A stretch of DNA of 64,000 nucleotides from Candidatus Limnocylindrales bacterium (GTDB lineage: Bacteria > Chloroflexota > Limnocylindria > Limnocylindrales > CSP1-4): assembly GCA_046707905.1 (NCBI GenBank), contig JBKKDM010000177.1, forward strand, positions 11,570-75,569, written 5' to 3'. Below are positions 1 through 64,000 of the stretch, piece by piece (the first letter of the stretch is position 1; the number at the start of each line of letters is the position of its first letter). The position numbers were made by a program, and so were the translations under genes. A model generated the notes under the pieces. That model was not told the origin of the DNA, made no database searches, and saw only the letters and a list, made by a program, of their open reading frames with translations.

Positions 1-1
1 G

Positions 2-1006
2 GCGGTCCTGGGGCGCGGCTACCGGATCACGTCCTGGAGCCCCACGACCCTGGCCACCGGGGTGTGGTGGTGGTTCGCGAGCGCCACCAGGCGGATCGGC
101 GCCGGCCCCCTGACCAGCAGCGGCAACACGGCCAGCACGTCGTTCGTGGCCGAGTCTGGCATCCCGGTCCCCAGGTACCTGTACGTGTACGAAAACGACG
201 GCATCCAGGCCCTGACCGTCCTGGCGCGCGACGTGTACGTGTACGAAAACGACGGCATCCAGGCCCTGACCGTCCTGGCGCGGGCCCTGTACATCTACGA
301 ACAGTCGCGGGACGGGGAAGTGTTCCCCTGGTTGGAGCGCCTGGTCCCGACCGAACAGGTGGTGGGCGGCCAGGTCGCAATCCACGGCGACGGCCTGGGC
401 AGCGTCGTGGACATCGCGGCCGAAGTCGGGAACGTAATCACGGCCGACAGCACCAGCGGCGGCAACATCCCGGCCAACGCCGTGGAGCGGAACACCGGCG
501 AATGGTTGTCCACCGGCTCCACTGGCGCCTGGATCAGGTTCACGTTCCCAACCGCCCAGGTCCTGACGGCCGTGTCCCTGGAGGACGCGGCGACGGGCGA
601 CTGGGGGGCGCCCCAGTTCCGGTTCAGCGACGGCGGGGCGAACGTGGCCGGCGGCAGCGCGGCGCCCAACCCGGTGTCCGCGTCGGAGTACCCGGTCGGG
701 GCGGCCAGGACCCTGTACACGCTGCCGGCGCCCAGGACCACCACGTACCTGGAAATCCGCGTCAACAGCGGGGGATCGGGCACGACCCGGGGCCTGCGCG
801 AAGTGTGGATTTACGCCGACCGGGACACGGCGGCAGAGGACTCCCAAACGCTCCTGCGCACGGACCTTATGGGGATCGTGACTTGGACCCACCGGAGCGC
901 CAACCTGTTCCCGGCGAACAGCGGCCAGGCGTCGGTGGCGGCGGCCGTGGTGACCGTCCCGCCGACCGGCGATAGCGGCCTGGTCAAGGTCGTGGAAAAC
1001 ACCTGA
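2..1006 (+). CDS. Phage structural/tail-associated protein, 5'-truncated by the window edge; IPT-like and discoidin-like beta domains
   Basis: Frame is open back to base 2. GEWLSTGSTGAWIRFTFPTAQVLTAVSLED resembles F5/8C-type domains. Directly upstream of the tail protein. Confidence 0.6.
   Translation, partial: AVLGRGYRITSWSPTTLATGVWWWFASATRRIGAGPLTSSGNTASTSFVAESGIPVPRYLYVYENDGIQALTVLARDVYVYENDGIQALTVLARALYIYEQSRDGEVFPWLERLVPTEQVVGGQVAIHGDGLGSVVDIAAEVGNVITADSTSGGNIPANAVERNTGEWLSTGSTGAWIRFTFPTAQVLTAVSLEDAATGDWGAPQFRFSDGGANVAGGSAAPNPVSASEYPVGAARTLYTLPAPRTTTYLEIRVNSGGSGTTRGLREVWIYADRDTAAEDSQTLLRTDLMGIVTWTHRSANLFPANSGQASVAAAVVTVPPTGDSGLVKVVENT
181..288 (+). repeat. 54-bp in-frame tandem duplication (2 copies plus a degenerate start of a third)
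   Basis: gtacgtgtacgaaaacgacggcatccaggccctgaccgtcctggcgcg starts at 181 and again at 235; encodes YVYENDGIQALTVLAR twice. Confidence 0.95.
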
Positions 1007-4000
1007 TGGCGGTCCGCGAGTCCAACGCCCTGTTCCTGGAAATCCTGACGGCGAGCCCGTCGTCCGGGGTCCCCATCGAGTTCGACGTGTACGACGGGAC
1101 CAATGTGGCCACGATGCTGGCCACCTTGGAAAATGCCTACGAACGGTCGTTCACCACCGCCCTGGCGGACCTGGGCGCCGGCGGGTTCCGGCTGAACCGC
1201 CACGATCCCAAGGCCACGGCCGCGATCCTCCACCAGGGGAACCTGGTCAAGTGCAAGGTCGGCGGGGTCTATCGGTTCGCCTGGTGGATCGACGACTTGG
1301 TGGACATCCCCCTGGCGCCTGGCGAGGGCGCGGCCGAGTCCATCAACGTCACGGGCCGGGGCGCCCTGGCGTACCTGGAGCGGGCCATCGTTTACCCGCC
1401 GGTGTACCCGCCGGCGACGGTGGGCTACATCGGGTCCACGGAAGTCAACAACGGCGGCGCGTCCAGCATCGCCATGGCCAAGCCCACCGGGGCCAAGGTC
1501 GGGGACACGCTCCTGTACGGGATCGCGGTCCAGGGCGGCTCCAGCGTCAACGTCACCCCGCCGGCCGGCCGGGGGTGGGTGGCCCTGCCCAAAACGGACG
1601 CCGGGACCGCCCTGGCCTTGGCCCTGTTCCGCCGGAAAATCACCAGCAGCACCATCTTTGCCACCGACACGTTCACGTTCGGCGGGGCCAACGACGCCAA
1701 CGGGATCGCCCTGGCGTTCCGGGGGGTGAACGCCGACCTGGCCAGCGGCTCCGAGGCGGCGCAGAACAACGGGTCCACCGTCAACATCACGGCCCCCACC
1801 CTGACGCCCAGCCTGGTCAACAGCGTGTCGGTCGGGTTTTTCGCGACCAACGCCGGGACCAGCGTCACGGCCCCCGCCGGCTACTTCGAACGCCGGGACA
1901 TCAGCGGCGGCGGTTGCACCATCCAGGCGTCCACCAAGGCCCTGGCCGGCCTGGACCCCACGGGCCCGATCATCGGTGTGGCCGGCGCGGCGGACGTAAA
2001 CGTCGGCGCCCACGTGCTCCTTGCGCCGTCGTCCGCGAGCGCGGCCGAGTACAGCGGCCAAACCTGGGGCGCGATCCTGGTGGACCAAATCACGGAAGCC
2101 CAGGCTAGGGGCGCGCTGCCGGACCTGACCTACGATTTCACGGCCGACCTGGACAGCCACGGGGCGGCCTGGGCGGACACCCCGGTGATCGCCTTCCCCG
2201 CCGGCACGACGCTGCTGGACGTGGTGCGCCAGGCCATCGCCATGGGCCTGGACGTGCAAATGACCCCGGAACTGCGGCTCCAGATGTTCGGGGAATACGC
2301 GCGCCACAAGGAAACGACCGTGGTCCTGCGCGCCGGCTACCACCTGACCGACACGGTGGAAAAGCGGATCGCAGAACATGGCCTGAAATCCAGGCTCCTG
2401 GTGGAGGGCGCCGGCGGCCTGTACTTCGAAATCGCGGACCCGGCCATCGAGGCGGACCCCCACGTCGGCCGGCGCGAGGGGTTCCTGTCGTTCCCTGGCA
2501 GCGCCGACCCGACCACGATGCAACGCGCCGGTGAGGCCACCCTGGCGTCCCTGGCGGCGGAAGCGGAAGCCCTGTCGATCCCGGTCACCCACGGCCTGAC
2601 GGGCGGCCACTTCGAACCGTACGCCGACTATCGCCTGGGCGACTGGATCACCCTGGACGTGCCTGGCACGTACGACCTGGAGGCGTTCCGAGTCGCCGGC
2701 CTGACCCTCCAGGACGGGGCCGGCACCGATTTCCTGGTGAGCATCGACCTGAACAGCGTCTCCCTGGAGTACCTAGCCCGGCTAAAGCGGATGCTGGACA
2801 ACCTGGGCGGCTCGGCCAGCGCCGGCGCCGGCAGCGCGGCGGGCGCCCTGTCGGGGACGGTGGGGGGCGGCGGGAGCGGCGGGGCTAGCGGTAAGGTCGC
2901 GGTGAACATCGGGGACACCCCCGGGTACCTGTACGACAAAATCGGGGTGGCCGGCCTGACCAAGGCCATCGTCGGCACCCAGGTGGTTCTGACGGCCGCC
3001 GGCACCCTGGACGGCCTGACCGACGTGGACACGACCACGGTCCCGCCGACCGCCGGCCAGGGCCTGGTGTGGGACGCGGTGGCCGGCATTTGGGAGCCCG
3101 GCACGGTGGCCACCCAGGGCGCCACGGCGGCCTTCGTCGGGGCCCGCGCCTACCGGGGGGTGGACCAAACGGGCGTCGTGACGGCCACCGACACCAGGGT
3201 CCTGTACACCGGGGCGGACTGGTTCGACACGGACGGGTTCCACGACCCGGCGGTGAACCCGTCCCGCATGACGATCCCCGCCGGCCAGGGCGGCAAGTAC
3301 CTGGCCATCGCCACCGTCCCCTGGGACACCAACACGACGGGGAACCGCCACGCCGGGTTCTATGTGAACGGGGTGGGTTACCACTCTTTCGACCGGCGGG
3401 CCGCGTCCAACATCGGGGTCCAAACCATTTCCGGTGTCCTGAACCTGAACCCCGGCGACTACGTGGAAGTCAACTGCTACCAGGACAGCGGCGCCAACCG
3501 GACCCTGAACTTTGGCCTGGCGGGCGGCTGGTTCGACCTGGTGAAACTGGACGGCGGCCGCCTGGGCAACGGGATCGGCGCCAAGGCGTACGCGAGCGCG
3601 GCCACGAACGTGACCAACGTCACATTCACCCCGGTGGCCTTGGCGGCGGAAGCGTTCGACACGGACGGGTTCCATTCCAACGTCACGAACAACAGCCGAA
3701 TGACCATCCCCACCGGGCTGGGCGGCAAGTATTTAGTGATCGCCCAGGCGGACTGGGACAGCAACACCAGCGGCGAGCGCATCATCGAAATCGCCCTGGG
3801 CGGGGCCTACGGGTCGGGCTTCTACGGCTGGAGCCGGGACAACATCCCGAACGGCAACGGCATCACCCGATCCGTGGCCCACATCCTGGACCTGGTGCCC
3901 GGCAACTACGTCGAAATGGCGGTGTACCAAAACAGCGGCAGCACCAGGACGGTCGCGCCGGCGGGCTCCAACCGCAGCAGCTTGGAACTCATCCGCATTG

Positions 4001-4407
4001 ACAGCACGGCCACCGACCCCATGGCGGTCTCCGCGTTCGCGGTGAATAACACAGCGGCCGCCCTGGCAGCGTCCGCGGCGGTGATCACTACAACGGTGAC
4101 CCTGGCGCGCGGCCGCTACCGAGTCACGGCCAGCCTGCGAACTTCGGCCATGACCACGGCGGGCAGCCCTGGGTCCGTGTATCTGCGCGTCGGCGGGGTT
4201 CAACTGCCCAACGGCACGCAGATCGACCTGCGGCCCAGCCCGTCGATCCAGTGGACTTTGTTCGGGTGGTTCGACCACACCGGCGGGAGCGTGACCGTGG
4301 ATGCGTATTTCAGCCGTGAAACGGGAACCACGACATTTGGGCTCGTCGGGACCGCCGAGGAGCGGTTCGGGCAAAAAATGATGATCGAACGGATCGGCAA
4401 CGTATGA
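1006..4407 (+). CDS. Phage minor tail / receptor-binding protein, 1133 aa, with two tandem C1q-like C-terminal domains
   Basis: Siphovirus minor-tail-like N- and mid-regions, a fibre linker (LDGLTDVD..P..GQGLVWD..W), and two ~146-aa repeats sharing GA.AY / FDTDGFH / SRMTIP.G.GGKYL. Confidence 0.75.
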   Translation: MAVRESNALFLEILTASPSSGVPIEFDVYDGTNVATMLATLENAYERSFTTALADLGAGGFRLNRHDPKATAAILHQGNLVKCKVGGVYRFAWWIDDLVDIPLAPGEGAAESINVTGRGALAYLERAIVYPPVYPPATVGYIGSTEVNNGGASSIAMAKPTGAKVGDTLLYGIAVQGGSSVNVTPPAGRGWVALPKTDAGTALALALFRRKITSSTIFATDTFTFGGANDANGIALAFRGVNADLASGSEAAQNNGSTVNITAPTLTPSLVNSVSVGFFATNAGTSVTAPAGYFERRDISGGGCTIQASTKALAGLDPTGPIIGVAGAADVNVGAHVLLAPSSASAAEYSGQTWGAILVDQITEAQARGALPDLTYDFTADLDSHGAAWADTPVIAFPAGTTLLDVVRQAIAMGLDVQMTPELRLQMFGEYARHKETTVVLRAGYHLTDTVEKRIAEHGLKSRLLVEGAGGLYFEIADPAIEADPHVGRREGFLSFPGSADPTTMQRAGEATLASLAAEAEALSIPVTHGLTGGHFEPYADYRLGDWITLDVPGTYDLEAFRVAGLTLQDGAGTDFLVSIDLNSVSLEYLARLKRMLDNLGGSASAGAGSAAGALSGTVGGGGSGGASGKVAVNIGDTPGYLYDKIGVAGLTKAIVGTQVVLTAAGTLDGLTDVDTTTVPPTAGQGLVWDAVAGIWEPGTVATQGATAAFVGARAYRGVDQTGVVTATDTRVLYTGADWFDTDGFHDPAVNPSRMTIPAGQGGKYLAIATVPWDTNTTGNRHAGFYVNGVGYHSFDRRAASNIGVQTISGVLNLNPGDYVEVNCYQDSGANRTLNFGLAGGWFDLVKLDGGRLGNGIGAKAYASAATNVTNVTFTPVALAAEAFDTDGFHSNVTNNSRMTIPTGLGGKYLVIAQADWDSNTSGERIIEIALGGAYGSGFYGWSRDNIPNGNGITRSVAHILDLVPGNYVEMAVYQNSGSTRTVAPAGSNRSSLELIRIDSTATDPMAVSAFAVNNTAAALAASAAVITTTVTLARGRYRVTASLRTSAMTTAGSPGSVYLRVGGVQLPNGTQIDLRPSPSIQWTLFGWFDHTGGSVTVDAYFSRETGTTTFGLVGTAEERFGQKMMIERIGNV

Positions 4408-4793
4408 CGGCGACCCGGCGGTCCAGCGAAGGGTCAGGTCGGCTGGCTGCCCGCGCCGTGACGGACGACATCCGCCTGGCGGACCTGGACGTGGTCGATC
4501 CCGATGGGGACGCTTGGCACCGGGACGCCCTGGAGCGGTTCCTGGACCCCGAGCCCCTGGCCCCCCCCCCCCTGCCCGAGTGGACCGCCCCGGATCACGT
4601 GACCCGCGGCGTGTACGGGCGGTTCCTCCAGGATCGGGACACCCGTGTCGTCCACGACATCCACCAAGCGACGCCGGAGTGCGCGGTCGACGAGATCCGC
4701 CACGGGACGTTCTTCCACTTCTGGTCCGAGGTCCTGGCCGATCCCAGCGTGGCGGCGGACCACCCGTGCCCGCGCTGCATGTCCTCCATCTGA
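4404..4793 (+). CDS. Phage hypothetical protein (C-terminal CPRC; true start may be the GTG near 4457)
   Basis: ATGA overlap with the tail gene; phage-like codon usage. Confidence 0.55.
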   Translation: MTATRRSSEGSGRLAARAVTDDIRLADLDVVDPDGDAWHRDALERFLDPEPLAPPPLPEWTAPDHVTRGVYGRFLQDRDTRVVHDIHQATPECAVDEIRHGTFFHFWSEVLADPSVAADHPCPRCMSSI

Positions 4794-4795
4794 TC

Positions 4796-5542
4796 TCAGC
4801 GCGGACGCTCGACCCCGAGCTTGGCAGCCTCGGCAATGATCAGCTCGGCGTATCGCCTCGCCGGCCAGCCGCGTCGCTGCGCGCCGCCCGGGTGCATTCC
4901 ACAGATCCACGGGACACTCGCTCGCCGCCTCCCAACAACTGTGAACGGCGGGTCGGCGCGAACGAGGTTACCAAGTGCGAGCGGCTCCACGAATGGCCAG
5001 ATGAAGGGGCCGGCGAGTACGAGTACCAAACGAGGGGCCAGTGCCTCCACGACCGCGCTGAGGAATTCGGCAGCCGGCGCGGTCTGAGCCTGCCGCAGCG
5101 CCCCCTCCGGATTGCCCTTGTAGTCGCCCGGCGCGATCGGGTAGAGGTTGGCCCACGCGACGCGGCTGAACCAGGGACTCGCGGTGTTGGGCGCCAGCGC
5201 GTCCGTAACCTCATGGGCCGTGCGCCAGAACGGCGAGTTTTCGACGCGATGGCCCGCGATCCAGCTCATGGGATCATCGAGCTCGGAGAATGTGGCTCTC
5301 GTATCGTCGAGGATCGTCGACCGACCCGCAGGACTGGTCGCGTCGGCCGCCGTCCAATCCGGGATCCAGCCATAGACGGCTTGGCCGACGACGAGAATGC
5401 CGTGGTCGAAATCGCGACCGACCAGTGGCCAGTGGGAGGTGAGACGCCCGTCTCCCACCTCGGAGGCCGAACGGCCGACGCTCCCCAAAAGTCGATCGTA
5501 TGCGTCTGTCATCTGCGGGTTGTCGAGCGGGCTCATTGCCAC
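4796..5542 (-). CDS. Uracil-DNA-glycosylase-fold protein (divergent)
   Basis: ILVVGQAVYGW, VAWANLYPIAP..KGNP, LAPRLVLVLAG and GMHP are placed as in UDG-superfamily motifs. Confidence 0.5.
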   Translation of the reverse strand: MAMSPLDNPQMTDAYDRLLGSVGRSASEVGDGRLTSHWPLVGRDFDHGILVVGQAVYGWIPDWTAADATSPAGRSTILDDTRATFSELDDPMSWIAGHRVENSPFWRTAHEVTDALAPNTASPWFSRVAWANLYPIAPGDYKGNPEGALRQAQTAPAAEFLSAVVEALAPRLVLVLAGPFIWPFVEPLALGNLVRADPPFTVVGRRRASVPWICGMHPGGAQRRGWPARRYAELIIAEAAKLGVERPR

Positions 5543-5703
5543 GGGTGGTTCCTCTCTGGCGGCTCGCGCTGGCGTTTCTCGTCCAGATAATCCGCAGCTA
5601 ATCGGCCGTCGTTACCGTTGCATCGGCCCCCGCTCCGCGCGTTCGCTGCGTCGTGACAGCCTGATGGACGGCGTCGGGGGTCCCACTCGGGCGGCCGGTA
5701 CCG

Positions 5704-6011
5704 CTAGGCGGTGCGCTTGCTCTGGCGCTCCAGTTCGCGCCAGTTCGGCACGAGAGCGGACAACATCGCGCGAAAACGCCTGTCGTGCCCGTGGTACCGC
5801 AGGTGCAGCAGCTCATGCACGATCACGTAGTCCTGAAAGGACTCATCAGCCTCGGCTAAGTCCTGGGCCAAAGTCACAACGCCGTCCCTGGTGCAGGAGC
5901 CCCACCCGCTGGTCATTTCGGCGACGTCCACCCGCCCCGGATTGACCCTCAACCGCAGCGACCATGTCATTGCGCGCCGCTTGAGCTGTTGATCGGGGTA
6001 GAGCGAGGACA

Positions 6012-6012
<1 letters not shown>
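5704..6012 (-). CDS. M48/YgjP-like (DUF45) zinc metallopeptidase, short
   Basis: WGSC and [10 protein letters not shown] (HExxH) motifs. This family is commonly found downstream of hsdR. TGATG-type coupling to hsdR. Confidence 0.85.
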
Positions 6013-8950
<2,938 letters not shown>

Positions 8951-8954
<4 letters not shown>

Positions 8955-9603
8955 GCTCCGCGCCCGAGGGACCCGATCCGCTCGATGACGTTCAGGTCGA
9001 GCTCCTCAGTCCGGAGTCGACCGGACATGAGTTCGCTCATCGCGCTCTTCCTCAGCGAGTCCGTCAGCGACACAAGCCTCATGCCGAGCTCGTTGGCCCG
9101 AACGATGAGGTCCAGGGCGTTGGCGATCGCCTCCTGCTCAGGCTCTGGCGGTAGCACGATCGGCAGCCGATCGATCTTGGCCTTGTTGAGGGTGTTGCCC
9201 TTGATCTGGCGATCGTGGTAATCGGCGTAGTTGAGGCCCGACAGGTAGTAGCCGAGGTACCGCTGGTTCATACCCGCCTTCGGGTAGATCGACATGATCG
9301 CCTCGTTGTGGCAGGCAGGAATGCCTAGCACGGCCACGCGCCCGATAGTCAGCTTGAAACTCATCAGCAGCGTCCCTGCGGGCACGATCCGGCCTCCGAA
9401 GACCTGTCGAAACGCGCGGCCGCTGATCGTCTCCTTCGTATGGCGGATTACCCCGTGCGGCCTCATGTCGGAGATCGCGACCCACGCGACGTTCTCCCCA
9501 TCGTCGTGCCAGTACGTGCTGTTGGCCCGGGCTGGTGTACGACCGATCGCATAGCTCGCGACGTCGGCGAACGCCTCAGTGGTCCAGTCGACGGGCAAAT
9601 CCG

Positions 9604-9607
<4 letters not shown>
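8951..9607 (-). CDS. hsdS: Type I specificity subunit, half-size (single TRD, 218 aa)
   Basis: [34 protein letters not shown] and terminal LMSGRLR; 4-bp overlaps with hsdM and hsdR. Confidence 0.9.
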
Positions 9608-11424
<1,817 letters not shown>

Positions 11425-11460
11425 GTTTGCTATGTTTGCACTTTGCCTATCTGGTGTCAA
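11425..11460 (-). promoter_or_regulatory. Putative leaderless sigma70-type promoter of hsdMSR with GCAAA(C/G) direct repeats
   Basis: Minus strand: TTGACA (11460-11455), 17 nt, AAACAT (11437-11432), 7 nt, ATG. GCAAAG/GCAAAC/GCAAAC repeats overlap the spacer, -10 and start. Confidence 0.5.
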
Positions 11461-11584
11461 ACCTCTATCTCGGGAGATCTCGGGGAGCATGTGGAGCGTC
11501 GGCCCGATTGCTAGACCGAGTCGTCGATTACCGACTCCGCGGGGGCGCGGCCGCCCGCCGACGAAGGAAGCTGAAGTTAGGGGA

Positions 11585-11613
11585 TTGACGGCCTTACCGA
11601 TTCACTCTACCGT
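11585..11613 (+). promoter_or_regulatory. Putative sigma70-type promoter for the 11658 ORF
   Basis: TTGACG, 17 nt, TACCGT. Confidence 0.5.
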
Positions 11614-11657
11614 TCCGGAGTAACAAGGGCGACTCCGAAACAGTAGAGGTCCGAGTC

Positions 11658-12473
11658 ATGACAGAAGCAACTGCCCCGCAAGCGCTGCTCCCGGAGAAGA
11701 AGAGGACGCGCGTCGTCTCCGAGGTTCGGTTCCCCGTGTACTCCCTTCTCGACTCGCTGGAGGTGGCCAGGGCGATTCATGAGAAGGGGGGCGGCCTCGC
11801 GAGCAACGAGCAGCTGGCCGCGTTCCTGCGCTACCGCGGCTCCAACAACGGGTCATACCTCGCCCGCGTGGCGGCGGCCCGCATGTTCGACTTCGTGGCC
11901 GGCGAGGGCAGCCGGCTCACGATCACGGCGCGCGCGCAGACCATCCTGATGCCCGTCTACAAGGAGCAGGCCGAGCAGGCGCTGATCGACGCCTTTATGG
12001 GGGTGCCCCTCTACAGGGCGGTCTACGAGGAGTACCTCGGCAAGGACCTGCCCGGTGAGTTCGGCATGTCGAACGCGCTCCGGACCCGGTTCGGCGTCGC
12101 GCCGAGTCGCGTCGACCCGGCTCTGCGCGCGCTCATGGAGTCCGCCGATCAGGCCGGGCTCTTCAGGACCAAGGGCAGCCGGACACAGCTCATCATCCCG
12201 ACGGTCGGACGTCAGCCCGCCCCCCGGGTTGGCCAGCGGGATGACGCCGTCGGGGAGTACAACCACACCGATCAGGAGGCCGGCGGAGGCGGAGGCGGTG
12301 GGGGCTACCTGCCGCCTGCGACGCCGAAGACGCACGAGGAGCTGCGCAACGAGTACGTCAGCACGCTGATTGCGGTGCTGCGCGATAAGGGAGCTAAGGG
12401 CGAGGCCGACGAGGCCCTGATGGCGCGGATCGAGAAGCTGCTCGGGCTCGTCGAGCCCGAGCCCAACGGCTAG
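11658..12473 (+). CDS. Hypothetical protein with probable N-terminal winged-helix domain(s)
   Basis: RBS agagg; FPVYSLLDSLEVARAI...GS..AAARMFDFV...LTITARA pattern; Gly-rich linker and helical C-terminus. Confidence 0.7.
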   Translation: MTEATAPQALLPEKKRTRVVSEVRFPVYSLLDSLEVARAIHEKGGGLASNEQLAAFLRYRGSNNGSYLARVAAARMFDFVAGEGSRLTITARAQTILMPVYKEQAEQALIDAFMGVPLYRAVYEEYLGKDLPGEFGMSNALRTRFGVAPSRVDPALRALMESADQAGLFRTKGSRTQLIIPTVGRQPAPRVGQRDDAVGEYNHTDQEAGGGGGGGGYLPPATPKTHEELRNEYVSTLIAVLRDKGAKGEADEALMARIEKLLGLVEPEPNG

Positions 12474-12571
12474 ATAGCCGAGGCCCGTGAGCCACCTCAA
12501 CTGCCGCGATCACGGGCTTCGGCTCCAGCGATGTCGCAGTCGATGCGTATCCCAGCTGTGGTTGTCCGACC

Positions 12572-13012
12572 ATGAGCCATCCCGACCCCCTGATCATGTC
12601 GGCGGACATCGCGCGCATGGCCTTTGAGCGCCCGGAGCTCGAGGAGGAACTCGTCCAGGCTATCTACCAACACCTCGTCCTGATCGAGGGCCGGCAGCCG
12701 ACGATCGACGAGCTCCGGGAGTACGTGGACCGCGTGTCCAGTCTCGACCAGGACAAGCTGCGGCAGCGCCTTGGGCTCGGGGCGCGCCGCAGGCGCGCGC
12801 CGCGAGGGCCGGCCAAGCCCGGCCGCGGTCGCCCGAAAGGCACGGGCCTGCTGACGATGACGATCGTCCGGGACGGCAACAGGGCCCTCCGGGCCGAACG
12901 CAAGGGCCGCGCGGTGACCCAGGACGCCTTGGCCGAGCGGCTCGAGGTCTCCGCACGCACGCTGCAGGATTTCCTGAAGGCGAACAACCTGGCCTGGCCC
13001 CTCGAGGACTAG
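12572..13012 (+). CDS. HTH DNA-binding protein (C-terminal HTH)
   Basis: VTQDALAERLEVSARTLQDFLK. Confidence 0.7.
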   Translation: MSHPDPLIMSADIARMAFERPELEEELVQAIYQHLVLIEGRQPTIDELREYVDRVSSLDQDKLRQRLGLGARRRRAPRGPAKPGRGRPKGTGLLTMTIVRDGNRALRAERKGRAVTQDALAERLEVSARTLQDFLKANNLAWPLED

Positions 13013-13087
13013 TTCGCGCCAAACCCGCGCCTTTCTCGTGGGTTTCGCTCGTTTATCCCGCGCCCCCGGCGGCCGTTCAATCCGGCC

Positions 13088-13309
13088 ATGCCCTCCCTCA
13101 CCGTCCGGCTCCCGGACCACGCCGCGGCCGCACTCCATGACCTCGCACAGGTCGAGTGCCGCAGTCCGCGCGATCAGGCCGCGTTCCTGATCCTCGAGGG
13201 CCTCCGGGCGGCCAGGCCGACGTCGGCGCCGGCGTCCGGGTATCAGCCTCTGCATCGCCGATCGGCGACCCGCAAGAAGGCCGTCGTCGCACGGTCGACC
13301 GGGGCATGA
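13088..13309 (+). CDS. Ribbon-helix-helix (Arc/CopG-like) small regulator
   Basis: MPSLTVRLPDHAAAALHDLAQVECRSPRDQAAFLI; ATGA overlap with the primase gene. Confidence 0.65.
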   Translation: MPSLTVRLPDHAAAALHDLAQVECRSPRDQAAFLILEGLRAARPTSAPASGYQPLHRRSATRKKAVVARSTGA

Positions 13310-15888
13310 GCGTCATCCTCGACACCGCCCTGGCAATGGCCGCTGCGGGCTGGAATGTGATCCCACTGCACACCCCGATCGACGGCGCGTGCGACTGTCA
13401 TCGGCCCCGTTGCCCCTCCCCCGGCAAGCATCCCCGGACGAAGAACGGCCTCAGCGACGCGACCGCGGATGGCGATCAGATCCGCAGGTGGTGGGGGATG
13501 TGGCCCACCGCGAACATCGGCGCCGTGGTTCCGGACGGCTTCATCGTGGTCGACGTGGACTTGGCCGACCTCGCCACAGTCTTCCGGAGCGACGAGCTGC
13601 CAAGCACGGCGACATCGAGGACGGGTCGCGGCAGGCACCTGATCTACCGAACCAGCACGCCGATCCGGCCGAAGGTCGGCGTCCGCGAGCACGTCGATCT
13701 CCGCGGCCCGGGCTCGTACATCGTGGTCCCGCCCTCGCTCCACATCAGCGGCGCGCGCTACATGTGGGTCGTGCCGATCGAGGACGGGATCGCGGAGGCG
13801 CCGTCCTGGATCGCCGACGCGGCCGGACCACCTCGGACGGCAGGCGATCGTCCCGAGGACTCGGACGCCATTCCCGACGGCCAGCGGAACGCCACGCTCG
13901 CCTCCCTGGCGGGCACGATGCGTCGACGGGGCATGACCGCCGCCGAGATCGAGGCCGCGTTGGTGGCGGTGAATGCTCACCGCTGCCAACCGCCGCTGCC
14001 CGATGACGAGGTCCGCGCGATCGCGGCCAGTGTCGGGCGCTATCGGCCGGGCGAAGGGCGTGCGACCCGACCGACGCCCGTCCACGACGATGTCGGCGAT
14101 CCTCCCTCTTACGCCGAGGGCAGCGCGCTGGAGTCGGAACCCGGTGATTCGGTACCCGCCGAGCCCGCGGCAGGCGTGAAGCGATCCCAGGCCACCATGA
14201 TCCTGGACCTCGCGGCGGACGTCGAGTTCTTCCACACCTCGGATGACGTCGCCTACGCCCGCATCGAGCGCGACGGTCATCACGAGGTCTGGCCGCTGGC
14301 CTCGAAGGCCCTTCGATTCTGGCTCGCACGCCGCTTCCACCAGGCATACGGTCGAGCCGCTGGCGGACAGGGACTTCGAGATGCGCTCGATGTCCTGGGG
14401 GCTCGAGCGCTCTTCGAGGGGCCCGAGTGCCCGGTGCACGTCCGGGTCGCTGGTGATGGCACCGACATCTACCTCGACCTGGGCGACCCGCTCTGGCAGG
14501 CGGTCAGGATCACGGCTACGAGCTGGCAGCTCGCCCCCGACCCGCCCGTGCGATTTCGCCGCCCTAAGGGCCTGCTCCGCCTGCCGATACCCGTCCGGGG
14601 CGGAACCGTGGATCAGCTCCGTAGGTTCGTGAACGTCCGAGAGGACGACCAGGACAACCAGTGGCGCCTGTTCATCGGATGCCTGGTCGCTGCGTTCCGG
14701 CCGAACGGTCCGTATCCGATTCTCGCCCTCAACGGCGAGCACGGCTCGGCCAAGTCCACCACGGCCAAGATCCACCGCCGGCTAATCGACCCCAACAAGA
14801 GCGTCACTCGCGCCGCGCCGCGTGATGAGCGCGACTTGGCGATCGCGGCGACCAACGGGGCCGTCATCTCCCTCGACAATCTCTCGACCGTCCCGGACTG
14901 GCTCAGCGACACGCTCTGCCGGGTCTCGACTGGCCTCGGCTTCAGCACCCGAACCCTCTACGAGAACGATGAGGAGACGTTGTTCGATGCCTGCCGCCCG
15001 ATCGTCATCAACGGGATCGGCGTTCTCGGCACGCGCAGCGACCTGCTAGACCGCACGATCGACCTCGAACTGCCCCGGATCCCGGACGACCACCGCCAGG
15101 ACGAAGCTCAGTTCTGGGCGGCGTTCGATCGCGAACAGCCGGCGATCCTCGGCGCCCTCCTGGACGCGGTCTCGGGTGCCATCGGTCGGCTCGACGCGGT
15201 CCAGCTCGAGCGGGCGCCCAGGATGGCCGACTTCGCCCGCTGGGTCGTTGCCGCCGAACCAGCGCTCGGCTGGCCCGCCGGCTCGTTCCTGAAGGCGTAC
15301 ACGGGCAACCGTGACGCGATCCACGAACTGGCCCTCGACGCGGCGGTGATCGTCCCGCCGATGCGCACGATGCTCGAGGCGGGCGAATTCGTCGGGACCG
15401 CCACGGAGCTCCTCGATCGGCTCGCCGGCATCGTGGGGGAGGCGGCCACCCGGCGCAAGGGCTGGCCAGGCAACGCCACATCCCTCTCGCGGGAGCTCGC
15501 CCGGATCGCGCCGAACCTCCGCTCAGTCGGCATCGAGGTCGAGAAGCGCCGCGAGTCTCACGGCCGCCGCCTGATCGCCATCCGTATCGCCGCCGAAACG
15601 CCGTCACTCGCGTCACCGCCGTCACCGGCCATGAGCCCTGGTGACGCGGCGTCATCCGACGGCGACGGGACGGGTCTGTGGGATGGGCCGAGCGTCACCG
15701 AGGATCGCACTCGTGGTGACGAGAGTGACGGTGGTGACGGTCTTCTGCACGTTGCGCCGGACGACGGGCTCGAGGTCGCCCGGGAAGCGCTGCGGATCCT
15801 CGCCGACGACCTCACCGACGAGTCGGCTGCACGCCTCAAGGCCGTGGTCGCTCGAGCCGACGACATCGGTTGGGGTGGTCTCGCGTGA
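13306..15888 (+). CDS. Bifunctional DNA primase/polymerase (Prim-Pol) + PriCT-1 + P-loop ATPase/helicase
   Basis: GWNVIPLH..CDC...GKHP, ANIG, DVD, G.HL, DLRG.GSYIVVPPS; IPDGQRNATLASLAG (PriCT); GEHGSAKST and SLDN. Start set at ATG 13306 (overlap with the RHH stop). Confidence 0.9.
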   Translation: MSVILDTALAMAAAGWNVIPLHTPIDGACDCHRPRCPSPGKHPRTKNGLSDATADGDQIRRWWGMWPTANIGAVVPDGFIVVDVDLADLATVFRSDELPSTATSRTGRGRHLIYRTSTPIRPKVGVREHVDLRGPGSYIVVPPSLHISGARYMWVVPIEDGIAEAPSWIADAAGPPRTAGDRPEDSDAIPDGQRNATLASLAGTMRRRGMTAAEIEAALVAVNAHRCQPPLPDDEVRAIAASVGRYRPGEGRATRPTPVHDDVGDPPSYAEGSALESEPGDSVPAEPAAGVKRSQATMILDLAADVEFFHTSDDVAYARIERDGHHEVWPLASKALRFWLARRFHQAYGRAAGGQGLRDALDVLGARALFEGPECPVHVRVAGDGTDIYLDLGDPLWQAVRITATSWQLAPDPPVRFRRPKGLLRLPIPVRGGTVDQLRRFVNVREDDQDNQWRLFIGCLVAAFRPNGPYPILALNGEHGSAKSTTAKIHRRLIDPNKSVTRAAPRDERDLAIAATNGAVISLDNLSTVPDWLSDTLCRVSTGLGFSTRTLYENDEETLFDACRPIVINGIGVLGTRSDLLDRTIDLELPRIPDDHRQDEAQFWAAFDREQPAILGALLDAVSGAIGRLDAVQLERAPRMADFARWVVAAEPALGWPAGSFLKAYTGNRDAIHELALDAAVIVPPMRTMLEAGEFVGTATELLDRLAGIVGEAATRRKGWPGNATSLSRELARIAPNLRSVGIEVEKRRESHGRRLIAIRIAAETPSLASPPSPAMSPGDAASSDGDGTGLWDGPSVTEDRTRGDESDGGDGLLHVAPDDGLEVAREALRILADDLTDESAARLKAVVARADDIGWGGLA
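15603..15740. repeat. Inverted arrays of 9-bp-period GTCAC/GTGAC repeats (iteron-like)
   Basis: GTCAC at 15603, 15612, 15621; GTGAC at 15716, 15725, 15734; single copies at 15641 and 15694. Confidence 0.8.
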
Positions 15889-16064
15889 CCAGCCAGCCTC
15901 AATTAGGTGTGGAGCGCGATCCGCTCGTCGCCGCCCTCGCCCGCTACGTCGAGGCCCTCCATCGGCGCTATCCGGATGGCCCGGACCAGCTCCGCCGCGA
16001 GGGACTTGACGCCAGAGCAAAGGTGTCTCGGATGGTCAGGATTCAGAGGGACCCCGCCACGTGA
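15885..16064 (+). CDS. Small hypothetical protein between primase and recombinase
   Basis: GTGA overlaps at both ends. Confidence 0.55.
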   Translation: MTSQPQLGVERDPLVAALARYVEALHRRYPDGPDQLRREGLDARAKVSRMVRIQRDPAT

Positions 16065-17595
16065 AGCGCCTGCCACGCTCGCTCGACGAGATCGGCGGCC
16101 TCCGGGCGGCCCGCTGGATCCGGGAGTCGACGGCCGGCCAATACGACCGCTACGGGCCGGCGAGCCAGCGCGAGCAGCAGGACCGGTTCATCGAGCGGCA
16201 CGGCCTCGTCGACTCCGGGCTCGTGTACCAGGTCGCGCACAGCGGTCGGACCGTCTGGCGCTCGGCGACGATGGCCACGATGGTCGAGGACCTCCGATTG
16301 GGCCGCTTCGACCTCCTCCTCACCGGCTACTCGGACCGCTGGCAGCGCAACCTGCGCCGGACGCTCGAGCTCCTTGAGGACGAGTTGCACCCGAACGGTG
16401 TCGCTCTGGTCATGTGCGACCGGAAGATCCTGAGCACCGATCCCTCGGACTGGGACGAGCTGATCTCCGAGGCGGCGGGAGCGGAGAAGTACAGCCGTCG
16501 CTTGTCCGAGCGGATCACGGAGGGCTACGCCGCCAAGTTCGACCAGGAGCGAGATCCGGGCGGGCACGCCGGTCTGGGCTTCCGACGGCTGCCGCGGCCG
16601 CCGCACACTCTGGAGATCGACCCAGACCGGATGCACATCGCCGTCGGCCTGTTCGAGCGGTACGCCCTCGGCAACGTGAGCGCGACGGGGCTCGAGGCAG
16701 AAACCGGCCTCGCCGCGACGCGAATCCGGATGATCTTGATGAACCCGCTCTACAACGGCTGGATCCGCCGACACCGTGGTCCGAGCGAGGCTCGCCGGCC
16801 GGCCCCCTGGCGCTTCGACCCACCTGTCTCGGACGATCTGTGGGCTCGGGTCGAGGACGTGCGACGGGCAAGAACACAGGGTGGGGACCCCGCCACCGCG
16901 GTCGCATGGACCTGCTCGCCGGGCTGCTGGAGTGCACCTGCGGGAGGCGGATTCGGTCAGACGGACGGATGGGAAACTCGGAGCGGGTGGCCAAACTACA
17001 CACCGCGCCGTGTGCGGCCTGGGGTTCGAAAGCACGCATTCCCGCATCCACGTGGGAGATCCCCGTCATCGCCCAGCTCGGGTCGATCCGTGTCGACACC
17101 GCCATGCGCGCCCAGATCACGGGGGTGCTGTCCGCGAGTGAACGTCCCGTGACGATGGATCGTGCCAGGCTCGCACGCCAGATGCGTGAGCTCGCGCTGG
17201 AGCATGCCGCGGCTCGCCTCGACGACGCGGAATACCTCGTGCGGATGGCACGCCTCCGCGAAGATCTGGAAATCGTGGGGGCGCAGCCGGCCCGGGACTT
17301 GCCAGCGCGTCGCGCGACCGAGTGGCTCGACGCCCTGGCCGAAACGTGGCAGAAGGCCGATCTAGTAGAGGAGAAATCCGACGTGATCCACGCGATATAT
17401 GAACGGATCGTCATCGAAGGGCCGCGCTTCGTCGGCCTTCGCCTCACACCGGCCGCGTACCGGCACGGATTGGCGCTCGCGCTGCCAGAGGCTGTTATGG
17501 CGCGCCCGACAGGAGTTGAGCGCGCGGATGCCATAAATACTCGCATCCCGATCGAGGAAAGCCGAGACAGGCTGATCGCGGGCGAGATCGCCTGA
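16061..17595 (+). pseudogene. Large serine recombinase (integrase), split by one frameshift at ~16883-16891
   Basis: WIREST catalytic motif, DRWQRN, ILMNPLYNG, PVSDDLW in frame 1; LLAGLLECTCG Zn ribbon and coiled coil in frame 2. Adding one base in the GGGG/CCCC run restores a ~510-aa ORF. Confidence 0.88.
17498..17514 (-). other. att-core candidate: 17 nt resembling a tRNA(Arg-type) 3' end including CCA
   Basis: Minus strand TCCTGTCGGGCGCGCCA (3' T-stem, acceptor strand, CCA); the rest of a tRNA is absent. Confidence 0.6.
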
Positions 17596-17639
17596 TCCAG
17601 AGTCATAAGGTCGCATGCGCGGGGCTCCCATGAGTAGGC

Positions 17640-17990
17640 TACCGAGCGAAAGCCCAGCAGTTGGGGGATTTAGAGACGGATCCCGACGCGCAAGCCCGCG
17701 AGCTGGTCGTGAAGGAGTTGCGGCGGATCCCGCAACTCCTCGATCGTGCAGCCGTGATTCGCACGGGAAGGCTTCGCAGGGGATCTCGCGAAGCGGCCGA
17801 CCGAGCTTTGAAAGTCCCGTTCCAGTGCCCGCACGTCGGCCAGCGTGGCGCTCTTGGTCGGCGTATCCTCCGATGGCAGCAGCGGGTTCCGGCTCGAGAA
17901 GCGGCGCGCTCGCCGGAAAGGGTCGACCGTGAGGACACCCTCGTCGGTCAGCCAACCGGCGAGGGCCCGAAGCGGGCGGACATCGGCCAC
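17640..17990 (-). pseudogene. Degraded tyrosine-recombinase fragment
   Basis: VRPLRALAGWLTDEGVLTVDPF resembles the core-binding domain end; ITAAR/IEELR across a frameshift resembles TGxRxxEL. Confidence 0.4.
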
Positions 17991-18072
17991 GAGGATGTGA
18001 ACCCCGCCCTGCTGATGTCGAGCTGACCAAACTTGCGAGGACGACCTGTTACACTACGTCTGGGACTTGACC

Positions 18073-19431
18073 TCAGCAGGTTGCGGTTGCGACGCTGGTC
18101 CAACTCCGCCACGCCGGGAATTGTCCATCGCCGATTTCCCGCGCGGTCTCTCCAACCTGGTCGAGAATCATCAGCGTGCCCGACGCTGACCACGCCAGTC
18201 GGCCCTGTGAACTCCACGCCGGAAACTGGTTGGTGATCGCTTGCGCGTCGGTGATGGCGTGCTCACCGCTGCCATCGGGATGAATCAGGTGGATCTGCTG
18301 ACCATCAATCGTATCCGGGCCAGATTGGTACGCAAGCCACTCCCCATCCGGAGACCACGCCGGGTACATCTGATACCCAGCCAAGTTGGCGACCTTGCGC
18401 TCATTCTTGCCGTCGATATCGATGATGTAGATGTCGTAGTCGCCGTCGCGAGCGGAGGCGAAGGCGATCCGCTGCCCGTCCGGGGACCACGCCGGGTACT
18501 CGCCCGAATGGCTCGAGACGCGCCGCAACGGACCGCCTCTCGGGTCGATCACGGCAACGTCCTGAAACTCCGGATTGAAAAAGTGGTCGAACGCGATCTG
18601 GCAGCCATCGGGGGACCATGCGGGAGATCGGTCATCTGAGGGGCTCACGGTCAGATTGCGTTCGCACGTGCCATCGGCGTTCATAACGTAGATCTCGTCC
18701 TGGCCCTCGCGGCCCGTGCGGAATGCGATCCTCGAGCCATCCGGTGACCAAGTGGGTTTGGTATCCGGACCGAGCGCAGTCGTGAGTCTCAGCTCGTCCT
18801 GACCGGTGGCGCTCGCTCGGTAGATGTCGGCGTTGCCGAGGAGTTCCTTGGAGAACGCCAGCTCGTCCTGTTCACTGCCGTTTGGCAACTGGCTAGCGGG
18901 GGCCGCCGGCGCAGCGCACCGCTCGCTGGGCCCGGGTGTCGCCAGCTCGAGAGGGCCACCGAGATTGAGGCAGCCGTAGACTTCGCCGCCGTCGAGTGTG
19001 AAGACGAGCACGACGAGGTTGGACGGGTACGTCAAGTATGGTTGGGTCTCGAGCTCCTCGACGCGTGACCCACCCTCGATGTCCGCGAACTGGAACGGCG
19101 CGTCGTGATCTGGCTGAGGGCGATCACACGTGCTCTGGTCGTAGATGCCCCACGCGTGAGGCTGGGTCTCTCCGACCAACGTGATCTCCAGAGTCGTTTG
19201 CTCCGCTGATATCTGGGTAGCCGTGACGGTACCCACGTCTCCGCTTGCCGAGCTCAGCACGGACTGCCCTAGCCGCCCACCAACAGGGGGCGGTGGGGCG
19301 GCGGCGGTCGCGGTTGCCGGCGCAGCGGGGGAAGGCCCAGGGGAGCTAGGCGCAGGGCTCGCGCTTGCCTGGCAAGCCGACAGGAGCAGCGCGCCCCCTA
19401 TCGCCGCCCAGCAATGGTTTCCGGGAATCAC
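18073..19431 (-). CDS. Lipoprotein with TolB-like PD40 beta-propeller
   Basis: Lipobox LLSAC; repeated P.WSPDG..IAF. Confidence 0.88.
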   Translation of the reverse strand: MIPGNHCWAAIGGALLLSACQASASPAPSSPGPSPAAPATATAAAPPPPVGGRLGQSVLSSASGDVGTVTATQISAEQTTLEITLVGETQPHAWGIYDQSTCDRPQPDHDAPFQFADIEGGSRVEELETQPYLTYPSNLVVLVFTLDGGEVYGCLNLGGPLELATPGPSERCAAPAAPASQLPNGSEQDELAFSKELLGNADIYRASATGQDELRLTTALGPDTKPTWSPDGSRIAFRTGREGQDEIYVMNADGTCERNLTVSPSDDRSPAWSPDGCQIAFDHFFNPEFQDVAVIDPRGGPLRRVSSHSGEYPAWSPDGQRIAFASARDGDYDIYIIDIDGKNERKVANLAGYQMYPAWSPDGEWLAYQSGPDTIDGQQIHLIHPDGSGEHAITDAQAITNQFPAWSSQGRLAWSASGTLMILDQVGETAREIGDGQFPAWRSWTSVATATC

Positions 19432-19685
19432 GGTGGCAAATCCTCTAAAGCTGGCAACTTACGCGAACCGATTGGGTATACGTCCGCTTTCACGGCGTTC
19501 TTCCCGCAGCTGTCACGGGACGCGTCCATCGCTGTCGGGAGTTGCGCATCTCTTCGAGGAGGGATTCGGATAACCGGCGATCGATCCGATCTGGTGAGAG
19601 ATTGGACATCCAACACTCCGTGGAGCGATCGGAACCACAGCAAGTCTTGTCTTGAGGCCGGGAAGGGCGCCCCCACGGCAGTCGA

Positions 19686-20230
19686 CTAACACGAAGCGCC
19701 CAGTAGGGCTGCGATCCAGGCGGCGCCGCCATACAAAAGCAACGCAAGGCTGGCGCCGACGAGGAGGTTCGTACGGAGGAGGGTCCAGCGGTATCGCCAT
19801 CGTAGGTCCGCTGGCTTGTCGCCGAGCCGCTGGCGGAAGTCGGTCAAGAGGGCCACCCAGTCATCCCCCGCGGCGAGGGCCCGCCGAGCGCGGTGGAACA
19901 CAACTCCGGCATCCGCTTCGAGTCTTTCGTCGGTACCGGCCGGGATGGCGGAAGCAAGTTGTGCGAGGTATTCGAGATCACCTTCGCGCCTGTCGCACCA
20001 GTCCATTAGATCGAGGACTGAATACCTTTGGAAGCGGGCAGAAGCAGATCCCTCGGGCAGGGCTTCAGCGGCCGCTCGCGCTTCAGCATCCCAGGGGGGC
20101 GGCCGGCGGCCAACAGGTCATTGGCGGCCACCAAGAGCGCGACGAAGACGTCGGCTGGAGTCTCTGCGACGCTCCATCGGCCCGACACCGGACGCTCTGC
20201 CGACAAGCGGTTTCGCCTCCGGATGATCAT
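19686..20230 (-). CDS. Two small coupled hypothetical ORFs (20006-20230, 19686-20006); the second has a C-terminal TM helix
   Basis: TAATG overlap; hydrophobic tail LLVGASLALLLYGGAAWIAALLG. Could be one frameshifted gene. Confidence 0.35.
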
Positions 20231-20350
20231 GACGGCGCCTTAGGGCGCCCAAGGAGACGGCCAGGCTAATCCAGAGCTCGCCTTGAGCACGATCGGCTGG
20301 GCAAGCGAACGTGGCGGATAGTCGCGTGGCTGGCCCCGGCCCTTCAAGGC

Positions 20351-21178
20351 TCAGACGTGCTGCTCTATCCAGTCCAGAACCTGGGAACGCATCGCCTCCG
20401 AATCGGATGAGTCCACGAAGCCATACCCGTGGGCATCGCCATCCAGGATGAGGAGCGTCTTCTCAGGGGAGCCGACAGCGGCAAATACCTCCTTCGCCTC
20501 CGCGAGCGGAACAACCGGGTCGCGCTTCGACACAATCATCAGCAAGGGAACGGTAAGCCGAGGTAGCGACGCCGGGTTGTTCACGCCAAGTGCTCCCGAA
20601 AACTTGGCCCCGGAGAGGCTGATGATCGCGTCGACGTTGAGATCTGCTCCGTGTTGCACCACGGCGGCACCACCGTTCGAGCCGCCGATGAGGACGACCT
20701 TGTCCGCCCCGTCACCGCGGACCTTCGAGACCACCGCCGCGAGGTCGCGCTCCAGAGCAAGTCTTGCAGCCGGATCCTCCGGGCCGTCCGAACGGCCCCG
20801 GGTGCGAAAGTCGAACGCCACTACCCGCATCCCAGCTTCGACCAGCGTGTTGAAGTACGGCAGGACGCCGCAAAGGGTGTCACGAGCCTGGTGGGCCAGA
20901 ATGATTACGGTGGTGCCTGTACCGGCCTCGACGCCGTAGATTCTGACGCCGTCATCAGTCTCCACCCAGAACGAGTTCGCGCCGGGCACCGACCTGGACG
21001 GGCATGCTTCCGCCAGGCTCGGCGGCGGTTCCACCGTGGGCTCGACCGATACCTGAGGAGCCATCGTTGGCACGGGCGTCGCGGCCATGGTGCTCGCGGT
21101 GGGCGGCGCCACGCTCGGCCCACTGCATGCTGCGAAGACGGTCACGGCAGCAGCGACCAAAAAGCGACCGAGGCGCAT
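20351..21178 (-). CDS. Alpha/beta hydrolase lipoprotein
   Basis: Lipobox FAAC; GGSNGG nucleophile elbow, RDPVVP, GDAHG. Confidence 0.85.
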   Translation of the reverse strand: MRLGRFLVAAAVTVFAACSGPSVAPPTASTMAATPVPTMAPQVSVEPTVEPPPSLAEACPSRSVPGANSFWVETDDGVRIYGVEAGTGTTVIILAHQARDTLCGVLPYFNTLVEAGMRVVAFDFRTRGRSDGPEDPAARLALERDLAAVVSKVRGDGADKVVLIGGSNGGAAVVQHGADLNVDAIISLSGAKFSGALGVNNPASLPRLTVPLLMIVSKRDPVVPLAEAKEVFAAVGSPEKTLLILDGDAHGYGFVDSSDSEAMRSQVLDWIEQHV

Positions 21179-21320
21179 ATAGTCTCCTGGGGACACTGGT
21201 ACGACCGAGATTAGTCTTACAAAGACTATCCTACCAGTGGCTTACCGCGTTCTCGCGTAGCCCGATTGCTGCGATCTCGAGCGAACGAAGCGAGCTTGGA
21301 GAGCGGGTAATCTGTGAGCG

Positions 21321-21899
21321 ATGCCTGAGCCCGTTCAGACCTTTACGACCCGGACGGCCCTTGGATTGGTTGCGTTTGGGCCCCGGTCCGGATACGACCT
21401 GGCACAGCTAGCGGGACGGAGTGTGGGGCTGATCTGGGCGCCGTCCCGAAGTCAGTTGTACAAGGCGCTCGGACGGCTGCGCGATGACGGCTTGATCGAG
21501 GGGACCCGCATCGCCCAGGAATCGCGCCCAAGTAAGACGGTCTATCGGATGACTGAGCGGGGGCGCAGCGAACTCGTGGCGTGGCTTCACGAGATCGACG
21601 ATGACCCTGACGAAGGACAGGCTGCATTTCCGGTCAAGCTTTTCTTCTGCGGCTCGGTTGACGCGAGCGTCACCCGAGCACATCTCGATGCCTACGCGCG
21701 ATATCTGACTCGGCGCGCCAAGGAGCTGGACCTGGCAGGGCAGCTCCCGATCGACTCGCCGCACGCCCGTGCGATCCTCGAGCACGGGCGGCGTCGGCTT
21801 GAGGCAACACGCGCCTGGATCGAATGGGCGAGGCGCGAGGTCGACATGGGTCGGCTCCATGGCTCCGATCTGGCATTCGTGGAGCCGGGTGGCAAATAG
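21321..21899 (+). CDS. PadR-family transcriptional regulator
   Basis: SGYDL, SQLYKALGRL, KTVYRMTERGR, FPVKLFF. Confidence 0.9.
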   Translation: MPEPVQTFTTRTALGLVAFGPRSGYDLAQLAGRSVGLIWAPSRSQLYKALGRLRDDGLIEGTRIAQESRPSKTVYRMTERGRSELVAWLHEIDDDPDEGQAAFPVKLFFCGSVDASVTRAHLDAYARYLTRRAKELDLAGQLPIDSPHARAILEHGRRRLEATRAWIEWARREVDMGRLHGSDLAFVEPGGK

Positions 21900-22238
21900 A
21901 GCTGGGAGTTGCGGGTCAGATGTTCGCCTGCAGCCCTTGCGCGGGCAAGCCCGTTCCGGGCGGGTGGCACGCCTGGGTGCGAGCGCGGCCAACGTCTCCT
22001 AGATCCGGTAGGCCCTAAGGTGTCGGCTTGGGCTGGGTCGCTCTTCGGGGACGCACTGGGGGGACCCACGTCGGCGACCGCCGGAGACGATCCGGCCAGC
22101 CAGGGCCTGACCAAGATCGGTGCGCGGCCCGAGGGTACCAATGCGATCTCCTTGGTGGGCCTAGCGTCCAGCAGCACATGGAGCGATGCTGCGTCGACGC
22201 CCAAGCAGAGTCTTGGGTCATTCGCAGGGGAACAATCA

Positions 22239-23225
22239 ATGAACAAGCTCGTGGCGCTCGCCGCCGCCGTGGTCGTAGCAGGCTGCGGATCGACAGCAGT
22301 TTCGCCGGTGACGACCGGTCCGGCCACCGCGACGCCCACGCTGGCAGGACCGTCGGCGGCCGTGACAGCCGGTCCCGTTCCGAGCGAGGCGCCTCTCGCG
22401 ATGTCGACACCCGCGCCGGGTCGGCCAATTCTCGGGCACACCATCGCATTTACCTTCGAGGGAGCGCTGTACACGGCGAAAGGAGATGGCGCGGAGCGAA
22501 CCCTGGTGACGGACTTTCCAGGAACAGCAGAGCCTTACGCAAGCGCCTTCTGGTCGCCGGCTGGCGACCGCTTGATCATTCGGATGGAGGAGCCGGCCGG
22601 GGTCGACAACGGGGGCGGCTACGTCTTCGCGGTCGATCCCGACGGCTCAAACCTAACCAACCTGAGTGACGTATCCGGCTCGCACTACGACGCGATGCCT
22701 GGTTGGAGCCCGGATGGGACGGAGATCGTCTATGCCGCCCGGAAGCCTGGTGACTCGGTATCACAGCTGTACATCATGAGCGCAGACGGGTCAGCTCCGC
22801 GGAAGGTCCTCGAGACTGACTATGAGGTGCAGTACCCAGCTTGGTCGAGCACTGGAACGATTGCCTTTACCGGAGTCATCGACGGTGGTTTCGAATTATT
22901 CTCGGTCCGTCCGGATGGTTCCTCCCTCACCCAACTGACGACCGATCCGTCTCCCGACAATTGGCCGACATGGAGCCCGGATGGCAGCAGGATCGCCTTC
23001 TTCACGGCTCGGGACGGCCAAGAGGGCGTCTGGGTTATGAATGCCGATGGCTCAGACTCGCATTTTCTGGTGCTCGGAGGCGAGCCGAACTGGTCGCCTC
23101 ACGGTGACGAGATCACCTTTGACTGCGGCGACGCCGAGACCGCGATCATCTGTGCAATCCACCCAGACGGAACTGATCCGGTGCACTTGTTCGACGACGC
23201 AGGATTCCCCGTAATACGGCCGTGA
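22239..23225 (+). CDS. Lipoprotein with TolB-like PD40 beta-propeller
   Basis: Start MNKLVALAAAVVVAGC (lipobox); WSPDG repeats. Confidence 0.88.
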   Translation: MNKLVALAAAVVVAGCGSTAVSPVTTGPATATPTLAGPSAAVTAGPVPSEAPLAMSTPAPGRPILGHTIAFTFEGALYTAKGDGAERTLVTDFPGTAEPYASAFWSPAGDRLIIRMEEPAGVDNGGGYVFAVDPDGSNLTNLSDVSGSHYDAMPGWSPDGTEIVYAARKPGDSVSQLYIMSADGSAPRKVLETDYEVQYPAWSSTGTIAFTGVIDGGFELFSVRPDGSSLTQLTTDPSPDNWPTWSPDGSRIAFFTARDGQEGVWVMNADGSDSHFLVLGGEPNWSPHGDEITFDCGDAETAIICAIHPDGTDPVHLFDDAGFPVIRP

Positions 23226-23399
23226 CGCGCATTGGCGTGATCGCGACCCCGTCGGTCACCAGAACATCGGCGACGTGCTCCACGAGAGCATCTCAGTCAC
23301 GATCACTTGCCAAGCCAAGCGTCTCGCAATCGGGGCTGGCGGAAGCTCTCCGTCGACCCCACCTTCGGGTCGCGAGATTCCCGCGTGGGGCACGCTTGT

Positions 23400-23834
23400 C
23401 TACCGTCTCGCTGAGTGATCCCGAATGTGATCCCGGAGGGGTCGTCGGAGCCATTGAGTTTCCTTGTTCCAGAGCGAAAAGGGTCCGGAACCGAAGAGAA
23501 CTATCCCGAGACATCCAGCTAGGACCATGGCATTCCCGCTCTCCAACCCGGCAGTTCCGATTGCCACGATCATGATCGGGATCATCGGCAGCATCGCAAT
23601 CCTAGGGGCCGCTCCGGTGACAGCCGAGATCAGCGCAACAACCTCGAAGCTACCGACGATGAGGACCCAGGCCTCCGGATTGGGTATTCCGTGGTCCTCG
23701 AAATCGCGAACCCTTGAGCTGTAGTCGACGAACTTGGAGCTTGCCGGCCACGCTAGCTGCCAAACCACCAGCGCGCGGAGCGCGAGCGGGAAAGCCCAGC
23801 GAATCGCGGACAGTGCACGGAGGCCCACTAGCAT
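23400..23834 (-). CDS. DoxX-family membrane protein
   Basis: KF......F...GIP.P, EV...I, G.GPFSL; multiple TM segments. Start uncertain. Confidence 0.75.
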   Translation of the reverse strand: MLVGLRALSAIRWAFPLALRALVVWQLAWPASSKFVDYSSRVRDFEDHGIPNPEAWVLIVGSFEVVALISAVTGAAPRIAMLPMIPIMIVAIGTAGLESGNAMVLAGCLGIVLFGSGPFSLWNKETQWLRRPLRDHIRDHSARR

Positions 23835-23968
23835 GGACGGTCGCAAGGACAACCACGGGCACTTGGCGGCGACCAACGGATGAATGGCGTTGGAGCGCCA
23901 GGGTCGGAGGCGAGGCCTCGTAGGGACACCGCCACCTGGGGCGCATTGGCTAACGAACGCTTCTCCAT

Positions 23969-25501
23969 CTAGGCCGCAGTCCGACCTGGCGCGCTCCGCG
24001 CGTCGGCCCTTGCGCGAGCCGTCGCGGGAAGGCGCCCGGGGGCCGGTGCGAGTTGGCGCTGGGATGACTCGATACTTTTCATTGCGAGAGCCAGCCGCAC
24101 AACCCCCGCCTCGATCTCGCTCGGCGCTAAATGAGCGTAGGACAGGAGCACATCCCGGTCGCCGGCTGGGAGCAGGCGAAACGAACTGATTGGATCCACT
24201 TCGACGCTAAGGGCCCGCGCGGCCATTGCCAATTTGGTACCCGAGACGCGATCGTCGACGATACGACCGACAAGCGATACCCCGGCCGGGCTGGGGGATG
24301 CCTCCAGCAAGCCCGACAGGTGCGTTCGAAGCGCACATAGCAACGCGGCCTGACGATCCGCATACGTTTGACGGAGCCGAACCACGTGGCGGCCAAGATG
24401 GCCCCCATCGATGAAGCGTGCGAGAGCAGCCTGTTCGACCGCGGCGGGCGCTTGGCCCGCAGCGTCCAGAACCTTTCGAAACGCCCCGAGGAATGGGTAA
24501 GGCACAACGGCGAAGGCGGTTCGAACGCCCGGGTAGACCATTGTCGTGAAGGTCGACACGTACATGACGTGACCAGCCGCGTCGTCCGCCTGTAACGCTG
24601 CCTCGTCGTCGAGGTCATAGCGCAGATGACCGTACAGGTCGGCCTCAACAATCAAGGCGCTATTCGCCGCCGCCCAAGCTAGGAGGCCGCCACGGCGCGC
24701 CTCGGAGAGACGACCGCCCAACAGCAACTGCCAGGCGGGCGTCACCAGTGCCAGCTTCCCCCCAGCCGGAAGATTGCCGATGACCATCCCGTCCTCGTCG
24801 ACGGTCCCAGGCACGAACGTCGGACCGGCGAGTGCTAGCGCGCGGCGTAGCTGAGGAGCCGGTGGATCCTCGAGGGCACAGAGGTCGCCCTGACGTAAAG
24901 CCGCTCGACCTGCTATTGCGCATGCAGCCTGTGCGCTGCTCAAGATGACGACCTGCTCAGGGCTGCAACGAATGCCCCGCGTCGCCGAGAAGTACGTCGT
25001 GACGGCCTCGCGTAGGCCCGGATCTCCGAGCCCATCGTGGATGTCCGATGTCAGTGGCGTGGGGTTCTTGGCGAGATCACGCCAGGCGTCCCGAAGGAGT
25101 CGCTCCCAAAGTCGGGCGGGCAGCAATCCCACATCGACATGGCCCGCCCGGAAATCGATCGTGCGTGCGGCTGCCGGACTGGCGGACTGCGAATTGTGGC
25201 TGCCGCGGCCGGGCATTCCCGGCGGTGCTGACGAACGAAGGAACGGCGCGGGCGGGGCGGCCGCAACGCGTGTTCCGACTCCGATCCTTCGGTCGAGATA
25301 GCCGTCTGCGGCAAGCTCTTCGTAGGCTGCCAGAACGGTGATCTTCCCGACCCCGAGTTCGCGTGCGAGCGAACGGACGCCTGGAAGGAGCAAGCCTGGA
25401 CGGAATCGTCCGCCTAGGATTCCCTCTCGTAACTGGCGCTCGATCTGGCGATAGAGCGGAACGCGTGCGCTCCGGTCCAGCGCCAAGAGGGGCCTCAGCA
25501 T
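23969..25501 (-). CDS. GntR/MocR-family regulator (wHTH + PLP aminotransferase-like domain)
   Basis: PLYRQI...LPGVRSLARELGV..TV..AYEEL.ADGY; VTP..Q, YVSTF. Confidence 0.93.
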   Translation of the reverse strand: MLRPLLALDRSARVPLYRQIERQLREGILGGRFRPGLLLPGVRSLARELGVGKITVLAAYEELAADGYLDRRIGVGTRVAAAPPAPFLRSSAPPGMPGRGSHNSQSASPAAARTIDFRAGHVDVGLLPARLWERLLRDAWRDLAKNPTPLTSDIHDGLGDPGLREAVTTYFSATRGIRCSPEQVVILSSAQAACAIAGRAALRQGDLCALEDPPAPQLRRALALAGPTFVPGTVDEDGMVIGNLPAGGKLALVTPAWQLLLGGRLSEARRGGLLAWAAANSALIVEADLYGHLRYDLDDEAALQADDAAGHVMYVSTFTTMVYPGVRTAFAVVPYPFLGAFRKVLDAAGQAPAAVEQAALARFIDGGHLGRHVVRLRQTYADRQAALLCALRTHLSGLLEASPSPAGVSLVGRIVDDRVSGTKLAMAARALSVEVDPISSFRLLPAGDRDVLLSYAHLAPSEIEAGVVRLALAMKSIESSQRQLAPAPGRLPATARARADARSAPGRTAA

Positions 25502-25827
25502 GACCGCTCAGCTGGACGACTAACGCGCAAGAGCAGACGGCAAATCCACCTTCTCAACGTGAACCCCTATCGACCGACGATTGAAGTCGTGCCACTTTCC
25601 GGCGGCGCGACCCAGATCCACCGAAGGCCGTCGCGACGGACCATGCCGGCAGGTCATATACGCCCGCCCTGCCCCAAGCGTTGCTACGTCGCGCTTCGCG
25701 TGCTTGACGCCAACGGCACGGGGCGGGCGGGCGCAATGACCGCCCCAAAATGCCGGCCATCAGGCCGTCGGAGCCCAAAGTGACTTCGTCCCCCAAGCGA
25801 CGCACGGTGCAGGCGGCGGAACTGCAC

Positions 25828-26337
25828 CTAGGTGACGACGGATCCGACTACAGCCGCGGCCGCGGCGACTCCATCGTCGTTTGCCGAGACGATGGACAGG
25901 TACCGCGCCAGGACCGTCAGCAAAGCAACCTGCGCGCGGTCGGCGTCGTCGCCTTCGTGATTGCCCGGGATTGGGTCTCCGCGACGAGCGAAGACGAGCT
26001 GGGTCTTCCTGTTCGAAGTTCGAAAGCACCACTGCGTCCGCCAAATGTTGGCCGGCTCCCACGTAACGGATCGGCCGTCAGCAAACTCCACGTTCCGGCG
26101 ACCGGCCCAGGTGCTCTTGCTGACCTCGGCCACCAGTTCGGTGGTGGTCGTATCCCACACTCGAATCGTGCGGGTCATGTCCCGCTCAATTCGCCATGTC
26201 CCTACGGGAGTCGCTGCCTTGGCTCTCACGCCTGTCAGGTCGAGTGTGGCTAGGATGTCGCCCCCTGCTCGCAATTCGTGGCGGCCGTGGCCCTGCGACC
26301 AGTGGGCATCTCGCGGGAGGCTGGAAACTGCATTCAC
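25828..26337 (-). CDS. Hypothetical protein
   Basis: RBS aggag upstream; plausible globular composition. Confidence 0.6.
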   Translation of the reverse strand: MNAVSSLPRDAHWSQGHGRHELRAGGDILATLDLTGVRAKAATPVGTWRIERDMTRTIRVWDTTTTELVAEVSKSTWAGRRNVEFADGRSVTWEPANIWRTQWCFRTSNRKTQLVFARRGDPIPGNHEGDDADRAQVALLTVLARYLSIVSANDDGVAAAAAVVGSVVT

Positions 26338-26494
26338 GGGTGTCTCCTCGGGTGGTGGCTAGTCAGTCGAGGATGGGGGGCGATCGTCAGGTTCGCATCC
26401 CGCCAAGGAGCGAAACCTGCAACCCCTCGAGAGCGAATTTCTCGCCGGAATTGGCTCGTCATCGGCCGCCAGGTCCCGCGCCATCGCTGTCGGG

Positions 26495-27178
26495 CTAGCG
26501 CTTGGTCGGCGGCTCCCGGCGCGGGCTCACGGCTCCGGCCTCGTAGGCGAATACCGCAGCTTGGACCCGGTCGCGGACCGCAAGCTTCCGCAGGACGGTG
26601 GAGACATGGCTCTTGACGGTCTCCTCGCTCAGGAAACACTCACTGGCGATTTCGGCGTTGCTCATGCCGCGGGCGATCAGCAGAAGGATCTCGAGCTCTC
26701 TCTCAGACAAGGTTCGCAACTTGGTCGTCGCGTCAGCGTTTCCTCGGTGGCCTGCGAATTGTTCGATGAGCCGACTTGTGATCGAGGGGGCGAGCAATGC
26801 CCCCCCCTGGGCCACAGCCCGTACCCCCTGCACCAGTTCTTCGGGTGGCGCGTTCTTGAGCAAGAAGCCCCGCGCACCGACTCGGAGTGCCTCGTAGACA
26901 TACTCGTCAAGTTCGAACGTTGTCAGGACGACGACCCTGGCCGGGAGGAGGCTGGGGAGTGCCTGCAGCCCCGACATCCCAGGCATCTGGATGTCCAAGA
27001 GGACAACATCGGGTCGGAGCCGATGAGTTAGCTCGAGGGCTTCGGCACCGCTAGCCGCCTCGCCAACTACCTCCAGGTCGTCGTGGGCTTGGAGGATGAG
27101 CCTGAACCCGGCCCGGACCAGGGCCTGGTCGTCAACGAGGAGGACACGAATTCTCGGCACATCAGCCGTGCCGTTCAC
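26495..27178 (-). CDS. NarL/LuxR-family response regulator
   Basis: VLLVDDQ, DVVLLDIQMP, LSERELEIL, TVKSHVSTVLRKL. Confidence 0.96.
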   Translation of the reverse strand: MNGTADVPRIRVLLVDDQALVRAGFRLILQAHDDLEVVGEAASGAEALELTHRLRPDVVLLDIQMPGMSGLQALPSLLPARVVVLTTFELDEYVYEALRVGARGFLLKNAPPEELVQGVRAVAQGGALLAPSITSRLIEQFAGHRGNADATTKLRTLSERELEILLLIARGMSNAEIASECFLSEETVKSHVSTVLRKLAVRDRVQAAVFAYEAGAVSPRREPPTKR

Positions 27179-28440
27179 GTCGACAGGGGGAAGATGGCCC
27201 GAACCAAGAAGCCTCCCTCTTGCCGTGGGCCGGCAACGAGATGCCCACCAAAGAGCCCCACGCGCTCCCGCATGCCGACAATACCGCGGCCTCCAGTAGC
27301 AATCGACGACGAGTCGCCCGTGCCGTCGTCTTCGATCGCCACTTCAAGCCTTCCCTCGCGGTAGCTAATGGTGACCGTCACCGCCTTCGCGTGAGCATGC
27401 TTGATTACATTCGTCAGGCTCTCCTGGACGATCCGATACGCCGATAGCCCGAGGGTCTCGGGCAGAGTGACGGGGATCCCGACGATGGCCAGTCTTGCCT
27501 GCAAGCCGGCATCGCGAACATTTTCGATCAGGCTTTGGACCTGGTCGAGGCTGTCACCCTTCGGCGGGCCGTCGAGGTCGTTTTCTCGCCGCAGTGCCGA
27601 TAGAAGGCGACGCATCTCCTGGACCGCATTTCGGCTCGAGGATTCGATCTGAAGCAGGATCTCGTGCGCCCTCGTAGGCTCGGCTGGAAGAACGGACCGC
27701 GCCGCGCCCGCTTGGATTCCCATGACGCTGACGTGGTGAGCCACCACATCGTGGAGTTCCCGAGCGATCCGAACGCGTTCATCCTGCACAACGCGCTGCT
27801 CGCGTCCGAGCCGATCGCGCTCAAGTGCACGCGCCCGCCGATCCAGCTCGCGCTCGTACATCTCGCGGTCGCGGAACCAGTCGCCCATCAACCACGCTCC
27901 AAGGTAAAGAAATGCGTTGAGGGGTACCGCGGCGAGCAAATAGAGCGGTAGCAGATCACCAAGTTCATCTCTGGCGGCGATCAGGTGGAGAATCACGTAT
28001 CCGAGCAGTGCCACCACGGCGCCGCCGCGCACGACCCGTCGATAGGCCGATGCGTACGCGCCCGCGGAGAACAGAGCGACTAGGAGGGCGATCGATGGCC
28101 CGCTGGTCTGTGGCACATCGAGCTCGACCAAGGTGATGTACGTCACAGATACCACGACCAGGATGATGTTGGGATGGGCTCGCCGCAAGGCCAATGGAAG
28201 GGTCGTTGCCAACACAATGACGCCAGCCAGCTCGACGGGTGGCAGGCCTGCGAGTCCTCCTCGGTAAGGGAGGAGGAGTAAGGCTAGGGAGAGGAGAGCG
28301 AGTATTCCAGCAAGCGCACTGTCAACGAGGAGCACGCCCCTTCTCGAGTGTCGGCCGCTGGCCACGCGGACCCCTCCCAGCGCACCTGGGTCAGACGTGG
28401 TGCCCGGAGCTTCTTCTGCGTGACTACTCCACCTCGTCAT
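27175..28440 (-). CDS. Membrane sensor histidine kinase (HisKA_3 type)
   Basis: ERVRIARELHDVVAH, QESLTNVIKHA, DDGTG, GIVGMRER. Start moved to ATG 28440. Confidence 0.93.
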   Translation of the reverse strand: MTRWSSHAEEAPGTTSDPGALGGVRVASGRHSRRGVLLVDSALAGILALLSLALLLLPYRGGLAGLPPVELAGVIVLATTLPLALRRAHPNIILVVVSVTYITLVELDVPQTSGPSIALLVALFSAGAYASAYRRVVRGGAVVALLGYVILHLIAARDELGDLLPLYLLAAVPLNAFLYLGAWLMGDWFRDREMYERELDRRARALERDRLGREQRVVQDERVRIARELHDVVAHHVSVMGIQAGAARSVLPAEPTRAHEILLQIESSSRNAVQEMRRLLSALRRENDLDGPPKGDSLDQVQSLIENVRDAGLQARLAIVGIPVTLPETLGLSAYRIVQESLTNVIKHAHAKAVTVTISYREGRLEVAIEDDGTGDSSSIATGGRGIVGMRERVGLFGGHLVAGPRQEGGFLVRAIFPLST

Positions 28441-28571
28441 GGCTCCACTCTGCACCTCGCGGGGATGGGATTGGGTGACCACGCCCGGCGCGACTGGTTC
28501 CTCGCCCGAGCCTAGTATCGTCCACTGGGCGACGGAAACCGAGCGCAACTCATGACCCCGAGGCTCACGGG

Positions 28572-31238
28572 TTAACGCTCTTCGAACGACCGCACGGGGC
28601 TCAATCGATACGCTTCCGATAACGGCACGGCCACTGCGATCGCCGTCCCGGCCAACCCGGCGAGAGCGGCCAGCCCGATTCCGAGGCCGATTGTCGGCCA
28701 GCTGGCGCCCACCATGGACCCGATCGTGGCGACCATCGACGAAGCCAGGCTGACAGCGATTAACCACAGCGTCAGGCCCTGCCAGATGAGCACCTCGAGG
28801 ACGGTCTGCCTGGGCCAGCCGATGGCGCGGAAGGTCGCGAACTCCGGCAGCCGTTCTAGGAATCCGACGGTGACGACCTGACCCGCCGTGCTGGCTCCCA
28901 TGAGCAGCGCGACGGTTCCCAGCACGAGGTGATAAGGCTCGGCTTGGATGGCGAGATGTGCGCCCAGGAAGGTCGTATCCAGCCGCCCCCGGAACTCGTC
29001 GGCCAGGATCACGAGCGTTCCTAGGAGCGCGGCACTAGTGGCGAGCGCCATGATCCCGATGGCTGCGGCCCCCCGCCGGTCGGATAGATCGCGCAGTGCA
29101 AAGGCCCCAAGAGACCTGGGTGAGCTCGATGGGCGAATTCGGTTCGAAGCCGGGTGGACTGTCGCGAGAGTGGTGCGCATTGCCGCCCTCGCCGGCGCCA
29201 GCCCGGCAAGTCCCGCCACGACCGGCGTAACGAGCAGTGCAACCAGAACGACGCGCGGGTCAAGAGCAAGCCCGAGCAGTCCACCTATGAGAAGTGCTAT
29301 CGCCGCGGCCACCACCGCTGAAAGGACGCTCAGCAGGACGATTTCCTGTTCCACCAGCCAGGCGACGCGCCTGCCGGACCAGCCAAGGGCTCTGAGGATG
29401 CCGAACTCGCGACGGCGTCGCCGCACGGAGACCAGGGCCGCTTGAGCGACGAGCGCAAATGAGGTAAAGCCAATCGCCAACGAAAGCGCGAAGTCCTGAC
29501 TCCGCGCCGCCTCGAGAAAGACGATGGCAACCCCTTTCCGGGACCAGCCTTCCTCGACGGTCATTGCAGGACGGCCGAACTCGCCGGCGGGAAGATCGAC
29601 GAGGACTGAAGCTGGCGATGCGCCCTTCACGACGTCCACGACTAGACCAGTCGCCTGGCCTATCTCGGCGGCGACCCCGGCCAATCTGCTGATGGCGTCT
29701 CGACTCGGCAGCGCCCCGAGGCCCGCTACGCGAACACGTATGACGCTGATGAACCTTGTTCCCGGCTGCCCTGCGTAGCGCATTGGGTCGGCCAGCCACT
29801 TCGACACGCCGAGGTTCGTGAGGAGCAACGGCGGCGAATTGACATACCCGGCCATGGATCTGGTCGGGCCAAGCTCTCTGCCATCACTCGTCGCTCGGAC
29901 AGAAGGGTATGCGTAGGTCTCGAGTCGTCCACCCGCGAGCGGGTCGAAGCCGGTCAGGCACGCTGGGTCATATTGGCCGACCTGTTGCCAGATTTTCGGC
30001 CGGTACGAGGTGCCGGGGACGGGCTCAGCCACATCGGAATGCTCGATGACGTCCCGGAACCAGCTGTCGCGTGCCTCCGGAGGTACGAGCAAGGAGTCCG
30101 CGACTTCGAATTCCACGTAGTTGTTCGCCTTGGCGTAGACACCTAGATCGGGCGTGTGGGTAATGGCACGCAGATGTGGCTCACGCACATCCCCGATGTC
30201 GTCGTATGTGACTTCCCCAGCTGACCAAAGGGGCCAGTAATCGACGTAGTCATGAATTGACGGCAGGTAGCGCGAGTACAGCTCTGCCAAGGAAACGTCA
30301 ATCCGGGTGCCGCTGCTCCAGTCAGTCAGATCCCTAGGCTGAACGCCACGCTCGAGCATGGCGGCGTCGCCGGCTTCGGAGATGGTGACCGTCACGTGCT
30401 GGTCCATGAATGATCGGGTGCTGACGAGGACGGGAAGTTTGGTTAGTTGCTCTTCGTCCGGGGCACCTACATCCTCGGGCTGATCATCCGCCCGTAGGTA
30501 CCGGCCGCTCGCAACACAACCGTCGAGCCCGGCGAGCGCCGCTTCTGCCTCCGGGTCGATTCCAGCAACCATGATCGGCTGCATCAGCGGCAAGTAGTAC
30601 CGCGCGTCGTCGACTGACGGATAGCCGCCTGCCTCGCACCCTTCCTCGCTGCAGACCTCACCCGCGAAGCAGTTGGTGGGATACCGACATCCAATCGAAC
30701 CCTTCCCAATCGACATCTGCCGATCTCCGCCGGCGAAGCTAAACGAACCGTCCGGGGCGACGACGATGAAGCGCTCGTCGGCCGGGAAGGCTGACAGGCC
30801 GGCGTCACCTGTTGTCGTCGCGGTGACTCGGAAAGCGCGGATGGCGTTTGCGCTCCCCCCCTGGGGCAGCGGCAACTCGAGCGCCGATGGCCAGTTGACG
30901 AAGCCCAGCACGCTGATGGGCGCGGCGACCTCGACTCCCGCGATCCCGCGAACCTTTTCGAGGTCCGCGAGGCTCACCCCGCCGTTGATCCCCGTGATGA
31001 AATTCGGCCGCACTAGTCCTTGGGCTGCTTCCAAGCCGGTTTGCCTACCTGGCGGCCGAATTAGTAGGTCATACGGCGTGTCCCAAGCGCGCCCGATGTC
31101 GCCCTCCAGCGCGGCTTGGGCCGATCGCGTTGAACCCAATAGGAGGATCAGCATCGCGGCGGTCAGCGCGACAACGCCGAAGGCAAAGGCCGACCCCACC
31201 GGCCGAGCGGCCAAGCGACGAAGCGTCGTCGAGATCAT
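28572..31238 (-). CDS. FtsX/MacB-like ABC exporter permease
   Basis: Two RRREFGILRALGW / ERLPEFATFRAIGW motifs; large extracytoplasmic loop. Confidence 0.9.
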   Translation of the reverse strand: MISTTLRRLAARPVGSAFAFGVVALTAAMLILLLGSTRSAQAALEGDIGRAWDTPYDLLIRPPGRQTGLEAAQGLVRPNFITGINGGVSLADLEKVRGIAGVEVAAPISVLGFVNWPSALELPLPQGGSANAIRAFRVTATTTGDAGLSAFPADERFIVVAPDGSFSFAGGDRQMSIGKGSIGCRYPTNCFAGEVCSEEGCEAGGYPSVDDARYYLPLMQPIMVAGIDPEAEAALAGLDGCVASGRYLRADDQPEDVGAPDEEQLTKLPVLVSTRSFMDQHVTVTISEAGDAAMLERGVQPRDLTDWSSGTRIDVSLAELYSRYLPSIHDYVDYWPLWSAGEVTYDDIGDVREPHLRAITHTPDLGVYAKANNYVEFEVADSLLVPPEARDSWFRDVIEHSDVAEPVPGTSYRPKIWQQVGQYDPACLTGFDPLAGGRLETYAYPSVRATSDGRELGPTRSMAGYVNSPPLLLTNLGVSKWLADPMRYAGQPGTRFISVIRVRVAGLGALPSRDAISRLAGVAAEIGQATGLVVDVVKGASPASVLVDLPAGEFGRPAMTVEEGWSRKGVAIVFLEAARSQDFALSLAIGFTSFALVAQAALVSVRRRRREFGILRALGWSGRRVAWLVEQEIVLLSVLSAVVAAAIALLIGGLLGLALDPRVVLVALLVTPVVAGLAGLAPARAAMRTTLATVHPASNRIRPSSSPRSLGAFALRDLSDRRGAAAIGIMALATSAALLGTLVILADEFRGRLDTTFLGAHLAIQAEPYHLVLGTVALLMGASTAGQVVTVGFLERLPEFATFRAIGWPRQTVLEVLIWQGLTLWLIAVSLASSMVATIGSMVGASWPTIGLGIGLAALAGLAGTAIAVAVPLSEAYRLSPVRSFEER

Positions 31239-31242
31239 GGCA

Positions 31243-31950
31243 TCAGCCGCGTGCCTTCAGGACGGAAGCGTTTTCGCGAGCATCCTTCGTGGCGAGATCC
31301 ACGACGCGGTCCGCAATAGCGGTGACTAGTGGATCGTGGGTCGCGATGAGTAGCGTCAGCCCCATCTCGCGACGGATCGTGTCCAGGAGTCTGAGTAATT
31401 CGGCAGTGGTCGCCCGATCGAGGTTGCCCGTGGGCTCATCAGCCAGCAGCACACGCGGCTCTCCCACAAGAGCACGGGCGATCCCAACCCGCTGCCGTTC
31501 GCCACCGGAAAGCCGGCCAGGCGGATGATCCAAGCGATCGCCCAGGCCGACGGCCGCGAGAAGATCGCGCGCGCGAGCCTCAACTTCGCGCGAACGTCCC
31601 CATGGTAGTCGAGCAATCGCCACGTTCTCGAGCGCCGTCAGGCCAGGCAGCAGGTTGGGGTCCTGAAACACGAGCCCGACGGACTGGGCACGGAACCGTG
31701 TTAGTTGAGCATCCGACATCCACGCCAGTACTTGGCCCAGCACCCGAACGTCTCCCTCAGAAGGTCTGTCCAAGCCAGCGATCAGGTTCATGAGCGTCGT
31801 CTTGCCCGAACCCGACGGTCCAGTGATGGCGACCGCCTCGGCTAGTTCGACCGCGAACGACACGTCCCCAAGCGCCACGACGAGGTCATCGCCTGATCCG
31901 TAGCGTCGAGACACATGGTCTATCTGGACGGCGAAGTCCCCCATGTGCAC
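31243..31950 (-). CDS. ABC transporter ATP-binding protein (LolD/MacB-like)
   Basis: GPSGSGKTT, LSGGERQR, LADEPTGNLD. Confidence 0.96.
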   Translation of the reverse strand: MHMGDFAVQIDHVSRRYGSGDDLVVALGDVSFAVELAEAVAITGPSGSGKTTLMNLIAGLDRPSEGDVRVLGQVLAWMSDAQLTRFRAQSVGLVFQDPNLLPGLTALENVAIARLPWGRSREVEARARDLLAAVGLGDRLDHPPGRLSGGERQRVGIARALVGEPRVLLADEPTGNLDRATTAELLRLLDTIRREMGLTLLIATHDPLVTAIADRVVDLATKDARENASVLKARG

Positions 31951-32524
31951 TTACCTCCTCGGGGGCTGGCCTCTAGGTGAACGCGGCAGTGCCTGCACGT
32001 GGGCAGGTTCGGCCTTGGCGGACCCTTCTTCTGGTCAACCGCGACCGCTCAGATCCGAGCGTAGGACCCGCAGTCGGCCGACGACAGGGCCGCCAAGGTC
32101 ACCGCCATAGGCTCACCCTACCCGGACTCCAATCCAGAAGGCTGATGCCGCTCTTGCTGTGACCCAAGGCGCGCTGCGTGGTGACCCTAGACGTGGTTTG
32201 CAGACTTTGATCAGTGTCACAGTCGAAGAGCGCCCTGAGCCGACGGCGTGACTCGAGAAACATGCGTGCCGACGCCCGCTGGCGTTGGCCTCCTGTTCTT
32301 GGCCTGATCGTGGCGGGCACCCTCCATGTGCTACGAGATGCGACCTCCCACCTCCCCTCCGCCGTGGACATCTCGGAAAGGGATGCGGGTTGCCTGTCTT
32401 CCTGGTGGCGCTGGAGTTTCGCTCCCGGGAGGGATCACGGTTCGCTCTTGGGACGGATGCGGATCATGACCCGGGTCCCTAGCGTCAACCGAGGACTAGC
32501 TTCTTCAGCAACCTAGGAGATCCG

Positions 32525-32953
32525 ATGAAAGCCTTGGTCAATCGCGTGCAGCCGCGGGGCTTGCTCGCCCTCTTCGCTATTCAGTTCGTGGTGTCGGTCG
32601 CCATCGTCCTGCTTGCCAGTCTTGGCTTGATGGGCGATCCGCCTCCAGTCTGGACCGGTCTGATCGATGTGGCGCTGGTGTTTACGCTCCTTACGACCAT
32701 TCGTGTGCTCGACCGGGTGACGCCGGGGGAGTCCAAGGTCGCGGCGCTCCGATACGGGTACCCCGCGGCTATGGTGCTCACGTCTGGACTTATTGCTGCC
32801 TGTTGGTTTGGCCTGACGATGATTGATATGAACGTGCTCCTGCCTGGACTGGCTTGGCGGGTCGGAGTGCTGCTCTGGGCCCTGCCGGCGCTTATCGCGA
32901 CCGTCATCCGATCGGCCGTTCAAGAGCGCGCGATCACCGGGTCGGGGGCCTAG
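32525..32953 (+). CDS. Membrane protein (about 4 TM)
   Basis: RBS aggag; hydrophobic segments. Confidence 0.7.
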   Translation: MKALVNRVQPRGLLALFAIQFVVSVAIVLLASLGLMGDPPPVWTGLIDVALVFTLLTTIRVLDRVTPGESKVAALRYGYPAAMVLTSGLIAACWFGLTMIDMNVLLPGLAWRVGVLLWALPALIATVIRSAVQERAITGSGA

Positions 32954-33095
32954 CCACCTTCGGGGCGCACACGAGGCGCTGAGTTTCCGGACGCAGCCCT
33001 CGCCTCAGAGTCGCCTGCGGTCGGCCCATTGCTTCGTCGGAACTCCGTACCTGTACTCGCGTCTGTCGCTGAACAGAAACAGGAGGCATCCCAAC

Positions 33096-33542
33096 ATGCG
33101 GTTCAGTCTGACGGCTGCCCTCCTTGCGGGCGCCTGCTTGATCGGGCTAATCGTGGGAGGTTGCTCCGCGGGCAGCCCGTCCCAGAGCCCGGCGCCACCA
33201 ACCTCCGTGGCGCCTGCCAGCGCTGCCGCCAGGACTGTGGTGGTGACTTTCGAATCTGGCGGAGAGCACTACCGCGTTGAGCTCGTTGAATCAGATGACA
33301 TCGCGCGAGCCCGGACTTTGCTTGAGAATGGCTCGGGACCCGCGATTCCGAACGGGCGCATCAAGCGAGGGGAGACAGGCGTCAACGCCGGCTACTCGTG
33401 GTCAATCGACCCTCTCGACATTGAGTTTGCGGACATCACAACCGAGGTGTGCGACGGCGTCCCCAAGGATGTCGGGCTTGCGAGTTGGTCCTCTGACCGG
33501 TTCTGCCCTTGGACTGCTAGGGTGGTCGCCGTTGACCCATGA
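33096..33542 (+). CDS. Lipoprotein with BP74-like Cys-containing domain
   Basis: Lipobox VGGC; PNG.I..G...N.GYSW.IDP, EVCDG.P, FCPW. Confidence 0.7.
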   Translation: MRFSLTAALLAGACLIGLIVGGCSAGSPSQSPAPPTSVAPASAAARTVVVTFESGGEHYRVELVESDDIARARTLLENGSGPAIPNGRIKRGETGVNAGYSWSIDPLDIEFADITTEVCDGVPKDVGLASWSSDRFCPWTARVVAVDP

Positions 33543-33890
33543 GCCTTGTGGCTGGGTAAGTACCAAGCGCGAAGGCGCCCGCTCGGAACGCCGGACCCAG
33601 AAAGTCTCCGTTTCCGATCGTACATGGGCCTTGAGGTGAGACTCGAGTTGGTGACTGCCGTCGAACGAAGTCGAGACGCGTCGTGGAGGTATGGAGTCGC
33701 GCTAACAGAGGATGAAGCCGCTGAAGTGGATCGAAGGATAAAGGTACAGAACGAGGTTGGGCCGATAGCGGCCTTTCTCGCTGCTAACGCCGACCGTTCT
33801 GGTGGATGTACTCCCAATAACCGTGCAACCAAGCCCGTAACCTTCGCTAGGTGTGACCTTAAGCTGTGGTGCTGGAAGGCAAGAGCTTGC

Positions 33891-34601
33891 TGGTCCGCAC
33901 CAACGTCCTCGGGCAAGACGATGATCGGCGAGCTCGCGGCGGTACGCGCCGCTCTCGATCGCCGCCGCGCGATCTTCTTGCTGCCTATGCGGGCGCTCGT
34001 GAACGACAAATACGCGGCGTTCACTTCGACCTACGGCGAGTTCGGCATCCGAACGATCCGCGCGACCGGCGAGATCGAGGACGACATCCCTGACCTGATG
34101 CGCGGCCGCTACGACATCTGCCTCATGACCAACCAGAAATTCGCCGCGATGGCACTCGCCATGCCGTACCTCCTCGACCAGGTGTCCGTGATCGTGCTCG
34201 ACGAAGCCCAGATGATTGCCGACCCCAACCGCGGCGTCGTACTCGAATTCCTTCTGACGATGCTCAAGGTTCGAGCGCAAGGCGGCCCCGTGCCGCAGGT
34301 GGTCCTCCTGTCGGCAGTAATCGGCGCTGCGAACGGGCTCGACCGATGGCTCGATGCGGGCTTGCTAGTTACCACTCAGCGACCGGTGCCTCTCGACGAA
34401 GGGCTACTGCGGTCGAACGGCGACTTCCGGTACATCGATGCCACTGGGGTCGAGCAAACGGAGTCGGGCATGATCCAGCCGCGGTGGGGTCGCGGCTCCG
34501 CGCAGGACTGGATCATTCCGCTCGTCCGCCGGCTCGTCGACGGCGGCGAACAGGTCATCGTGTTTCGTTCGACCCGGGGAACCGATGCCCTTACGTCATG
34601 A
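33891..34601 (+). pseudogene. Ski2/Hel308-like DEAD/DEAH helicase fragment (motifs I-IV only)
   Basis: APTSSGKT, PMRALVNDK, DEAQ, LLSA, VIVF; lacks N-terminus and the RecA2 end. Preceded in frame by unrelated sequence. Confidence 0.8.
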
Positions 34602-35137
34602 TCGATCAGCTCGATTCGCTGAAGGTCGATGTCGTCGGGTCGTTCTTGCCGGAGCGCCTGAAGCTCACTCCCATTGCCCGCCACCTCGACGGCGCGTCAT
34701 CTTCACTCGTGCCTATCCACTCAACGATCGTTGTCGGCGCCGACGACATAGGGGTCCGCCACCTAGCTCAGGGACTCGCGCCGTCCTGCTTGACGATCGG
34801 AGCAACCTCCCATTTCCTGACGTTGGTCACGGAGCATCCAGCTGGCCAGCCCTGCGCGGGGTGCGCTCACGCCAACCTGGGCGAGCCCGTAGCCGTGATC
34901 CCGACGTGGTCGATCGTCTCGTTTTGGGCAGGCTTGCTCGTCGCGATTCGGGTCGTCGCGCGCGCGATCGGCACATCCTACGCGCCGTCGCGACAGGTAA
35001 CGACCTTTTGGCCACTTCGGCCCGACGCACTCTTCGAACACGACTTGGCCTTGAACCCGACTTGCCCGATCTCTGGGAGACACACAGGCTCGACGAGGTC
35101 AACCACGAGGCTACCTGGGGTCAACTCGGTGGCTTGA
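34598..35137 (+). pseudogene. ThiF/E1-like C-terminal half (no GxGxxG)
   Basis: IVVGADD..R, PCAGC, IPTWS.VS..AG, terminal CP. Confidence 0.5.
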
Positions 35138-35433
35138 GGGCGCGATCGAAGTCACCAGGCTAGGTGAGGATCACATTCACCTTTGGGCAGGTCTGGGTCC
35201 AGCGCCTTTCGGCCGGTTCGTGCTCCGCGACGAGAACTGGTTGTACTTGCGGTGTGCCAGCAGCGCGCAGCATCTCGGCATAATCCAAATATTGACCAAG
35301 ACCAAGACGGAGCTGCATCGACTCGTTCGCTGCGGTCAAGCTTTGACCGGGGTAGTAGATGGAGAGGTCGGAAGTTGCCGCCAGGGTCGCCTAAAGCCGT
35401 GGGAATCTCTCGCGGCGCCATGTGCGTGTCGTG

Positions 35434-36744
35434 TCAAGGCGTCGAGGGCGATACGACGTCAATTGCCCCGTAGCGAATGACCTTCTGCAGCGTCGTCGGT
35501 AGTGTTAGGGGCTTTTCTCGGTCGCGCAAAATGTCGATCCCGACGGTTCCGCCCGTGAGCTTCCATTCGATATTGCAGAAATCACTCGGGGGGCATCGGC
35601 CTGCGGCCGAGGCGCCGACCAAGTTGTTGCTCAGCCACACGGGTGCCAAGTAGCCGCTCGCAACTTTTTGCGCCTCCTCCTCTTGGATGGACCAAACGAA
35701 TACTGCGGGACTTCGGCTGTTGCCGTTGTCAAAGGCAATCGATCCACCATCAGGTGAGACAGCCGGCCGGTAGGCATTCGGCGGCAGCGATATCGGAATC
35801 GGTTGGCCACTCAACAGCGAGACCGTAAACCAATCAGACGGCTCCTCGTCATTCGTCGTTGCCTGTTGTGAGAGAACGGTCTCCTCGGTTAGCCAACGTG
35901 CAAATCGCCCGCTCCAAGGTGGCACGGCGTCCCGTCCATCACGACCGACGACACTCACACTGGGTTCTTCCAATGTCTCCACGACCAGGATGCGCTCGCC
36001 GCCTGGAGACCAAGTGATCGACGCCTCCTCACGCTGACCGATTCCAGTCCCAAAGGGCACGCCGAGGGTCTTGAGGAGAAAGGTGCCGCCCGTCCCTGAG
36101 TCGAACAGGCACAAGACAACGGGAAGGAGCTCACCTTCACCCTCCGCGCGAACTTGGTACGCCAAGGTCAAGCCAGCTGGGTCCCAGGCGTACCCGAGGA
36201 CCCCGTTCGGTAGACGGAGAATCTCGGTGGGCTCGTCGCTGCCGAGCCCCAACTCAAAGATGGAATCCTGTCCGAAGGTATGGGTCTCGTCAGGGGGTTC
36301 GCGAAGGGCAACGAACGTGAGCATGTTGGGTGTGCGAAATCGTGGCCGCGGGCCGTTCGGTGAATCTACACGTCGGAGCACGTCGACCGTATCGGCCTCA
36401 ATGTCATACACACCGATCGCGCCGCGGTTCGCATAGGCGGCGCGGGCGACGCCCGCGCCGCCCCCGGGCCTGGCTGCCGGAACCCCATCACCACAGGCCG
36501 GGTCTGTCGGGAGCTGGATACCCTGTGTTGTGCTTGGCGTGCCTGTGGGTGTGGCGACGACCGAAGCGCTCGGAAGGCCTGAGCTGGCAGAAGGAGACGA
36601 GGCAGGCGGTGTAGCTTGGTCGAGACCGCACGCTCCGAGGAAAAGCACGGTCGACATGACTGCGACAGCGTCGCGAAGACCACTCCGACTGCCTCGTTCC
36701 AACCCATGCTCCTTCCTAAAGGTGGCCGCCCGGAGGCAACACAC
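35434..36744 (-). CDS. Lipoprotein with beta-propeller (TolB-like)
   Basis: Lipobox LGAC; WDP.G, WSPGG, VSPDGGSIAF. True start probably downstream of 36744. Confidence 0.7.
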   Translation of the reverse strand: MCCLRAATFRKEHGLERGSRSGLRDAVAVMSTVLFLGACGLDQATPPASSPSASSGLPSASVVATPTGTPSTTQGIQLPTDPACGDGVPAARPGGGAGVARAAYANRGAIGVYDIEADTVDVLRRVDSPNGPRPRFRTPNMLTFVALREPPDETHTFGQDSIFELGLGSDEPTEILRLPNGVLGYAWDPAGLTLAYQVRAEGEGELLPVVLCLFDSGTGGTFLLKTLGVPFGTGIGQREEASITWSPGGERILVVETLEEPSVSVVGRDGRDAVPPWSGRFARWLTEETVLSQQATTNDEEPSDWFTVSLLSGQPIPISLPPNAYRPAVSPDGGSIAFDNGNSRSPAVFVWSIQEEEAQKVASGYLAPVWLSNNLVGASAAGRCPPSDFCNIEWKLTGGTVGIDILRDREKPLTLPTTLQKVIRYGAIDVVSPSTP

Positions 36745-36749
36745 CGAGT

Positions 36750-37472
36750 CTACTCAGCGCCCTGAAGCGTCCAGTTCATGCGTCGGGTCCAGTTTGCCGA
36801 AGAGGTAGTCAGGTAGCAGTCGCACCTAGCTGACAAAGGTTCGTTCAGAAAATCGCCGGTGTTCCAATAGTCGAAGCCGTCGTGGTTGATGTTGGTCTCG
36901 TGGACGTGAAATCCGGTGAAACAGTTCGGCGCGTCCCAATCCGACACGGAATCGCCGACAACGACGCTGTTGTACATCCCATTTGCAACCGTCGTTCCCT
37001 TCGCGAAGATCGTGTGCTCGGGGAGGGACGTGTCCATATCAGTGTGGGCATAGATCATGCCGGCGAGCGACGTTCCGTAAATGGACCAGATGGTGGCCTT
37101 GCCGATAGTCACCGTCCCACCGCCAGGGCAGTTGGAGCTCGAGAGCTGGTGGGTCGTGATGCTCATCGACCCGTTCGGGATGCCCGCTCCGTTCATTGCA
37201 TCCACGTTCACGCCGAGCCCCCGAAACCGAACGGGCTCCGAGCTGGCCGTGCCACAGTTTCTCGCCCAGTCGATTGAGCGCATGTACTCGTAGTTCGGGT
37301 CGGTGCTATGGAAGCCGCGCCGGAGGCAGGCGTTGGTGCCCGTATCTGCGACCGGGGGCAGCATCCAAATCTCGAACCGCCATTCTGGGATGGCGGCTGC
37401 TGCCGGGCTAGGCGCAACGCCCAAGAGGGTGAGCCCGAGCACAAGAGCGAGGCATCGGCGTACGCCTGTCAC
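36750..37472 (-). CDS. Secreted protein, possible divergent M23 peptidase fold
   Basis: Signal peptide; GFH...SIDW, YAH, TGFHVHE. Confidence 0.55.
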   Translation of the reverse strand: MTGVRRCLALVLGLTLLGVAPSPAAAAIPEWRFEIWMLPPVADTGTNACLRRGFHSTDPNYEYMRSIDWARNCGTASSEPVRFRGLGVNVDAMNGAGIPNGSMSITTHQLSSSNCPGGGTVTIGKATIWSIYGTSLAGMIYAHTDMDTSLPEHTIFAKGTTVANGMYNSVVVGDSVSDWDAPNCFTGFHVHETNINHDGFDYWNTGDFLNEPLSARCDCYLTTSSANWTRRMNWTLQGAE

Positions 37473-38257
37473 TTCAGTCCCTCCGCAAACTTGACCAGTT
37501 CATCAAACGGGATGGCGTTGTCCGAAGTCACGCTGAGGATGGTGAACTCTGGGCCCACGTTGTCCTCCGGGATGAACACGCCCCCGTAACCCAGGCCAGT
37601 CTCGTCATCGGCAGGATGAACGAGGATGGCCGTCGAGCCGTTGAGCGTCATGGACTCGACGGCATCAGCAGGGGTCTCGACCTCCAAGATTCGGTCCCCC
37701 GTGATAGCGCGCTCGATCCAGATCAACCCAACACCCAATGCTGTGTGCACCGTGTAGGTCTGGGATACGACGAGCCCTTCTGAGTCGCACACCCATTTCA
37801 CCGGCCCGTCCGTCTCGTACTTGAGGCCGTCCGGTAGATAGCCGATGGTGAAGTCGAGCTGCGTGGTAGCTCCGACGTCAGCTAGGCGGGGTTCGCACGA
37901 TCTTTCGAGTCCCTTTCCTGCGACTCCCGCCTCCGCGAACGCCTCAGGCGCTCCTATTCGCCATCCGGCAATCGACCCGTCGAAACGAGGCTTCTTGGCC
38001 TCTGCGCTGAAGATGGCCATGATTTCTTCGAGGGTGTGTGGCGAGGTGCCGAACTCACTGACCCCGGCGTCTTCGCCGCGGGCCGCCGACTGCGGACCTG
38101 ACGCCGCCGCCGATCCTCCGACTGCGGATCTCGGTAGGACGAAATACGCGCCCAAGAGCGCTGCGCCGAGCAAGATGGCTGCTGGAAGAAAGCCTGACTC
38201 TGTCGACGTGCGCTTGACTGGGTGAGGCCCTCTTCGCCTCACAGGCTCGGTATTCAT
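37469..38257 (-). CDS. Membrane-anchored hypothetical protein
   Basis: RBS gggaggag; one N-terminal TM; GTGA overlap with the downstream gene. Confidence 0.65.
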   Translation of the reverse strand: MNTEPVRRRGPHPVKRTSTESGFLPAAILLGAALLGAYFVLPRSAVGGSAAASGPQSAARGEDAGVSEFGTSPHTLEEIMAIFSAEAKKPRFDGSIAGWRIGAPEAFAEAGVAGKGLERSCEPRLADVGATTQLDFTIGYLPDGLKYETDGPVKWVCDSEGLVVSQTYTVHTALGVGLIWIERAITGDRILEVETPADAVESMTLNGSTAILVHPADDETGLGYGGVFIPEDNVGPEFTILSVTSDNAIPFDELVKFAEGLK

Positions 38258-38491
38258 CGGTCGCTCCTCCCTACGGTCACGGTGACTACGTCCGGTCTTT
38301 GACGTTCGGCGCCTCCCTTCTGTGCTTCTGTCCGAAGCGCACAGCCTGAATCCTGACGTCCGCGGCTTATCCGCCGCTTATTTCTGACGCGGACCAGAGG
38401 CCGAGCCGAGCGATGCTCCTCAACCGACCCGCTGGTCTCGCCGTCCGCGCTCGAATTTGGCGGCCTTACGCTACGCACCGACATCTTCCGC

Positions 38492-40045
38492 TTATCTCGA
38501 CAGCGCCCGCATGGTCTCCCACCACATCGGGTGCGGGGTCACCTCACCGGCCTTGACGCGGCGGAGGTAGCCGCTCGACAGGCCCGTCGCCTCGGCGATC
38601 GTCGACGCCGGGACCTCGGTGAGGCCGGGCAGGATCTCGCGCGCGAACGCGCCCATGTCTTCGGGCCACTAGTGCGTTCGTCGCCACGCCTGCGCCGCGC
38701 GGAGGAGCTCCGTGGCGCGCGTCCCGATGCGGCGACGCCCCTCGGGCGACAGCTCGCGGTGGTAGCCGACCTCGCGAAGCGCGGCGAACGTCGCCGAGCC
38801 CGCGGTCGCAAGGTTCGCCGCCTGGTCGCTGGCAGCGACCCTCGCGCACTCGTCCGACCACGCCCGTTGCTGGCCGGCCATCGGCGCCCCGCACGTCGCG
38901 CAGCGCCGGGGAACCGCAGCGAGGCATGACCTGGCCCGTCTCGCGCGCGCGCCCTGCGGCCGCGACGCGGCCCGGCGACGACCCGTGATCGGCGTTGGCG
39001 CTGCCGGCCGGCCCGGGTCGGTCAGGAGCCGCGCAACGTCCTCGGCGACGCGCCCGACGGCCCGAGCCCAGACCGACGACGTCGCGGCGAGGTCCCGCGC
39101 GAGGGCGGGCGTGATGCGGCACGCGCCCTGGCGCGTCTCGTGGAAGTCCGCCGTCGCGAAGTAGCGGTCGGCGAGGAGGTCGAGCACGAACCGGTCGACC
39201 AGCGGCCGGACCGGCTCCATGAGGTCGGCGGCGAGTGAGTCGCGGTTGTCCTGATCGGCATGGAGGACGCCGAGCCCTGGGTCGAGCCCGACGATCCGGG
39301 CGGCGATCGCGGCCTCGCCCTCGAGCAGCGCGTACAGGTAGTTGAGCAGCGCGTTGACGGGGTTGGTCGCGACCCGCGGCGAGCCGGTGAGCGCGGAGGC
39401 TCGCCCGCCGAACGTCCGCCAGTGGTCCGGCACGACGCCGGGGTCGCGCCGGGCGAACCGGACCGGCACGGCCGACCACGCCGACCAGTACGACGCCGCC
39501 GCGCGGGCCTCGGCCATCCTGATCTCGTCCCGCCCGACGGCGACGTGGAGCGCGGCCGCGGCCGAGGACAGCGACTCGATCGCGATGTCGGGGACCGGCA
39601 CCACCCGGTCGCCCGCGTCGACCGTCTCGGCCTGGGCCGCGATCTTCTCCCCCACGAGCCGACGGGCGATCCCGTCCCCGAGGTCGGTATCGAGCGCCCG
39701 GGCCTGGGCCCGTCGGAGGCCGGGTCGGTCGCTGCCCTGCGGGCCGAACGCGGCGAGTACCCGGCCGTCAGCGTCGAGCTGCAGGTAACCGGCGCCGACG
39801 TCGGCTAGCCAGCGGATCGCCTCGAGGCCTACCGCGCCGGTGTGACCGAGGACGACCAATCGGCGTAGCCGGCCGATCGCGCGGTGGACGACCGCTTCCC
39901 GGCGGGCCGCCCCGATCCCGTCGGCGACGCGCAGGCGCCCCCGCCAGACGCGGACGGACAGGCCATAGCCGGAGAGGACGAGGACTCCGCGATGCGGGGT
40001 CAGCTCGGCCGGCCACGCCGGCGACGGGGTAGCCTTGAGCTGCAT
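38492..40045 (-). CDS. cas1: Casposase-type Cas1 with Zn-ribbon and C-terminal HTH; in-frame TAG at 38669-38671
   Basis: RBS GGAGG; Cas1 motifs EARAAASYW, NALLNYLY, GLDPGLGVLHAD, SLAADLMEP.RP.VD; CATCG; after the TAG the frame continues as a 58-aa HTH to TAA at 38492. Confidence 0.92.
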
Positions 40046-40117
40046 GCGGACTGACCTCCGTGTGCCACGCCCCCGGGCTGTTAGCCGCAGCCGCGGGGGT
40101 CTTCTAGCTTCGAATAA

Positions 40118-41056
40118 TCACTCGTTCGGGCGGGCGTCGCTCACCGCACGCGCCCTACTGAGTCCGACAAGAGTTATGAGGTCGATGCAGGCTGCGTTCA
40201 CCTCCTCCTCTACCGTCCGGGGTGAATAGAACGAGCCGATCTCGGGATCCTTGGCGAGCTTCGGCTGGTCCGCCTTGTACCGAACCACCGCGAGCCGATA
40301 GACATCGCGCGCCTCCGTGAATTCCTCCTCGGTGATCTGCTGGAGCTGGTCGAGCGCCGCCTTGCGTGCGGTCACGAGGTCCGTGTAGTCGTCCGCAGCG
40401 GCGAGCCGTGCCCGCGAGGCGTCCCGAACCGCCCCTTCGTGCATCGCATCCTTGGCCGCTGTACGTAACTCGTCGGCATCGAAGTCGCCGAAAGCCTGCC
40501 GCGCGACGACCCCACGAAGTCGGGTGCGAACTGCTCGACGTGCCCCGGGAGCCGCTAAGGCAGCGACGACCGCTCTTGACGCGGCCTCGGAGCCAGACCA
40601 CGTCGGATTCTCGACAAAGGATTGCCACGTAGCGAGCGCCTGTCGAACCTGACGAAGCGGTACGAACTCGTCACCCCATCGCAACCACAGCCACACCGGC
40701 AGCCGGCAGGGGGCGGCGACGCTCGCCCCGCTCTGCTGCGCCTTGAGGAGTCTGAGCAGCATCTGCGCCTGGTGTCCGGACCACGTCGCCCTAATGCCAC
40801 GTCCGCGCCCGAGCCCAACCCGGCTTGGATGATCGAGCAGCCCGAGTTGAACCCACCGACGAATTAGCCGCTTGGTAGCCGTGAGCCCACTGGCGGCCGC
40901 CAGGGCGACCAGCTCGTCCCCGGTATGTCGCGCTCCGGCGGTTACATCTGCCCCCAATTTGCCCCCCCTTTGCCGGCGCCGATTCTTACATCTGCCCCCG
41001 CTGTGACGGTCTGAACTCGGCTCCGGCTCGGCGATCCTCTGCCCATGGCTCGTCAC
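40118..41056 (-). CDS. Hypothetical protein with N-terminal MerR-like HTH (start uncertain, maybe ~40960)
   Basis: DELVALAAASGL.ATKRLIRRWVQLGLL. Confidence 0.6.
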   Translation of the reverse strand: MTSHGQRIAEPEPSSDRHSGGRCKNRRRQRGGKLGADVTAGARHTGDELVALAAASGLTATKRLIRRWVQLGLLDHPSRVGLGRGRGIRATWSGHQAQMLLRLLKAQQSGASVAAPCRLPVWLWLRWGDEFVPLRQVRQALATWQSFVENPTWSGSEAASRAVVAALAAPGARRAVRTRLRGVVARQAFGDFDADELRTAAKDAMHEGAVRDASRARLAAADDYTDLVTARKAALDQLQQITEEEFTEARDVYRLAVVRYKADQPKLAKDPEIGSFYSPRTVEEEVNAACIDLITLVGLSRARAVSDARPNE

Positions 41057-41115
41057 CGCCGCCGCGACGCTCTACCCCCCGACTCGTCACCCCGCGAGCG
41101 GGCGCTCCACGCCCT

Positions 41116-41511
41116 GTGCTGACTAGGCAAGGTTTGTCCCTCCGCGCGGCATCGAGCCTCGCACGAACGGACCCCCGAACGGTGCGGCGACACGCCGGCC
41201 AGGCCTTCCGCAGGCCGGGCGGCCGGTGGGTCCCGACCGCCTTCGACCGGATCCCGCGGGAGATGACCGCGCTCACGCCGGCCGGGCCCGTCGAGATCAC
41301 AGTCCGGGACTCGCGGACGGCGTCCCTCCTTGCGGAGCACGCGAACGCGGTCCGGACGTACCGAGACTTCGGGGACGAGGAACCGCTCGGAAAGCTCCGC
41401 CGCCGGGTCATCCGGATCAGGGGGCAACCCGTCGTCCTCGAGACCGACCCGGTCCGGCTCGACCGGCTCGCCGAGGGTGGCGAGCTGCACTTCGAGCTTT
41501 ACAGGCACTGA
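41116..41511 (+). CDS. Small HTH-containing protein (5' end apparently frameshifted; possible start ATG 41046)
   Basis: GLSLRAASSLARTDPRTVRRH HTH; first gene of the HTH-HNH-polB run. Confidence 0.7.
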   Translation: MLTRQGLSLRAASSLARTDPRTVRRHAGQAFRRPGGRWVPTAFDRIPREMTALTPAGPVEITVRDSRTASLLAEHANAVRTYRDFGDEEPLGKLRRRVIRIRGQPVVLETDPVRLDRLAEGGELHFELYRH

Positions 41512-41531
41512 AGACACGAAAGGAACGACAC

Positions 41532-41972
41532 ATGGATCCCGACATCACGGCGCTCCGGCTCGAGAGCCGGACGCGCGCCCCGGCGGGCGCCGCCTGCGAC
41601 AGCTGCGGGACGACGCGTCACGTATCCCGGAAGGACGGGCGGCTGCTCTGCTACAGCTGCGTCCGTCGCTCCGCCGGCGCCGGTCCCACCGAGCGGGACC
41701 ACGTCGCCGGGCGGGCCAACCTCGGCGGCCTCGTCATCGACCTCCGGGCCAATGACCACCGCAGCGTGACCGAGCTGCGGCTCCGGATGGGCGTCGACAC
41801 GTGGCCGCCTGCGGACGGCGACCCGCTTCTCGTGCTTGCACACGTCCTCGCGGGAATCGCCTCGCTGCTGTTCCTGTTTGGTCAGTGGCTCGTCGCGTTC
41901 GAGGCCGCCGCGGCCGCTCGCCTTGGCGGCGCCGGCTGGGACTGGGCGCCTCCGGCGCCGGTGGCGGCGTGA
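41532..41972 (+). CDS. Zn-finger/HNH-like protein
   Basis: RBS aagga; CDSC...CYSC, ERDHVAGRAN, LRANDH; GTGA overlap with polB. Confidence 0.65.
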   Translation: MDPDITALRLESRTRAPAGAACDSCGTTRHVSRKDGRLLCYSCVRRSAGAGPTERDHVAGRANLGGLVIDLRANDHRSVTELRLRMGVDTWPPADGDPLLVLAHVLAGIASLLFLFGQWLVAFEAAAAARLGGAGWDWAPPAPVAA

Positions 41973-44929
41973 CGCGCCGCTTCGGCGGCGCCGTCCTCAA
42001 GGCTGGCATCGCGGTGCGGGCGTACGCGGCGCCGACCCGCGAGAAGCCCAAGCCGCGGTCCTACGACGCCGCGAGGCTCGCCCTCGTCGTGGACACGGAG
42101 ACCCGGACCGGCCAGGCGCAGCCACTCCTGTTCGGGAGCTACCAGATCCGCGAGGTCGGCGGCCGCCTCCGGCAGGAAGGTCTCATCCACGGGGACGTGA
42201 CGACCGAGGAGATGGCGATCCTCGAGCGGTACGTCGATGACCACGCGGCCGCCAACGACGGCCGCCTGCGGCTGCACAGCCGGCGAAGCTTCCTCCGGGG
42301 CGTCGTCTGGCCGATCGCGTACAAGAGCCGGGCCCGGGTTGTCGGCTTCAACCTGCCGTTCGACCTCTCCCGCCTCGCGTACGACTGGGGCCGCTCGCGC
42401 GACGGTGGGTTCCGGCTCGAGCTGTTCGAGTCGGTCGACGCGGACGGCCGCGTCTGGCCGGACCGGTACCGGCCGGCGGTCCGCATCAAGACGATCAGCT
42501 CGAAACAGCAGTTCATCAGCTTCGTCGCGCCGGCTGACCTGGACGACTACTTGCGGCAGGACGGCCACGTGTACAGCGGCCGCTTCCTCGACCTCCACAT
42601 GCTCGCCTACGCGCTGACGGACAAGTCGCTGTCGCTCGAGCGGGCGGCGGGCGAGTTCGGGCTGGACGTCGGCAAGGGCCGGGTCGAGGAACACGGCGTC
42701 CTGACGCCCGAGTACGTCGACTACAACCGCCAGGACGTCGAGGTGACGTGGGCCCTGCATCAGGCGCTCGTAGCGGAGTGGGAGCGCCACCCGATCCCGC
42801 TCGAGCCCGAGCAGGGCTGCTCCGCCGCGGCAGTCGGCAAGGCCTACCTCGCGGCCGCCGGCATACGTCCGCCGGCCGAGCGGAGCGACGTCTGATGGCA
42901 CGCCTCGGGTACGCGATGACGGCGTACTTCGGCGGTCGTACGGAGGTGCGCATCCGGTGGACGCAAACCCCCGTCCGGAGCGTCGACTACGCCTCGATGT
43001 ACCAGACGGTGTTCGCGCTGTTCGGGCTGTGGCGCTGGGTCACCGCGGACCGGCTCACGGCGGAGGACGCCACCGACGATTCCCGAGGGCTCCTCGCCGC
43101 GCTCGACCGCGAGGCCCTGCACGACCTCGCGGCGTGGCCGCCATTGGCGGGCGTCTTCTGCCGGGTCCGCCCGCAGGGCGAGCTCCTGCCCGCACGGGCC
43201 CAGTACGGCGGCTCCGAGGCCTGGACGATCGGGCTGAACAGGCTCGAGGCCGGGGTCGACCTGTGGTTCACCTTGGCCGACCTGCTCGTCGCGAAGCTCC
43301 TCGGTGGTGCGGTCCCTGAGATCCTGGAGGCCTTCCGGGTCGTGCCGGTCGGCGTCGCGCCCCGTCTCCGGTCGACCCGACTCCGGGGTGTCGTGCCGGT
43401 CGACCCGGCCACCGACGACCTGTTTCGCCTTGCCACCGAGGAACGCGCGCGGACCAAGGCGAACACGCGTCTGCCGGGGTACGAGCGCGACCGGCTGGCA
43501 CAGTTCCTGAAGACGTTCGGCAACGGCGGGGCGTATGGGGTGTTCGCCGAGGTCCGTCAGCTCGACCCCGTGCCCGGTGGGACCGTGGTCCACGTCGACG
43601 GCCTGTGGCCGATCGACGCCCGGGTCGCGACGCCCGAGGAGCCGGGGGCGTTCTGCTACCCACCCCTCGCTGCGACGGTCCCGCCGGTGCCCGGCTGCTC
43701 CTCGCGCTGCTCCAAGCGGACGTCGAGGCGCGCGGCGGCACATACGTCGCCTGCGACACCGACTCGCTCCTCATCGTCGCGTCGGAGGCCGGTGGCCTCG
43801 TCGAGTGCGAGCACGGCCCGTCCCGCCTGCCGGACGGCCGCGCCGCGGTCAGGGCCCTCTCCTGGGCCGAGGTCGGCGAGGTTCTAGCCGGCCTCGAGCC
43901 GCTGAACCCGTATGCCGCGGGGACGGTTCCCGCGCTGATCAAGGTCGAGGCTGAGAACTACGCGGTCGACGACGCGCTGCGGCCGGTCGAGGTGCGCGCC
44001 CTCGCGATCTCGGCCAAGCGCTACGTCCTGTACGAGCGGCACGACGACGAGATCACCGTCCGGAAGGCGTCGTGGCACGGCTTCGGCCTGTACCGGAGCC
44101 CGATGCCGAAGCGCCGCCCCGAAGAGTCGCCGTGGGAGCACGCCTGGCCGGAGTGGGTCGACGTGGTCTGGCGGCGCTACATCGCCGAGGTGAAGGGCCT
44201 GCCCGTCGGCCCCGAGCCAGCGTGGTTCGCGCACCCGGCCGTCAGCCAGCTGCCGGTGTCGAGTCCGGCCGTCCTCGCGCCAAGGCCCTCAACGCGGGCA
44301 AGCCGTTCGAGAAGCAGGTGAAGCCGTTCGGGTTCCTGCTGCTCGGCCACGCCGACCCGCTCGCGGCGCTGCCCGACGGCCTGACCGACATCACCCCGAT
44401 GGCGCCGTTCACCAACGACCCCGCACGGCTCCTGTCGCTCCCGTGGCGCGACCGCCGCGACGGACGGTCGATCGCGGTGACGACTCGACCCGGCGGGGAG
44501 CGCGGCAAGGTCCGCCTCGCGACGATCGGGGACGTCGTCCGCGACTACCGGCTCCACCCCGAGGCGAAGAGCGGAGACGGTCGGGGCGGCCTCGGGCGTC
44601 GAGGCACGGTCGGGCTCCTCCCGCGGTTGACGGTTCGGGCCGTCGGGCTGCCGACCCACATCGGCAAGGAGAGCAACCGGCTCGATGAGGTCGAGAACGG
44701 CCTGCTCGCGGCCGACGAGGTCTACGTCGAGTACCGCGACGAGCGCCGCGAGTGGGAGCTCGTCGTGCCGGCGCTGCGGCGGCTCCGGGAGGAGCGCGGC
44801 TGGCGGTACCTGTCCGAGGCGTCTGGCCTGTCGGAGCGGGCGCTGCGCTACGCGCTCAACGGCGGAAAGGTCCCACATCGGAAAGCTCGCACTGCATTGC
44901 TGGCCTTGCTCGACCGACAGCACGAGTGA
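41969..44929 (+). pseudogene. polB: Family B DNA polymerase with 3'-5' exonuclease and C-terminal HTH; three frame breaks (~42895, ~43680, ~44280)
   Basis: ExoI DTET (42092), ExoII GFNLPFD, ExoIII YNRQD; motif A DYASMY (42985), motif B K...N..YG (43510), motif C DTDS (43755); about 987 codons when joined. Confidence 0.92.
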
Positions 44930-44948
44930 ACCCGAGATGGCTGGCGGA

Positions 44949-45164
44949 TCACCTTGGGCGGCTGCTCCCGCGAGTCACTTCCGGCCAGAACGTCGCAACA
45001 ACGCGCACGATGTGCCCTCGTTCCGTCGCGAGGCGCTGGGCTTCGGCCGCGGCCTTTCCGGGGTCGTCGAAGTGCTTCTCGTAGTGGCCGCGCGACCGTT
45101 CTGCGGGCATCCGCAGGACGTCCCCCTCGTCCAGGATGCTCCACTCGAGCAACTTGCTGGTCAC
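44949..45164 (-). CDS. Small hypothetical protein
   Basis: GTG start with ggggag upstream; convergent with polB. Confidence 0.4.
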   Translation of the reverse strand: MTSKLLEWSILDEGDVLRMPAERSRGHYEKHFDDPGKAAAEAQRLATERGHIVRVVATFWPEVTRGSSRPR

Positions 45165-45404
45165 ATGCCCGCCCTCCCCTGACCCGTGCCCGCCGTGGCG
45201 CACCGCAGTCGACTGGTTGGACCGCGAGCGCAAGGCAACACAACGCGCCGCCGACCCGAAAGGCGACCGCTGGATGGTGGCGGCCTGAGCTTGCTCCGAG
45301 CGCTTGTTAAGGTCAAGGAGCCGCGGAGCGCGGACGAGTCCTTGACAGGGTGCAGCGACCCTATCATGCTACTTGGCACGCGCACGTATCTGAGGCCCCG
45401 TGCC

Positions 45405-45749
45405 ATGAACAGCGGCTTTCTTTGGATCACGTCGTTCGTTCTGGGTGTCGCAGCCGCGTGGGTCACCGGCTTCGGTATTCTGGCGGCCCTTCTCTTCTTG
45501 CTCTTGTCCGCGCCTTTGGCCGTTCGCGGTCCCCTCGTCGTGTTCTCCGGTCTGCTCCTCGGTTTTGGGGCGCTTTCGACGTTCCAGATGGCACGTCAGT
45601 TCGCGTCCGGCGGCACCCTCTACAGCGCAACCTTCTGGCTGGCACTCGGCATTGTCCCGTTGGCGATTGGCCTTGTGCTGCTCGTGTTCCTGGCTTGGCG
45701 TGAACTGGCGCGAAGGTCGACGCCTGAGCGGGGCGCAGCGCCTAACTGA
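45405..45749 (+). CDS. Small membrane protein
   Basis: About 4 hydrophobic segments; TTGACA-17-CATGCT upstream at 45342-45370. Confidence 0.6.
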   Translation: MNSGFLWITSFVLGVAAAWVTGFGILAALLFLLLSAPLAVRGPLVVFSGLLLGFGALSTFQMARQFASGGTLYSATFWLALGIVPLAIGLVLLVFLAWRELARRSTPERGAAPN

Positions 45750-45776
45750 GACACTACCCGGAGCCCGGGAGTGTCC

Positions 45777-46168
45777 TCAGTTTGCGCGTGGCTCAACCTC
45801 AGGGTGGCCCTCGCACGGAAGCAGTTGCGGGTTCGCTTGACCCATGAGCGCAGGGTCGTCACCCGGCACGGCGGTGATGACCATCCGCTGAGGCCGTCCG
45901 GCGTCTCCCGCTCCGCTTGTGCCCGTGCCGAAGTAGAAGCCCTCTTCGGTGTGGACCTCCACCCGGTTAACGTGGGACTTATCTGCGACGGCCTGCCCGC
46001 AGGCGGGTACATCGAGCCTTCGCCCGTCCTGATCGAGGAGAAATACCGGGTCAAGAGTCCGGTTCCATACCTCCAACCCAAGATCAACGACTGCGGCGGG
46101 GCAACGACCTCTCCGATGGTGGTGCATCCACCAAGGGTCAAGGTGAGCAGGATCAGGAGCGCTCGCAT
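45777..46168 (-). pseudogene. Lipoprotein, frameshifted near 46100
   Basis: Signal MRALLILLTLTLGGC in one frame; globular body (VDLGLEVWNRTLDPV...) in another. Confidence 0.5.
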
Positions 46169-46292
46169 CCCGCGAGTCTACGTGCGCGTAACCCGCAGAT
46201 CAGCGGTGGGGTGAGAGGATTGCAAACCTCCCGAGTTCTTCCGCGCGAAATGAGCACGCCTATCCTCCAGGGGAGAATTGTTGCGATGCGAG

Positions 46293-46892
46293 CTAACCCG
46301 GCACCCTCTCTACCGCGGAGCCCGCACCGAGCATCGCGGCAGCCAGCCCGACATCGGACCGGAACCGCGCCCGCCTCTCCGGCACCCGGTTCAGGCTGGC
46401 GGGGTGATAGGTCGGCACAACCCATCGGTCCCCACACCGATGCGCGCGACCCCGCACCGCCTCAAGCATTGTTGACCGGCCCAGCAGCCGGGCAGCGGCA
46501 ACCTGTCCAAGCGTGAGTACAACCATCGGAAGGACGATGGCCAATTGCGCGTCGAGCCAGGGCTCGCACGCAATGACCTCTGCCGGGCGGGGCGGCCGAT
46601 CCTTGCCCGCCGCGCCCGTCGGGCGATGGAGCACCACATTCGTCACGTAGGCTTGCTCGCGCGACACGCCCGCCTCTTGGAGTGCGCGGTCGAGTGTCTG
46701 GCCCGACCGCCCTACGAACGGTCGCCCCGCTCCGGCCTCCGTTTGTCCGGGCGCCTCACCGAGAATCAACAACGCCGCTCGTGACGGCGGCTGGTTGAGC
46801 GATGGCCGCCCAGAGCCGGCGAGGGGGCATCTGTCGCATCCCGAGACCGCCTCCACAAGGGCGATCGCTTCACCTGCTCGACCGCGAACCAT
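46293..46892 (-). CDS. Family 4-type uracil-DNA glycosylase
   Basis: CDRCPL, GEAPG..E, PFVGRSG, TNVV..RP, ACEPWL, TYHPA. Confidence 0.9.
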   Translation of the reverse strand: MVRGRAGEAIALVEAVSGCDRCPLAGSGRPSLNQPPSRAALLILGEAPGQTEAGAGRPFVGRSGQTLDRALQEAGVSREQAYVTNVVLHRPTGAAGKDRPPRPAEVIACEPWLDAQLAIVLPMVVLTLGQVAAARLLGRSTMLEAVRGRAHRCGDRWVVPTYHPASLNRVPERRARFRSDVGLAAAMLGAGSAVERVPG

Positions 46893-46926
46893 CGCGCGAA
46901 CACTAAGCGAACCTGATTAGTCTTGG

Positions 46927-47133
46927 CTACCCACCCCTTCGGCGCTTGTACGGATCCTTCTTCCGCAGCGCCTCGTTCGCGAGATATGCGCGGACGGCGG
47001 CTTCGGTTGTAACCCAGTAGGAGCCAATCAGCCTGGCCTCGATCCTGCCGGTCCGAGCGAGGAGCCGGAGGTGCGAGGCGCTGATCCCGGTCTGTGCCGC
47101 CGCCTCGCGCAACGACAACAGGTCGTCCGCCAA
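46927..47133 (-). CDS. Excisionase-like HTH protein
   Basis: LLSLREAAAQTGISASHLRLLARTGRIEARLIG..WVTT. Confidence 0.75.
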   Translation of the reverse strand: MADDLLSLREAAAQTGISASHLRLLARTGRIEARLIGSYWVTTEAAVRAYLANEALRKKDPYKRRRGG

Positions 47134-47323
47134 GGCGGCCTCGGTACGGGGCTAGATGGGGCTGGAGTCTAGCGACCGGTACGACTGCCGCGCTCCGCTT
47201 GAGGCGTTCCTTGGGTTCCTCCCTTGGCGACGATCGCCTTCAGGACCCGTACGAAGGTACGGTGTCCGATGTGACCTCTGAGGCTTTGAGGACCCCACCA
47301 AACTGCACAAGACTGCCCTTCCC

Positions 47324-48457
47324 ATGACTGAATCAGGGCGCGACCTCGTCGACTGGCTCTACTACGGTGACAATCTCGAGGTCCTTTCGAGGTTCATCTC
47401 CGATGGGAGCGTCGATCTCGTGTACCTCGACCCACCTTTCAACAAGAACGCGGCCTACAGCGTCATCTTTCGCGACGAATCCGGGCGCACAAGCGACGCC
47501 CAGATCGCGACGCTCGACGACTACTGGCATTGGGGACCGACACCGTCCCGCCACTATGAGTACCTCACGAACTCCGCGGAACATCGCGGATCCGTGCCCC
47601 CCGCCCTCAGCGAGCTCATCGGGGCGCTCCATTCGGCGATCCGTCCCAGCCCGCTCCTTACGTACCTCGTCGAGATGGCAATTCGGCTCGTGGAGTTGCG
47701 TCGCGTTCTGAAATCGACCGGGTCGCTCTGGCTCCATTGCGACCCCACCGCGAGTCACTACTTGAAGCTCCTCCTCGACGCCATCTTCGGGGCCGAGCAG
47801 TTCCGGGCCGAGGTGATATGGCGACGTTCCGACGCCCACAACAATGTGGGCCAGGGTCAGCGCATCCTCGGCCGTGTCCATGACGTCCTTCTGTACTACT
47901 CGGTCTCCAATCGCTACACGTTCAACGTCACCTACACGTCGCTACCCGACTCGACCATTGCTACGTGGTACCGACACATCGAGCCGGATACCGGTCGCCG
48001 CTACAACCTGGCCGACATGACGGCGCCCGGCGGCGCTTCACCAGAGAAGCGCAATCCACATTACGAGTTCCTCGGCGTCATGCGGTACTGGCGATACAGC
48101 GAAACTCGTATGCAGGAGCTCTACGAGCAGGGCCGAGTCGTCCAGACAAAACCCGGCAACGTCCCGCAGCTGAAGCGGTACCTCGATGAGAGCAAAGGCG
48201 TCCCACTTCAGGACGTGTGGACCGATGTTCCGATGGTCCGTGGGCGCGGAACCGAGCGTCGAGGCTACCCGACACAGAAGCCCGTGGCGCTACTCGAGCG
48301 GATCATCAAGCTGGCCTCAAACCCGGGTGCAGGAGCCTCGGCTGAACGTCATCCGGGCCGCCCCGCTTGGCGAGTTCCATCCATTGGTCTTCGCGACGCG
48401 CGACTTCGTCCATCTACCTGCCACCCCGATGTCAACGTCGGTCTGCCCACCGCATAA
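47324..48457 (+). pseudogene. N6/N4 DNA methyltransferase (beta class), homology ends at ~48328 before motif I
   Basis: YYGDNL, YLDPPF, LKSTGSLWLHCD, YPTQKP.ALLERII..SNPG, then unrelated sequence with no DPFxGSG. Confidence 0.85.
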
Positions 48458-48726
48458 GTACGCGATAAGCGCGGCTCCATAGTCTGCCTCAGCCCCCGCG
48501 CCGCACGGCGCCTCGTCGTGACAGCAGGGACTAGCGGGCGACGGGGGCTCTCGACTCACACAGGCGATCCGCTGAGCGTCCTTTCGTCGTGCCAAGCAGG
48601 CGCAAGACAAGCGGCCGGTAAGCGGCAAGGCGTGGCGTCTTCGAGGGCAGGAGTAACGTAGATGGGGCTTCTGGGCTTGCCAAAGACGACCGGCCGCCTC
48701 GAGCGGCAGCTCACACGGGGGCGCGC

Positions 48727-49626
48727 ATGGCTGAAGGCGGCATAGGTGTGCTCGGCCGGTACAAGCTTGTCTTGGGAGCGGCCGTCATCTCGCTGGCCGG
48801 GGTCGCCGTCGCGCTCGTCTCGACCCCGCCCAGGCCATCCGTCAGCCCGACAGTGAGGCAAACCATCGCGCCCGGCGCGGTGTGGCCAGAGGGCTTCGTC
48901 GTCCGTCCGGGCGATCGGGCGGTCGGCGTCGGTCAGCTCGTGGCGCGAAACGGCGAGGCGACACTCCTCTGTACCGGACTCGATGGGCTGCTCGATAAGG
49001 CGGGTGCCCAATACAGATGCTCCCAACTGAGTGTTGAGGTTCGAGGCGTTGACCTCCCGACGATCGGGCAGGTTCGGAAGCTCGCGGGAGCCAGCATCAT
49101 CGACGATGTCGTCCTCCACGGGATCTGGAATGGTCAATCTCTCACCGTTGACGCGGTTGGCGGGGTGGCAGTCAGACTCCCGGCATCTCCATCGTTGAGC
49201 TGTGAATTTGAGGTGCCTGGGGCGGCGAGCGAGGACCCTTGGGCTGGTGACACGGAGGCGGCCTACCAACGCCTCAAAGCCGAGGTCGATGCGAATCCGA
49301 CGGCCTATGCGGGCATTTGGGTCGCGAATGGGCCGCAGCGTGCAATCGTCGTGGCGACGACGCAAGACCTGGTGTCTACGGGCGTCGCGCTCCGTCGACT
49401 ATTCCCGTTCGCACTTTGCGTGGTGAGAGTGAGGTTCTCGATGGCTGAGCTGTCCTCTGTGGCCGAAAACTTGCCCCGGCCTGCCGGAGCTTGGTGGAGG
49501 GTCGAAATCGATGTATCCCGCAACCGAGCCTTGGTCCGCGTGCCCGTTCTCACGGACGAGGTCGTCCGCGCCCTTGTGGACCAGCCGGCGGTCGAAGTCC
49601 TGCCGATATTGATGTTGGAGCCCTAG
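48727..49626 (+). CDS. Membrane-anchored/secreted hypothetical protein
   Basis: N-terminal TM; upstream of the S1 protease. Confidence 0.6.
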   Translation: MAEGGIGVLGRYKLVLGAAVISLAGVAVALVSTPPRPSVSPTVRQTIAPGAVWPEGFVVRPGDRAVGVGQLVARNGEATLLCTGLDGLLDKAGAQYRCSQLSVEVRGVDLPTIGQVRKLAGASIIDDVVLHGIWNGQSLTVDAVGGVAVRLPASPSLSCEFEVPGAASEDPWAGDTEAAYQRLKAEVDANPTAYAGIWVANGPQRAIVVATTQDLVSTGVALRRLFPFALCVVRVRFSMAELSSVAENLPRPAGAWWRVEIDVSRNRALVRVPVLTDEVVRALVDQPAVEVLPILMLEP

Positions 49627-49689
49627 AAGAGGTGCTGTTCGTCCGACGCGCACACGCCAAACACGTGGTACGTCTCTTAGGAGGGGGTC

Positions 49690-50883
49690 ATGCGACGGAT
49701 TTATGCCTTGGTCAGCGCAACCCTAGTAGCGATCGCGGTTGGAATTGGTGGGCAGTCGCAGGCAGCGCTCGCAGCCGGCGATAACTGGATCGACACCGTC
49801 GATGAGGAGAGGCAGCTCGTGGAATTCCAGGCGAAGGCCGAGGCCGCAGGTGCCCTCGGCTTCTATCACGACGAAGAGACAGCGTCCCTCGTGGTTCTCG
49901 TACCTCCTACCAAGAGGGCCACATTTGAGGTTAGGGCTCTCGGTCCCTCGCCAGTCCGCGTGGTAGTCAAGATCTCGAAGGTAGAGTCTGCTGACCTTCA
50001 GTTGGCCAGAGACCGGCTGGACACGTTTGCTCGAGGCCTCACGCGGGGAGAGTCCTTATCATCTTGGTTCAACCCTCGTTCCGAGCGGCTTGAGGTATCC
50101 GGGTCCGCGGCCCAGGACGATGTTCTAGATTCGATGGGAAGTTCCCGAGCGCTCGTCAGCTACAGCCCGGCGACTGTGGTTCAGGAAAGCCGTTTCAACG
50201 ACTTTTCCCCATTCTGGGGTGGCTCAGCGCTCAAATACCAGGGCCTAACCAGCGAGATCTTCGACTGCACGTCGGGTTTCGCAATGACAAACGGCAGCAC
50301 CGAGGCTTTGGTGACTGCAGCGCACTGCGGCCCTGTCAACTACACCGTCCTTTCACCGGATGCCAATCGTGTGATCGGCACGACTCTGCAGGGAGGGCGT
50401 TGGTGCCCAACTGATCCCAATGGTCCGCCGAGTAACAATGCCGACGTGCAGCTCATTACGGGCAAGAACTATGACAACACCATCTATATTGGCAATAAGA
50501 CCGGTGGGCCTGGGATAGTGAGCCTCGGGGCAGGCGACCCCGCTGTCGGTGCCACCTACGCCGTAAGTGGCGCAAAGACATATGAGCATACCGGGATCAA
50601 GGTGTTGAGCCTAACTGGGCAAATCAATAACGACGCCTGCGGCGTCCCAGGTAGCCTGTCGACCTTGATTGTCTATGCGTACGTCCAAGGCAACGAGTCG
50701 TACTGTCCAACTCAAGGCGGCGATTCAGGGGCGCCGTTTTACTATCGAGACAACCTCACTCCGACGCATGTTGGCATTCGCGGTATGCACATTGGCCGGT
50801 CAACGGCGACCAACTCGGTTTGCTTCGCGATGCGGTACAACAAGATCGCTGGCGTGAGCGGACGGTGGGCGTTGACCAACTAG
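49690..50883 (+). CDS. Secreted S1 (chymotrypsin-like) serine protease with prodomain
   Basis: Signal peptide; CTSGF, VTAAHC, AD, GDSGAP. Confidence 0.9.
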   Translation: MRRIYALVSATLVAIAVGIGGQSQAALAAGDNWIDTVDEERQLVEFQAKAEAAGALGFYHDEETASLVVLVPPTKRATFEVRALGPSPVRVVVKISKVESADLQLARDRLDTFARGLTRGESLSSWFNPRSERLEVSGSAAQDDVLDSMGSSRALVSYSPATVVQESRFNDFSPFWGGSALKYQGLTSEIFDCTSGFAMTNGSTEALVTAAHCGPVNYTVLSPDANRVIGTTLQGGRWCPTDPNGPPSNNADVQLITGKNYDNTIYIGNKTGGPGIVSLGAGDPAVGATYAVSGAKTYEHTGIKVLSLTGQINNDACGVPGSLSTLIVYAYVQGNESYCPTQGGDSGAPFYYRDNLTPTHVGIRGMHIGRSTATNSVCFAMRYNKIAGVSGRWALTN

Positions 50884-50917
50884 TCGTTGGCGATACGGCC
50901 ATTATTTGCGCCAGAGT

Positions 50918-50950
50918 GGCGGGGCGAGGCCCGATGGCTCGCCCCGCCTT
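50918..50950 (+). terminator. GC-rich hairpin after the protease gene
   Basis: GGCGGGGCGAG / CTCGCCCCGCC 11-bp stem with a 9-nt loop; weak U tract. Confidence 0.55.
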
Positions 50951-51889
50951 AACGACCTTTGTCGTCCAGCACCTGCTCGGACTTTCGCGGACGAGGAGCA
51001 GGGGCAAAGGTCACCCGGGAACACATGCCCGCTCACCTTCCTCCCTGGTCGCGAACGGGCCAGCGACATACTCGTACACGCAGGCGCGACCCTCAATCAC
51101 CAACCAGCCGCCAGACCGGACACCCTCGTTCCTGTTGTGCCCGTCGGGAGCGTGCCACCGCACGCCCGCGAGGAAGATCACCCGGCGCGTCCAACCGCCA
51201 CCGGGTGGACGTTCGCCATGTGCCACGCGAAGCCCGTGCGCGTCTGAAACTTCCGGCCACAGTGAGCGGCCGAAACTTCAGTCTTTGGGAGAACTGGAAC
51301 CCGGGGGACTGGCGCGAACCGCCAGCCTCGCGGTGCAGAGGCTGGCGTAGGTTCCGGCTTGGGCGCAGGGATCGTGTCGGCAAGTTCCGGTCGGCCTGCG
51401 GATCGAAAAAGTTGCGGACGTCGATGCTGCGCACCTTCGGAAGCCGGTGCTTTGAAACGGGACCCGTCATTAGTTCTCCATCGGCGGTGCGGGGAATGAA
51501 GATGTCGATACGACCAGGCATCGGGGAAGTTCCTGCGCGGGCAGGCTTCGAGTGAGTGCTCAACGCACGAAAGGTGAGGCGACGGGAGCGGGCCGCGGCG
51601 CGTGCTTGGCGCACCAGAGGTACTGTCGGCTCATCGGGACGCCACGCGATCCATGAATCGGCCGAAGTCGAAGCGCGGATTGTCGGCGGCGAACACGCGG
51701 CCAACGGCACGCTCCATCTCAGATAGCGAAACCTCGAGGGTGGTCACGCCACCGTTTGCGCTGATACCCGCGAGCCCCTTCGGAGACTCGGCCATTGCGA
51801 TCAGTTGCCGATGCGTCTCACGCAGCTCGTCGGCCATCGCGATGTAGCGCTTGCGGGTCTTCGGGTCCTCGGTGGTTGCCCAACCTACC

Positions 51890-52163
51890 CCCTGCGATGA
51901 GGAGGCGGCCATCGGCGGCGAAGGCGTGGTGGCTGCAGAAGACGTCGCTGTCAGGCGAGTCGATGGTCGCGGCGACGATCGCGTGGCCCTGAACGTCCGT
52001 AGACGCGGGTCTTCTTCCAGCGATCGCCGCCAGCGGATTCCTGTTGCGCGCTCCAATGCTCATCCCCGCCGAAGAGCACGACCTCGCCTTGGGGCCCCGA
52101 GGGGACCAGGGCAGCGTGGACTGCGAGGATCTCGGAGTTGACGGCGACGCCATTCCAGGGCAT
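51890..52163 (-). pseudogene. Galactose/glyoxal oxidase-like (copper radical oxidase) N-terminal relic
   Basis: LAVHAAL..GEVVLFGG, and after a frameshift DVFCSHHAFAADGRLLIAGG. Confidence 0.6.
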
Positions 52164-52393
52164 GTCCGCCTCGGCAATCCGCCGGCCCACGGGTGACTCT
52201 CGCAGGCGCAGCTACCTGGAACGGAGAGAACCCCACTTGGCCGCCGGAGTCCACTGGGAAGAACCCTAAGTCCAGCGTCGCAGCGGCCTGATTCTCCGAC
52301 CCGCCTTCCCGCGCGAAGCAAGAGTTCATGAACGGCTTGTTTCCGGGCCCACTCTGTCAATGGCGCTTGGCGCCCGAGTTGACCAACACGCGG

Positions 52394-52929
52394 TCAGCTT
52401 GGGCTCGTTGTCAGGCCCAGGACGGAAGCCTCGACCTCGTCGCACTCACAGCGCTGCCAGCGGCTGCCGGTTCCAGTTCCGCTTCCTCCGGGCCCTGCCC
52501 AGATCAGCCACAGCTCGACCGTGAGCGGCTCACGCATCGGCTGCCCTGACGCCGACTGCAACTCCACTATAAGGACGCCGCCATCTTCAGCGAGCGGCTC
52601 ACCAGCGCCGGCAGGTATGGGTACCGTGTAAGAGCCTCGGCTATCGATTGGATAGGGACTGATGCTCCCGAGAAACAATGATTGGCCGCTCGCGAGTTGA
52701 AGAGTCAGGTCGATTGCCCAAGCCTGCCGCATCGGATTGCTGGAGGTCCTCACACGCACGGTGATGACATCCCGTGCCTCACCTGCCGGCACATCTATGC
52801 GAGCAACTGGTGACGATGCTGACAGCGTCGTAGCGCCCCCCGTAACGCCAGGGCTTGCCGTCGGCTCAACGGCGCACCCAACGAGGAGAAAGCCGAGCGC
52901 GAGGACGATTGCTAAGCAGCGAGCTTCAC
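52394..52929 (-). pseudogene. Lipoprotein with disrupted 5' end
   Basis: LAIVLALGFLLVGC lipobox lacks an in-frame start; one added base gives MKLAALAIV from GTG 52929. Confidence 0.45.
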
Positions 52930-53490
52930 GGTCGATGTGAGGACTCTGATCTCGCTCGCTGCGATTGACAAGGCACCGATCTCGACGTTGCGATCGGAGG
53001 GCGGGACGATCTGTAGGGTGATTCGGATGCGATCGCTCGAGTTTTCCAGCCTCTCCAATTTGGCGGTGAAATCGAGGTCAAATCGAAGCGGGTTCTCCCG
53101 ATCGATTGGGCAGATCAGCACGCCTTCGGGCCCGTCAACCTCGCAGAAGAAGGCGAGCGACCCGAGAAATGAAGGCTCATCGGGCGAGACGTCGACCGGA
53201 GCGAGGTCGCGATTGAGCAGTAGGTACAGGTCGAAGTCGTGGGTTCGGTCAAGGCCGACGACGTCGAGGCTCAGAACGACCCTTCGGTCGCTCGTCTCGA
53301 GCAGGACTTTGCGAACTTCATCGCCAGTCGTGTCAAACACGAGCGTTCCGGGCGCGTCAAGAAGGGCTTCGGCACCCTCTGGCGCCGGGAACGACTGCAC
53401 GAGCTCGAGGCGAGTCTCTGCACCGGCTTCGAGGAAGGCTTGGAGCGCCTTTGCCTCTTCTTCCGTCTTGGGTTCGCTAAAGCCAGCCAT
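52912..53490 (-). CDS. Tyrosinase/PPO-associated C-terminal-type beta domain, encoded separately
   Basis: FDLYLLLN.......PSFLGSLAFF pattern; in frame with the tyrosinase, one codon after its TAG. Confidence 0.6.
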   Translation of the reverse strand: MAGFSEPKTEEEAKALQAFLEAGAETRLELVQSFPAPEGAEALLDAPGTLVFDTTGDEVRKVLLETSDRRVVLSLDVVGLDRTHDFDLYLLLNRDLAPVDVSPDEPSFLGSLAFFCEVDGPEGVLICPIDRENPLRFDLDFTAKLERLENSSDRIRITLQIVPPSDRNVEIGALSIAASEIRVLTSTVKLAA

Positions 53491-53493
53491 CTG

Positions 53494-54435
53494 CTACGGC
53501 ACCCCCAGGACCGGATCGTCAAAACGATAGTTGAAGAACGGATAGAGGATTGTGTCGCGGACTCGAACGGTGACGGGATTTCCCGCTCGATCGCAGAATT
53601 CGGTGAACTGCCGGTCCAGCCAGTCGGAGCTGTTGGTGTTCGGGTTGCCGCGGCGGATATTCCACTCGACCCAGATGGCTTCGATCATGTTGTGATGGGT
53701 CCAGAAGACGGGGTCCAGCGGCGACATGAAGGTCACCATGTTGCCAAGAACGAATGTATGCACGCGATTGTGCGGGCCACCTTCGAGTTGCCCACCCGAA
53801 GCGGCTTGGCGCTGGCTACCGCTGAGGGGAATCTGCCCACTCGCGAAGAGCAGGAAGTTCGGCTGGATGAGGATGTTTTCGATGGCGGGCGGTCCGAAGA
53901 CGGTCGACGGGAGTGCGCTCGTGGCGGTCGAAACACGCGTGCCGTCGAAGAGCGTGCTAGCCGGGTCCCAGAAGACGGGTGGCATCGTGAGGTTGTCCTG
54001 CCAGTTCCAGTACGGCAACGCGAAGTCAGCCATGCCCGAGAGCTCGCGACAGATCTCCTCGAAGTAGTACAGATAGGCACGGTGCCAGGGGAGGAAGAGC
54101 CAATTCCCGTGCGGACAGAAGTTCAGGTGGATTTCGGCTTGGCGGGTCCAGTTGCGTCGATCCGAGGCCGGCAGGGCCTTCATCGCGGACACTGCGGTCC
54201 GGTAGGCGTCGAGAATCGGGTCTGTGGCAGCCAAGGTGTTGACGCCGCGACGAAGGGGCCGATTGGCAATCCTGTTCAGCAGGTCGCCAATCTGCTCGGG
54301 AGTGCAGGACGCCAGAACGACTGCCAGACCCGAGAGGACCGCGGCTTGCAGGAATGCGCGCCGGGAGAAGCCAACGTCTATCCAAACTCGGTCGTTGACC
54401 GGCGGGAGCAGCGCTTCGAGCGTGCTCGTATCCAT
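53494..54435 (-). CDS. Tat-exported tyrosinase (type-3 copper)
   Basis: SRRAFLQ Tat motif plus LASC; CuA H..CPHGNWLFLPWHRAYL; CuB HNRVH..MSPLDPVFWTHH. Confidence 0.92.
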   Translation of the reverse strand: MDTSTLEALLPPVNDRVWIDVGFSRRAFLQAAVLSGLAVVLASCTPEQIGDLLNRIANRPLRRGVNTLAATDPILDAYRTAVSAMKALPASDRRNWTRQAEIHLNFCPHGNWLFLPWHRAYLYYFEEICRELSGMADFALPYWNWQDNLTMPPVFWDPASTLFDGTRVSTATSALPSTVFGPPAIENILIQPNFLLFASGQIPLSGSQRQAASGGQLEGGPHNRVHTFVLGNMVTFMSPLDPVFWTHHNMIEAIWVEWNIRRGNPNTNSSDWLDRQFTEFCDRAGNPVTVRVRDTILYPFFNYRFDDPVLGVP

Positions 54436-54575
54436 TTTCCGAATGTAGACCCCCGTGTTGCACGAGCCAACTAGGGAGATCCCTTAGAAGGGACGCCTCT
54501 CGACCCGGGAGGCGTGCACCGCGCGCCCAACGCGCTGGTGGCCGAAGACGTTTGTTTGGAGCGCGCGCGAGACCT

Positions 54576-55800
54576 TTATCCCGCTCTGCATCGCTCGCGC
54601 TCGCGCCTCTTGCGGAGGACGTCACCGCACCCACCATGGGCGGCGTTCCGAGTCGACCCGCGCCTCGTGTTGAGCACCGGCCCTTCACACCGGGGGCAGA
54701 CGCCAACTCCGAACTCGAGCCACTGTTCGACGTGCTCGAGGAGTTGGAGGTACATCACCTCGACGAGGGGAAAGGACATTCCATCGGGTTTGCGGGACTC
54801 CAAACTTGTCGAGTCCAACACCAAGGGAAGTCCAGGAGAGTTGGCTCAGAAAAGTGGCAAGGGCTAGGCGACCGGCCTGACGCCAGTCGACTGACGACGG
54901 GTGTTCCTTCATCGGGTTCCAAGCACCGCTGGTCGGCCGCCCCCGGCTCGCATCCTGCCAGTACAAGCCGACTGGATCCCGTGTAGTGGGTTCTTCGGTT
55001 GAATACATGGAGACACCGGGAAGCCGGGCAATGGCGTTCCTGATCCGATGCGGATCGAAGGTTTTCGCCGATAAGGCGCGCACCAAATCGAGGATCCGTA
55101 GCAAGTCGTCCTGCTCATGCCAGAGTGGACCGCCCGGAACAGGACCGAGGAAATCTTGGGGCAAGCTGTCGTCACCGAGGTGGACGCGCTTGTCCCAGGC
55201 GAGCGTCGGATAACGCCGAATCTCGGTCACCTCGGGGAGCGAAGAGCCCGGTCCGAGAAACTTCACCTGCCAATCTCGACGTCTGCGTAGGCCGACCTGC
55301 CGGGAGGCCAGCGTCGCCTCCGATGCCGTCTTGCCCAATGCAAGCAAGGTCCGTTCGAGTTCCAACTTCGCGACCTTCGCCTCCGCTCGCTCCGCCGCCG
55401 AATTGTTCAGCTGCATCGTCCGGGGCCAGTCGAAGCCCATCGGCCCGAAGGTCTGGACGAACGTCACGAGCGGCTTCAGAGCGGCGAGCCAGCGACGGGA
55501 TTCACGAGCGGGATCACGTGCCAAGATCGCGTCGCGTTCGCTCTCAGGGAGCGCGAGCCAGGCCGCTCGTCCTGCGGCGAGATCTCTGTAAATGCAGGCG
55601 ATCGGCAGGGCGCCAAAGGCCTCGAGAGCAGATCGCCCATACGAGTCGCGCCGCCAGCGGCCGGCAACGTCTCGAAGCGGTTGCCTTTCGCCGACCCGGT
55701 AGTAAAACGTCACGCCGCCGGTCATCCCCACGGCCAATCGCTCCACGGTCCACCAGGAAAAGGGCGCTGACGCCCGAGCGACTCCTGATGTCACGGGTTC
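54576..55800 (-). pseudogene. Hypothetical protein with C-terminal Cys/His Zn-binding segment (CGNR-like), frameshifted near 54790
   Basis: Long ORF ending near WNVLS, then LVEVMYLQL...CPRCEGP...HGGC in another frame. Start uncertain. Confidence 0.4.
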
Positions 55801-56192
55801 TGGCCACGAAGTCGGGGACGCATGGGGCAAAGAAAAGCGACACCGTTGGTCAACGGCTTCGCTGAGGCCATCAGCAGAGCCGGTTGCCGGTAGCAGTCCC
55901 CGCACAGGTGTCCTGGTCAGCCAGATCGGAGTACTCCTGTGCGGGGCCTTTCGTCCGATCTCGACGCACTGACCGCGAATGTCGTTCGAGGATCCCGACC
56001 CTGCTGGGGCAGATTGAAGAGGGTTCGACTCTCTGGCCAACGGGTGACCTGAGGGTTCTCCCCAATTGCTTCCGGGCCTGCCGCGTCTTAGCGTCCGAGG
56101 CTCTAGGGCTTGGGCCACCGAACGTCCTCACGGCGTGACGGCTGCGACGTGTCGAAGGGACGGCAACGTCCGAGACCAGGAGGAGAACTAAG

Positions 56193-56954
56193 ATGCCGGG
56201 TCCCGAGCAGTCCATTGCCTTCGTGCGAGAGCTCGTCTTACCGGCGACTCCCGGAGACTTGGCGGAACTCGCGGCAGAGCCCGCGACCATCACCGAAGCC
56301 GAGCCGGCAGGGTACGTTGATTCCGGGAGCCTGATCTCCTTTCTGCCGGGCGTCTCGCTCCTTCACAAGCAGGACACGCTGAACTCGACCCTCCTGGCCC
56401 AGTTGGCGGCCACCGCGAAGTTCGACCGGGAAGCGCAGACCGTCGAGTGGTACAAGTTTTACCGGACGGTCCTCGAGAACGTCGGCTGGGTCATTCAGTC
56501 CTTCGACTTCACGGTCTATCAGGCATCGGGCAGCGAATTCACCGCGGACAAGGTGGTCCTCGAGATCCTCAAGGCGGTCGCGACCGGCAACGATCTCGCC
56601 ATCGTGGCAGCGACCATGGAGGCCCTGAATAGCCTGGACGCCGGTGACGGCAAGGTGAAGCTGTTCGAGACCCAGAGCCACGGCCCACGGCGCGGCAACT
56701 TCCAGGTCGGGGTCGCGTCCGAGAATGACGGCGTCCTCGTCCTCAAGATCGGCACCTTCTACTTCGAGGTCAACGAGGACGTACTCCGGATCCTCTGGTT
56801 CCGCTTCAAGTCCGCGTCAACCAAGTTCTACAAGGGCAGCCAAGTCATCAACCTCGACGACCAGATCTACCAGCAGGTGCGACAGGCTGTGATCGAGAAG
56901 CTCGGCGACAAGGCGGTCACCTTCGTCAAGAATCTCGACATCGGCAAGGTCTAG
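56193..56954 (+). CDS. Evf/Cyt-fold-like protein (putative membrane-active)
   Basis: RBS aggagg; GSLISF..GVS...QD.LNSTLLAQLAA..K....WY..Y..VL..VGW pattern recalled from Evf-like proteins. Confidence 0.5.
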   Translation: MPGPEQSIAFVRELVLPATPGDLAELAAEPATITEAEPAGYVDSGSLISFLPGVSLLHKQDTLNSTLLAQLAATAKFDREAQTVEWYKFYRTVLENVGWVIQSFDFTVYQASGSEFTADKVVLEILKAVATGNDLAIVAATMEALNSLDAGDGKVKLFETQSHGPRRGNFQVGVASENDGVLVLKIGTFYFEVNEDVLRILWFRFKSASTKFYKGSQVINLDDQIYQQVRQAVIEKLGDKAVTFVKNLDIGKV

Positions 56955-57033
56955 CCCGGGTGGGACATCGGAGGCGCGGCCGCTGAGCTTCTCTCACACC
57001 AGGTGACGATCAGGCGCCCTCGGAGGCCCACCA

Positions 57034-57693
57034 ATGCAGTGCTACCACCTCCCTTACATGGCCGGTCGCGCGGGCGCAGATGTAGTCCTCGCGGCGAAGA
57101 ACATCTTTGGCAACCGCAGTCACGGTCGATGGCAGCAAGCCCCGATCATCTGGAACAACTGCGGGCAACTCGTCATCCCAGGCGGACGCAAGGACGCCAT
57201 CGAGACGCCTCTCCGAGCGGCGCAAAGAGAGTATTTCGAGGAAACCGGCGTCGACTTCCGGGATACTGCCGTCCGAGCGGCGATGATGTGCATCGGCGAG
57301 CCCGTGCTGAAGATCTTTCGCCCGGATCCGGGCGGATACTGTTGCGCCTACCAGATGGTCTCCAATGCCAGCCCCCTCGTCGGGGCCGTAAATGCCAACA
57401 TCGGGGCCGGTGTGCCGGCGGACGATGAACTCCACGACGCCGGTCTCGCTGCTGGACAGCATGCCGTCGGGCTATTCGGACCACCGCAGCTGGCCGGCTG
57501 GCGCCAAGCACAGTTCAATCTGCTGCCACCAAACGATCAAGCGCTCGCCATGCAGAAGATGGCCGATCCATTCGACTGGTTCGTCCGCTGTGTCGAACAC
57601 CTCGTCGGCGAGAACTATGTCGAGCCGGAGGCGGCGTCGACGGGACCGCAGCCGGAGGGCCAGACCCACTCCCGGGTCCGCTATGGCCAATGA
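57034..57693 (+). CDS. NUDIX hydrolase
   Basis: PGGRKDAIETPLRAAQREYFEETGV Nudix box. Confidence 0.8.
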   Translation: MQCYHLPYMAGRAGADVVLAAKNIFGNRSHGRWQQAPIIWNNCGQLVIPGGRKDAIETPLRAAQREYFEETGVDFRDTAVRAAMMCIGEPVLKIFRPDPGGYCCAYQMVSNASPLVGAVNANIGAGVPADDELHDAGLAAGQHAVGLFGPPQLAGWRQAQFNLLPPNDQALAMQKMADPFDWFVRCVEHLVGENYVEPEAASTGPQPEGQTHSRVRYGQ

Positions 57694-57730
57694 TGTGCGC
57701 GGCGCGAACGAGCAAAGGGCCTTCCAATTT

Positions 57731-58612
57731 TCAACGTGCCCCTAGAACGCTCTGGCCGATCTTCCCTCGACTCCTCTGGGGGGACTTGGCCCGGCGAGAT
57801 GCGGTAGCGATCTTCAGCTCGCCTGCCGGACGAGATACGAACGAGGAGCTGCGCTGGCGTTGGTCGCCACGCCGAAGCCCGCGCCACGGGAAGCGCGACC
57901 GGATGAACCCCCGCCGCAAGAGCATCGCCTCGGACAGCGACCCGCGAGCCACGCCGAAGGCGCGCACCATGCGATCGGGCGGGAGGCCGTCGAGGTCCCG
58001 TCCGCCCGCTCCGGTCAGCGGCTCGTCGGCAACGAGCGTCCACATCTGGACTGTTCCATTGCGGTTGGTCTCGACCAAGCCACGAAGACCGGGTGCGAAG
58101 GGTTCGAAGCTCGGCCAATCCCAGCTCGGCACTTCTTCCGCGATGATTCGCCGCTGCTCGGCCGCCAAGTCGAATGAGAGCTGCTGCTTGCCGGCCCTTT
58201 CACGGTGGCGCGCCTTCGCCTGCTTGATGCTGGTGCCGAGGACGCCCCAAGACTTGAGTTGACGCAGCCCGGCCTCGCGCTCCCGCACCTGCTGGCGGCG
58301 AAGACGCCGGCGCGCACGATCGAGCTCATCACGCGCGAGGGCATCCACGATCGCAGGATCTGCCGCCATGAAGTGCTCGATGGCCGGGACCTCGAGTTCC
58401 GCCCGCCGCCGGGCCTCGACATCCGCTCGGGAGAAGGCACGCTGACTATCTACGCCTTCGGCGATCATCTGGTGGGCGATCGAGTGATTGACCGCGGTGC
58501 GGAAGGCCTCCAACGAAGCCGGCCGATGCACCGCCGGCCGCTCGAGGATTGACTGCCGGATTTGCTCGACCAGCCGCACCGGCAGCCTCCCGCCTTCCTC
58601 CCTGCTGCTCAT
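57731..58612 (-). CDS. Hypothetical protein
   Basis: 293-aa ORF with host-like codon usage; no recognised motif. Confidence 0.5.
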   Translation of the reverse strand: MSSREEGGRLPVRLVEQIRQSILERPAVHRPASLEAFRTAVNHSIAHQMIAEGVDSQRAFSRADVEARRRAELEVPAIEHFMAADPAIVDALARDELDRARRRLRRQQVREREAGLRQLKSWGVLGTSIKQAKARHRERAGKQQLSFDLAAEQRRIIAEEVPSWDWPSFEPFAPGLRGLVETNRNGTVQMWTLVADEPLTGAGGRDLDGLPPDRMVRAFGVARGSLSEAMLLRRGFIRSRFPWRGLRRGDQRQRSSSFVSRPAGELKIATASRRAKSPQRSRGKIGQSVLGAR

Positions 58613-59053
58613 CGGATCCAGTCCCTCAAACTGTGTGGCTCGACGACAAACGACGGCACCCGCTTGCCAACCACAGTTCTGGCGCGATTCGACGCACCGT
58701 CAACCCCTCTCCGGATTCGGTACCCGAGGCCCTTGCCCGGTCGGGGACTGTGCCGTCGAATCTCTTGCCCAGGACAGCCGACAGCGCTGCGTCGCAGGCG
58801 CTGTCGGGATGCAAGCTGCCAAGTGCTGACGCGGTCGCGACAGAGCCGCAACCCTTGAGGGTTCTCCCCACTCGACAGATCGCGTCGGGAACGACACGAT
58901 CCGACATGGCGGCCTGTTCTGTGACGCGCTGCGGCAACGATGCCGGATTCCGCTGTCCGCGTGGCACCATCAAGGAGATGCCGATCACCATCTCGGAGAC
59001 GTTGGCAATTCGGTGCGCCGCTCGCAAACGCGCCCGTGCCGGAGGTGGCTGAG

Positions 59054-61231
59054 GTGCCCACGTCCGATCCCCTGCGGGAGCCCGAGGTTCCTGACGACGC
59101 CGAGAGCGGCGCCTTAAGGCCCCGAGCCCGCCTCCTGCGAGCCTTCGGCGAGGAACTGATCAGTTCCGAGAAGGTCGCCGTGACCGAGCTCGTGAAGAAC
59201 GCCTACGACGCCGACGCATCCCTCGTGTTGGTGCGCTTCGTCCCGCCGCTCGAAGAAGGCGGCGGAGCGATCGAGGTCGTCGACGACGGACACGGCATGG
59301 CCCTCGAGACCATCAAGGACACGTGGATGGAGCCCGGGACCACCTTTCGCAAACAACGCACTCATAGCGAGGGCCGAGGTCGACGTGTCCTCGGCGAGAA
59401 AGGAATCGGACGTTTCGCCGCTTCACGCCTCGCCGATCGCCTCGAGGTGGTCACCAAGCGTGCCTCTGACCCCCAGGAAGTACACGTCTTCTTCGACTGG
59501 ACGCAATTCGACGATTCGCGGTATCTCGAGGATGTGGTCGCCAAGTGGTGGACCGCGGAGCCGAGCGAGTTCGACCCCGAAGGAGCGGTCGGTCGGCTCG
59601 CCAAGTCGGCAAAGCGAAGCTCAATCCCTGATCACGGCACCGTCCTGCGGATGTGGCCACTTCACAACGACTGGAATGAAGAGGCAATCAAGGATCTCCG
59701 CCTCACCTTGGCCAGGCTCCTGCGGCCGCTGCCCGCCCCAAGTCCGGCAAAGGGGAAGGCACGCGCGGGCGAATTCTCGATCTTCCTCGAGCTGCCGGAG
59801 GAATTTGCGTCGATGGCGGGTCCCGTCGAGCCGTCCGACACGCTCGGCAAGCCCGAATACTCGATTGGAGGCTCCGTCGCTGGCGACGGCCATTACGACT
59901 TGTCGCTCCGGATCGGCAAGGGACGCCCGAGCCGACTAACCGGGAAATTCGCTCTAGGCGATGAACGCGAGCCGCTTTCCGGGCCCTTCGAAATCGAGCT
60001 TCGAGTCTGGGACCGCGACCCTTCATCGCTTGATCGGGTGGCCAAGGCCCTCGATTCGACAATCAAGAATGTCCGCCAGGATCTCAATGATGCGGCTGGC
60101 GTCAGCGTGTATCGGGACGGCTTTCGGGTGCTGCCCTACGGGGAGCCGGGCGACGATTGGCTGAAGCTCGATTCGCGCCGCGTCAACGATCCGACGAAGC
60201 GTCTGTCGAACAACCAGATCGTCGGCGTCGTAACCATCTCGGGCGATGGCAACCCCGTGCTCACAGACCAGACGAATCGCGAAGGACTGATGGCAGGGGG
60301 AGCATTTGAGGACCTTCGCAAGCTGGTCCTGAACGTACTTTCCTTGCTTGAGGTGGAGCGCTACGTGAAGCGCCACGCGCCCGAGGCGACGCCCAAGCGT
60401 GGCGGCGTATTCGTCGGGTTTGACTTGGCTGATCTCGAAGGCTTGGTCAGGACCCGTCACCCCGCCGACTCGGAGCTCCTCGCCGAGGTCGAGAACAAGC
60501 AACGCGAGCTCGTCCGTCGGATCGACGCCGCGCAGGATGTAGTCGGGCGGTACCGGCGCCTCGCGACCCTCGGGGAGCTCATCGACTCGGTCGTGCACGA
60601 TGGTCGTACCCCCCTCGGCAAGATCCGGAATGCCGTCGAACTCGCGCTAAAGGAGATCGAGCGGGCATATGCCGAAGCGGAGAAGCTTCGGAAGCATCTT
60701 GATCTCGCCGACCGTCAGGCGGCGGCGTTGGCCGACCTCTTCAGGCGCATCGAGCCCTTTGGCGGGCGCAGGCGCCGGCGCCCCGGCCCCCTCATCGTCG
60801 AGGAGGGAATCAGGGACGCCTTCGAATTGCTGGGCTCCGAGTTGAGCACGGCATCGGTCCGCACGGTCCTCCCCGAGTCCAGCACGTCCATGGTGGCCAA
60901 CTCCGGCGAGATCCAGGAGATCCTCGTCAATCTCATCCAGAACGCGGTGTACTGGTTGAAGCAGGTGCCTCGGACTGATCGCCAAATTTCCGTGGACGTC
61001 TTGCCACATGACGGAACGGTGGAAGTCCTGTTCTCGGACAGCGGACCCGGTGTGGATCCGGAATTCGCGGATCGCGTGTTCGAGCCCTATTTCTCGACGA
61101 AGCCTGACGGCGTCGGACTGGGCCTTGCGATCGCGGGCGAAGTCGCAGAGGAGTACTACGACGGGCGCCTCGAGCTGATGTCATCGGGCCCTCTTCCCGG
61201 CGCGACCTTTCGACTGACTCTCAAGAGATGA
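59054..61231 (+). CDS. GHKL (MutL/MORC-like) ATPase fused to a soluble histidine kinase
   Basis: RBS GGAGG; ELVKNAYDA, DDGHGM, GEKGIGRFA, GT; HDGRTP, NLIQNA, DSGPGV, FSTK.DGVGLGL; no TM. Confidence 0.92.
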   Translation: MPTSDPLREPEVPDDAESGALRPRARLLRAFGEELISSEKVAVTELVKNAYDADASLVLVRFVPPLEEGGGAIEVVDDGHGMALETIKDTWMEPGTTFRKQRTHSEGRGRRVLGEKGIGRFAASRLADRLEVVTKRASDPQEVHVFFDWTQFDDSRYLEDVVAKWWTAEPSEFDPEGAVGRLAKSAKRSSIPDHGTVLRMWPLHNDWNEEAIKDLRLTLARLLRPLPAPSPAKGKARAGEFSIFLELPEEFASMAGPVEPSDTLGKPEYSIGGSVAGDGHYDLSLRIGKGRPSRLTGKFALGDEREPLSGPFEIELRVWDRDPSSLDRVAKALDSTIKNVRQDLNDAAGVSVYRDGFRVLPYGEPGDDWLKLDSRRVNDPTKRLSNNQIVGVVTISGDGNPVLTDQTNREGLMAGGAFEDLRKLVLNVLSLLEVERYVKRHAPEATPKRGGVFVGFDLADLEGLVRTRHPADSELLAEVENKQRELVRRIDAAQDVVGRYRRLATLGELIDSVVHDGRTPLGKIRNAVELALKEIERAYAEAEKLRKHLDLADRQAAALADLFRRIEPFGGRRRRRPGPLIVEEGIRDAFELLGSELSTASVRTVLPESSTSMVANSGEIQEILVNLIQNAVYWLKQVPRTDRQISVDVLPHDGTVEVLFSDSGPGVDPEFADRVFEPYFSTKPDGVGLGLAIAGEVAEEYYDGRLELMSSGPLPGATFRLTLKR

Positions 61232-62427
61232 CGGTGCCCGAGGAGGAGCCCTGGCAGATCCTTGTCGTGGACGACGACCCCGAATACCAGGACCAAGTGC
61301 GCGAGATGCTTGGCCGGATGACGTTCGCGGCAGGCGTCTCCCCCGAAGTCATCGCGGTACAGGACTTCGAATTGGCTCTCGGCGAGCTCGCAGGTCGCCG
61401 CGTGGATCTTGTCATTCTCGACATCCGCCTGGACGGCGCCCATACCGACGTTGATGCCGGCATCCGGACCTTGGAGGCCATCCGCGCGCGCCGATTCGTG
61501 CCCATCATCTTCTACACGAATCTGCCCGAGCACGCCCGCGATCTGGAGGCCCCCCCGCTCATCCAGATCGTCGAGAAGGCCGCAGGCCCGAATGCTCTGG
61601 AAGCAGCGGTGGGCACGGCTTTCGACTCTGGCCTACCGCTGCTCAACCGCTCGATCCTCCGGATCGTCGAGGAGGGCCAGCGTGCCTACATGTGGGACTT
61701 CGTGGCGAAACACGCGCCCGATCTCATGACAACTGAGGACCCGGCATCCCTCGGCTACCTGCTGGCCCGACGGCTGGCCTATTTCATCGCCAAGGAAGGA
61801 AGCGGCTCCCTCATCGAGGCGCTCGGAGGGGTGCGCGGATCCGCTGGGATCTATCCGCCGATACGCATGTACCTCATCCCGCCGGTGCCCGAAGTCCTCG
61901 TCGGCGACCTCGTCAAGGGCGAGGTCGACGGGCGGAACGGCCACTGGGTCGTACTTTCGCCCTCTTGCGACCTGATGCAGGGCAAGGCCGAACGTGTGCT
62001 GCTCGCGGCGGCCGAAGCCCTCGAGCAGCAGCCGGAGGCGGTGGCGGTGCGGAACGCGACGCCACCGCCCAGCAAAGCTGTTCGAGTGGCCCTCGAGAAG
62101 GTGGTCGGCAACAAGAACGTCAACCCGCCGCGCCAGGACGAGCGGCATCATGCCTTACCGGGTGCTCTCGGCCTCCCCGATCTCCTCGTGGATTTCCAGC
62201 AGCTGACGTCAGTCAAGCGTGAGACCTTCGACGGCCTCGAGCGGGTCGCATCTCTCGACAGCCCGTACGGCGAGGCGTTGTCCGCGCGCTTCCTCCGCTA
62301 CTACAGCCGGCTCGGCACCCCGAACATCGACATCGCACCTGTCATGACGAGGATCGCCGCCCTTGGCCCTATGACCGATGTCGCGGCTGTGGCAGCGGGG
62401 ACGGTCGATGAAACCAGTGCCACTTGA
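61228..62427 (+). CDS. Response regulator: REC domain + unknown C-terminal domain
   Basis: VVDDD, ILD, YT, K receiver residues; C-terminal VLSPSCDLMQ ... LDSPY...RYYSRLG; ATGA overlap with the kinase. Confidence 0.85.
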   Translation: MTVPEEEPWQILVVDDDPEYQDQVREMLGRMTFAAGVSPEVIAVQDFELALGELAGRRVDLVILDIRLDGAHTDVDAGIRTLEAIRARRFVPIIFYTNLPEHARDLEAPPLIQIVEKAAGPNALEAAVGTAFDSGLPLLNRSILRIVEEGQRAYMWDFVAKHAPDLMTTEDPASLGYLLARRLAYFIAKEGSGSLIEALGGVRGSAGIYPPIRMYLIPPVPEVLVGDLVKGEVDGRNGHWVVLSPSCDLMQGKAERVLLAAAEALEQQPEAVAVRNATPPPSKAVRVALEKVVGNKNVNPPRQDERHHALPGALGLPDLLVDFQQLTSVKRETFDGLERVASLDSPYGEALSARFLRYYSRLGTPNIDIAPVMTRIAALGPMTDVAAVAAGTVDETSAT

Positions 62428-62561
62428 CAATCTCGCCATGATCGCGAGACGAACGGGTACATGAATCAGCTACCGGCTGTGATGTCCCGAGGGTGGAAAT
62501 GGAACGGACGTTCGACTACAATACCTCGCCCCGGCACAAGCACTTGATCGACCAAGGTCCT

Positions 62562-64000
62562 GTGACCAGTCCGCCCGCTCCTCTACTACCGGCTGCTCGA
62601 GCGGCCGAAATTGCCCGCCGCACAAAGCTCGCTCGTCTGCGCCAAGGTGCGGCGCCCCGGGTTCTCGAACTCGCGTCGGGCTGCGGCGGCCTTGCCCTCG
62701 GCCTGAAGCGGGCCGGCTTCGAACTCACGGCGCACGTCGAGGTGGATCCTGAGGCGGCCGAAACGTATCGGCTCAACTTCGGGCCGGACCGTGACGCCAA
62801 GTGGGCCGCTGTGCGAGACATGGCCGCTGTGGGTCCGGCAGCGCTCGCCGAGGAGCTCGCGCTTGGCGAGCCGGCCCTCGCCATAGACATTCTCGCGGCT
62901 GGCCTGCCTTGCCAAGCCTTCGCGCGCATCGGCCGTTCGAAGCTGCGTGACGTGTCGGGTGACGGCGAGGCGTACAAGAATGACGCACGCTCGCGCCTGT
63001 ACCTGCGTTTCCTCGAATACGTCGAAGGGACCGCGCCTCTGGTCGTGGTTCTGGAGAATGTTCCGGACATCCTCAATCACGGAGGCCACAACGTCCCGGA
63101 GGAAATCGCGGCGAACCTCGCGTCGAAAGGCTACGAGGTGCGTTACACCATTCTGAACGCCGCCCATCATGGCGTACCCCAGATCCGTGAGCGCCTGTTC
63201 CTGGTGGCCTTCGCTCGGGAGCTCGGCGCGGTGCCGAAGTTTCCGGAGCCCAGCCACCACCTCGACCTCCCCAAGGGTTATGAGGGCTCGCGGCGGGTCG
63301 CTTTGAAGCACGTCCCCGCTGACAGTCCGTGGTTCGTTCCAATGAAGAAGCCCGACCCGGCCCTGCCGGCGGCGGTGACCGTCAAGCAGGCCTTGGCCGA
63401 TCTGCCTCTCATCCGCGACCACCAACTAGATCCCGGGTCGATGCGCCGGCGCTCACTTGACGAGGAAATTGCCTACCGCCTGCCGGCCGGGCTCACCTAT
63501 GCCGCCGGCATGAGGAATTGGCCTGGTACCGCTTCGGCGAAAGCTTCGACCGGGCACAAGGTCCGCATGACACCGCGGGACTACGGGACCTTCCTCGCAA
63601 TGGCACAAGGTGCCGACTACCCGCAAGCGCTCAAGGTGGCCGAGACCCGTCTGGCTGCCGCCTTGTCGGCCCTGGATCCGAGCGAGGCGTCCGAGCCGCA
63701 AACCGTCGAAAGGTTGCGCGCATCGATCGTACCGCCGTACGACGTGGCGAACTTCCCGAACCGTTGGTGGAAACTCGATCCGCGCCGGCCTTCGCGAACC
63801 CTCACGGCGCACCTCGGCAAGGATGGCTACAGCCACATCCACTACGACGGCGAACAGTCACGCACGATCTCGGTTCGCGAGGCGGCTCGGCTGCAGTCGT
63901 TTCCGGACGGGTTCCGCTTCAGCGGCACGATGAACGCAGCCTTCAAACAGATCGGAAACGCGGTGCCGCCGCTGCTCGCGTGGGCTCTCGGCAGATCTAT
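62562..64000 (+). CDS. C5 cytosine DNA methyltransferase, 3' end runs off the window
   Basis: ELASGCGG (motif I), GLPCQAF (IV), ENV (VI), QIRERLF (VIII), REAARLQSFPD (IX), QIGNAVPP (X). Not in the ORF track because it has no stop in the window. Confidence 0.95.
   Translation, partial: MTSPPAPLLPAARAAEIARRTKLARLRQGAAPRVLELASGCGGLALGLKRAGFELTAHVEVDPEAAETYRLNFGPDRDAKWAAVRDMAAVGPAALAEELALGEPALAIDILAAGLPCQAFARIGRSKLRDVSGDGEAYKNDARSRLYLRFLEYVEGTAPLVVVLENVPDILNHGGHNVPEEIAANLASKGYEVRYTILNAAHHGVPQIRERLFLVAFARELGAVPKFPEPSHHLDLPKGYEGSRRVALKHVPADSPWFVPMKKPDPALPAAVTVKQALADLPLIRDHQLDPGSMRRRSLDEEIAYRLPAGLTYAAGMRNWPGTASAKASTGHKVRMTPRDYGTFLAMAQGADYPQALKVAETRLAAALSALDPSEASEPQTVERLRASIVPPYDVANFPNRWWKLDPRRPSRTLTAHLGKDGYSHIHYDGEQSRTISVREAARLQSFPDGFRFSGTMNAAFKQIGNAVPPLLAWALGRS

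Follow-up and report, generated by a model that had tools for sequence, protein, structure and literature searches.

A serine recombinase gene crossed by a tRNA end

We analysed a 64-kb stretch of DNA, here called the window (C177:11570-75569), from a metagenome-assembled genome of 3.3 Mb in 240 contigs, with 70% G+C and 4% contamination. Its left part carries a phage-like element with a gene for a large serine recombinase, LSR2 (16061..17595, + strand). Upstream of LSR2, the same element encodes a PrimPol / PriCT_1 replication protein recognised by Pfam (13156..15888, +), preceded by weak helix-turn-helix and ribbon-helix-helix regulators whose matches fall below the Pfam cut-off (12572..13309, +). 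Further left lie a type I restriction-modification cargo consisting of hsdR, a half-size hsdS and an HTH-hsdM (6012..11490, - strand) and a gene for a large phage tail-like protein (1006..4407, +), and co-oriented phage-like genes continue to the start of C177. A search of C177:1-29066, the roughly 29 kb to the left, gave no convincing left att site, second att core or orphan integrase tail. Because no second att copy lies in these 29 kb, we place the far end of the LSR2 element off the contig.

In the window itself LSR2 is broken into two overlapping + strand frames (16061-17152 and 16414-17595), which are joined by a 1-nt shift in a run of G near 16882. Logan contigs X1, from the probable source sample, and X2 and X4, from two other soil samples, all carry an extra G after 16882, and with it LSR2 is a single ORF of 511 aa. 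The shift seen in the window thus probably reflects an error in the consensus or a minority allele. The mended protein has an N-terminal Resolvase domain (PF00239, E = 3e-11; E = 1e-13 in its paralogue LSR1, described below) and, in its C-terminal part, a cysteine-rich zinc-ribbon region. The catalytic R-E-S-T..Q motif is invariant in the 25-41 homologues aligned, and cysteines and one histidine are invariant in the family alignment. The Pfam models Recombinase (PF07508) and Zn_ribbon_recom stay below their gathering scores, PF07508 giving a sub-threshold E of 0.063 in one of three proteins. Over positions 217-450, the profile of the family aligns with 4KIS, the C-terminal domain of the Listeria A118/LI integrase (E = 5e-6), and the top Foldseek matches of a predicted structure (mean pLDDT 86.8) are full-length complexes of large serine recombinases with their att sites, Bxb1 and phiC31 (E = 1e-13). 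By these profile and predicted-fold matches the family belongs to the large serine recombinases, and we call it a divergent clade of them because the Pfam Recombinase and zinc-ribbon models miss threshold. The first-pass annotation of this DNA had recognised a recombinase or integrase ORF here, correctly as to the enzyme, and had left the large serine recombinase class unspecified.

Close to the 3' end of LSR2, the minus strand at 17498..17514 reads TCCTGTCGGGCGCGCCA. This 17-mer is identical to positions 60-76 of the host’s own tRNA-Arg(CCG), the final 17 nt of that tRNA, which comprise the 3' strand of the T stem, the acceptor strand and CCA, so that the first-pass attribution to a tRNA-Arg(CCG) 3' end proves right. 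A search of the genome for the 17-mer and for tRNA-Arg, as had been suggested, found both, with identical 3' ends; according to ARAGORN run on the whole genome, the sole tRNA-Arg(CCG) gene lies at C56:13985-14060 and not on C177. No tRNA body follows the 17-mer, again as first described: ARAGORN found no tRNA genes in the 64-kb window, and no Rfam families, tRNA-like ones included, were found at 17200-18200. On the + strand the core translates as (M)ARPTG within the frame that ends at 17595, which agrees with the earlier placement of an att core inside the integrase ORF.

A chance match to the tRNA end is excluded, because none of 100 dinucleotide shuffles of the window contained the 17-mer, even with one mismatch tolerated. 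Across the genome, the last 17 nt recur as an additional exact copy for only 3 of the 42 CCA-encoding tRNAs. The other two, Gln-CTG (C126) and Asn-GTT (C212), are ordinary island repeats, with the copy on the same contig as the tRNA.

Exchange of the integrase C-terminus across the family

The host genome holds a second integrase of this family. LSR1, an intact protein of 517 aa, is encoded on C56 directly behind tRNA-Arg(CCG) and on the strand opposite to it. The LSR1 frame runs through the core as A-R-P-T-G, and its last residues, LEPATFGSGTQRSIH, come from the tRNA body read antisense. A search with LSR1 returned 745 homologues, and we scored the tail types of the best 120. Right after A-R-P-T/A-G their C-termini split: 66 of these 120 finish with a peptide read from antisense tRNA, and a conserved phage tail is present in at least 36. 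The integrated-form tail comprises about 15 residues read off the antisense tRNA; the phage-type tail has about 25 aa and the pattern ...V.RA....IPIEG..EW..AARR.A.

Aligning the C-termini of homologues, a check that the first-pass annotation had proposed, thus puts the switch exactly after ARPTG, to an antisense-tRNA tail or to the conserved phage tail. LSR2 follows the same rule: it is 82-84% identical to its closest relatives, P0113 and P0115, over residues 1-489, residue 489 being the G of ARPTG, and unrelated to them beyond. The earlier proposal that recombination swaps the C-terminal ~27 aa is borne out as to the swap point, and the swapped tail measures 26 aa here. The host thus has a tRNA that ends in the 17-mer and homologues do diverge in their C-termini at this point, so that on neither count does the outcome go against the first-pass reading. 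In LSR1, in the 120 homologues and in orphan tail ORFs alike, the integrase ORF crosses the core and the free and integrated forms differ at the C-terminus; the core keeps the same frame and position across hundreds of homologues.

The genomic surroundings of the two tail types were surveyed at 80 loci from species-representative genomes, almost all of them Chloroflexota / Candidatus Limnocylindria metagenome-assembled genomes. The 3' end of the integrase gene overlaps an antisense tRNA in 54 of the 80 (43 Arg-CCG, 6 Arg-TCG, 2 Arg-TCT, 1 Arg-CCT, 1 Lys-CTT and 1 Val-CAC), and 8 of the 80 have a phage tail and no tRNA. All three tRNA-tail homologues that we fetched overlap antisense tRNA-Arg(CCG) by 65 nt, and at two of the three the tRNA is identical to the host’s. 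Two phage-tail homologues lie in the middle of a phage genome, without a tRNA, with replication genes upstream and ParB, terminase and portal genes downstream. In phage-tail homologues the integrase stop codon overlaps the ATG of the next gene, and some free phages carry only 14-15 nt of the core, without CCA.

In 8 of 10 attP-type sites of the family, the best dyad centre falls at GG (ACAG|GA, between the two Gs), with 15-19 of 23 positions complementary. This dyad centre predicts a crossover dinucleotide GG at 17512..17513 in the window, that is, CC at tRNA positions 61-62, and we infer that crossover takes place at C61-C62, where the 3' strand of the T stem begins. attP would then lie about 80 nt before the integrase stop codon, antisense to the tRNA, and the phage would carry the 14-17 nt from the crossover to the CCA end. 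Since attP lies inside the integrase gene, integration would cut the integrase ORF; since the phage brings the 14-17 nt up to the CCA end, the tRNA would be rebuilt. Serine-integrase (Int-S) prophages of M. abscessus have cores of 5-8 bp and are inserted into ORFs, as against a core of 14-17 bp in the present family (PMC8092301). The greater length would follow from what the 17-mer comprises, namely the predicted crossover plus all that is needed to rebuild the tRNA 3' end.

The phage-form tail appears to belong to the protein proper. When 12 P arms are compared over the segment that encodes PIEG..EW..AA, differences number 334 at third, 111 at first and 136 at second codon positions, and the differing codons divide into 195 synonymous and 193 nonsynonymous in the integrase frame, compared with 62:333 and 27:358 in the other frames; the sequences being related, these counts carry no formal test, and the other two frames serve as an internal control. 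By this codon pattern the phage-form tail is under codon-level purifying selection. At 40-85 nt from the dyad centre, the segment falls beyond the reach of a typical 50-bp attP. From an alignment of 41 phage-form proteins, AlphaFold2 predicts a low-confidence linker at the core-encoded residues 477-484; residues 487-492 then form a strand and residues 498-508 a helix, with block pLDDT of ~90 and 74. Run likewise on 41 prophage-form proteins, it gives the last 22 residues a pLDDT of 32-33 and no secondary structure. Judged from codon counts and models together, the free form ends in a selected and probably folded terminal element, for which integration substitutes filler.

A probable hybrid junction in the window

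If LSR2 were flanked by its own attP, the two arms around the core should match one another, and they do not. The left arm, at 17487..17511 (+), is the P' half-site of LSR2’s own attP, with the outer arm GGCTGTTAT and an inner spacing of 14 nt. To the right of the core, 17515..17595 (+) is a foreign, decayed P arm of the LSR1 subtype, encoding the 26-aa tail VERADAINTRIPIEESRDRLIAGEIA and a stop codon. This tail is of the phage type and not of the tRNA type, and the conserved G and W of PIEG..EW are gone. We also considered a decayed tRNA body as the origin of the right arm and rejected it, as the arm resembles the P arms of phages and its coding content is the family tail, not tRNA.

Arm pairing, scored over 23 positions, reaches 5.9 ± 2.0 in shuffles, with a maximum of 13. 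The window P' arm is complementary to its own P arm at 10 of the 23 and to the P arm of a short scar on C192 at 20, and the best partner of the window P arm is the P' arm of LSR1, at 15. The spacing from dyad centre to outer repeat is 14 nt in LSR2-type sites and 15 nt in the window’s right arm. This 15-nt spacing, a spacer 3 nt longer and a RADA..RIPI tail are common to the window P arm and the P arm of an element in the relative G077, whose integrase is 79% identical to LSR1. Because the two arms belong to different attP subtypes, we read the window site as a hybrid P'(LSR2)-core-P(LSR1-type) junction and not as a native LSR2 attP.

The join itself is real DNA and not a chimera of the metagenome-assembled genome, since the probable source sample, assembled independently by k-mers, yields one 19,989-nt contig that covers 15800-19000 and so spans it. 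In other samples homology to LSR2 ends exactly at 17514; that X2-X4 give no cover to the right of 17618 carries no evidential weight. An artefact, be it coincidence of the 17-mer or a chimeric join, was conceivable in a genome of 240 contigs with 4% contamination and a 1-nt error or variant in the very same gene, and is hardly credible in view of the shuffles, of the core’s constant frame and position in hundreds of homologues and of the independent assembly across the join.

Four relatives, G077-G080, have elements of this kind on long contigs, with direct core repeats 8.7-36.5 kb apart and a tRNA at one end; in the host genome, the repeat (C177) and the tRNA (C56) are on separate contigs. 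In G078 a 13.3-kb element lies between direct core repeats, one end reading integrase-P'-core-tRNA and the other flank-core-P, and the P arm at the far end keeps an intact orphan ORF, ARPTG-VGRALATYEIPIEGRDEWLAAARRLA-stop. The far junctions of the elements in G079 (8.7 kb) and G080 (36.5 kb) consist of a short integrase 3' remnant, the core and a P tail. Their P'-core-P layout, to the left of elements at tRNA-Arg, is that of the window. Searching to the left of these two junctions with tblastn gave no full older integrase, only remnants of about 20 codons. G077 has three cores, 9.9 and 8.8 kb apart and ending at the tRNA, and represents a tandem array.

Taken as one joint explanation, it is likely that the 17-mer is the common att core of large serine recombinases, borne by phages and small islands of Chloroflexota (Limnocylindria), that integrate into tRNA-Arg 3' ends, mostly Arg-CCG, and that the window site is a fossil junction between tandem elements. 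In such tandem accretion, the LSR2 prophage would first have rebuilt the tRNA and an LSR1-type element then entered it, so that LSR2-P'-core-P(LSR1 type) became an internal junction, and the right-hand neighbour would since have decayed or been rearranged. A second integration into a rebuilt tRNA would work because the tRNA contains almost the whole of the predicted attB. Large serine recombinases are not known to join attP to attL-type sites except where such a site can still function as attB, a function that we assume here. The first-pass annotation had left two readings for a lone core, an unused attP or a junction between tandem islands; the two arm subtypes, together with relatives that have the same P'-core-P layout, favour the latter. 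Its expectation of an intact tRNA to the right is not borne out on this contig: ARAGORN found no tRNA-Arg on the ~134-146 kb of C177 right of the site, and tRNA-Arg(CCG) lies on C56 beside the paralogous integrase.

The right flank of the junction is not itself recognisable as an element. Homology to P arms ends at the LSR2 stop codon, and beyond it comes a patchwork of scraps, followed by ordinary genes. One scrap of another element, at 17587..17669, is 78% identical to C126:58672-58753, which consists of an inner arm and 15 nt of core at the end of the tRNA-Gln(CTG) island. A short repeat at 17976..18080, found at many contig ends in genomes of the genus, is probably an IS or MITE end. tblastn with the gene of ~200 aa found next after the integrase in free phages, and with the genes beside it, gave no match in the host genome, so the right flank is not identifiable as phage DNA; tblastx of the flank against the genome returned only noise from high-GC ORFs. 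A DNA search of the flank in 60 genomes of the genus yielded short repeats and PD40 repeats only, with no synteny and no empty site rebuilt. C177 to the right of the site has 65% G+C against 70% in the genome. This part of the contig also holds a decayed casposon, a tRNA-Gly island and defence-like cassettes.

A second, degenerate junction lies at C177:161618-161648, 132 kb from the window site. Its first part is a 76-nt remnant that matches the 3' end of LSR1 at 96% identity; the core that follows lacks 1 nt, and the P arm resembles the window’s but for a deletion of 15 nt. One possible reading of the 132 kb between the two junctions is an LSR1-type element whose two ends enclose it and which was later overgrown or rearranged; in that case the array would extend beyond C177 to the LSR1 element and the tRNA on C56. 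The stretch is not a simple element, because a tRNA-Gly gene and many ordinary genes lie inside it, and the presence of the tRNA-Gly gene favours rearrangement over one island. Homology to the elements of G077-G079 gave no link from the right end of C177 to C56, matching only on the integrase side, and two ORFs at the right end of C177 that look E1/JAB-like by eye had no Pfam matches.

Two other accounts of the window site deserve weighing. The LSR2 phage might have integrated at a secondary site, a solitary old att scar away from any tRNA. Short P'-core-P scars do occur among ordinary chromosomal genes on C186 and C192, the latter also with an inverted integrase fragment, and the want of a tRNA-Arg on the contig and of an element in the right flank would suit such an event. 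A scar, however, offers P-type half-sites, and synapsis requires attP-attB pairing in the large serine recombinases studied so far (phiC31, Bxb1 and A118). In relatives, moreover, every element mapped at both ends sits at a tRNA, and the right arm in the window is of the subtype of LSR1, the occupant of the tRNA in the host genome. We regard integration into a scar as rather unlikely.

A native, unrecombined attP, present because the phage DNA arrived by another route or because an episome was assembled beside chromosomal DNA, seems to us very improbable. It would account for the P'-core-P layout, which is that of free phages, for LSR2 being intact in independent contigs and for the absence of a second core copy in the 29 kb to the left. 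A native attP would show the family dyad formed from both arms of one element, but the pairing at the window site is 10/23, against 15-19/23 in family attP-type sites, and the left arm pairs far better with that of the C192 scar (20/23). The spacing subtype of the right arm is that of LSR1 and the tail lacks the conserved G and W. The phage DNA also ends at the stop codon, where free phages continue with an overlapping gene that has no homologue in the genome, and a single independent contig of 20 kb joins phage and flank. A junction between tandem elements remains our preferred reading.

Serine integrases with a C-terminus that records integration

Unidirectional insertion of large DNA relies mainly on serine integrases as tools, and these are described as having very short cores and protein-coding targets and as dependent on a separate directionality factor. 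The present family is a large natural clade that goes against the first two descriptions, with a tRNA 3' end as target and a core of 14-17 bp that would rebuild the tRNA. With attP inside the integrase gene, the enzyme’s C-terminus would record whether the element is free or integrated. It is conceivable, though we hold this tentatively, that the tail exchange is a built-in state sensor, a commitment or directionality switch written by recombination: the folded tail would be needed for integration or would mark the protein for turnover, and the tRNA-encoded tail, predicted to be disordered, would alter activity or stability once the element is integrated. The same tentative reading extends to tandem arrays, in which an old integrase such as LSR2 may regain a phage-type tail from its neighbour’s arm, which could let arrays move or rearrange jointly. 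If the tail does affect activity or stability, it would represent a new and simple control of directionality in serine integrases.

Like the A118/LI, Bxb1 and phiC31 integrases, the family combines a resolvase catalytic domain that has the catalytic serine with a recombinase domain and a zinc ribbon plus coiled coil, and its short att sites appear to form imperfect dyads. Unlike them, it targets the 3' end of a tRNA and not a protein gene, has attP inside the integrase ORF and carries an extra C-terminal extension of ~55 aa, the end of which is exchanged on integration. Our literature search found no serine integrase with attP inside the integrase gene or with tRNA-targeting of this kind, which is absence of evidence only.

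For tyrosine integrases, the design with attP in the integrase gene is already known from Mx8 (PMC6070905). That review, with reference to Tojo 1996 and Magrini 1999, places attP of the Myxococcus phage Mx8 within the integrase coding sequence (intP/intX), and integration is reported to create a new 3' end and to alter the behaviour of the integrase. Mx8 is the closest published analogue, sharing attP in the integrase gene and a recombinant gene after integration (PMC6070905). The Mx8 integrase is a tyrosine recombinase, with chemistry and fold unrelated to those of our family. Integrases of the SSV1 type in archaea likewise have attP inside the int gene, target tRNA-Arg and have their gene partitioned by integration. 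These are tyrosine recombinases of an archaeal virus, and their gene is split into two large parts and inactivated, whereas in the family described here a short tail is exchanged.

In the integration-dependent immunity of mycobacteriophages, attP lies in a phage gene and integration changes the C-terminus of the product, with ssrA-like tags on Rep and Int setting stability (PMC8092301). The likeness consists in attP lying inside a phage gene and in phage-form tails that end in ...AARR[SLT]A; to see a degradation signal in that ending is speculation. The difference is that the split gene in mycobacteriophages is the repressor and that their integrase is a tyrosine enzyme.

For the junction in the window, the nearest parallel is offered by ICE/CIME arrays such as ICESt1/ICESt3, where a second element enters a regenerated att site, hybrid internal junctions result and decayed neighbours keep their att ends. 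The window illustrates how arm subtypes can reveal a hybrid att junction, which helps to delimit islands in fragmented genomes from metagenomes. ICE/CIME arrays use tyrosine integrases, and here the internal junction would also give the older integrase a foreign C-terminal tail. What is particular to the present case is the Limnocylindria/tRNA-Arg clade, the occurrence of both states in one genome and a hybrid junction that can be told by the subtypes of its arms.

Further att sites in the genome

A degenerate counterpart of the window junction, in which the core is likewise flanked by the integrase-side arm (P') and the tail-encoding arm (P), lies 132 kb farther right on the same contig (C177:161618-161648), beyond the window, and is oriented the same way. 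The sequence between the two junctions has a G+C content of 65%, versus 70% genome-wide, and is rich in mobile and defence-like genes. Solitary att scars occur on two other contigs of this genome (C192:8470-8753 and C186:~450-640). Each consists of a short integrase 3' remnant, then the core with one mismatch, then the reading frame of the phage-type integrase C-terminal tail, and both are surrounded by ordinary chromosomal genes. Beyond the C192 scar lies a 180-nt fragment, in inverted orientation, from the middle of a gene resembling the window integrase.

The window integrase and its neighbors

The integrase in the window (16061-17595) is split by a 1-nt frameshift at position 16882 in the MAG consensus. 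Logan contigs from three samples carry an extra G at this position, and hence no frameshift; the interruption is probably a MAG consensus error or a minority allele. In free phages, the integrase is followed 3' by a conserved gene of ~200 aa (L009:11527-12123; L010:11527-12162) that is without a Pfam family and whose start overlaps the integrase stop codon (ATGA). Integration would shift this gene to the opposite prophage end, away from the integrase promoter.

To the right of the att site, a repeat of ~100 nt (window 17976-18080) recurs in many genomes of the genus. Its copies often lie within 150 nt of contig ends, and it resembles an insertion-sequence or MITE terminus.

Islands at tRNA genes and their cargo

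On C126, the 3' end of tRNA-Gln(CTG) (C126:69811-69885) has two more exact copies, at 47401 and 58643, spaced ~11 kb from each other on the strand of the tRNA; they indicate two tandem islands at this gene. A scrap of the inner arm of a tRNA-Gln-type island is found at window 17587-17669. The 3' end of tRNA-Asn(GTT) (C212:25433-25507) has a direct repeat 10 kb downstream, at C212:35531, which probably marks another integrated island.

The element carrying LSR1, the intact paralogue of the window integrase, adjoins tRNA-Arg(CCG), and its cargo genes (C56:15820-20040, equivalent to L124:1820-6040) encode an AAA/STAND-like ATPase, a ThiF-type E1, a Prok-JAB peptidase, a Prok-E2_D protein and a ThiS-like small protein, several of these domain matches scoring below Pfam cut-offs. 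Together these genes make up a cassette for ubiquitin-like conjugation, of the type linked to phage defence.

What the first reader, a model, noticed from the sequence alone, without database searches (positions are those of the whole stretch)
59054..64000. GHKL-ATPase/histidine-kinase hybrid + response regulator + C5 methyltransferase: a phosphorelay-linked RM-like system
A soluble kinase whose input is a MutL/MORC-type ATPase, with intact motifs in both ATPase domains, overlaps a REC protein lacking any DNA-binding HTH and precedes a Dcm-type MTase. MORC/MutL-like ATPases are known to associate with RM operons computationally, but I know of no established mechanism for this kinase-fused form. 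Hypothesis: the GHKL clamp senses foreign DNA or RM inhibition and signals by phosphotransfer to an effector.
Basis: partly seen in the sequence, partly recalled or inferred. Interest (0 to 1): 0.72.

Follow-up and report, generated by a model that had tools for sequence, protein, structure and literature searches.

The report
Kinase-gated toxin module beside DNA methylase
A soluble sensor kinase built on a MutL/Hsp90-type ATPase, a response regulator whose output domain has the fold of MazF/PemK toxins, and a cytosine DNA methylase form a compact gene cassette found in many bacterial phyla; the gene association was already reported in 2021, but how the cassette works is untested.

Summary
Window 59054-61231 encodes a GHKL(HATPase_c_3)-transducer-DHp-CA hybrid kinase. 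It overlaps by ATGA a REC protein at 61228-62427, and a C5 methyltransferase follows from 62493.

All catalytic and phosphorelay motifs are intact and invariant across about 50 homologues. In 63 of 72 related loci the kinase sits directly upstream of the regulator. In 40 of 46 loci with enough flank a C5 MTase lies within 4 kb, often with Vsr or an HhH-GPD glycosylase.

The linkage is real, but it is not unknown. A sibling architecture was described computationally in 2021 (PMC8011034). A 2025 preprint validated 'Ambrosia', which combines an MTase, an HK/HATPase, a REC protein and a type IV nuclease.

Two points are new here. The regulator's 264-aa output domain has no sequence-family match, but its AlphaFold model matches MazF/PemK toxins in two structure libraries. 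No conserved nuclease partner exists in this clade.

Beyond the window end, this locus also carries a convergent AspBHI-like 5mC-dependent nuclease.

My best reading is a methylation-linked defence or addiction cassette in which a paraMORC-type clamp kinase gates a PemK-fold effector by phosphotransfer. Function is inferred, not shown.

The parts
59054..61231 (+). Soluble hybrid sensor kinase (725 aa): MutL/Hsp90-type GHKL ATPase, conserved middle (transducer-like) region, helical linker, DHp, CA
   Evidence: Pfam and NCBIfam hits. PDB profile hits to FixL/ZraS-type HK cores (residues 468-721) and to the MutL/HtpG N-domains (residues 17-137). Gene call and start codon.
59111..59488 (+). N-terminal Bergerat-fold ATPase (HATPase_c_3): E45/N49/D52, D77xGxG, G114xKGxG
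   Evidence: Motif positions. These columns are invariant in 43-53 homologues.
59984..60313 (+). Highly conserved middle block (YRDGFRVLPYGE...NNQIVG...DQTNREG), a candidate GHL transducer domain
   Evidence: Conservation map and invariant columns. No Pfam hit; only phrog_8137 matches. The role is inferred.
60596..60598 (+). Codon of His515, the predicted phospho-accepting histidine (H-box VHDGRTPL)
   Evidence: Invariant in A3.
60779..61228 (+). Kinase catalytic ATP-binding (CA) domain with N, G1, F and G2 boxes
   Evidence: HATPase_c at E 3.2e-21. Motifs. Conservation.
61228..62427 (+). Response regulator (399 aa): REC plus helical linker plus PemK/MazF-fold output domain
   Evidence: AF2 model at pLDDT 82.
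61420..61422 (+). Codon of Asp65, the predicted phospho-acceptor of the REC domain
   Evidence: Invariant in 38 homologues.
61633..62424 (+). Output domain (residues 136-399). The beta-barrel core, about residues 226-362, resembles MazF/PemK. Invariant residues are C247, D248, R306, D322 and R361.
   Evidence: AF2 at pLDDT 88.8. In Foldseek PDB all top-50 hits are MazF/PemK-family toxins, with E about 1e-3 and TM (target) 0.57-0.77. In BFVD, 9 of the top 13 hits are named PemK-like, MazF-family toxin or endoribonuclease. No Pfam or PDB sequence hit.
62493..64000 (+). C5 cytosine DNA methyltransferase, 3' end cut by the window (518 aa in full); catalytic PC140Q at 62901-62915
   Evidence: PF00145 at E 6.9e-53. 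TIGR00675. Motifs. Full length read in L001.

Best explanation
This is a compact, horizontally mobile, methylation-linked defence or addiction cassette. It consists of a C5 DNA methyltransferase, a soluble paraMORC-type sensor histidine kinase and a REC-gated effector.

Inferred mechanism:
1. The kinase's N-terminal MutL/Hsp90-like ATPase and its conserved middle domain act as an ATP-driven dimerising sensor. It probably works on DNA and may use the MTase or the 5mC state as the self mark.
2. The conformational change is passed through the helical linker to the DHp/CA core.
3. His515 is autophosphorylated.
4. The phosphoryl group goes to Asp65 of the regulator.
5. This releases or activates the C-terminal PemK/MazF-fold domain. 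That domain then acts on nucleic acid, most likely RNA, or poisons a target, and so arrests the infected or unmethylated cell.

Shown here: the domain architecture, intact and invariant catalytic and phosphorelay residues, translational coupling, conserved gene linkage, and the fold of the output domain.

Inferred: the signal, the direction of control, the effector's substrate, and the defensive role.
For: Architecture and motifs are intact in both ATPase domains and in the REC domain. These residues are invariant in 38-53 homologues from more than 10 phyla, so phosphotransfer is under selection.

The kinase lies directly upstream of the regulator in 63 of 72 loci. Six of the other nine are cut by a contig end within about 1.3 kb upstream, and three carry only partial regulator matches.

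A C5 MTase lies within 4 kb in 40 of 46 well-flanked loci. Vsr is present in 19 and an HhH-GPD glycosylase in 9 of those 46.

The cassette is on conjugative or mobilisable plasmids of Acaryochloris, Bacillus and Campylobacter. Here it sits in a lower-GC stretch that also carries another MTase.

The output domain is a large family, with 2418 cluster representatives at E<=1e-3. It has a PemK/MazF toxin fold and invariant polar residues.

There is precedent for two-component defence with REC-gated toxic effectors in Detocs. There is precedent for an MTase+HK/HATPase+REC defence that needs the acceptor Asp in Ambrosia.
Against: - There is no experiment on this family.
- The MazF likeness rests on fold only. 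hhalign against E. coli and B. subtilis MazF gives probability below 1%. The catalytic Arg of the beta1-beta2 loop has no obvious counterpart, and the Cys at the Thr52-equivalent position is Ala in the window protein (by-eye mapping).
- The kinase's variable region does not diverge more when the partner MTase is replaced. The kinase itself therefore probably does not read the MTase's target sequence.
- Six of 46 loci have no C5 MTase within 4 kb.
- PADLOC has no model for the regulator.
Confidence: 0.5

Rival explanations
1. Ambrosia-type logic. The two-component pair switches on an MTase and a modification-dependent (type IV) nuclease, so that DNA methylated on demand is cut. In this locus the nuclease would be the AspBHI-like 5mC-dependent enzyme encoded convergently just after the MTase.
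For: The Ambrosia preprint reports MTase + HK/HSP90-like HATPase + REC + type IV HNH. All are required, including D60 of the REC protein, and methylation is not protective. Here a RE_AspBHI_N + Mrr_cat gene (E 3e-58 and 3e-11) starts 14 nt after the MTase stop on the opposite strand. L015 also has an AspBHI-like gene next to the regulator.
Against: The regulator has no HTH, so transcriptional control is unlikely. Mrr_cat occurs in only 2 of 120 neighbour ORFs, and no HNH family is among the top 25 families. The frequent Vsr or T:G-glycosylase companions imply constitutive host methylation rather than induced methylation. Homology to AbrB/AbrC could not be tested because no sequences were at hand.
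Confidence: 0.15
2. A selfish addiction module. The kinase-regulator pair kills or arrests cells that lose the methylase or the mobile element (post-segregational killing), without a primary anti-phage role.
For: The cassette is compact and mobile, it sits on plasmids and in islands, it has a toxin-fold effector, and MTases are replaced while the kinase stays 77-79% identical. These features resemble the behaviour of RM systems as selfish elements (discussed).
Against: This reading is not exclusive of defence. There is no direct evidence of toxicity. Six of 46 loci lack an adjacent MTase.
Confidence: 0.15
3. A housekeeping or epigenetic signalling pair. The regulator's output domain modulates the methylase, or repair of 5mC damage, in response to an intracellular cue such as nucleotide level or DNA damage. 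It is not a toxin.
For: The 2021 paper proposed regulation of RM by this type of TCS and NTP sensing. The cassette is linked with repair genes (Vsr, HhH-GPD). MazF-like SH3 barrels can be binding modules.
Against: Distribution is patchy across phyla, and the cassette sits on plasmids and in islands. The output domain has invariant C/D/R/D/R residues that suggest catalysis. There is no DNA-binding domain.
Confidence: 0.12
4. The three genes are neighbours by chance, or the ORFs are not real genes.
For: None beyond the general frequency of long spurious ORFs in high-GC DNA.
Against: Strong family hits, hundreds of homologues, and conserved order and linkage.
Confidence: 0.02

Closest known systems
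HEF_HK / Response_reg_2 'TCS-like' pairs linked to C5 methylases and paraMORCs (Bellieny-Rabelo, Pretorius & Moleleki 2021, PMC8011034; computational)
   Same: Same three-part kinase (N-terminal HATPase_c_3, DHp, C-terminal HATPase_c). It is soluble and sits next to an RR-like gene of about 350-400 aa with no known output domain. The neighbourhood is rich in C5 MTases and Vsr. Plasmid homologues from Enterobacter and Campylobacter align over 96% of the kinase at 28-31% identity. They share the regulator's output domain at hhalign probability 98.8-99.5%.
   Different: The window proteins, and also the plasmid homologues, give no hit to PF19191 or PF19192 in the Pfam copy used. They match canonical Response_reg and HisKA instead. 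The paper assigns no fold or role to the output domain. The taxa here are mostly Chloroflexota, Actinomycetota, Verrucomicrobiota and MAG-only lineages.
Ambrosia defence system (bioRxiv 10.1101/2025.09.30.679545; experimental, Pseudomonas)
   Same: It combines a DNA MTase, a sensor HK/HSP90-like HATPase protein and a REC protein in one cluster. The phospho-acceptor Asp is required. A modification-dependent nuclease is part of it, and this locus has a type IV enzyme next to the MTase.
   Different: Ambrosia has an XRE regulator, an N6-adenine MTase, a REC protein said to carry a wHTH, and an HNH type IV nuclease. Here there is a C5 MTase, no XRE, no HTH, a PemK-fold output, and a nuclease partner in only 2 loci. 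Sequence homology was not testable.
Detocs (DtcABC; Rousset et al., bioRxiv 10.1101/2023.01.24.525353)
   Same: A cytosolic sensor kinase phosphorylates a REC protein whose DNA-binding domain is replaced by a cell-arresting effector. Swapping of the effector domain is documented.
   Different: Detocs has a TPR sensor, a buffer REC protein (DtcB) and mostly PNP effectors, with no MTase link. Here the sensor is a GHKL ATPase, there is no stand-alone REC gene, the effector is different, and there are no PADLOC hits.
Prokaryotic MORC/paraMORC GHKL ATPases of RM operons (Iyer, Abhiman & Aravind 2008, PMC2292703) and BbrUII/HgiDII-type GHKL restriction enzymes
   Same: The N-terminal HATPase_c_3 domain matches NF050001 restrict_BbrUII (E 1.8e-19) and the PADLOC REase_II models, over the ATPase part only. 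It is associated with cytosine MTases.
   Different: The C-terminal two thirds are a histidine kinase, not a nuclease or recognition module.
MazF/PemK/Kid type II toxins
   Same: The fold of the regulator's beta-barrel plus C-terminal helix matches them.
   Different: There is no sequence-level similarity and no antitoxin gene. About 90 aa of helices precede the barrel and a helical insert lies within it. The catalytic Arg/Thr are not evidently conserved. The domain is fused to REC.

Membership tests
Two-component phosphorelay (HisKA-type HK + REC) | DHp helix with a conserved phospho-accepting His, followed by a CA domain with N, G1, F and G2 boxes | tested here: met
   H515 in VHDGRTPL, N630, D662xGxG, F676, G686xGLG. 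All are invariant in A3. The HK core matches FixL/ZraS/HK853 structures, with E down to 6e-31.
Two-component phosphorelay (HisKA-type HK + REC) | REC domain with an acidic pair, an acceptor Asp, and conserved Thr and Lys | tested here: met
   D15/D16, D65, T97 and K117 are conserved in 38 sequences. PF00072 scores 38.3 bits against a cutoff of 30.2. Foldseek hits are REC structures.
Two-component phosphorelay (HisKA-type HK + REC) | Demonstrated phosphotransfer between the pair | not testable with these tools
   Needs biochemistry. Only the ATGA coupling and adjacency in 63 of 72 loci support pairing.
paraMORC / GHL ATPase | Bergerat-fold motifs (E/N box, DxGxG, GxxGxG) in an N-terminal HATPase_c_3 domain | tested here: met
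   PF13589 at E 2.6e-17. Motifs. Profile hits to MutL and Hsp90 N-domains.
paraMORC / GHL ATPase | S5-fold transducer domain after the ATPase | tested here: inconclusive
   A strongly conserved block at residues 311-420 has no Pfam or PDB sequence match.
HEF_HK / Response_reg_2 TCS-like (PF19191 / PF19192) | Match to the PF19191 (kinase) and PF19192 (regulator) models | tested here: not met
   No hit at E<=10. Distant plasmid homologues also give none. Whether the library copy still holds these models could not be checked.
HEF_HK / Response_reg_2 TCS-like (PF19191 / PF19192) | HATPase_c_3 + DHp + HATPase_c kinase adjacent to an RR-like gene, in a C5-MTase/Vsr neighbourhood | tested here: met
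Detocs | Three genes including a stand-alone buffer REC (DtcB), a TPR sensor in DtcA, and DtcC with a PNP or other known killing effector | tested here: not met
   No TPR or PNP hits. No second REC gene in the locus. Response_reg is not among the top neighbour families. No PADLOC match for the regulator.
Ambrosia | XRE regulator, N6-adenine MTase, HK/HATPase, REC-wHTH and type IV HNH nuclease in one cluster | tested here: not met
   The MTase is of the C5 type. There is no HTH in the regulator, no XRE nearby and no HNH. A type IV nuclease of another family (AspBHI_N + Mrr_cat) is adjacent. Homology to the Abr proteins was not testable.
Classical type II RM system | Cognate restriction endonuclease with the same specificity as the MTase | tested here: inconclusive
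   No conserved nuclease family next to the cassette in 120 neighbour ORFs. The kinase's variable region does not track MTase replacement. Unrecognised nucleases cannot be excluded.
MazF/PemK toxin | MazF/CcdB-type SH3-like barrel with a C-terminal helix | tested here: met
   Foldseek PDB: all top-50 hits are MazF/PemK-family toxins, TM (target) 0.57-0.77, E from 1e-3. BFVD: hits named PemK-like or endoribonuclease.
MazF/PemK toxin | Sequence-profile match (PemK_toxin), catalytic Arg/Thr, and a cognate antitoxin gene | tested here: not met
   No Pfam hit in 44 members. hhalign probability below 1%. No small upstream antitoxin ORF.
AspBHI-like type IV restriction enzyme (neighbour gene) | N-terminal AspBHI 5mC-binding domain plus a Mrr-type PD-(D/E)xK catalytic domain | tested here: met
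   PF18062 at E 3.2e-58 and PF04471 at E 3.2e-11 in L001 6000-7190 (-). The D...EAK motif is visible in the translation.

The most novel reading that the evidence does not exclude
This is a restriction system without a restriction nuclease. A MORC-like DNA clamp fused to a histidine kinase interrogates DNA, using the partner C5 methylase or the 5mC mark as the self signal. When it meets unmarked DNA it phosphorylates a REC-gated PemK/MazF-fold toxin. Self/non-self discrimination by methylation would then be coupled through a phosphorelay to abortive infection rather than to DNA cleavage.
Probability: 0.3. Interest if true: 0.8.

Novelty: new variant of a known kind. Interest (0 to 1): 0.55.

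Why it matters
If the reading holds, it joins three themes that are usually separate: epigenetic self-marking, GHKL/MORC DNA clamps, and two-component phosphotransfer to a toxin-fold effector. It would give a bacterial model for how MORC-type ATPases read methylation state.

The family is large, with more than 2,400 cluster representatives of the output domain. It spans many phyla and travels on conjugative plasmids, including Campylobacter pTet-like plasmids. No current defence-finder model covers the regulator.

Assigning a PemK/MazF fold to the output domain turns a 'domain of unknown function' into testable predictions: toxicity of residues 136-399, and mutants at C247, D248, R306 and D322.

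Tried and rejected
The sequence beyond the window was obtained from the Logan contig L001 instead.
- The Pfam models PF19191 and PF19192 gave no hit even at E<=10.
- A profile of the output domain found nothing in PDB sequences and nothing in Pfam.
- The full-length regulator model returned only REC hits, so the output domain was modelled alone.
The MazF link therefore rests on fold only.
- I tested whether the kinase's variable region (residues 146-310) diverges more in pairs whose MTase was replaced. It does not: 55.5% against 55.5%. I therefore dropped the idea that the kinase carries its own target-recognition domain matched to the MTase.
- I looked for a conserved nuclease among 120 neighbour ORFs and found none.
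- There was no match in phage genomes. There was no DNA-level match of the Enterobacter homologue in E. coli genomes.
- The promoter and terminator scan gave nothing above shuffles.
- Supplementary tables of the 2021 paper are not held.
- Only a soil metagenome DNA run holds the locus and no RNA runs surfaced, so there is no expression evidence.
- There are no tRNA genes in the window.


Full report
**1. What is in the sequence**

Three co-oriented ORFs fill the end of the window.

*The kinase.* The contig gene call starts it at GTG 59054 and it ends at 61231, giving 725 aa. GGAGG lies 9 nt upstream of the start.
- It carries an N-terminal HATPase_c_3 domain (E 2.6e-17), a weak HisKA match (E 1.2e-4, below the gathering score) and a C-terminal HATPase_c domain (E 3.2e-21).
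- NCBIfam matches the last 240 residues to many sensor kinases. It matches residues 66-179 of the 763-aa ORF to the BbrUII/HgiDII GHKL restriction-enzyme family.
- PADLOC sees only that N-terminal ATPase, as 'REase_II'.
- Against PDB sequences, the C-terminal third aligns with the FixL, ZraS and HK853 kinase cores. A profile of the family also picks up the MutL and HtpG/GRP94 N-domains.

*The regulator.* It runs from 61228 to 62427 (399 aa) and starts inside the kinase stop codon, as ATGA. It has a REC domain above the Pfam threshold and nothing else, even at E<=10.

*The methyltransferase.* It starts at 62493 and is a C5 MTase (PF00145, E 6.9e-53). It carries SGCGG, PC140Q and ENV motifs. It is cut by the window end 48 nt before its stop.

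**2. Beyond the window**

An exact-protein look-up returned a 13.9-kb soil-metagenome contig, L001, which overlaps the window end and continues for 7.9 kb.

Fourteen nucleotides after the MTase stop, on the opposite strand, lies a 396-aa gene with RE_AspBHI_N (E 3e-58) and Mrr_cat (E 3e-11) domains. This is a type IV nuclease that depends on 5-methylcytosine.

About 3.9 kb further on there is only the C-terminal half of a Vsr/DUF559-like sequence.

Upstream in the window, GC drops from about 72% to 60-66% at about 45 kb. That lower-GC stretch also encodes a UDG-superfamily glycosylase and an N6/N4 MTase. Earlier unchecked notes of this scan place a putative casposon just before this stretch and a decayed tRNA-Gly island some 11 kb after the window. 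The setting is that of a mobile or defence island.

**3. Conservation**

The regulator has hundreds of homologues with the same length and layout. A profile of its output domain alone finds 2,418 cluster representatives at E<=1e-3 among 1.84 billion. All of the top 150 that appear full-length carry about 135 N-terminal residues followed by the domain.

A scan of species-representative genomes gave 73 loci from many lineages:
- Chloroflexota
- Actinomycetota
- Verrucomicrobiota
- Planctomycetota
- Acidobacteriota
- Cyanobacteria
- Bacillota
- several candidate phyla

Gene linkage in those loci:
- The hybrid kinase lies directly upstream of the regulator in 63 of 72 loci.
- Of the other nine, six are cut by a contig end within about 1.3 kb upstream and three carry only partial regulator matches.
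- In the 46 loci with at least 3 kb on both sides, a C5 MTase lies within 4 kb in 40. Thirty are upstream on the same strand, six upstream on the opposite strand, and four downstream. The window has the rarer downstream, same-strand arrangement.

Other recurrent neighbours:
- Vsr is found in 25 loci overall and in 19 of the 46 well-flanked loci.
- An HhH-GPD glycosylase with an Fe-S motif sits directly before the kinase in 14 loci. It is probably a T:G-mismatch enzyme that substitutes for Vsr.
- DUF4420/Z1/AIPR/HATPase_c_3 clusters appear occasionally.

The same cassette sits on plasmids:
- Acaryochloris marina pREB1 carries dcm, an 'ATP-binding protein' and a 'response regulator'.
- A Bacillus plasmid carries the pair.
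- An Enterobacter mori plasmid carries the pair.
- Many Campylobacter conjugative plasmids of 51-75 kb carry the pair.

The Enterobacter and Campylobacter regulators share the output domain at hhalign probability 98.8-99.5%.

**4. Residue conservation**

Across 43-53 kinases the following columns are invariant or nearly so:
- E45, N49, D52, D77xGxG and G114xKGxG of the N-terminal ATPase
- a long middle block, YRDGFRVLPYGE...NNQIVG...DQTNREG, at residues 311-420
- H515 of the H-box
- N630, D662xGxG and G686xGLG of the CA domain

Residues 146-310 and 421-495 are variable.

Across 38 regulators, D16, D65, T97 and K117 of the REC domain are conserved. So are F158, Y215, G226, C247, D248, R306, P311, D322 and R361 of the output domain.

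Both ATPase activities and His-to-Asp transfer are therefore under purifying selection.

**5. The output domain**

The full-length AlphaFold model (pLDDT 82) returned only REC matches. I therefore modelled residues 136-399 separately, using 44 sequences (pLDDT 88.8). The model has a helical bundle followed by a beta-barrel and a C-terminal helix.
- Foldseek against the PDB returned MazF/PemK-family toxins (MazF, EndoA/YdcE, MoxT) as all 50 top hits. E values start at 1e-3 and TM scores are 0.57-0.77 when normalised to the roughly 110-residue toxins.
- The independent BFVD library returned proteins named PemK-like, MazF-family toxin or endoribonuclease as 9 of its top 13 hits.
- There is no sequence-level support. 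Pfam gives nothing, PDB sequences give nothing, and hhalign to two MazF sequences gives probability below 1%.
- By eye, the strand order GD..., ...LTPSCD, ...VLLA.C, ...VVDFQQL, then a helix ASLDSP..RF.RY parallels MazF. The catalytic Arg of the MazF beta1-beta2 loop has no counterpart.

I therefore call it a PemK/MazF-fold domain of unknown chemistry. An RNase activity is the leading guess, not a finding.

**6. Is it an RM system?**

No nuclease family recurs next to the cassette. In a Pfam tally of 120 neighbour ORFs, Mrr_cat occurs twice (one hit is L015's AspBHI-like gene, which I added to the set by hand) and no HNH family is among the top 25.

MTases are sometimes replaced while the kinase stays 77-79% identical. 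Examples are L044 against L040, and L009 against L065, where MTase identity is 24-27%.

If the kinase carried a recognition domain matched to the MTase, its variable region should diverge more in such pairs. It does not: 55.5% in both groups, though the pairs are not phylogenetically independent.

Three readings remain:
- The kinase borrows specificity from the MTase, as type III Res does from Mod.
- The kinase reads a generic feature such as 5mC state.
- The link is of another kind.

The frequent Vsr or glycosylase partners argue that the host genome is constitutively methylated. That fits self-marking.

**7. What is already known**

- Iyer et al. 2008 (PMC2292703) tied paraMORC GHKL ATPases to RM operons.
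- Bellieny-Rabelo et al. 2021 (PMC8011034) described essentially this architecture. They reported HATPase_c_3 + a DHp they named HEF_HK + HATPase_c, with 91.6% linkage to an RR-like gene (Response_reg_2). They also found an excess of C5 MTases and Vsr, and proposed a cytoplasmic TCS that controls RM.
- The window proteins do not match PF19191 or PF19192 in the library used. They are homologous to plasmid-borne enterobacterial and Campylobacter versions. I regard them as a sibling clade that keeps canonical REC and HisKA signatures.
- Detocs shows that a kinase-to-REC-effector relay can be a defence system.
- The Ambrosia preprint shows that an MTase + HK/HSP90-like ATPase + REC + type IV HNH cluster protects Pseudomonas. 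It needs every protein and the acceptor Asp, and its methylation does not protect.
- A 2026 preprint still treats paraMORC function as a proposal.

I found no experimental work on the C5-MTase-linked form or on its output domain.

**8. Verdict**

The feature is real, conserved and mobile.

The most likely reading (about 0.5) is a methylation-linked defence or addiction cassette. In it a paraMORC-type clamp kinase gates a PemK-fold effector through His515 to Asp65.

The Ambrosia-type reading gains some weight in this particular locus, because a 5mC-dependent nuclease abuts the MTase. It is not a property of the clade.

Novelty lies in the variant (canonical TCS domains, C5 MTase, no nuclease) and in the fold assignment of the effector. 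It does not lie in the gene association itself.

Noticed in passing
L001 6000-7190 (-), i.e. 63-1253 nt beyond the window end: A convergent AspBHI-like type IV (5mC-dependent) restriction enzyme (RE_AspBHI_N + Mrr_cat) lies 14 nt after the C5 MTase stop. A 5mC writer and a 5mC-dependent cutter are encoded side by side. L015 has a similar gene next to its regulator.
   Followed up: partly
L001 9906-10100 (+): Only the C-terminal half of a Vsr/DUF559-like protein (GW.V.R.WEHE) is detectable. It is probably a decayed Vsr about 3.9 kb from the MTase.
   Followed up: partly
window 46293-46892 (-) and 47324-48457 (+): A UDG-superfamily glycosylase and an N6/N4 DNA methylase lie in the same lower-GC stretch, which begins where GC drops at about 45 kb. 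This is a possible second modification module. The ORFs at 48727-49626 and 49690-50883 have no family hit.
   Followed up: no
window 52912-54435 (-): A tyrosinase (PF00264) is followed by a small protein with weak similarity to the polyphenol-oxidase C-terminal domain. This is an unusual pair for this setting.
   Followed up: no
L039 10136-10654 and 9 other loci (e.g. L024, L028, L029, L031, L044): A gene of about 175 aa lies about 55 nt downstream of the regulator in 10 loci, mostly Verrucomicrobiota and Planctomycetota. It has a weak DUF6998 match and a D...S-I-K motif reminiscent of PD-(D/E)xK. It is a possible extra component and is absent from the window.
   Followed up: partly
L016 19-1710 (+); L056 22-1185 (+); L021 5575-6885 (+): In some loci the HhH-GPD glycosylase ORF is much longer. 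In L016 it also contains a GVPCQ MTase motif, which suggests an MTase-glycosylase fusion or a read-through ORF.
   Followed up: no
L078 (Campylobacter jejuni pAR-0413-1 12064-16529) and about 35 similar plasmids: Campylobacter conjugative plasmids of 51-75 kb carry the kinase, the regulator and a convergent dcm, next to vapD and a HicB antitoxin gene.
   Followed up: partly
kinase residues 496-575 (window 60539-60778): Among kinase pairs of 62-85% identity, the DHp segment is less conserved when the partner MTase has been replaced (67.6% against 72.9%, Mann-Whitney p 1e-5; the pairs are not independent). This is unexplained.
   Followed up: no
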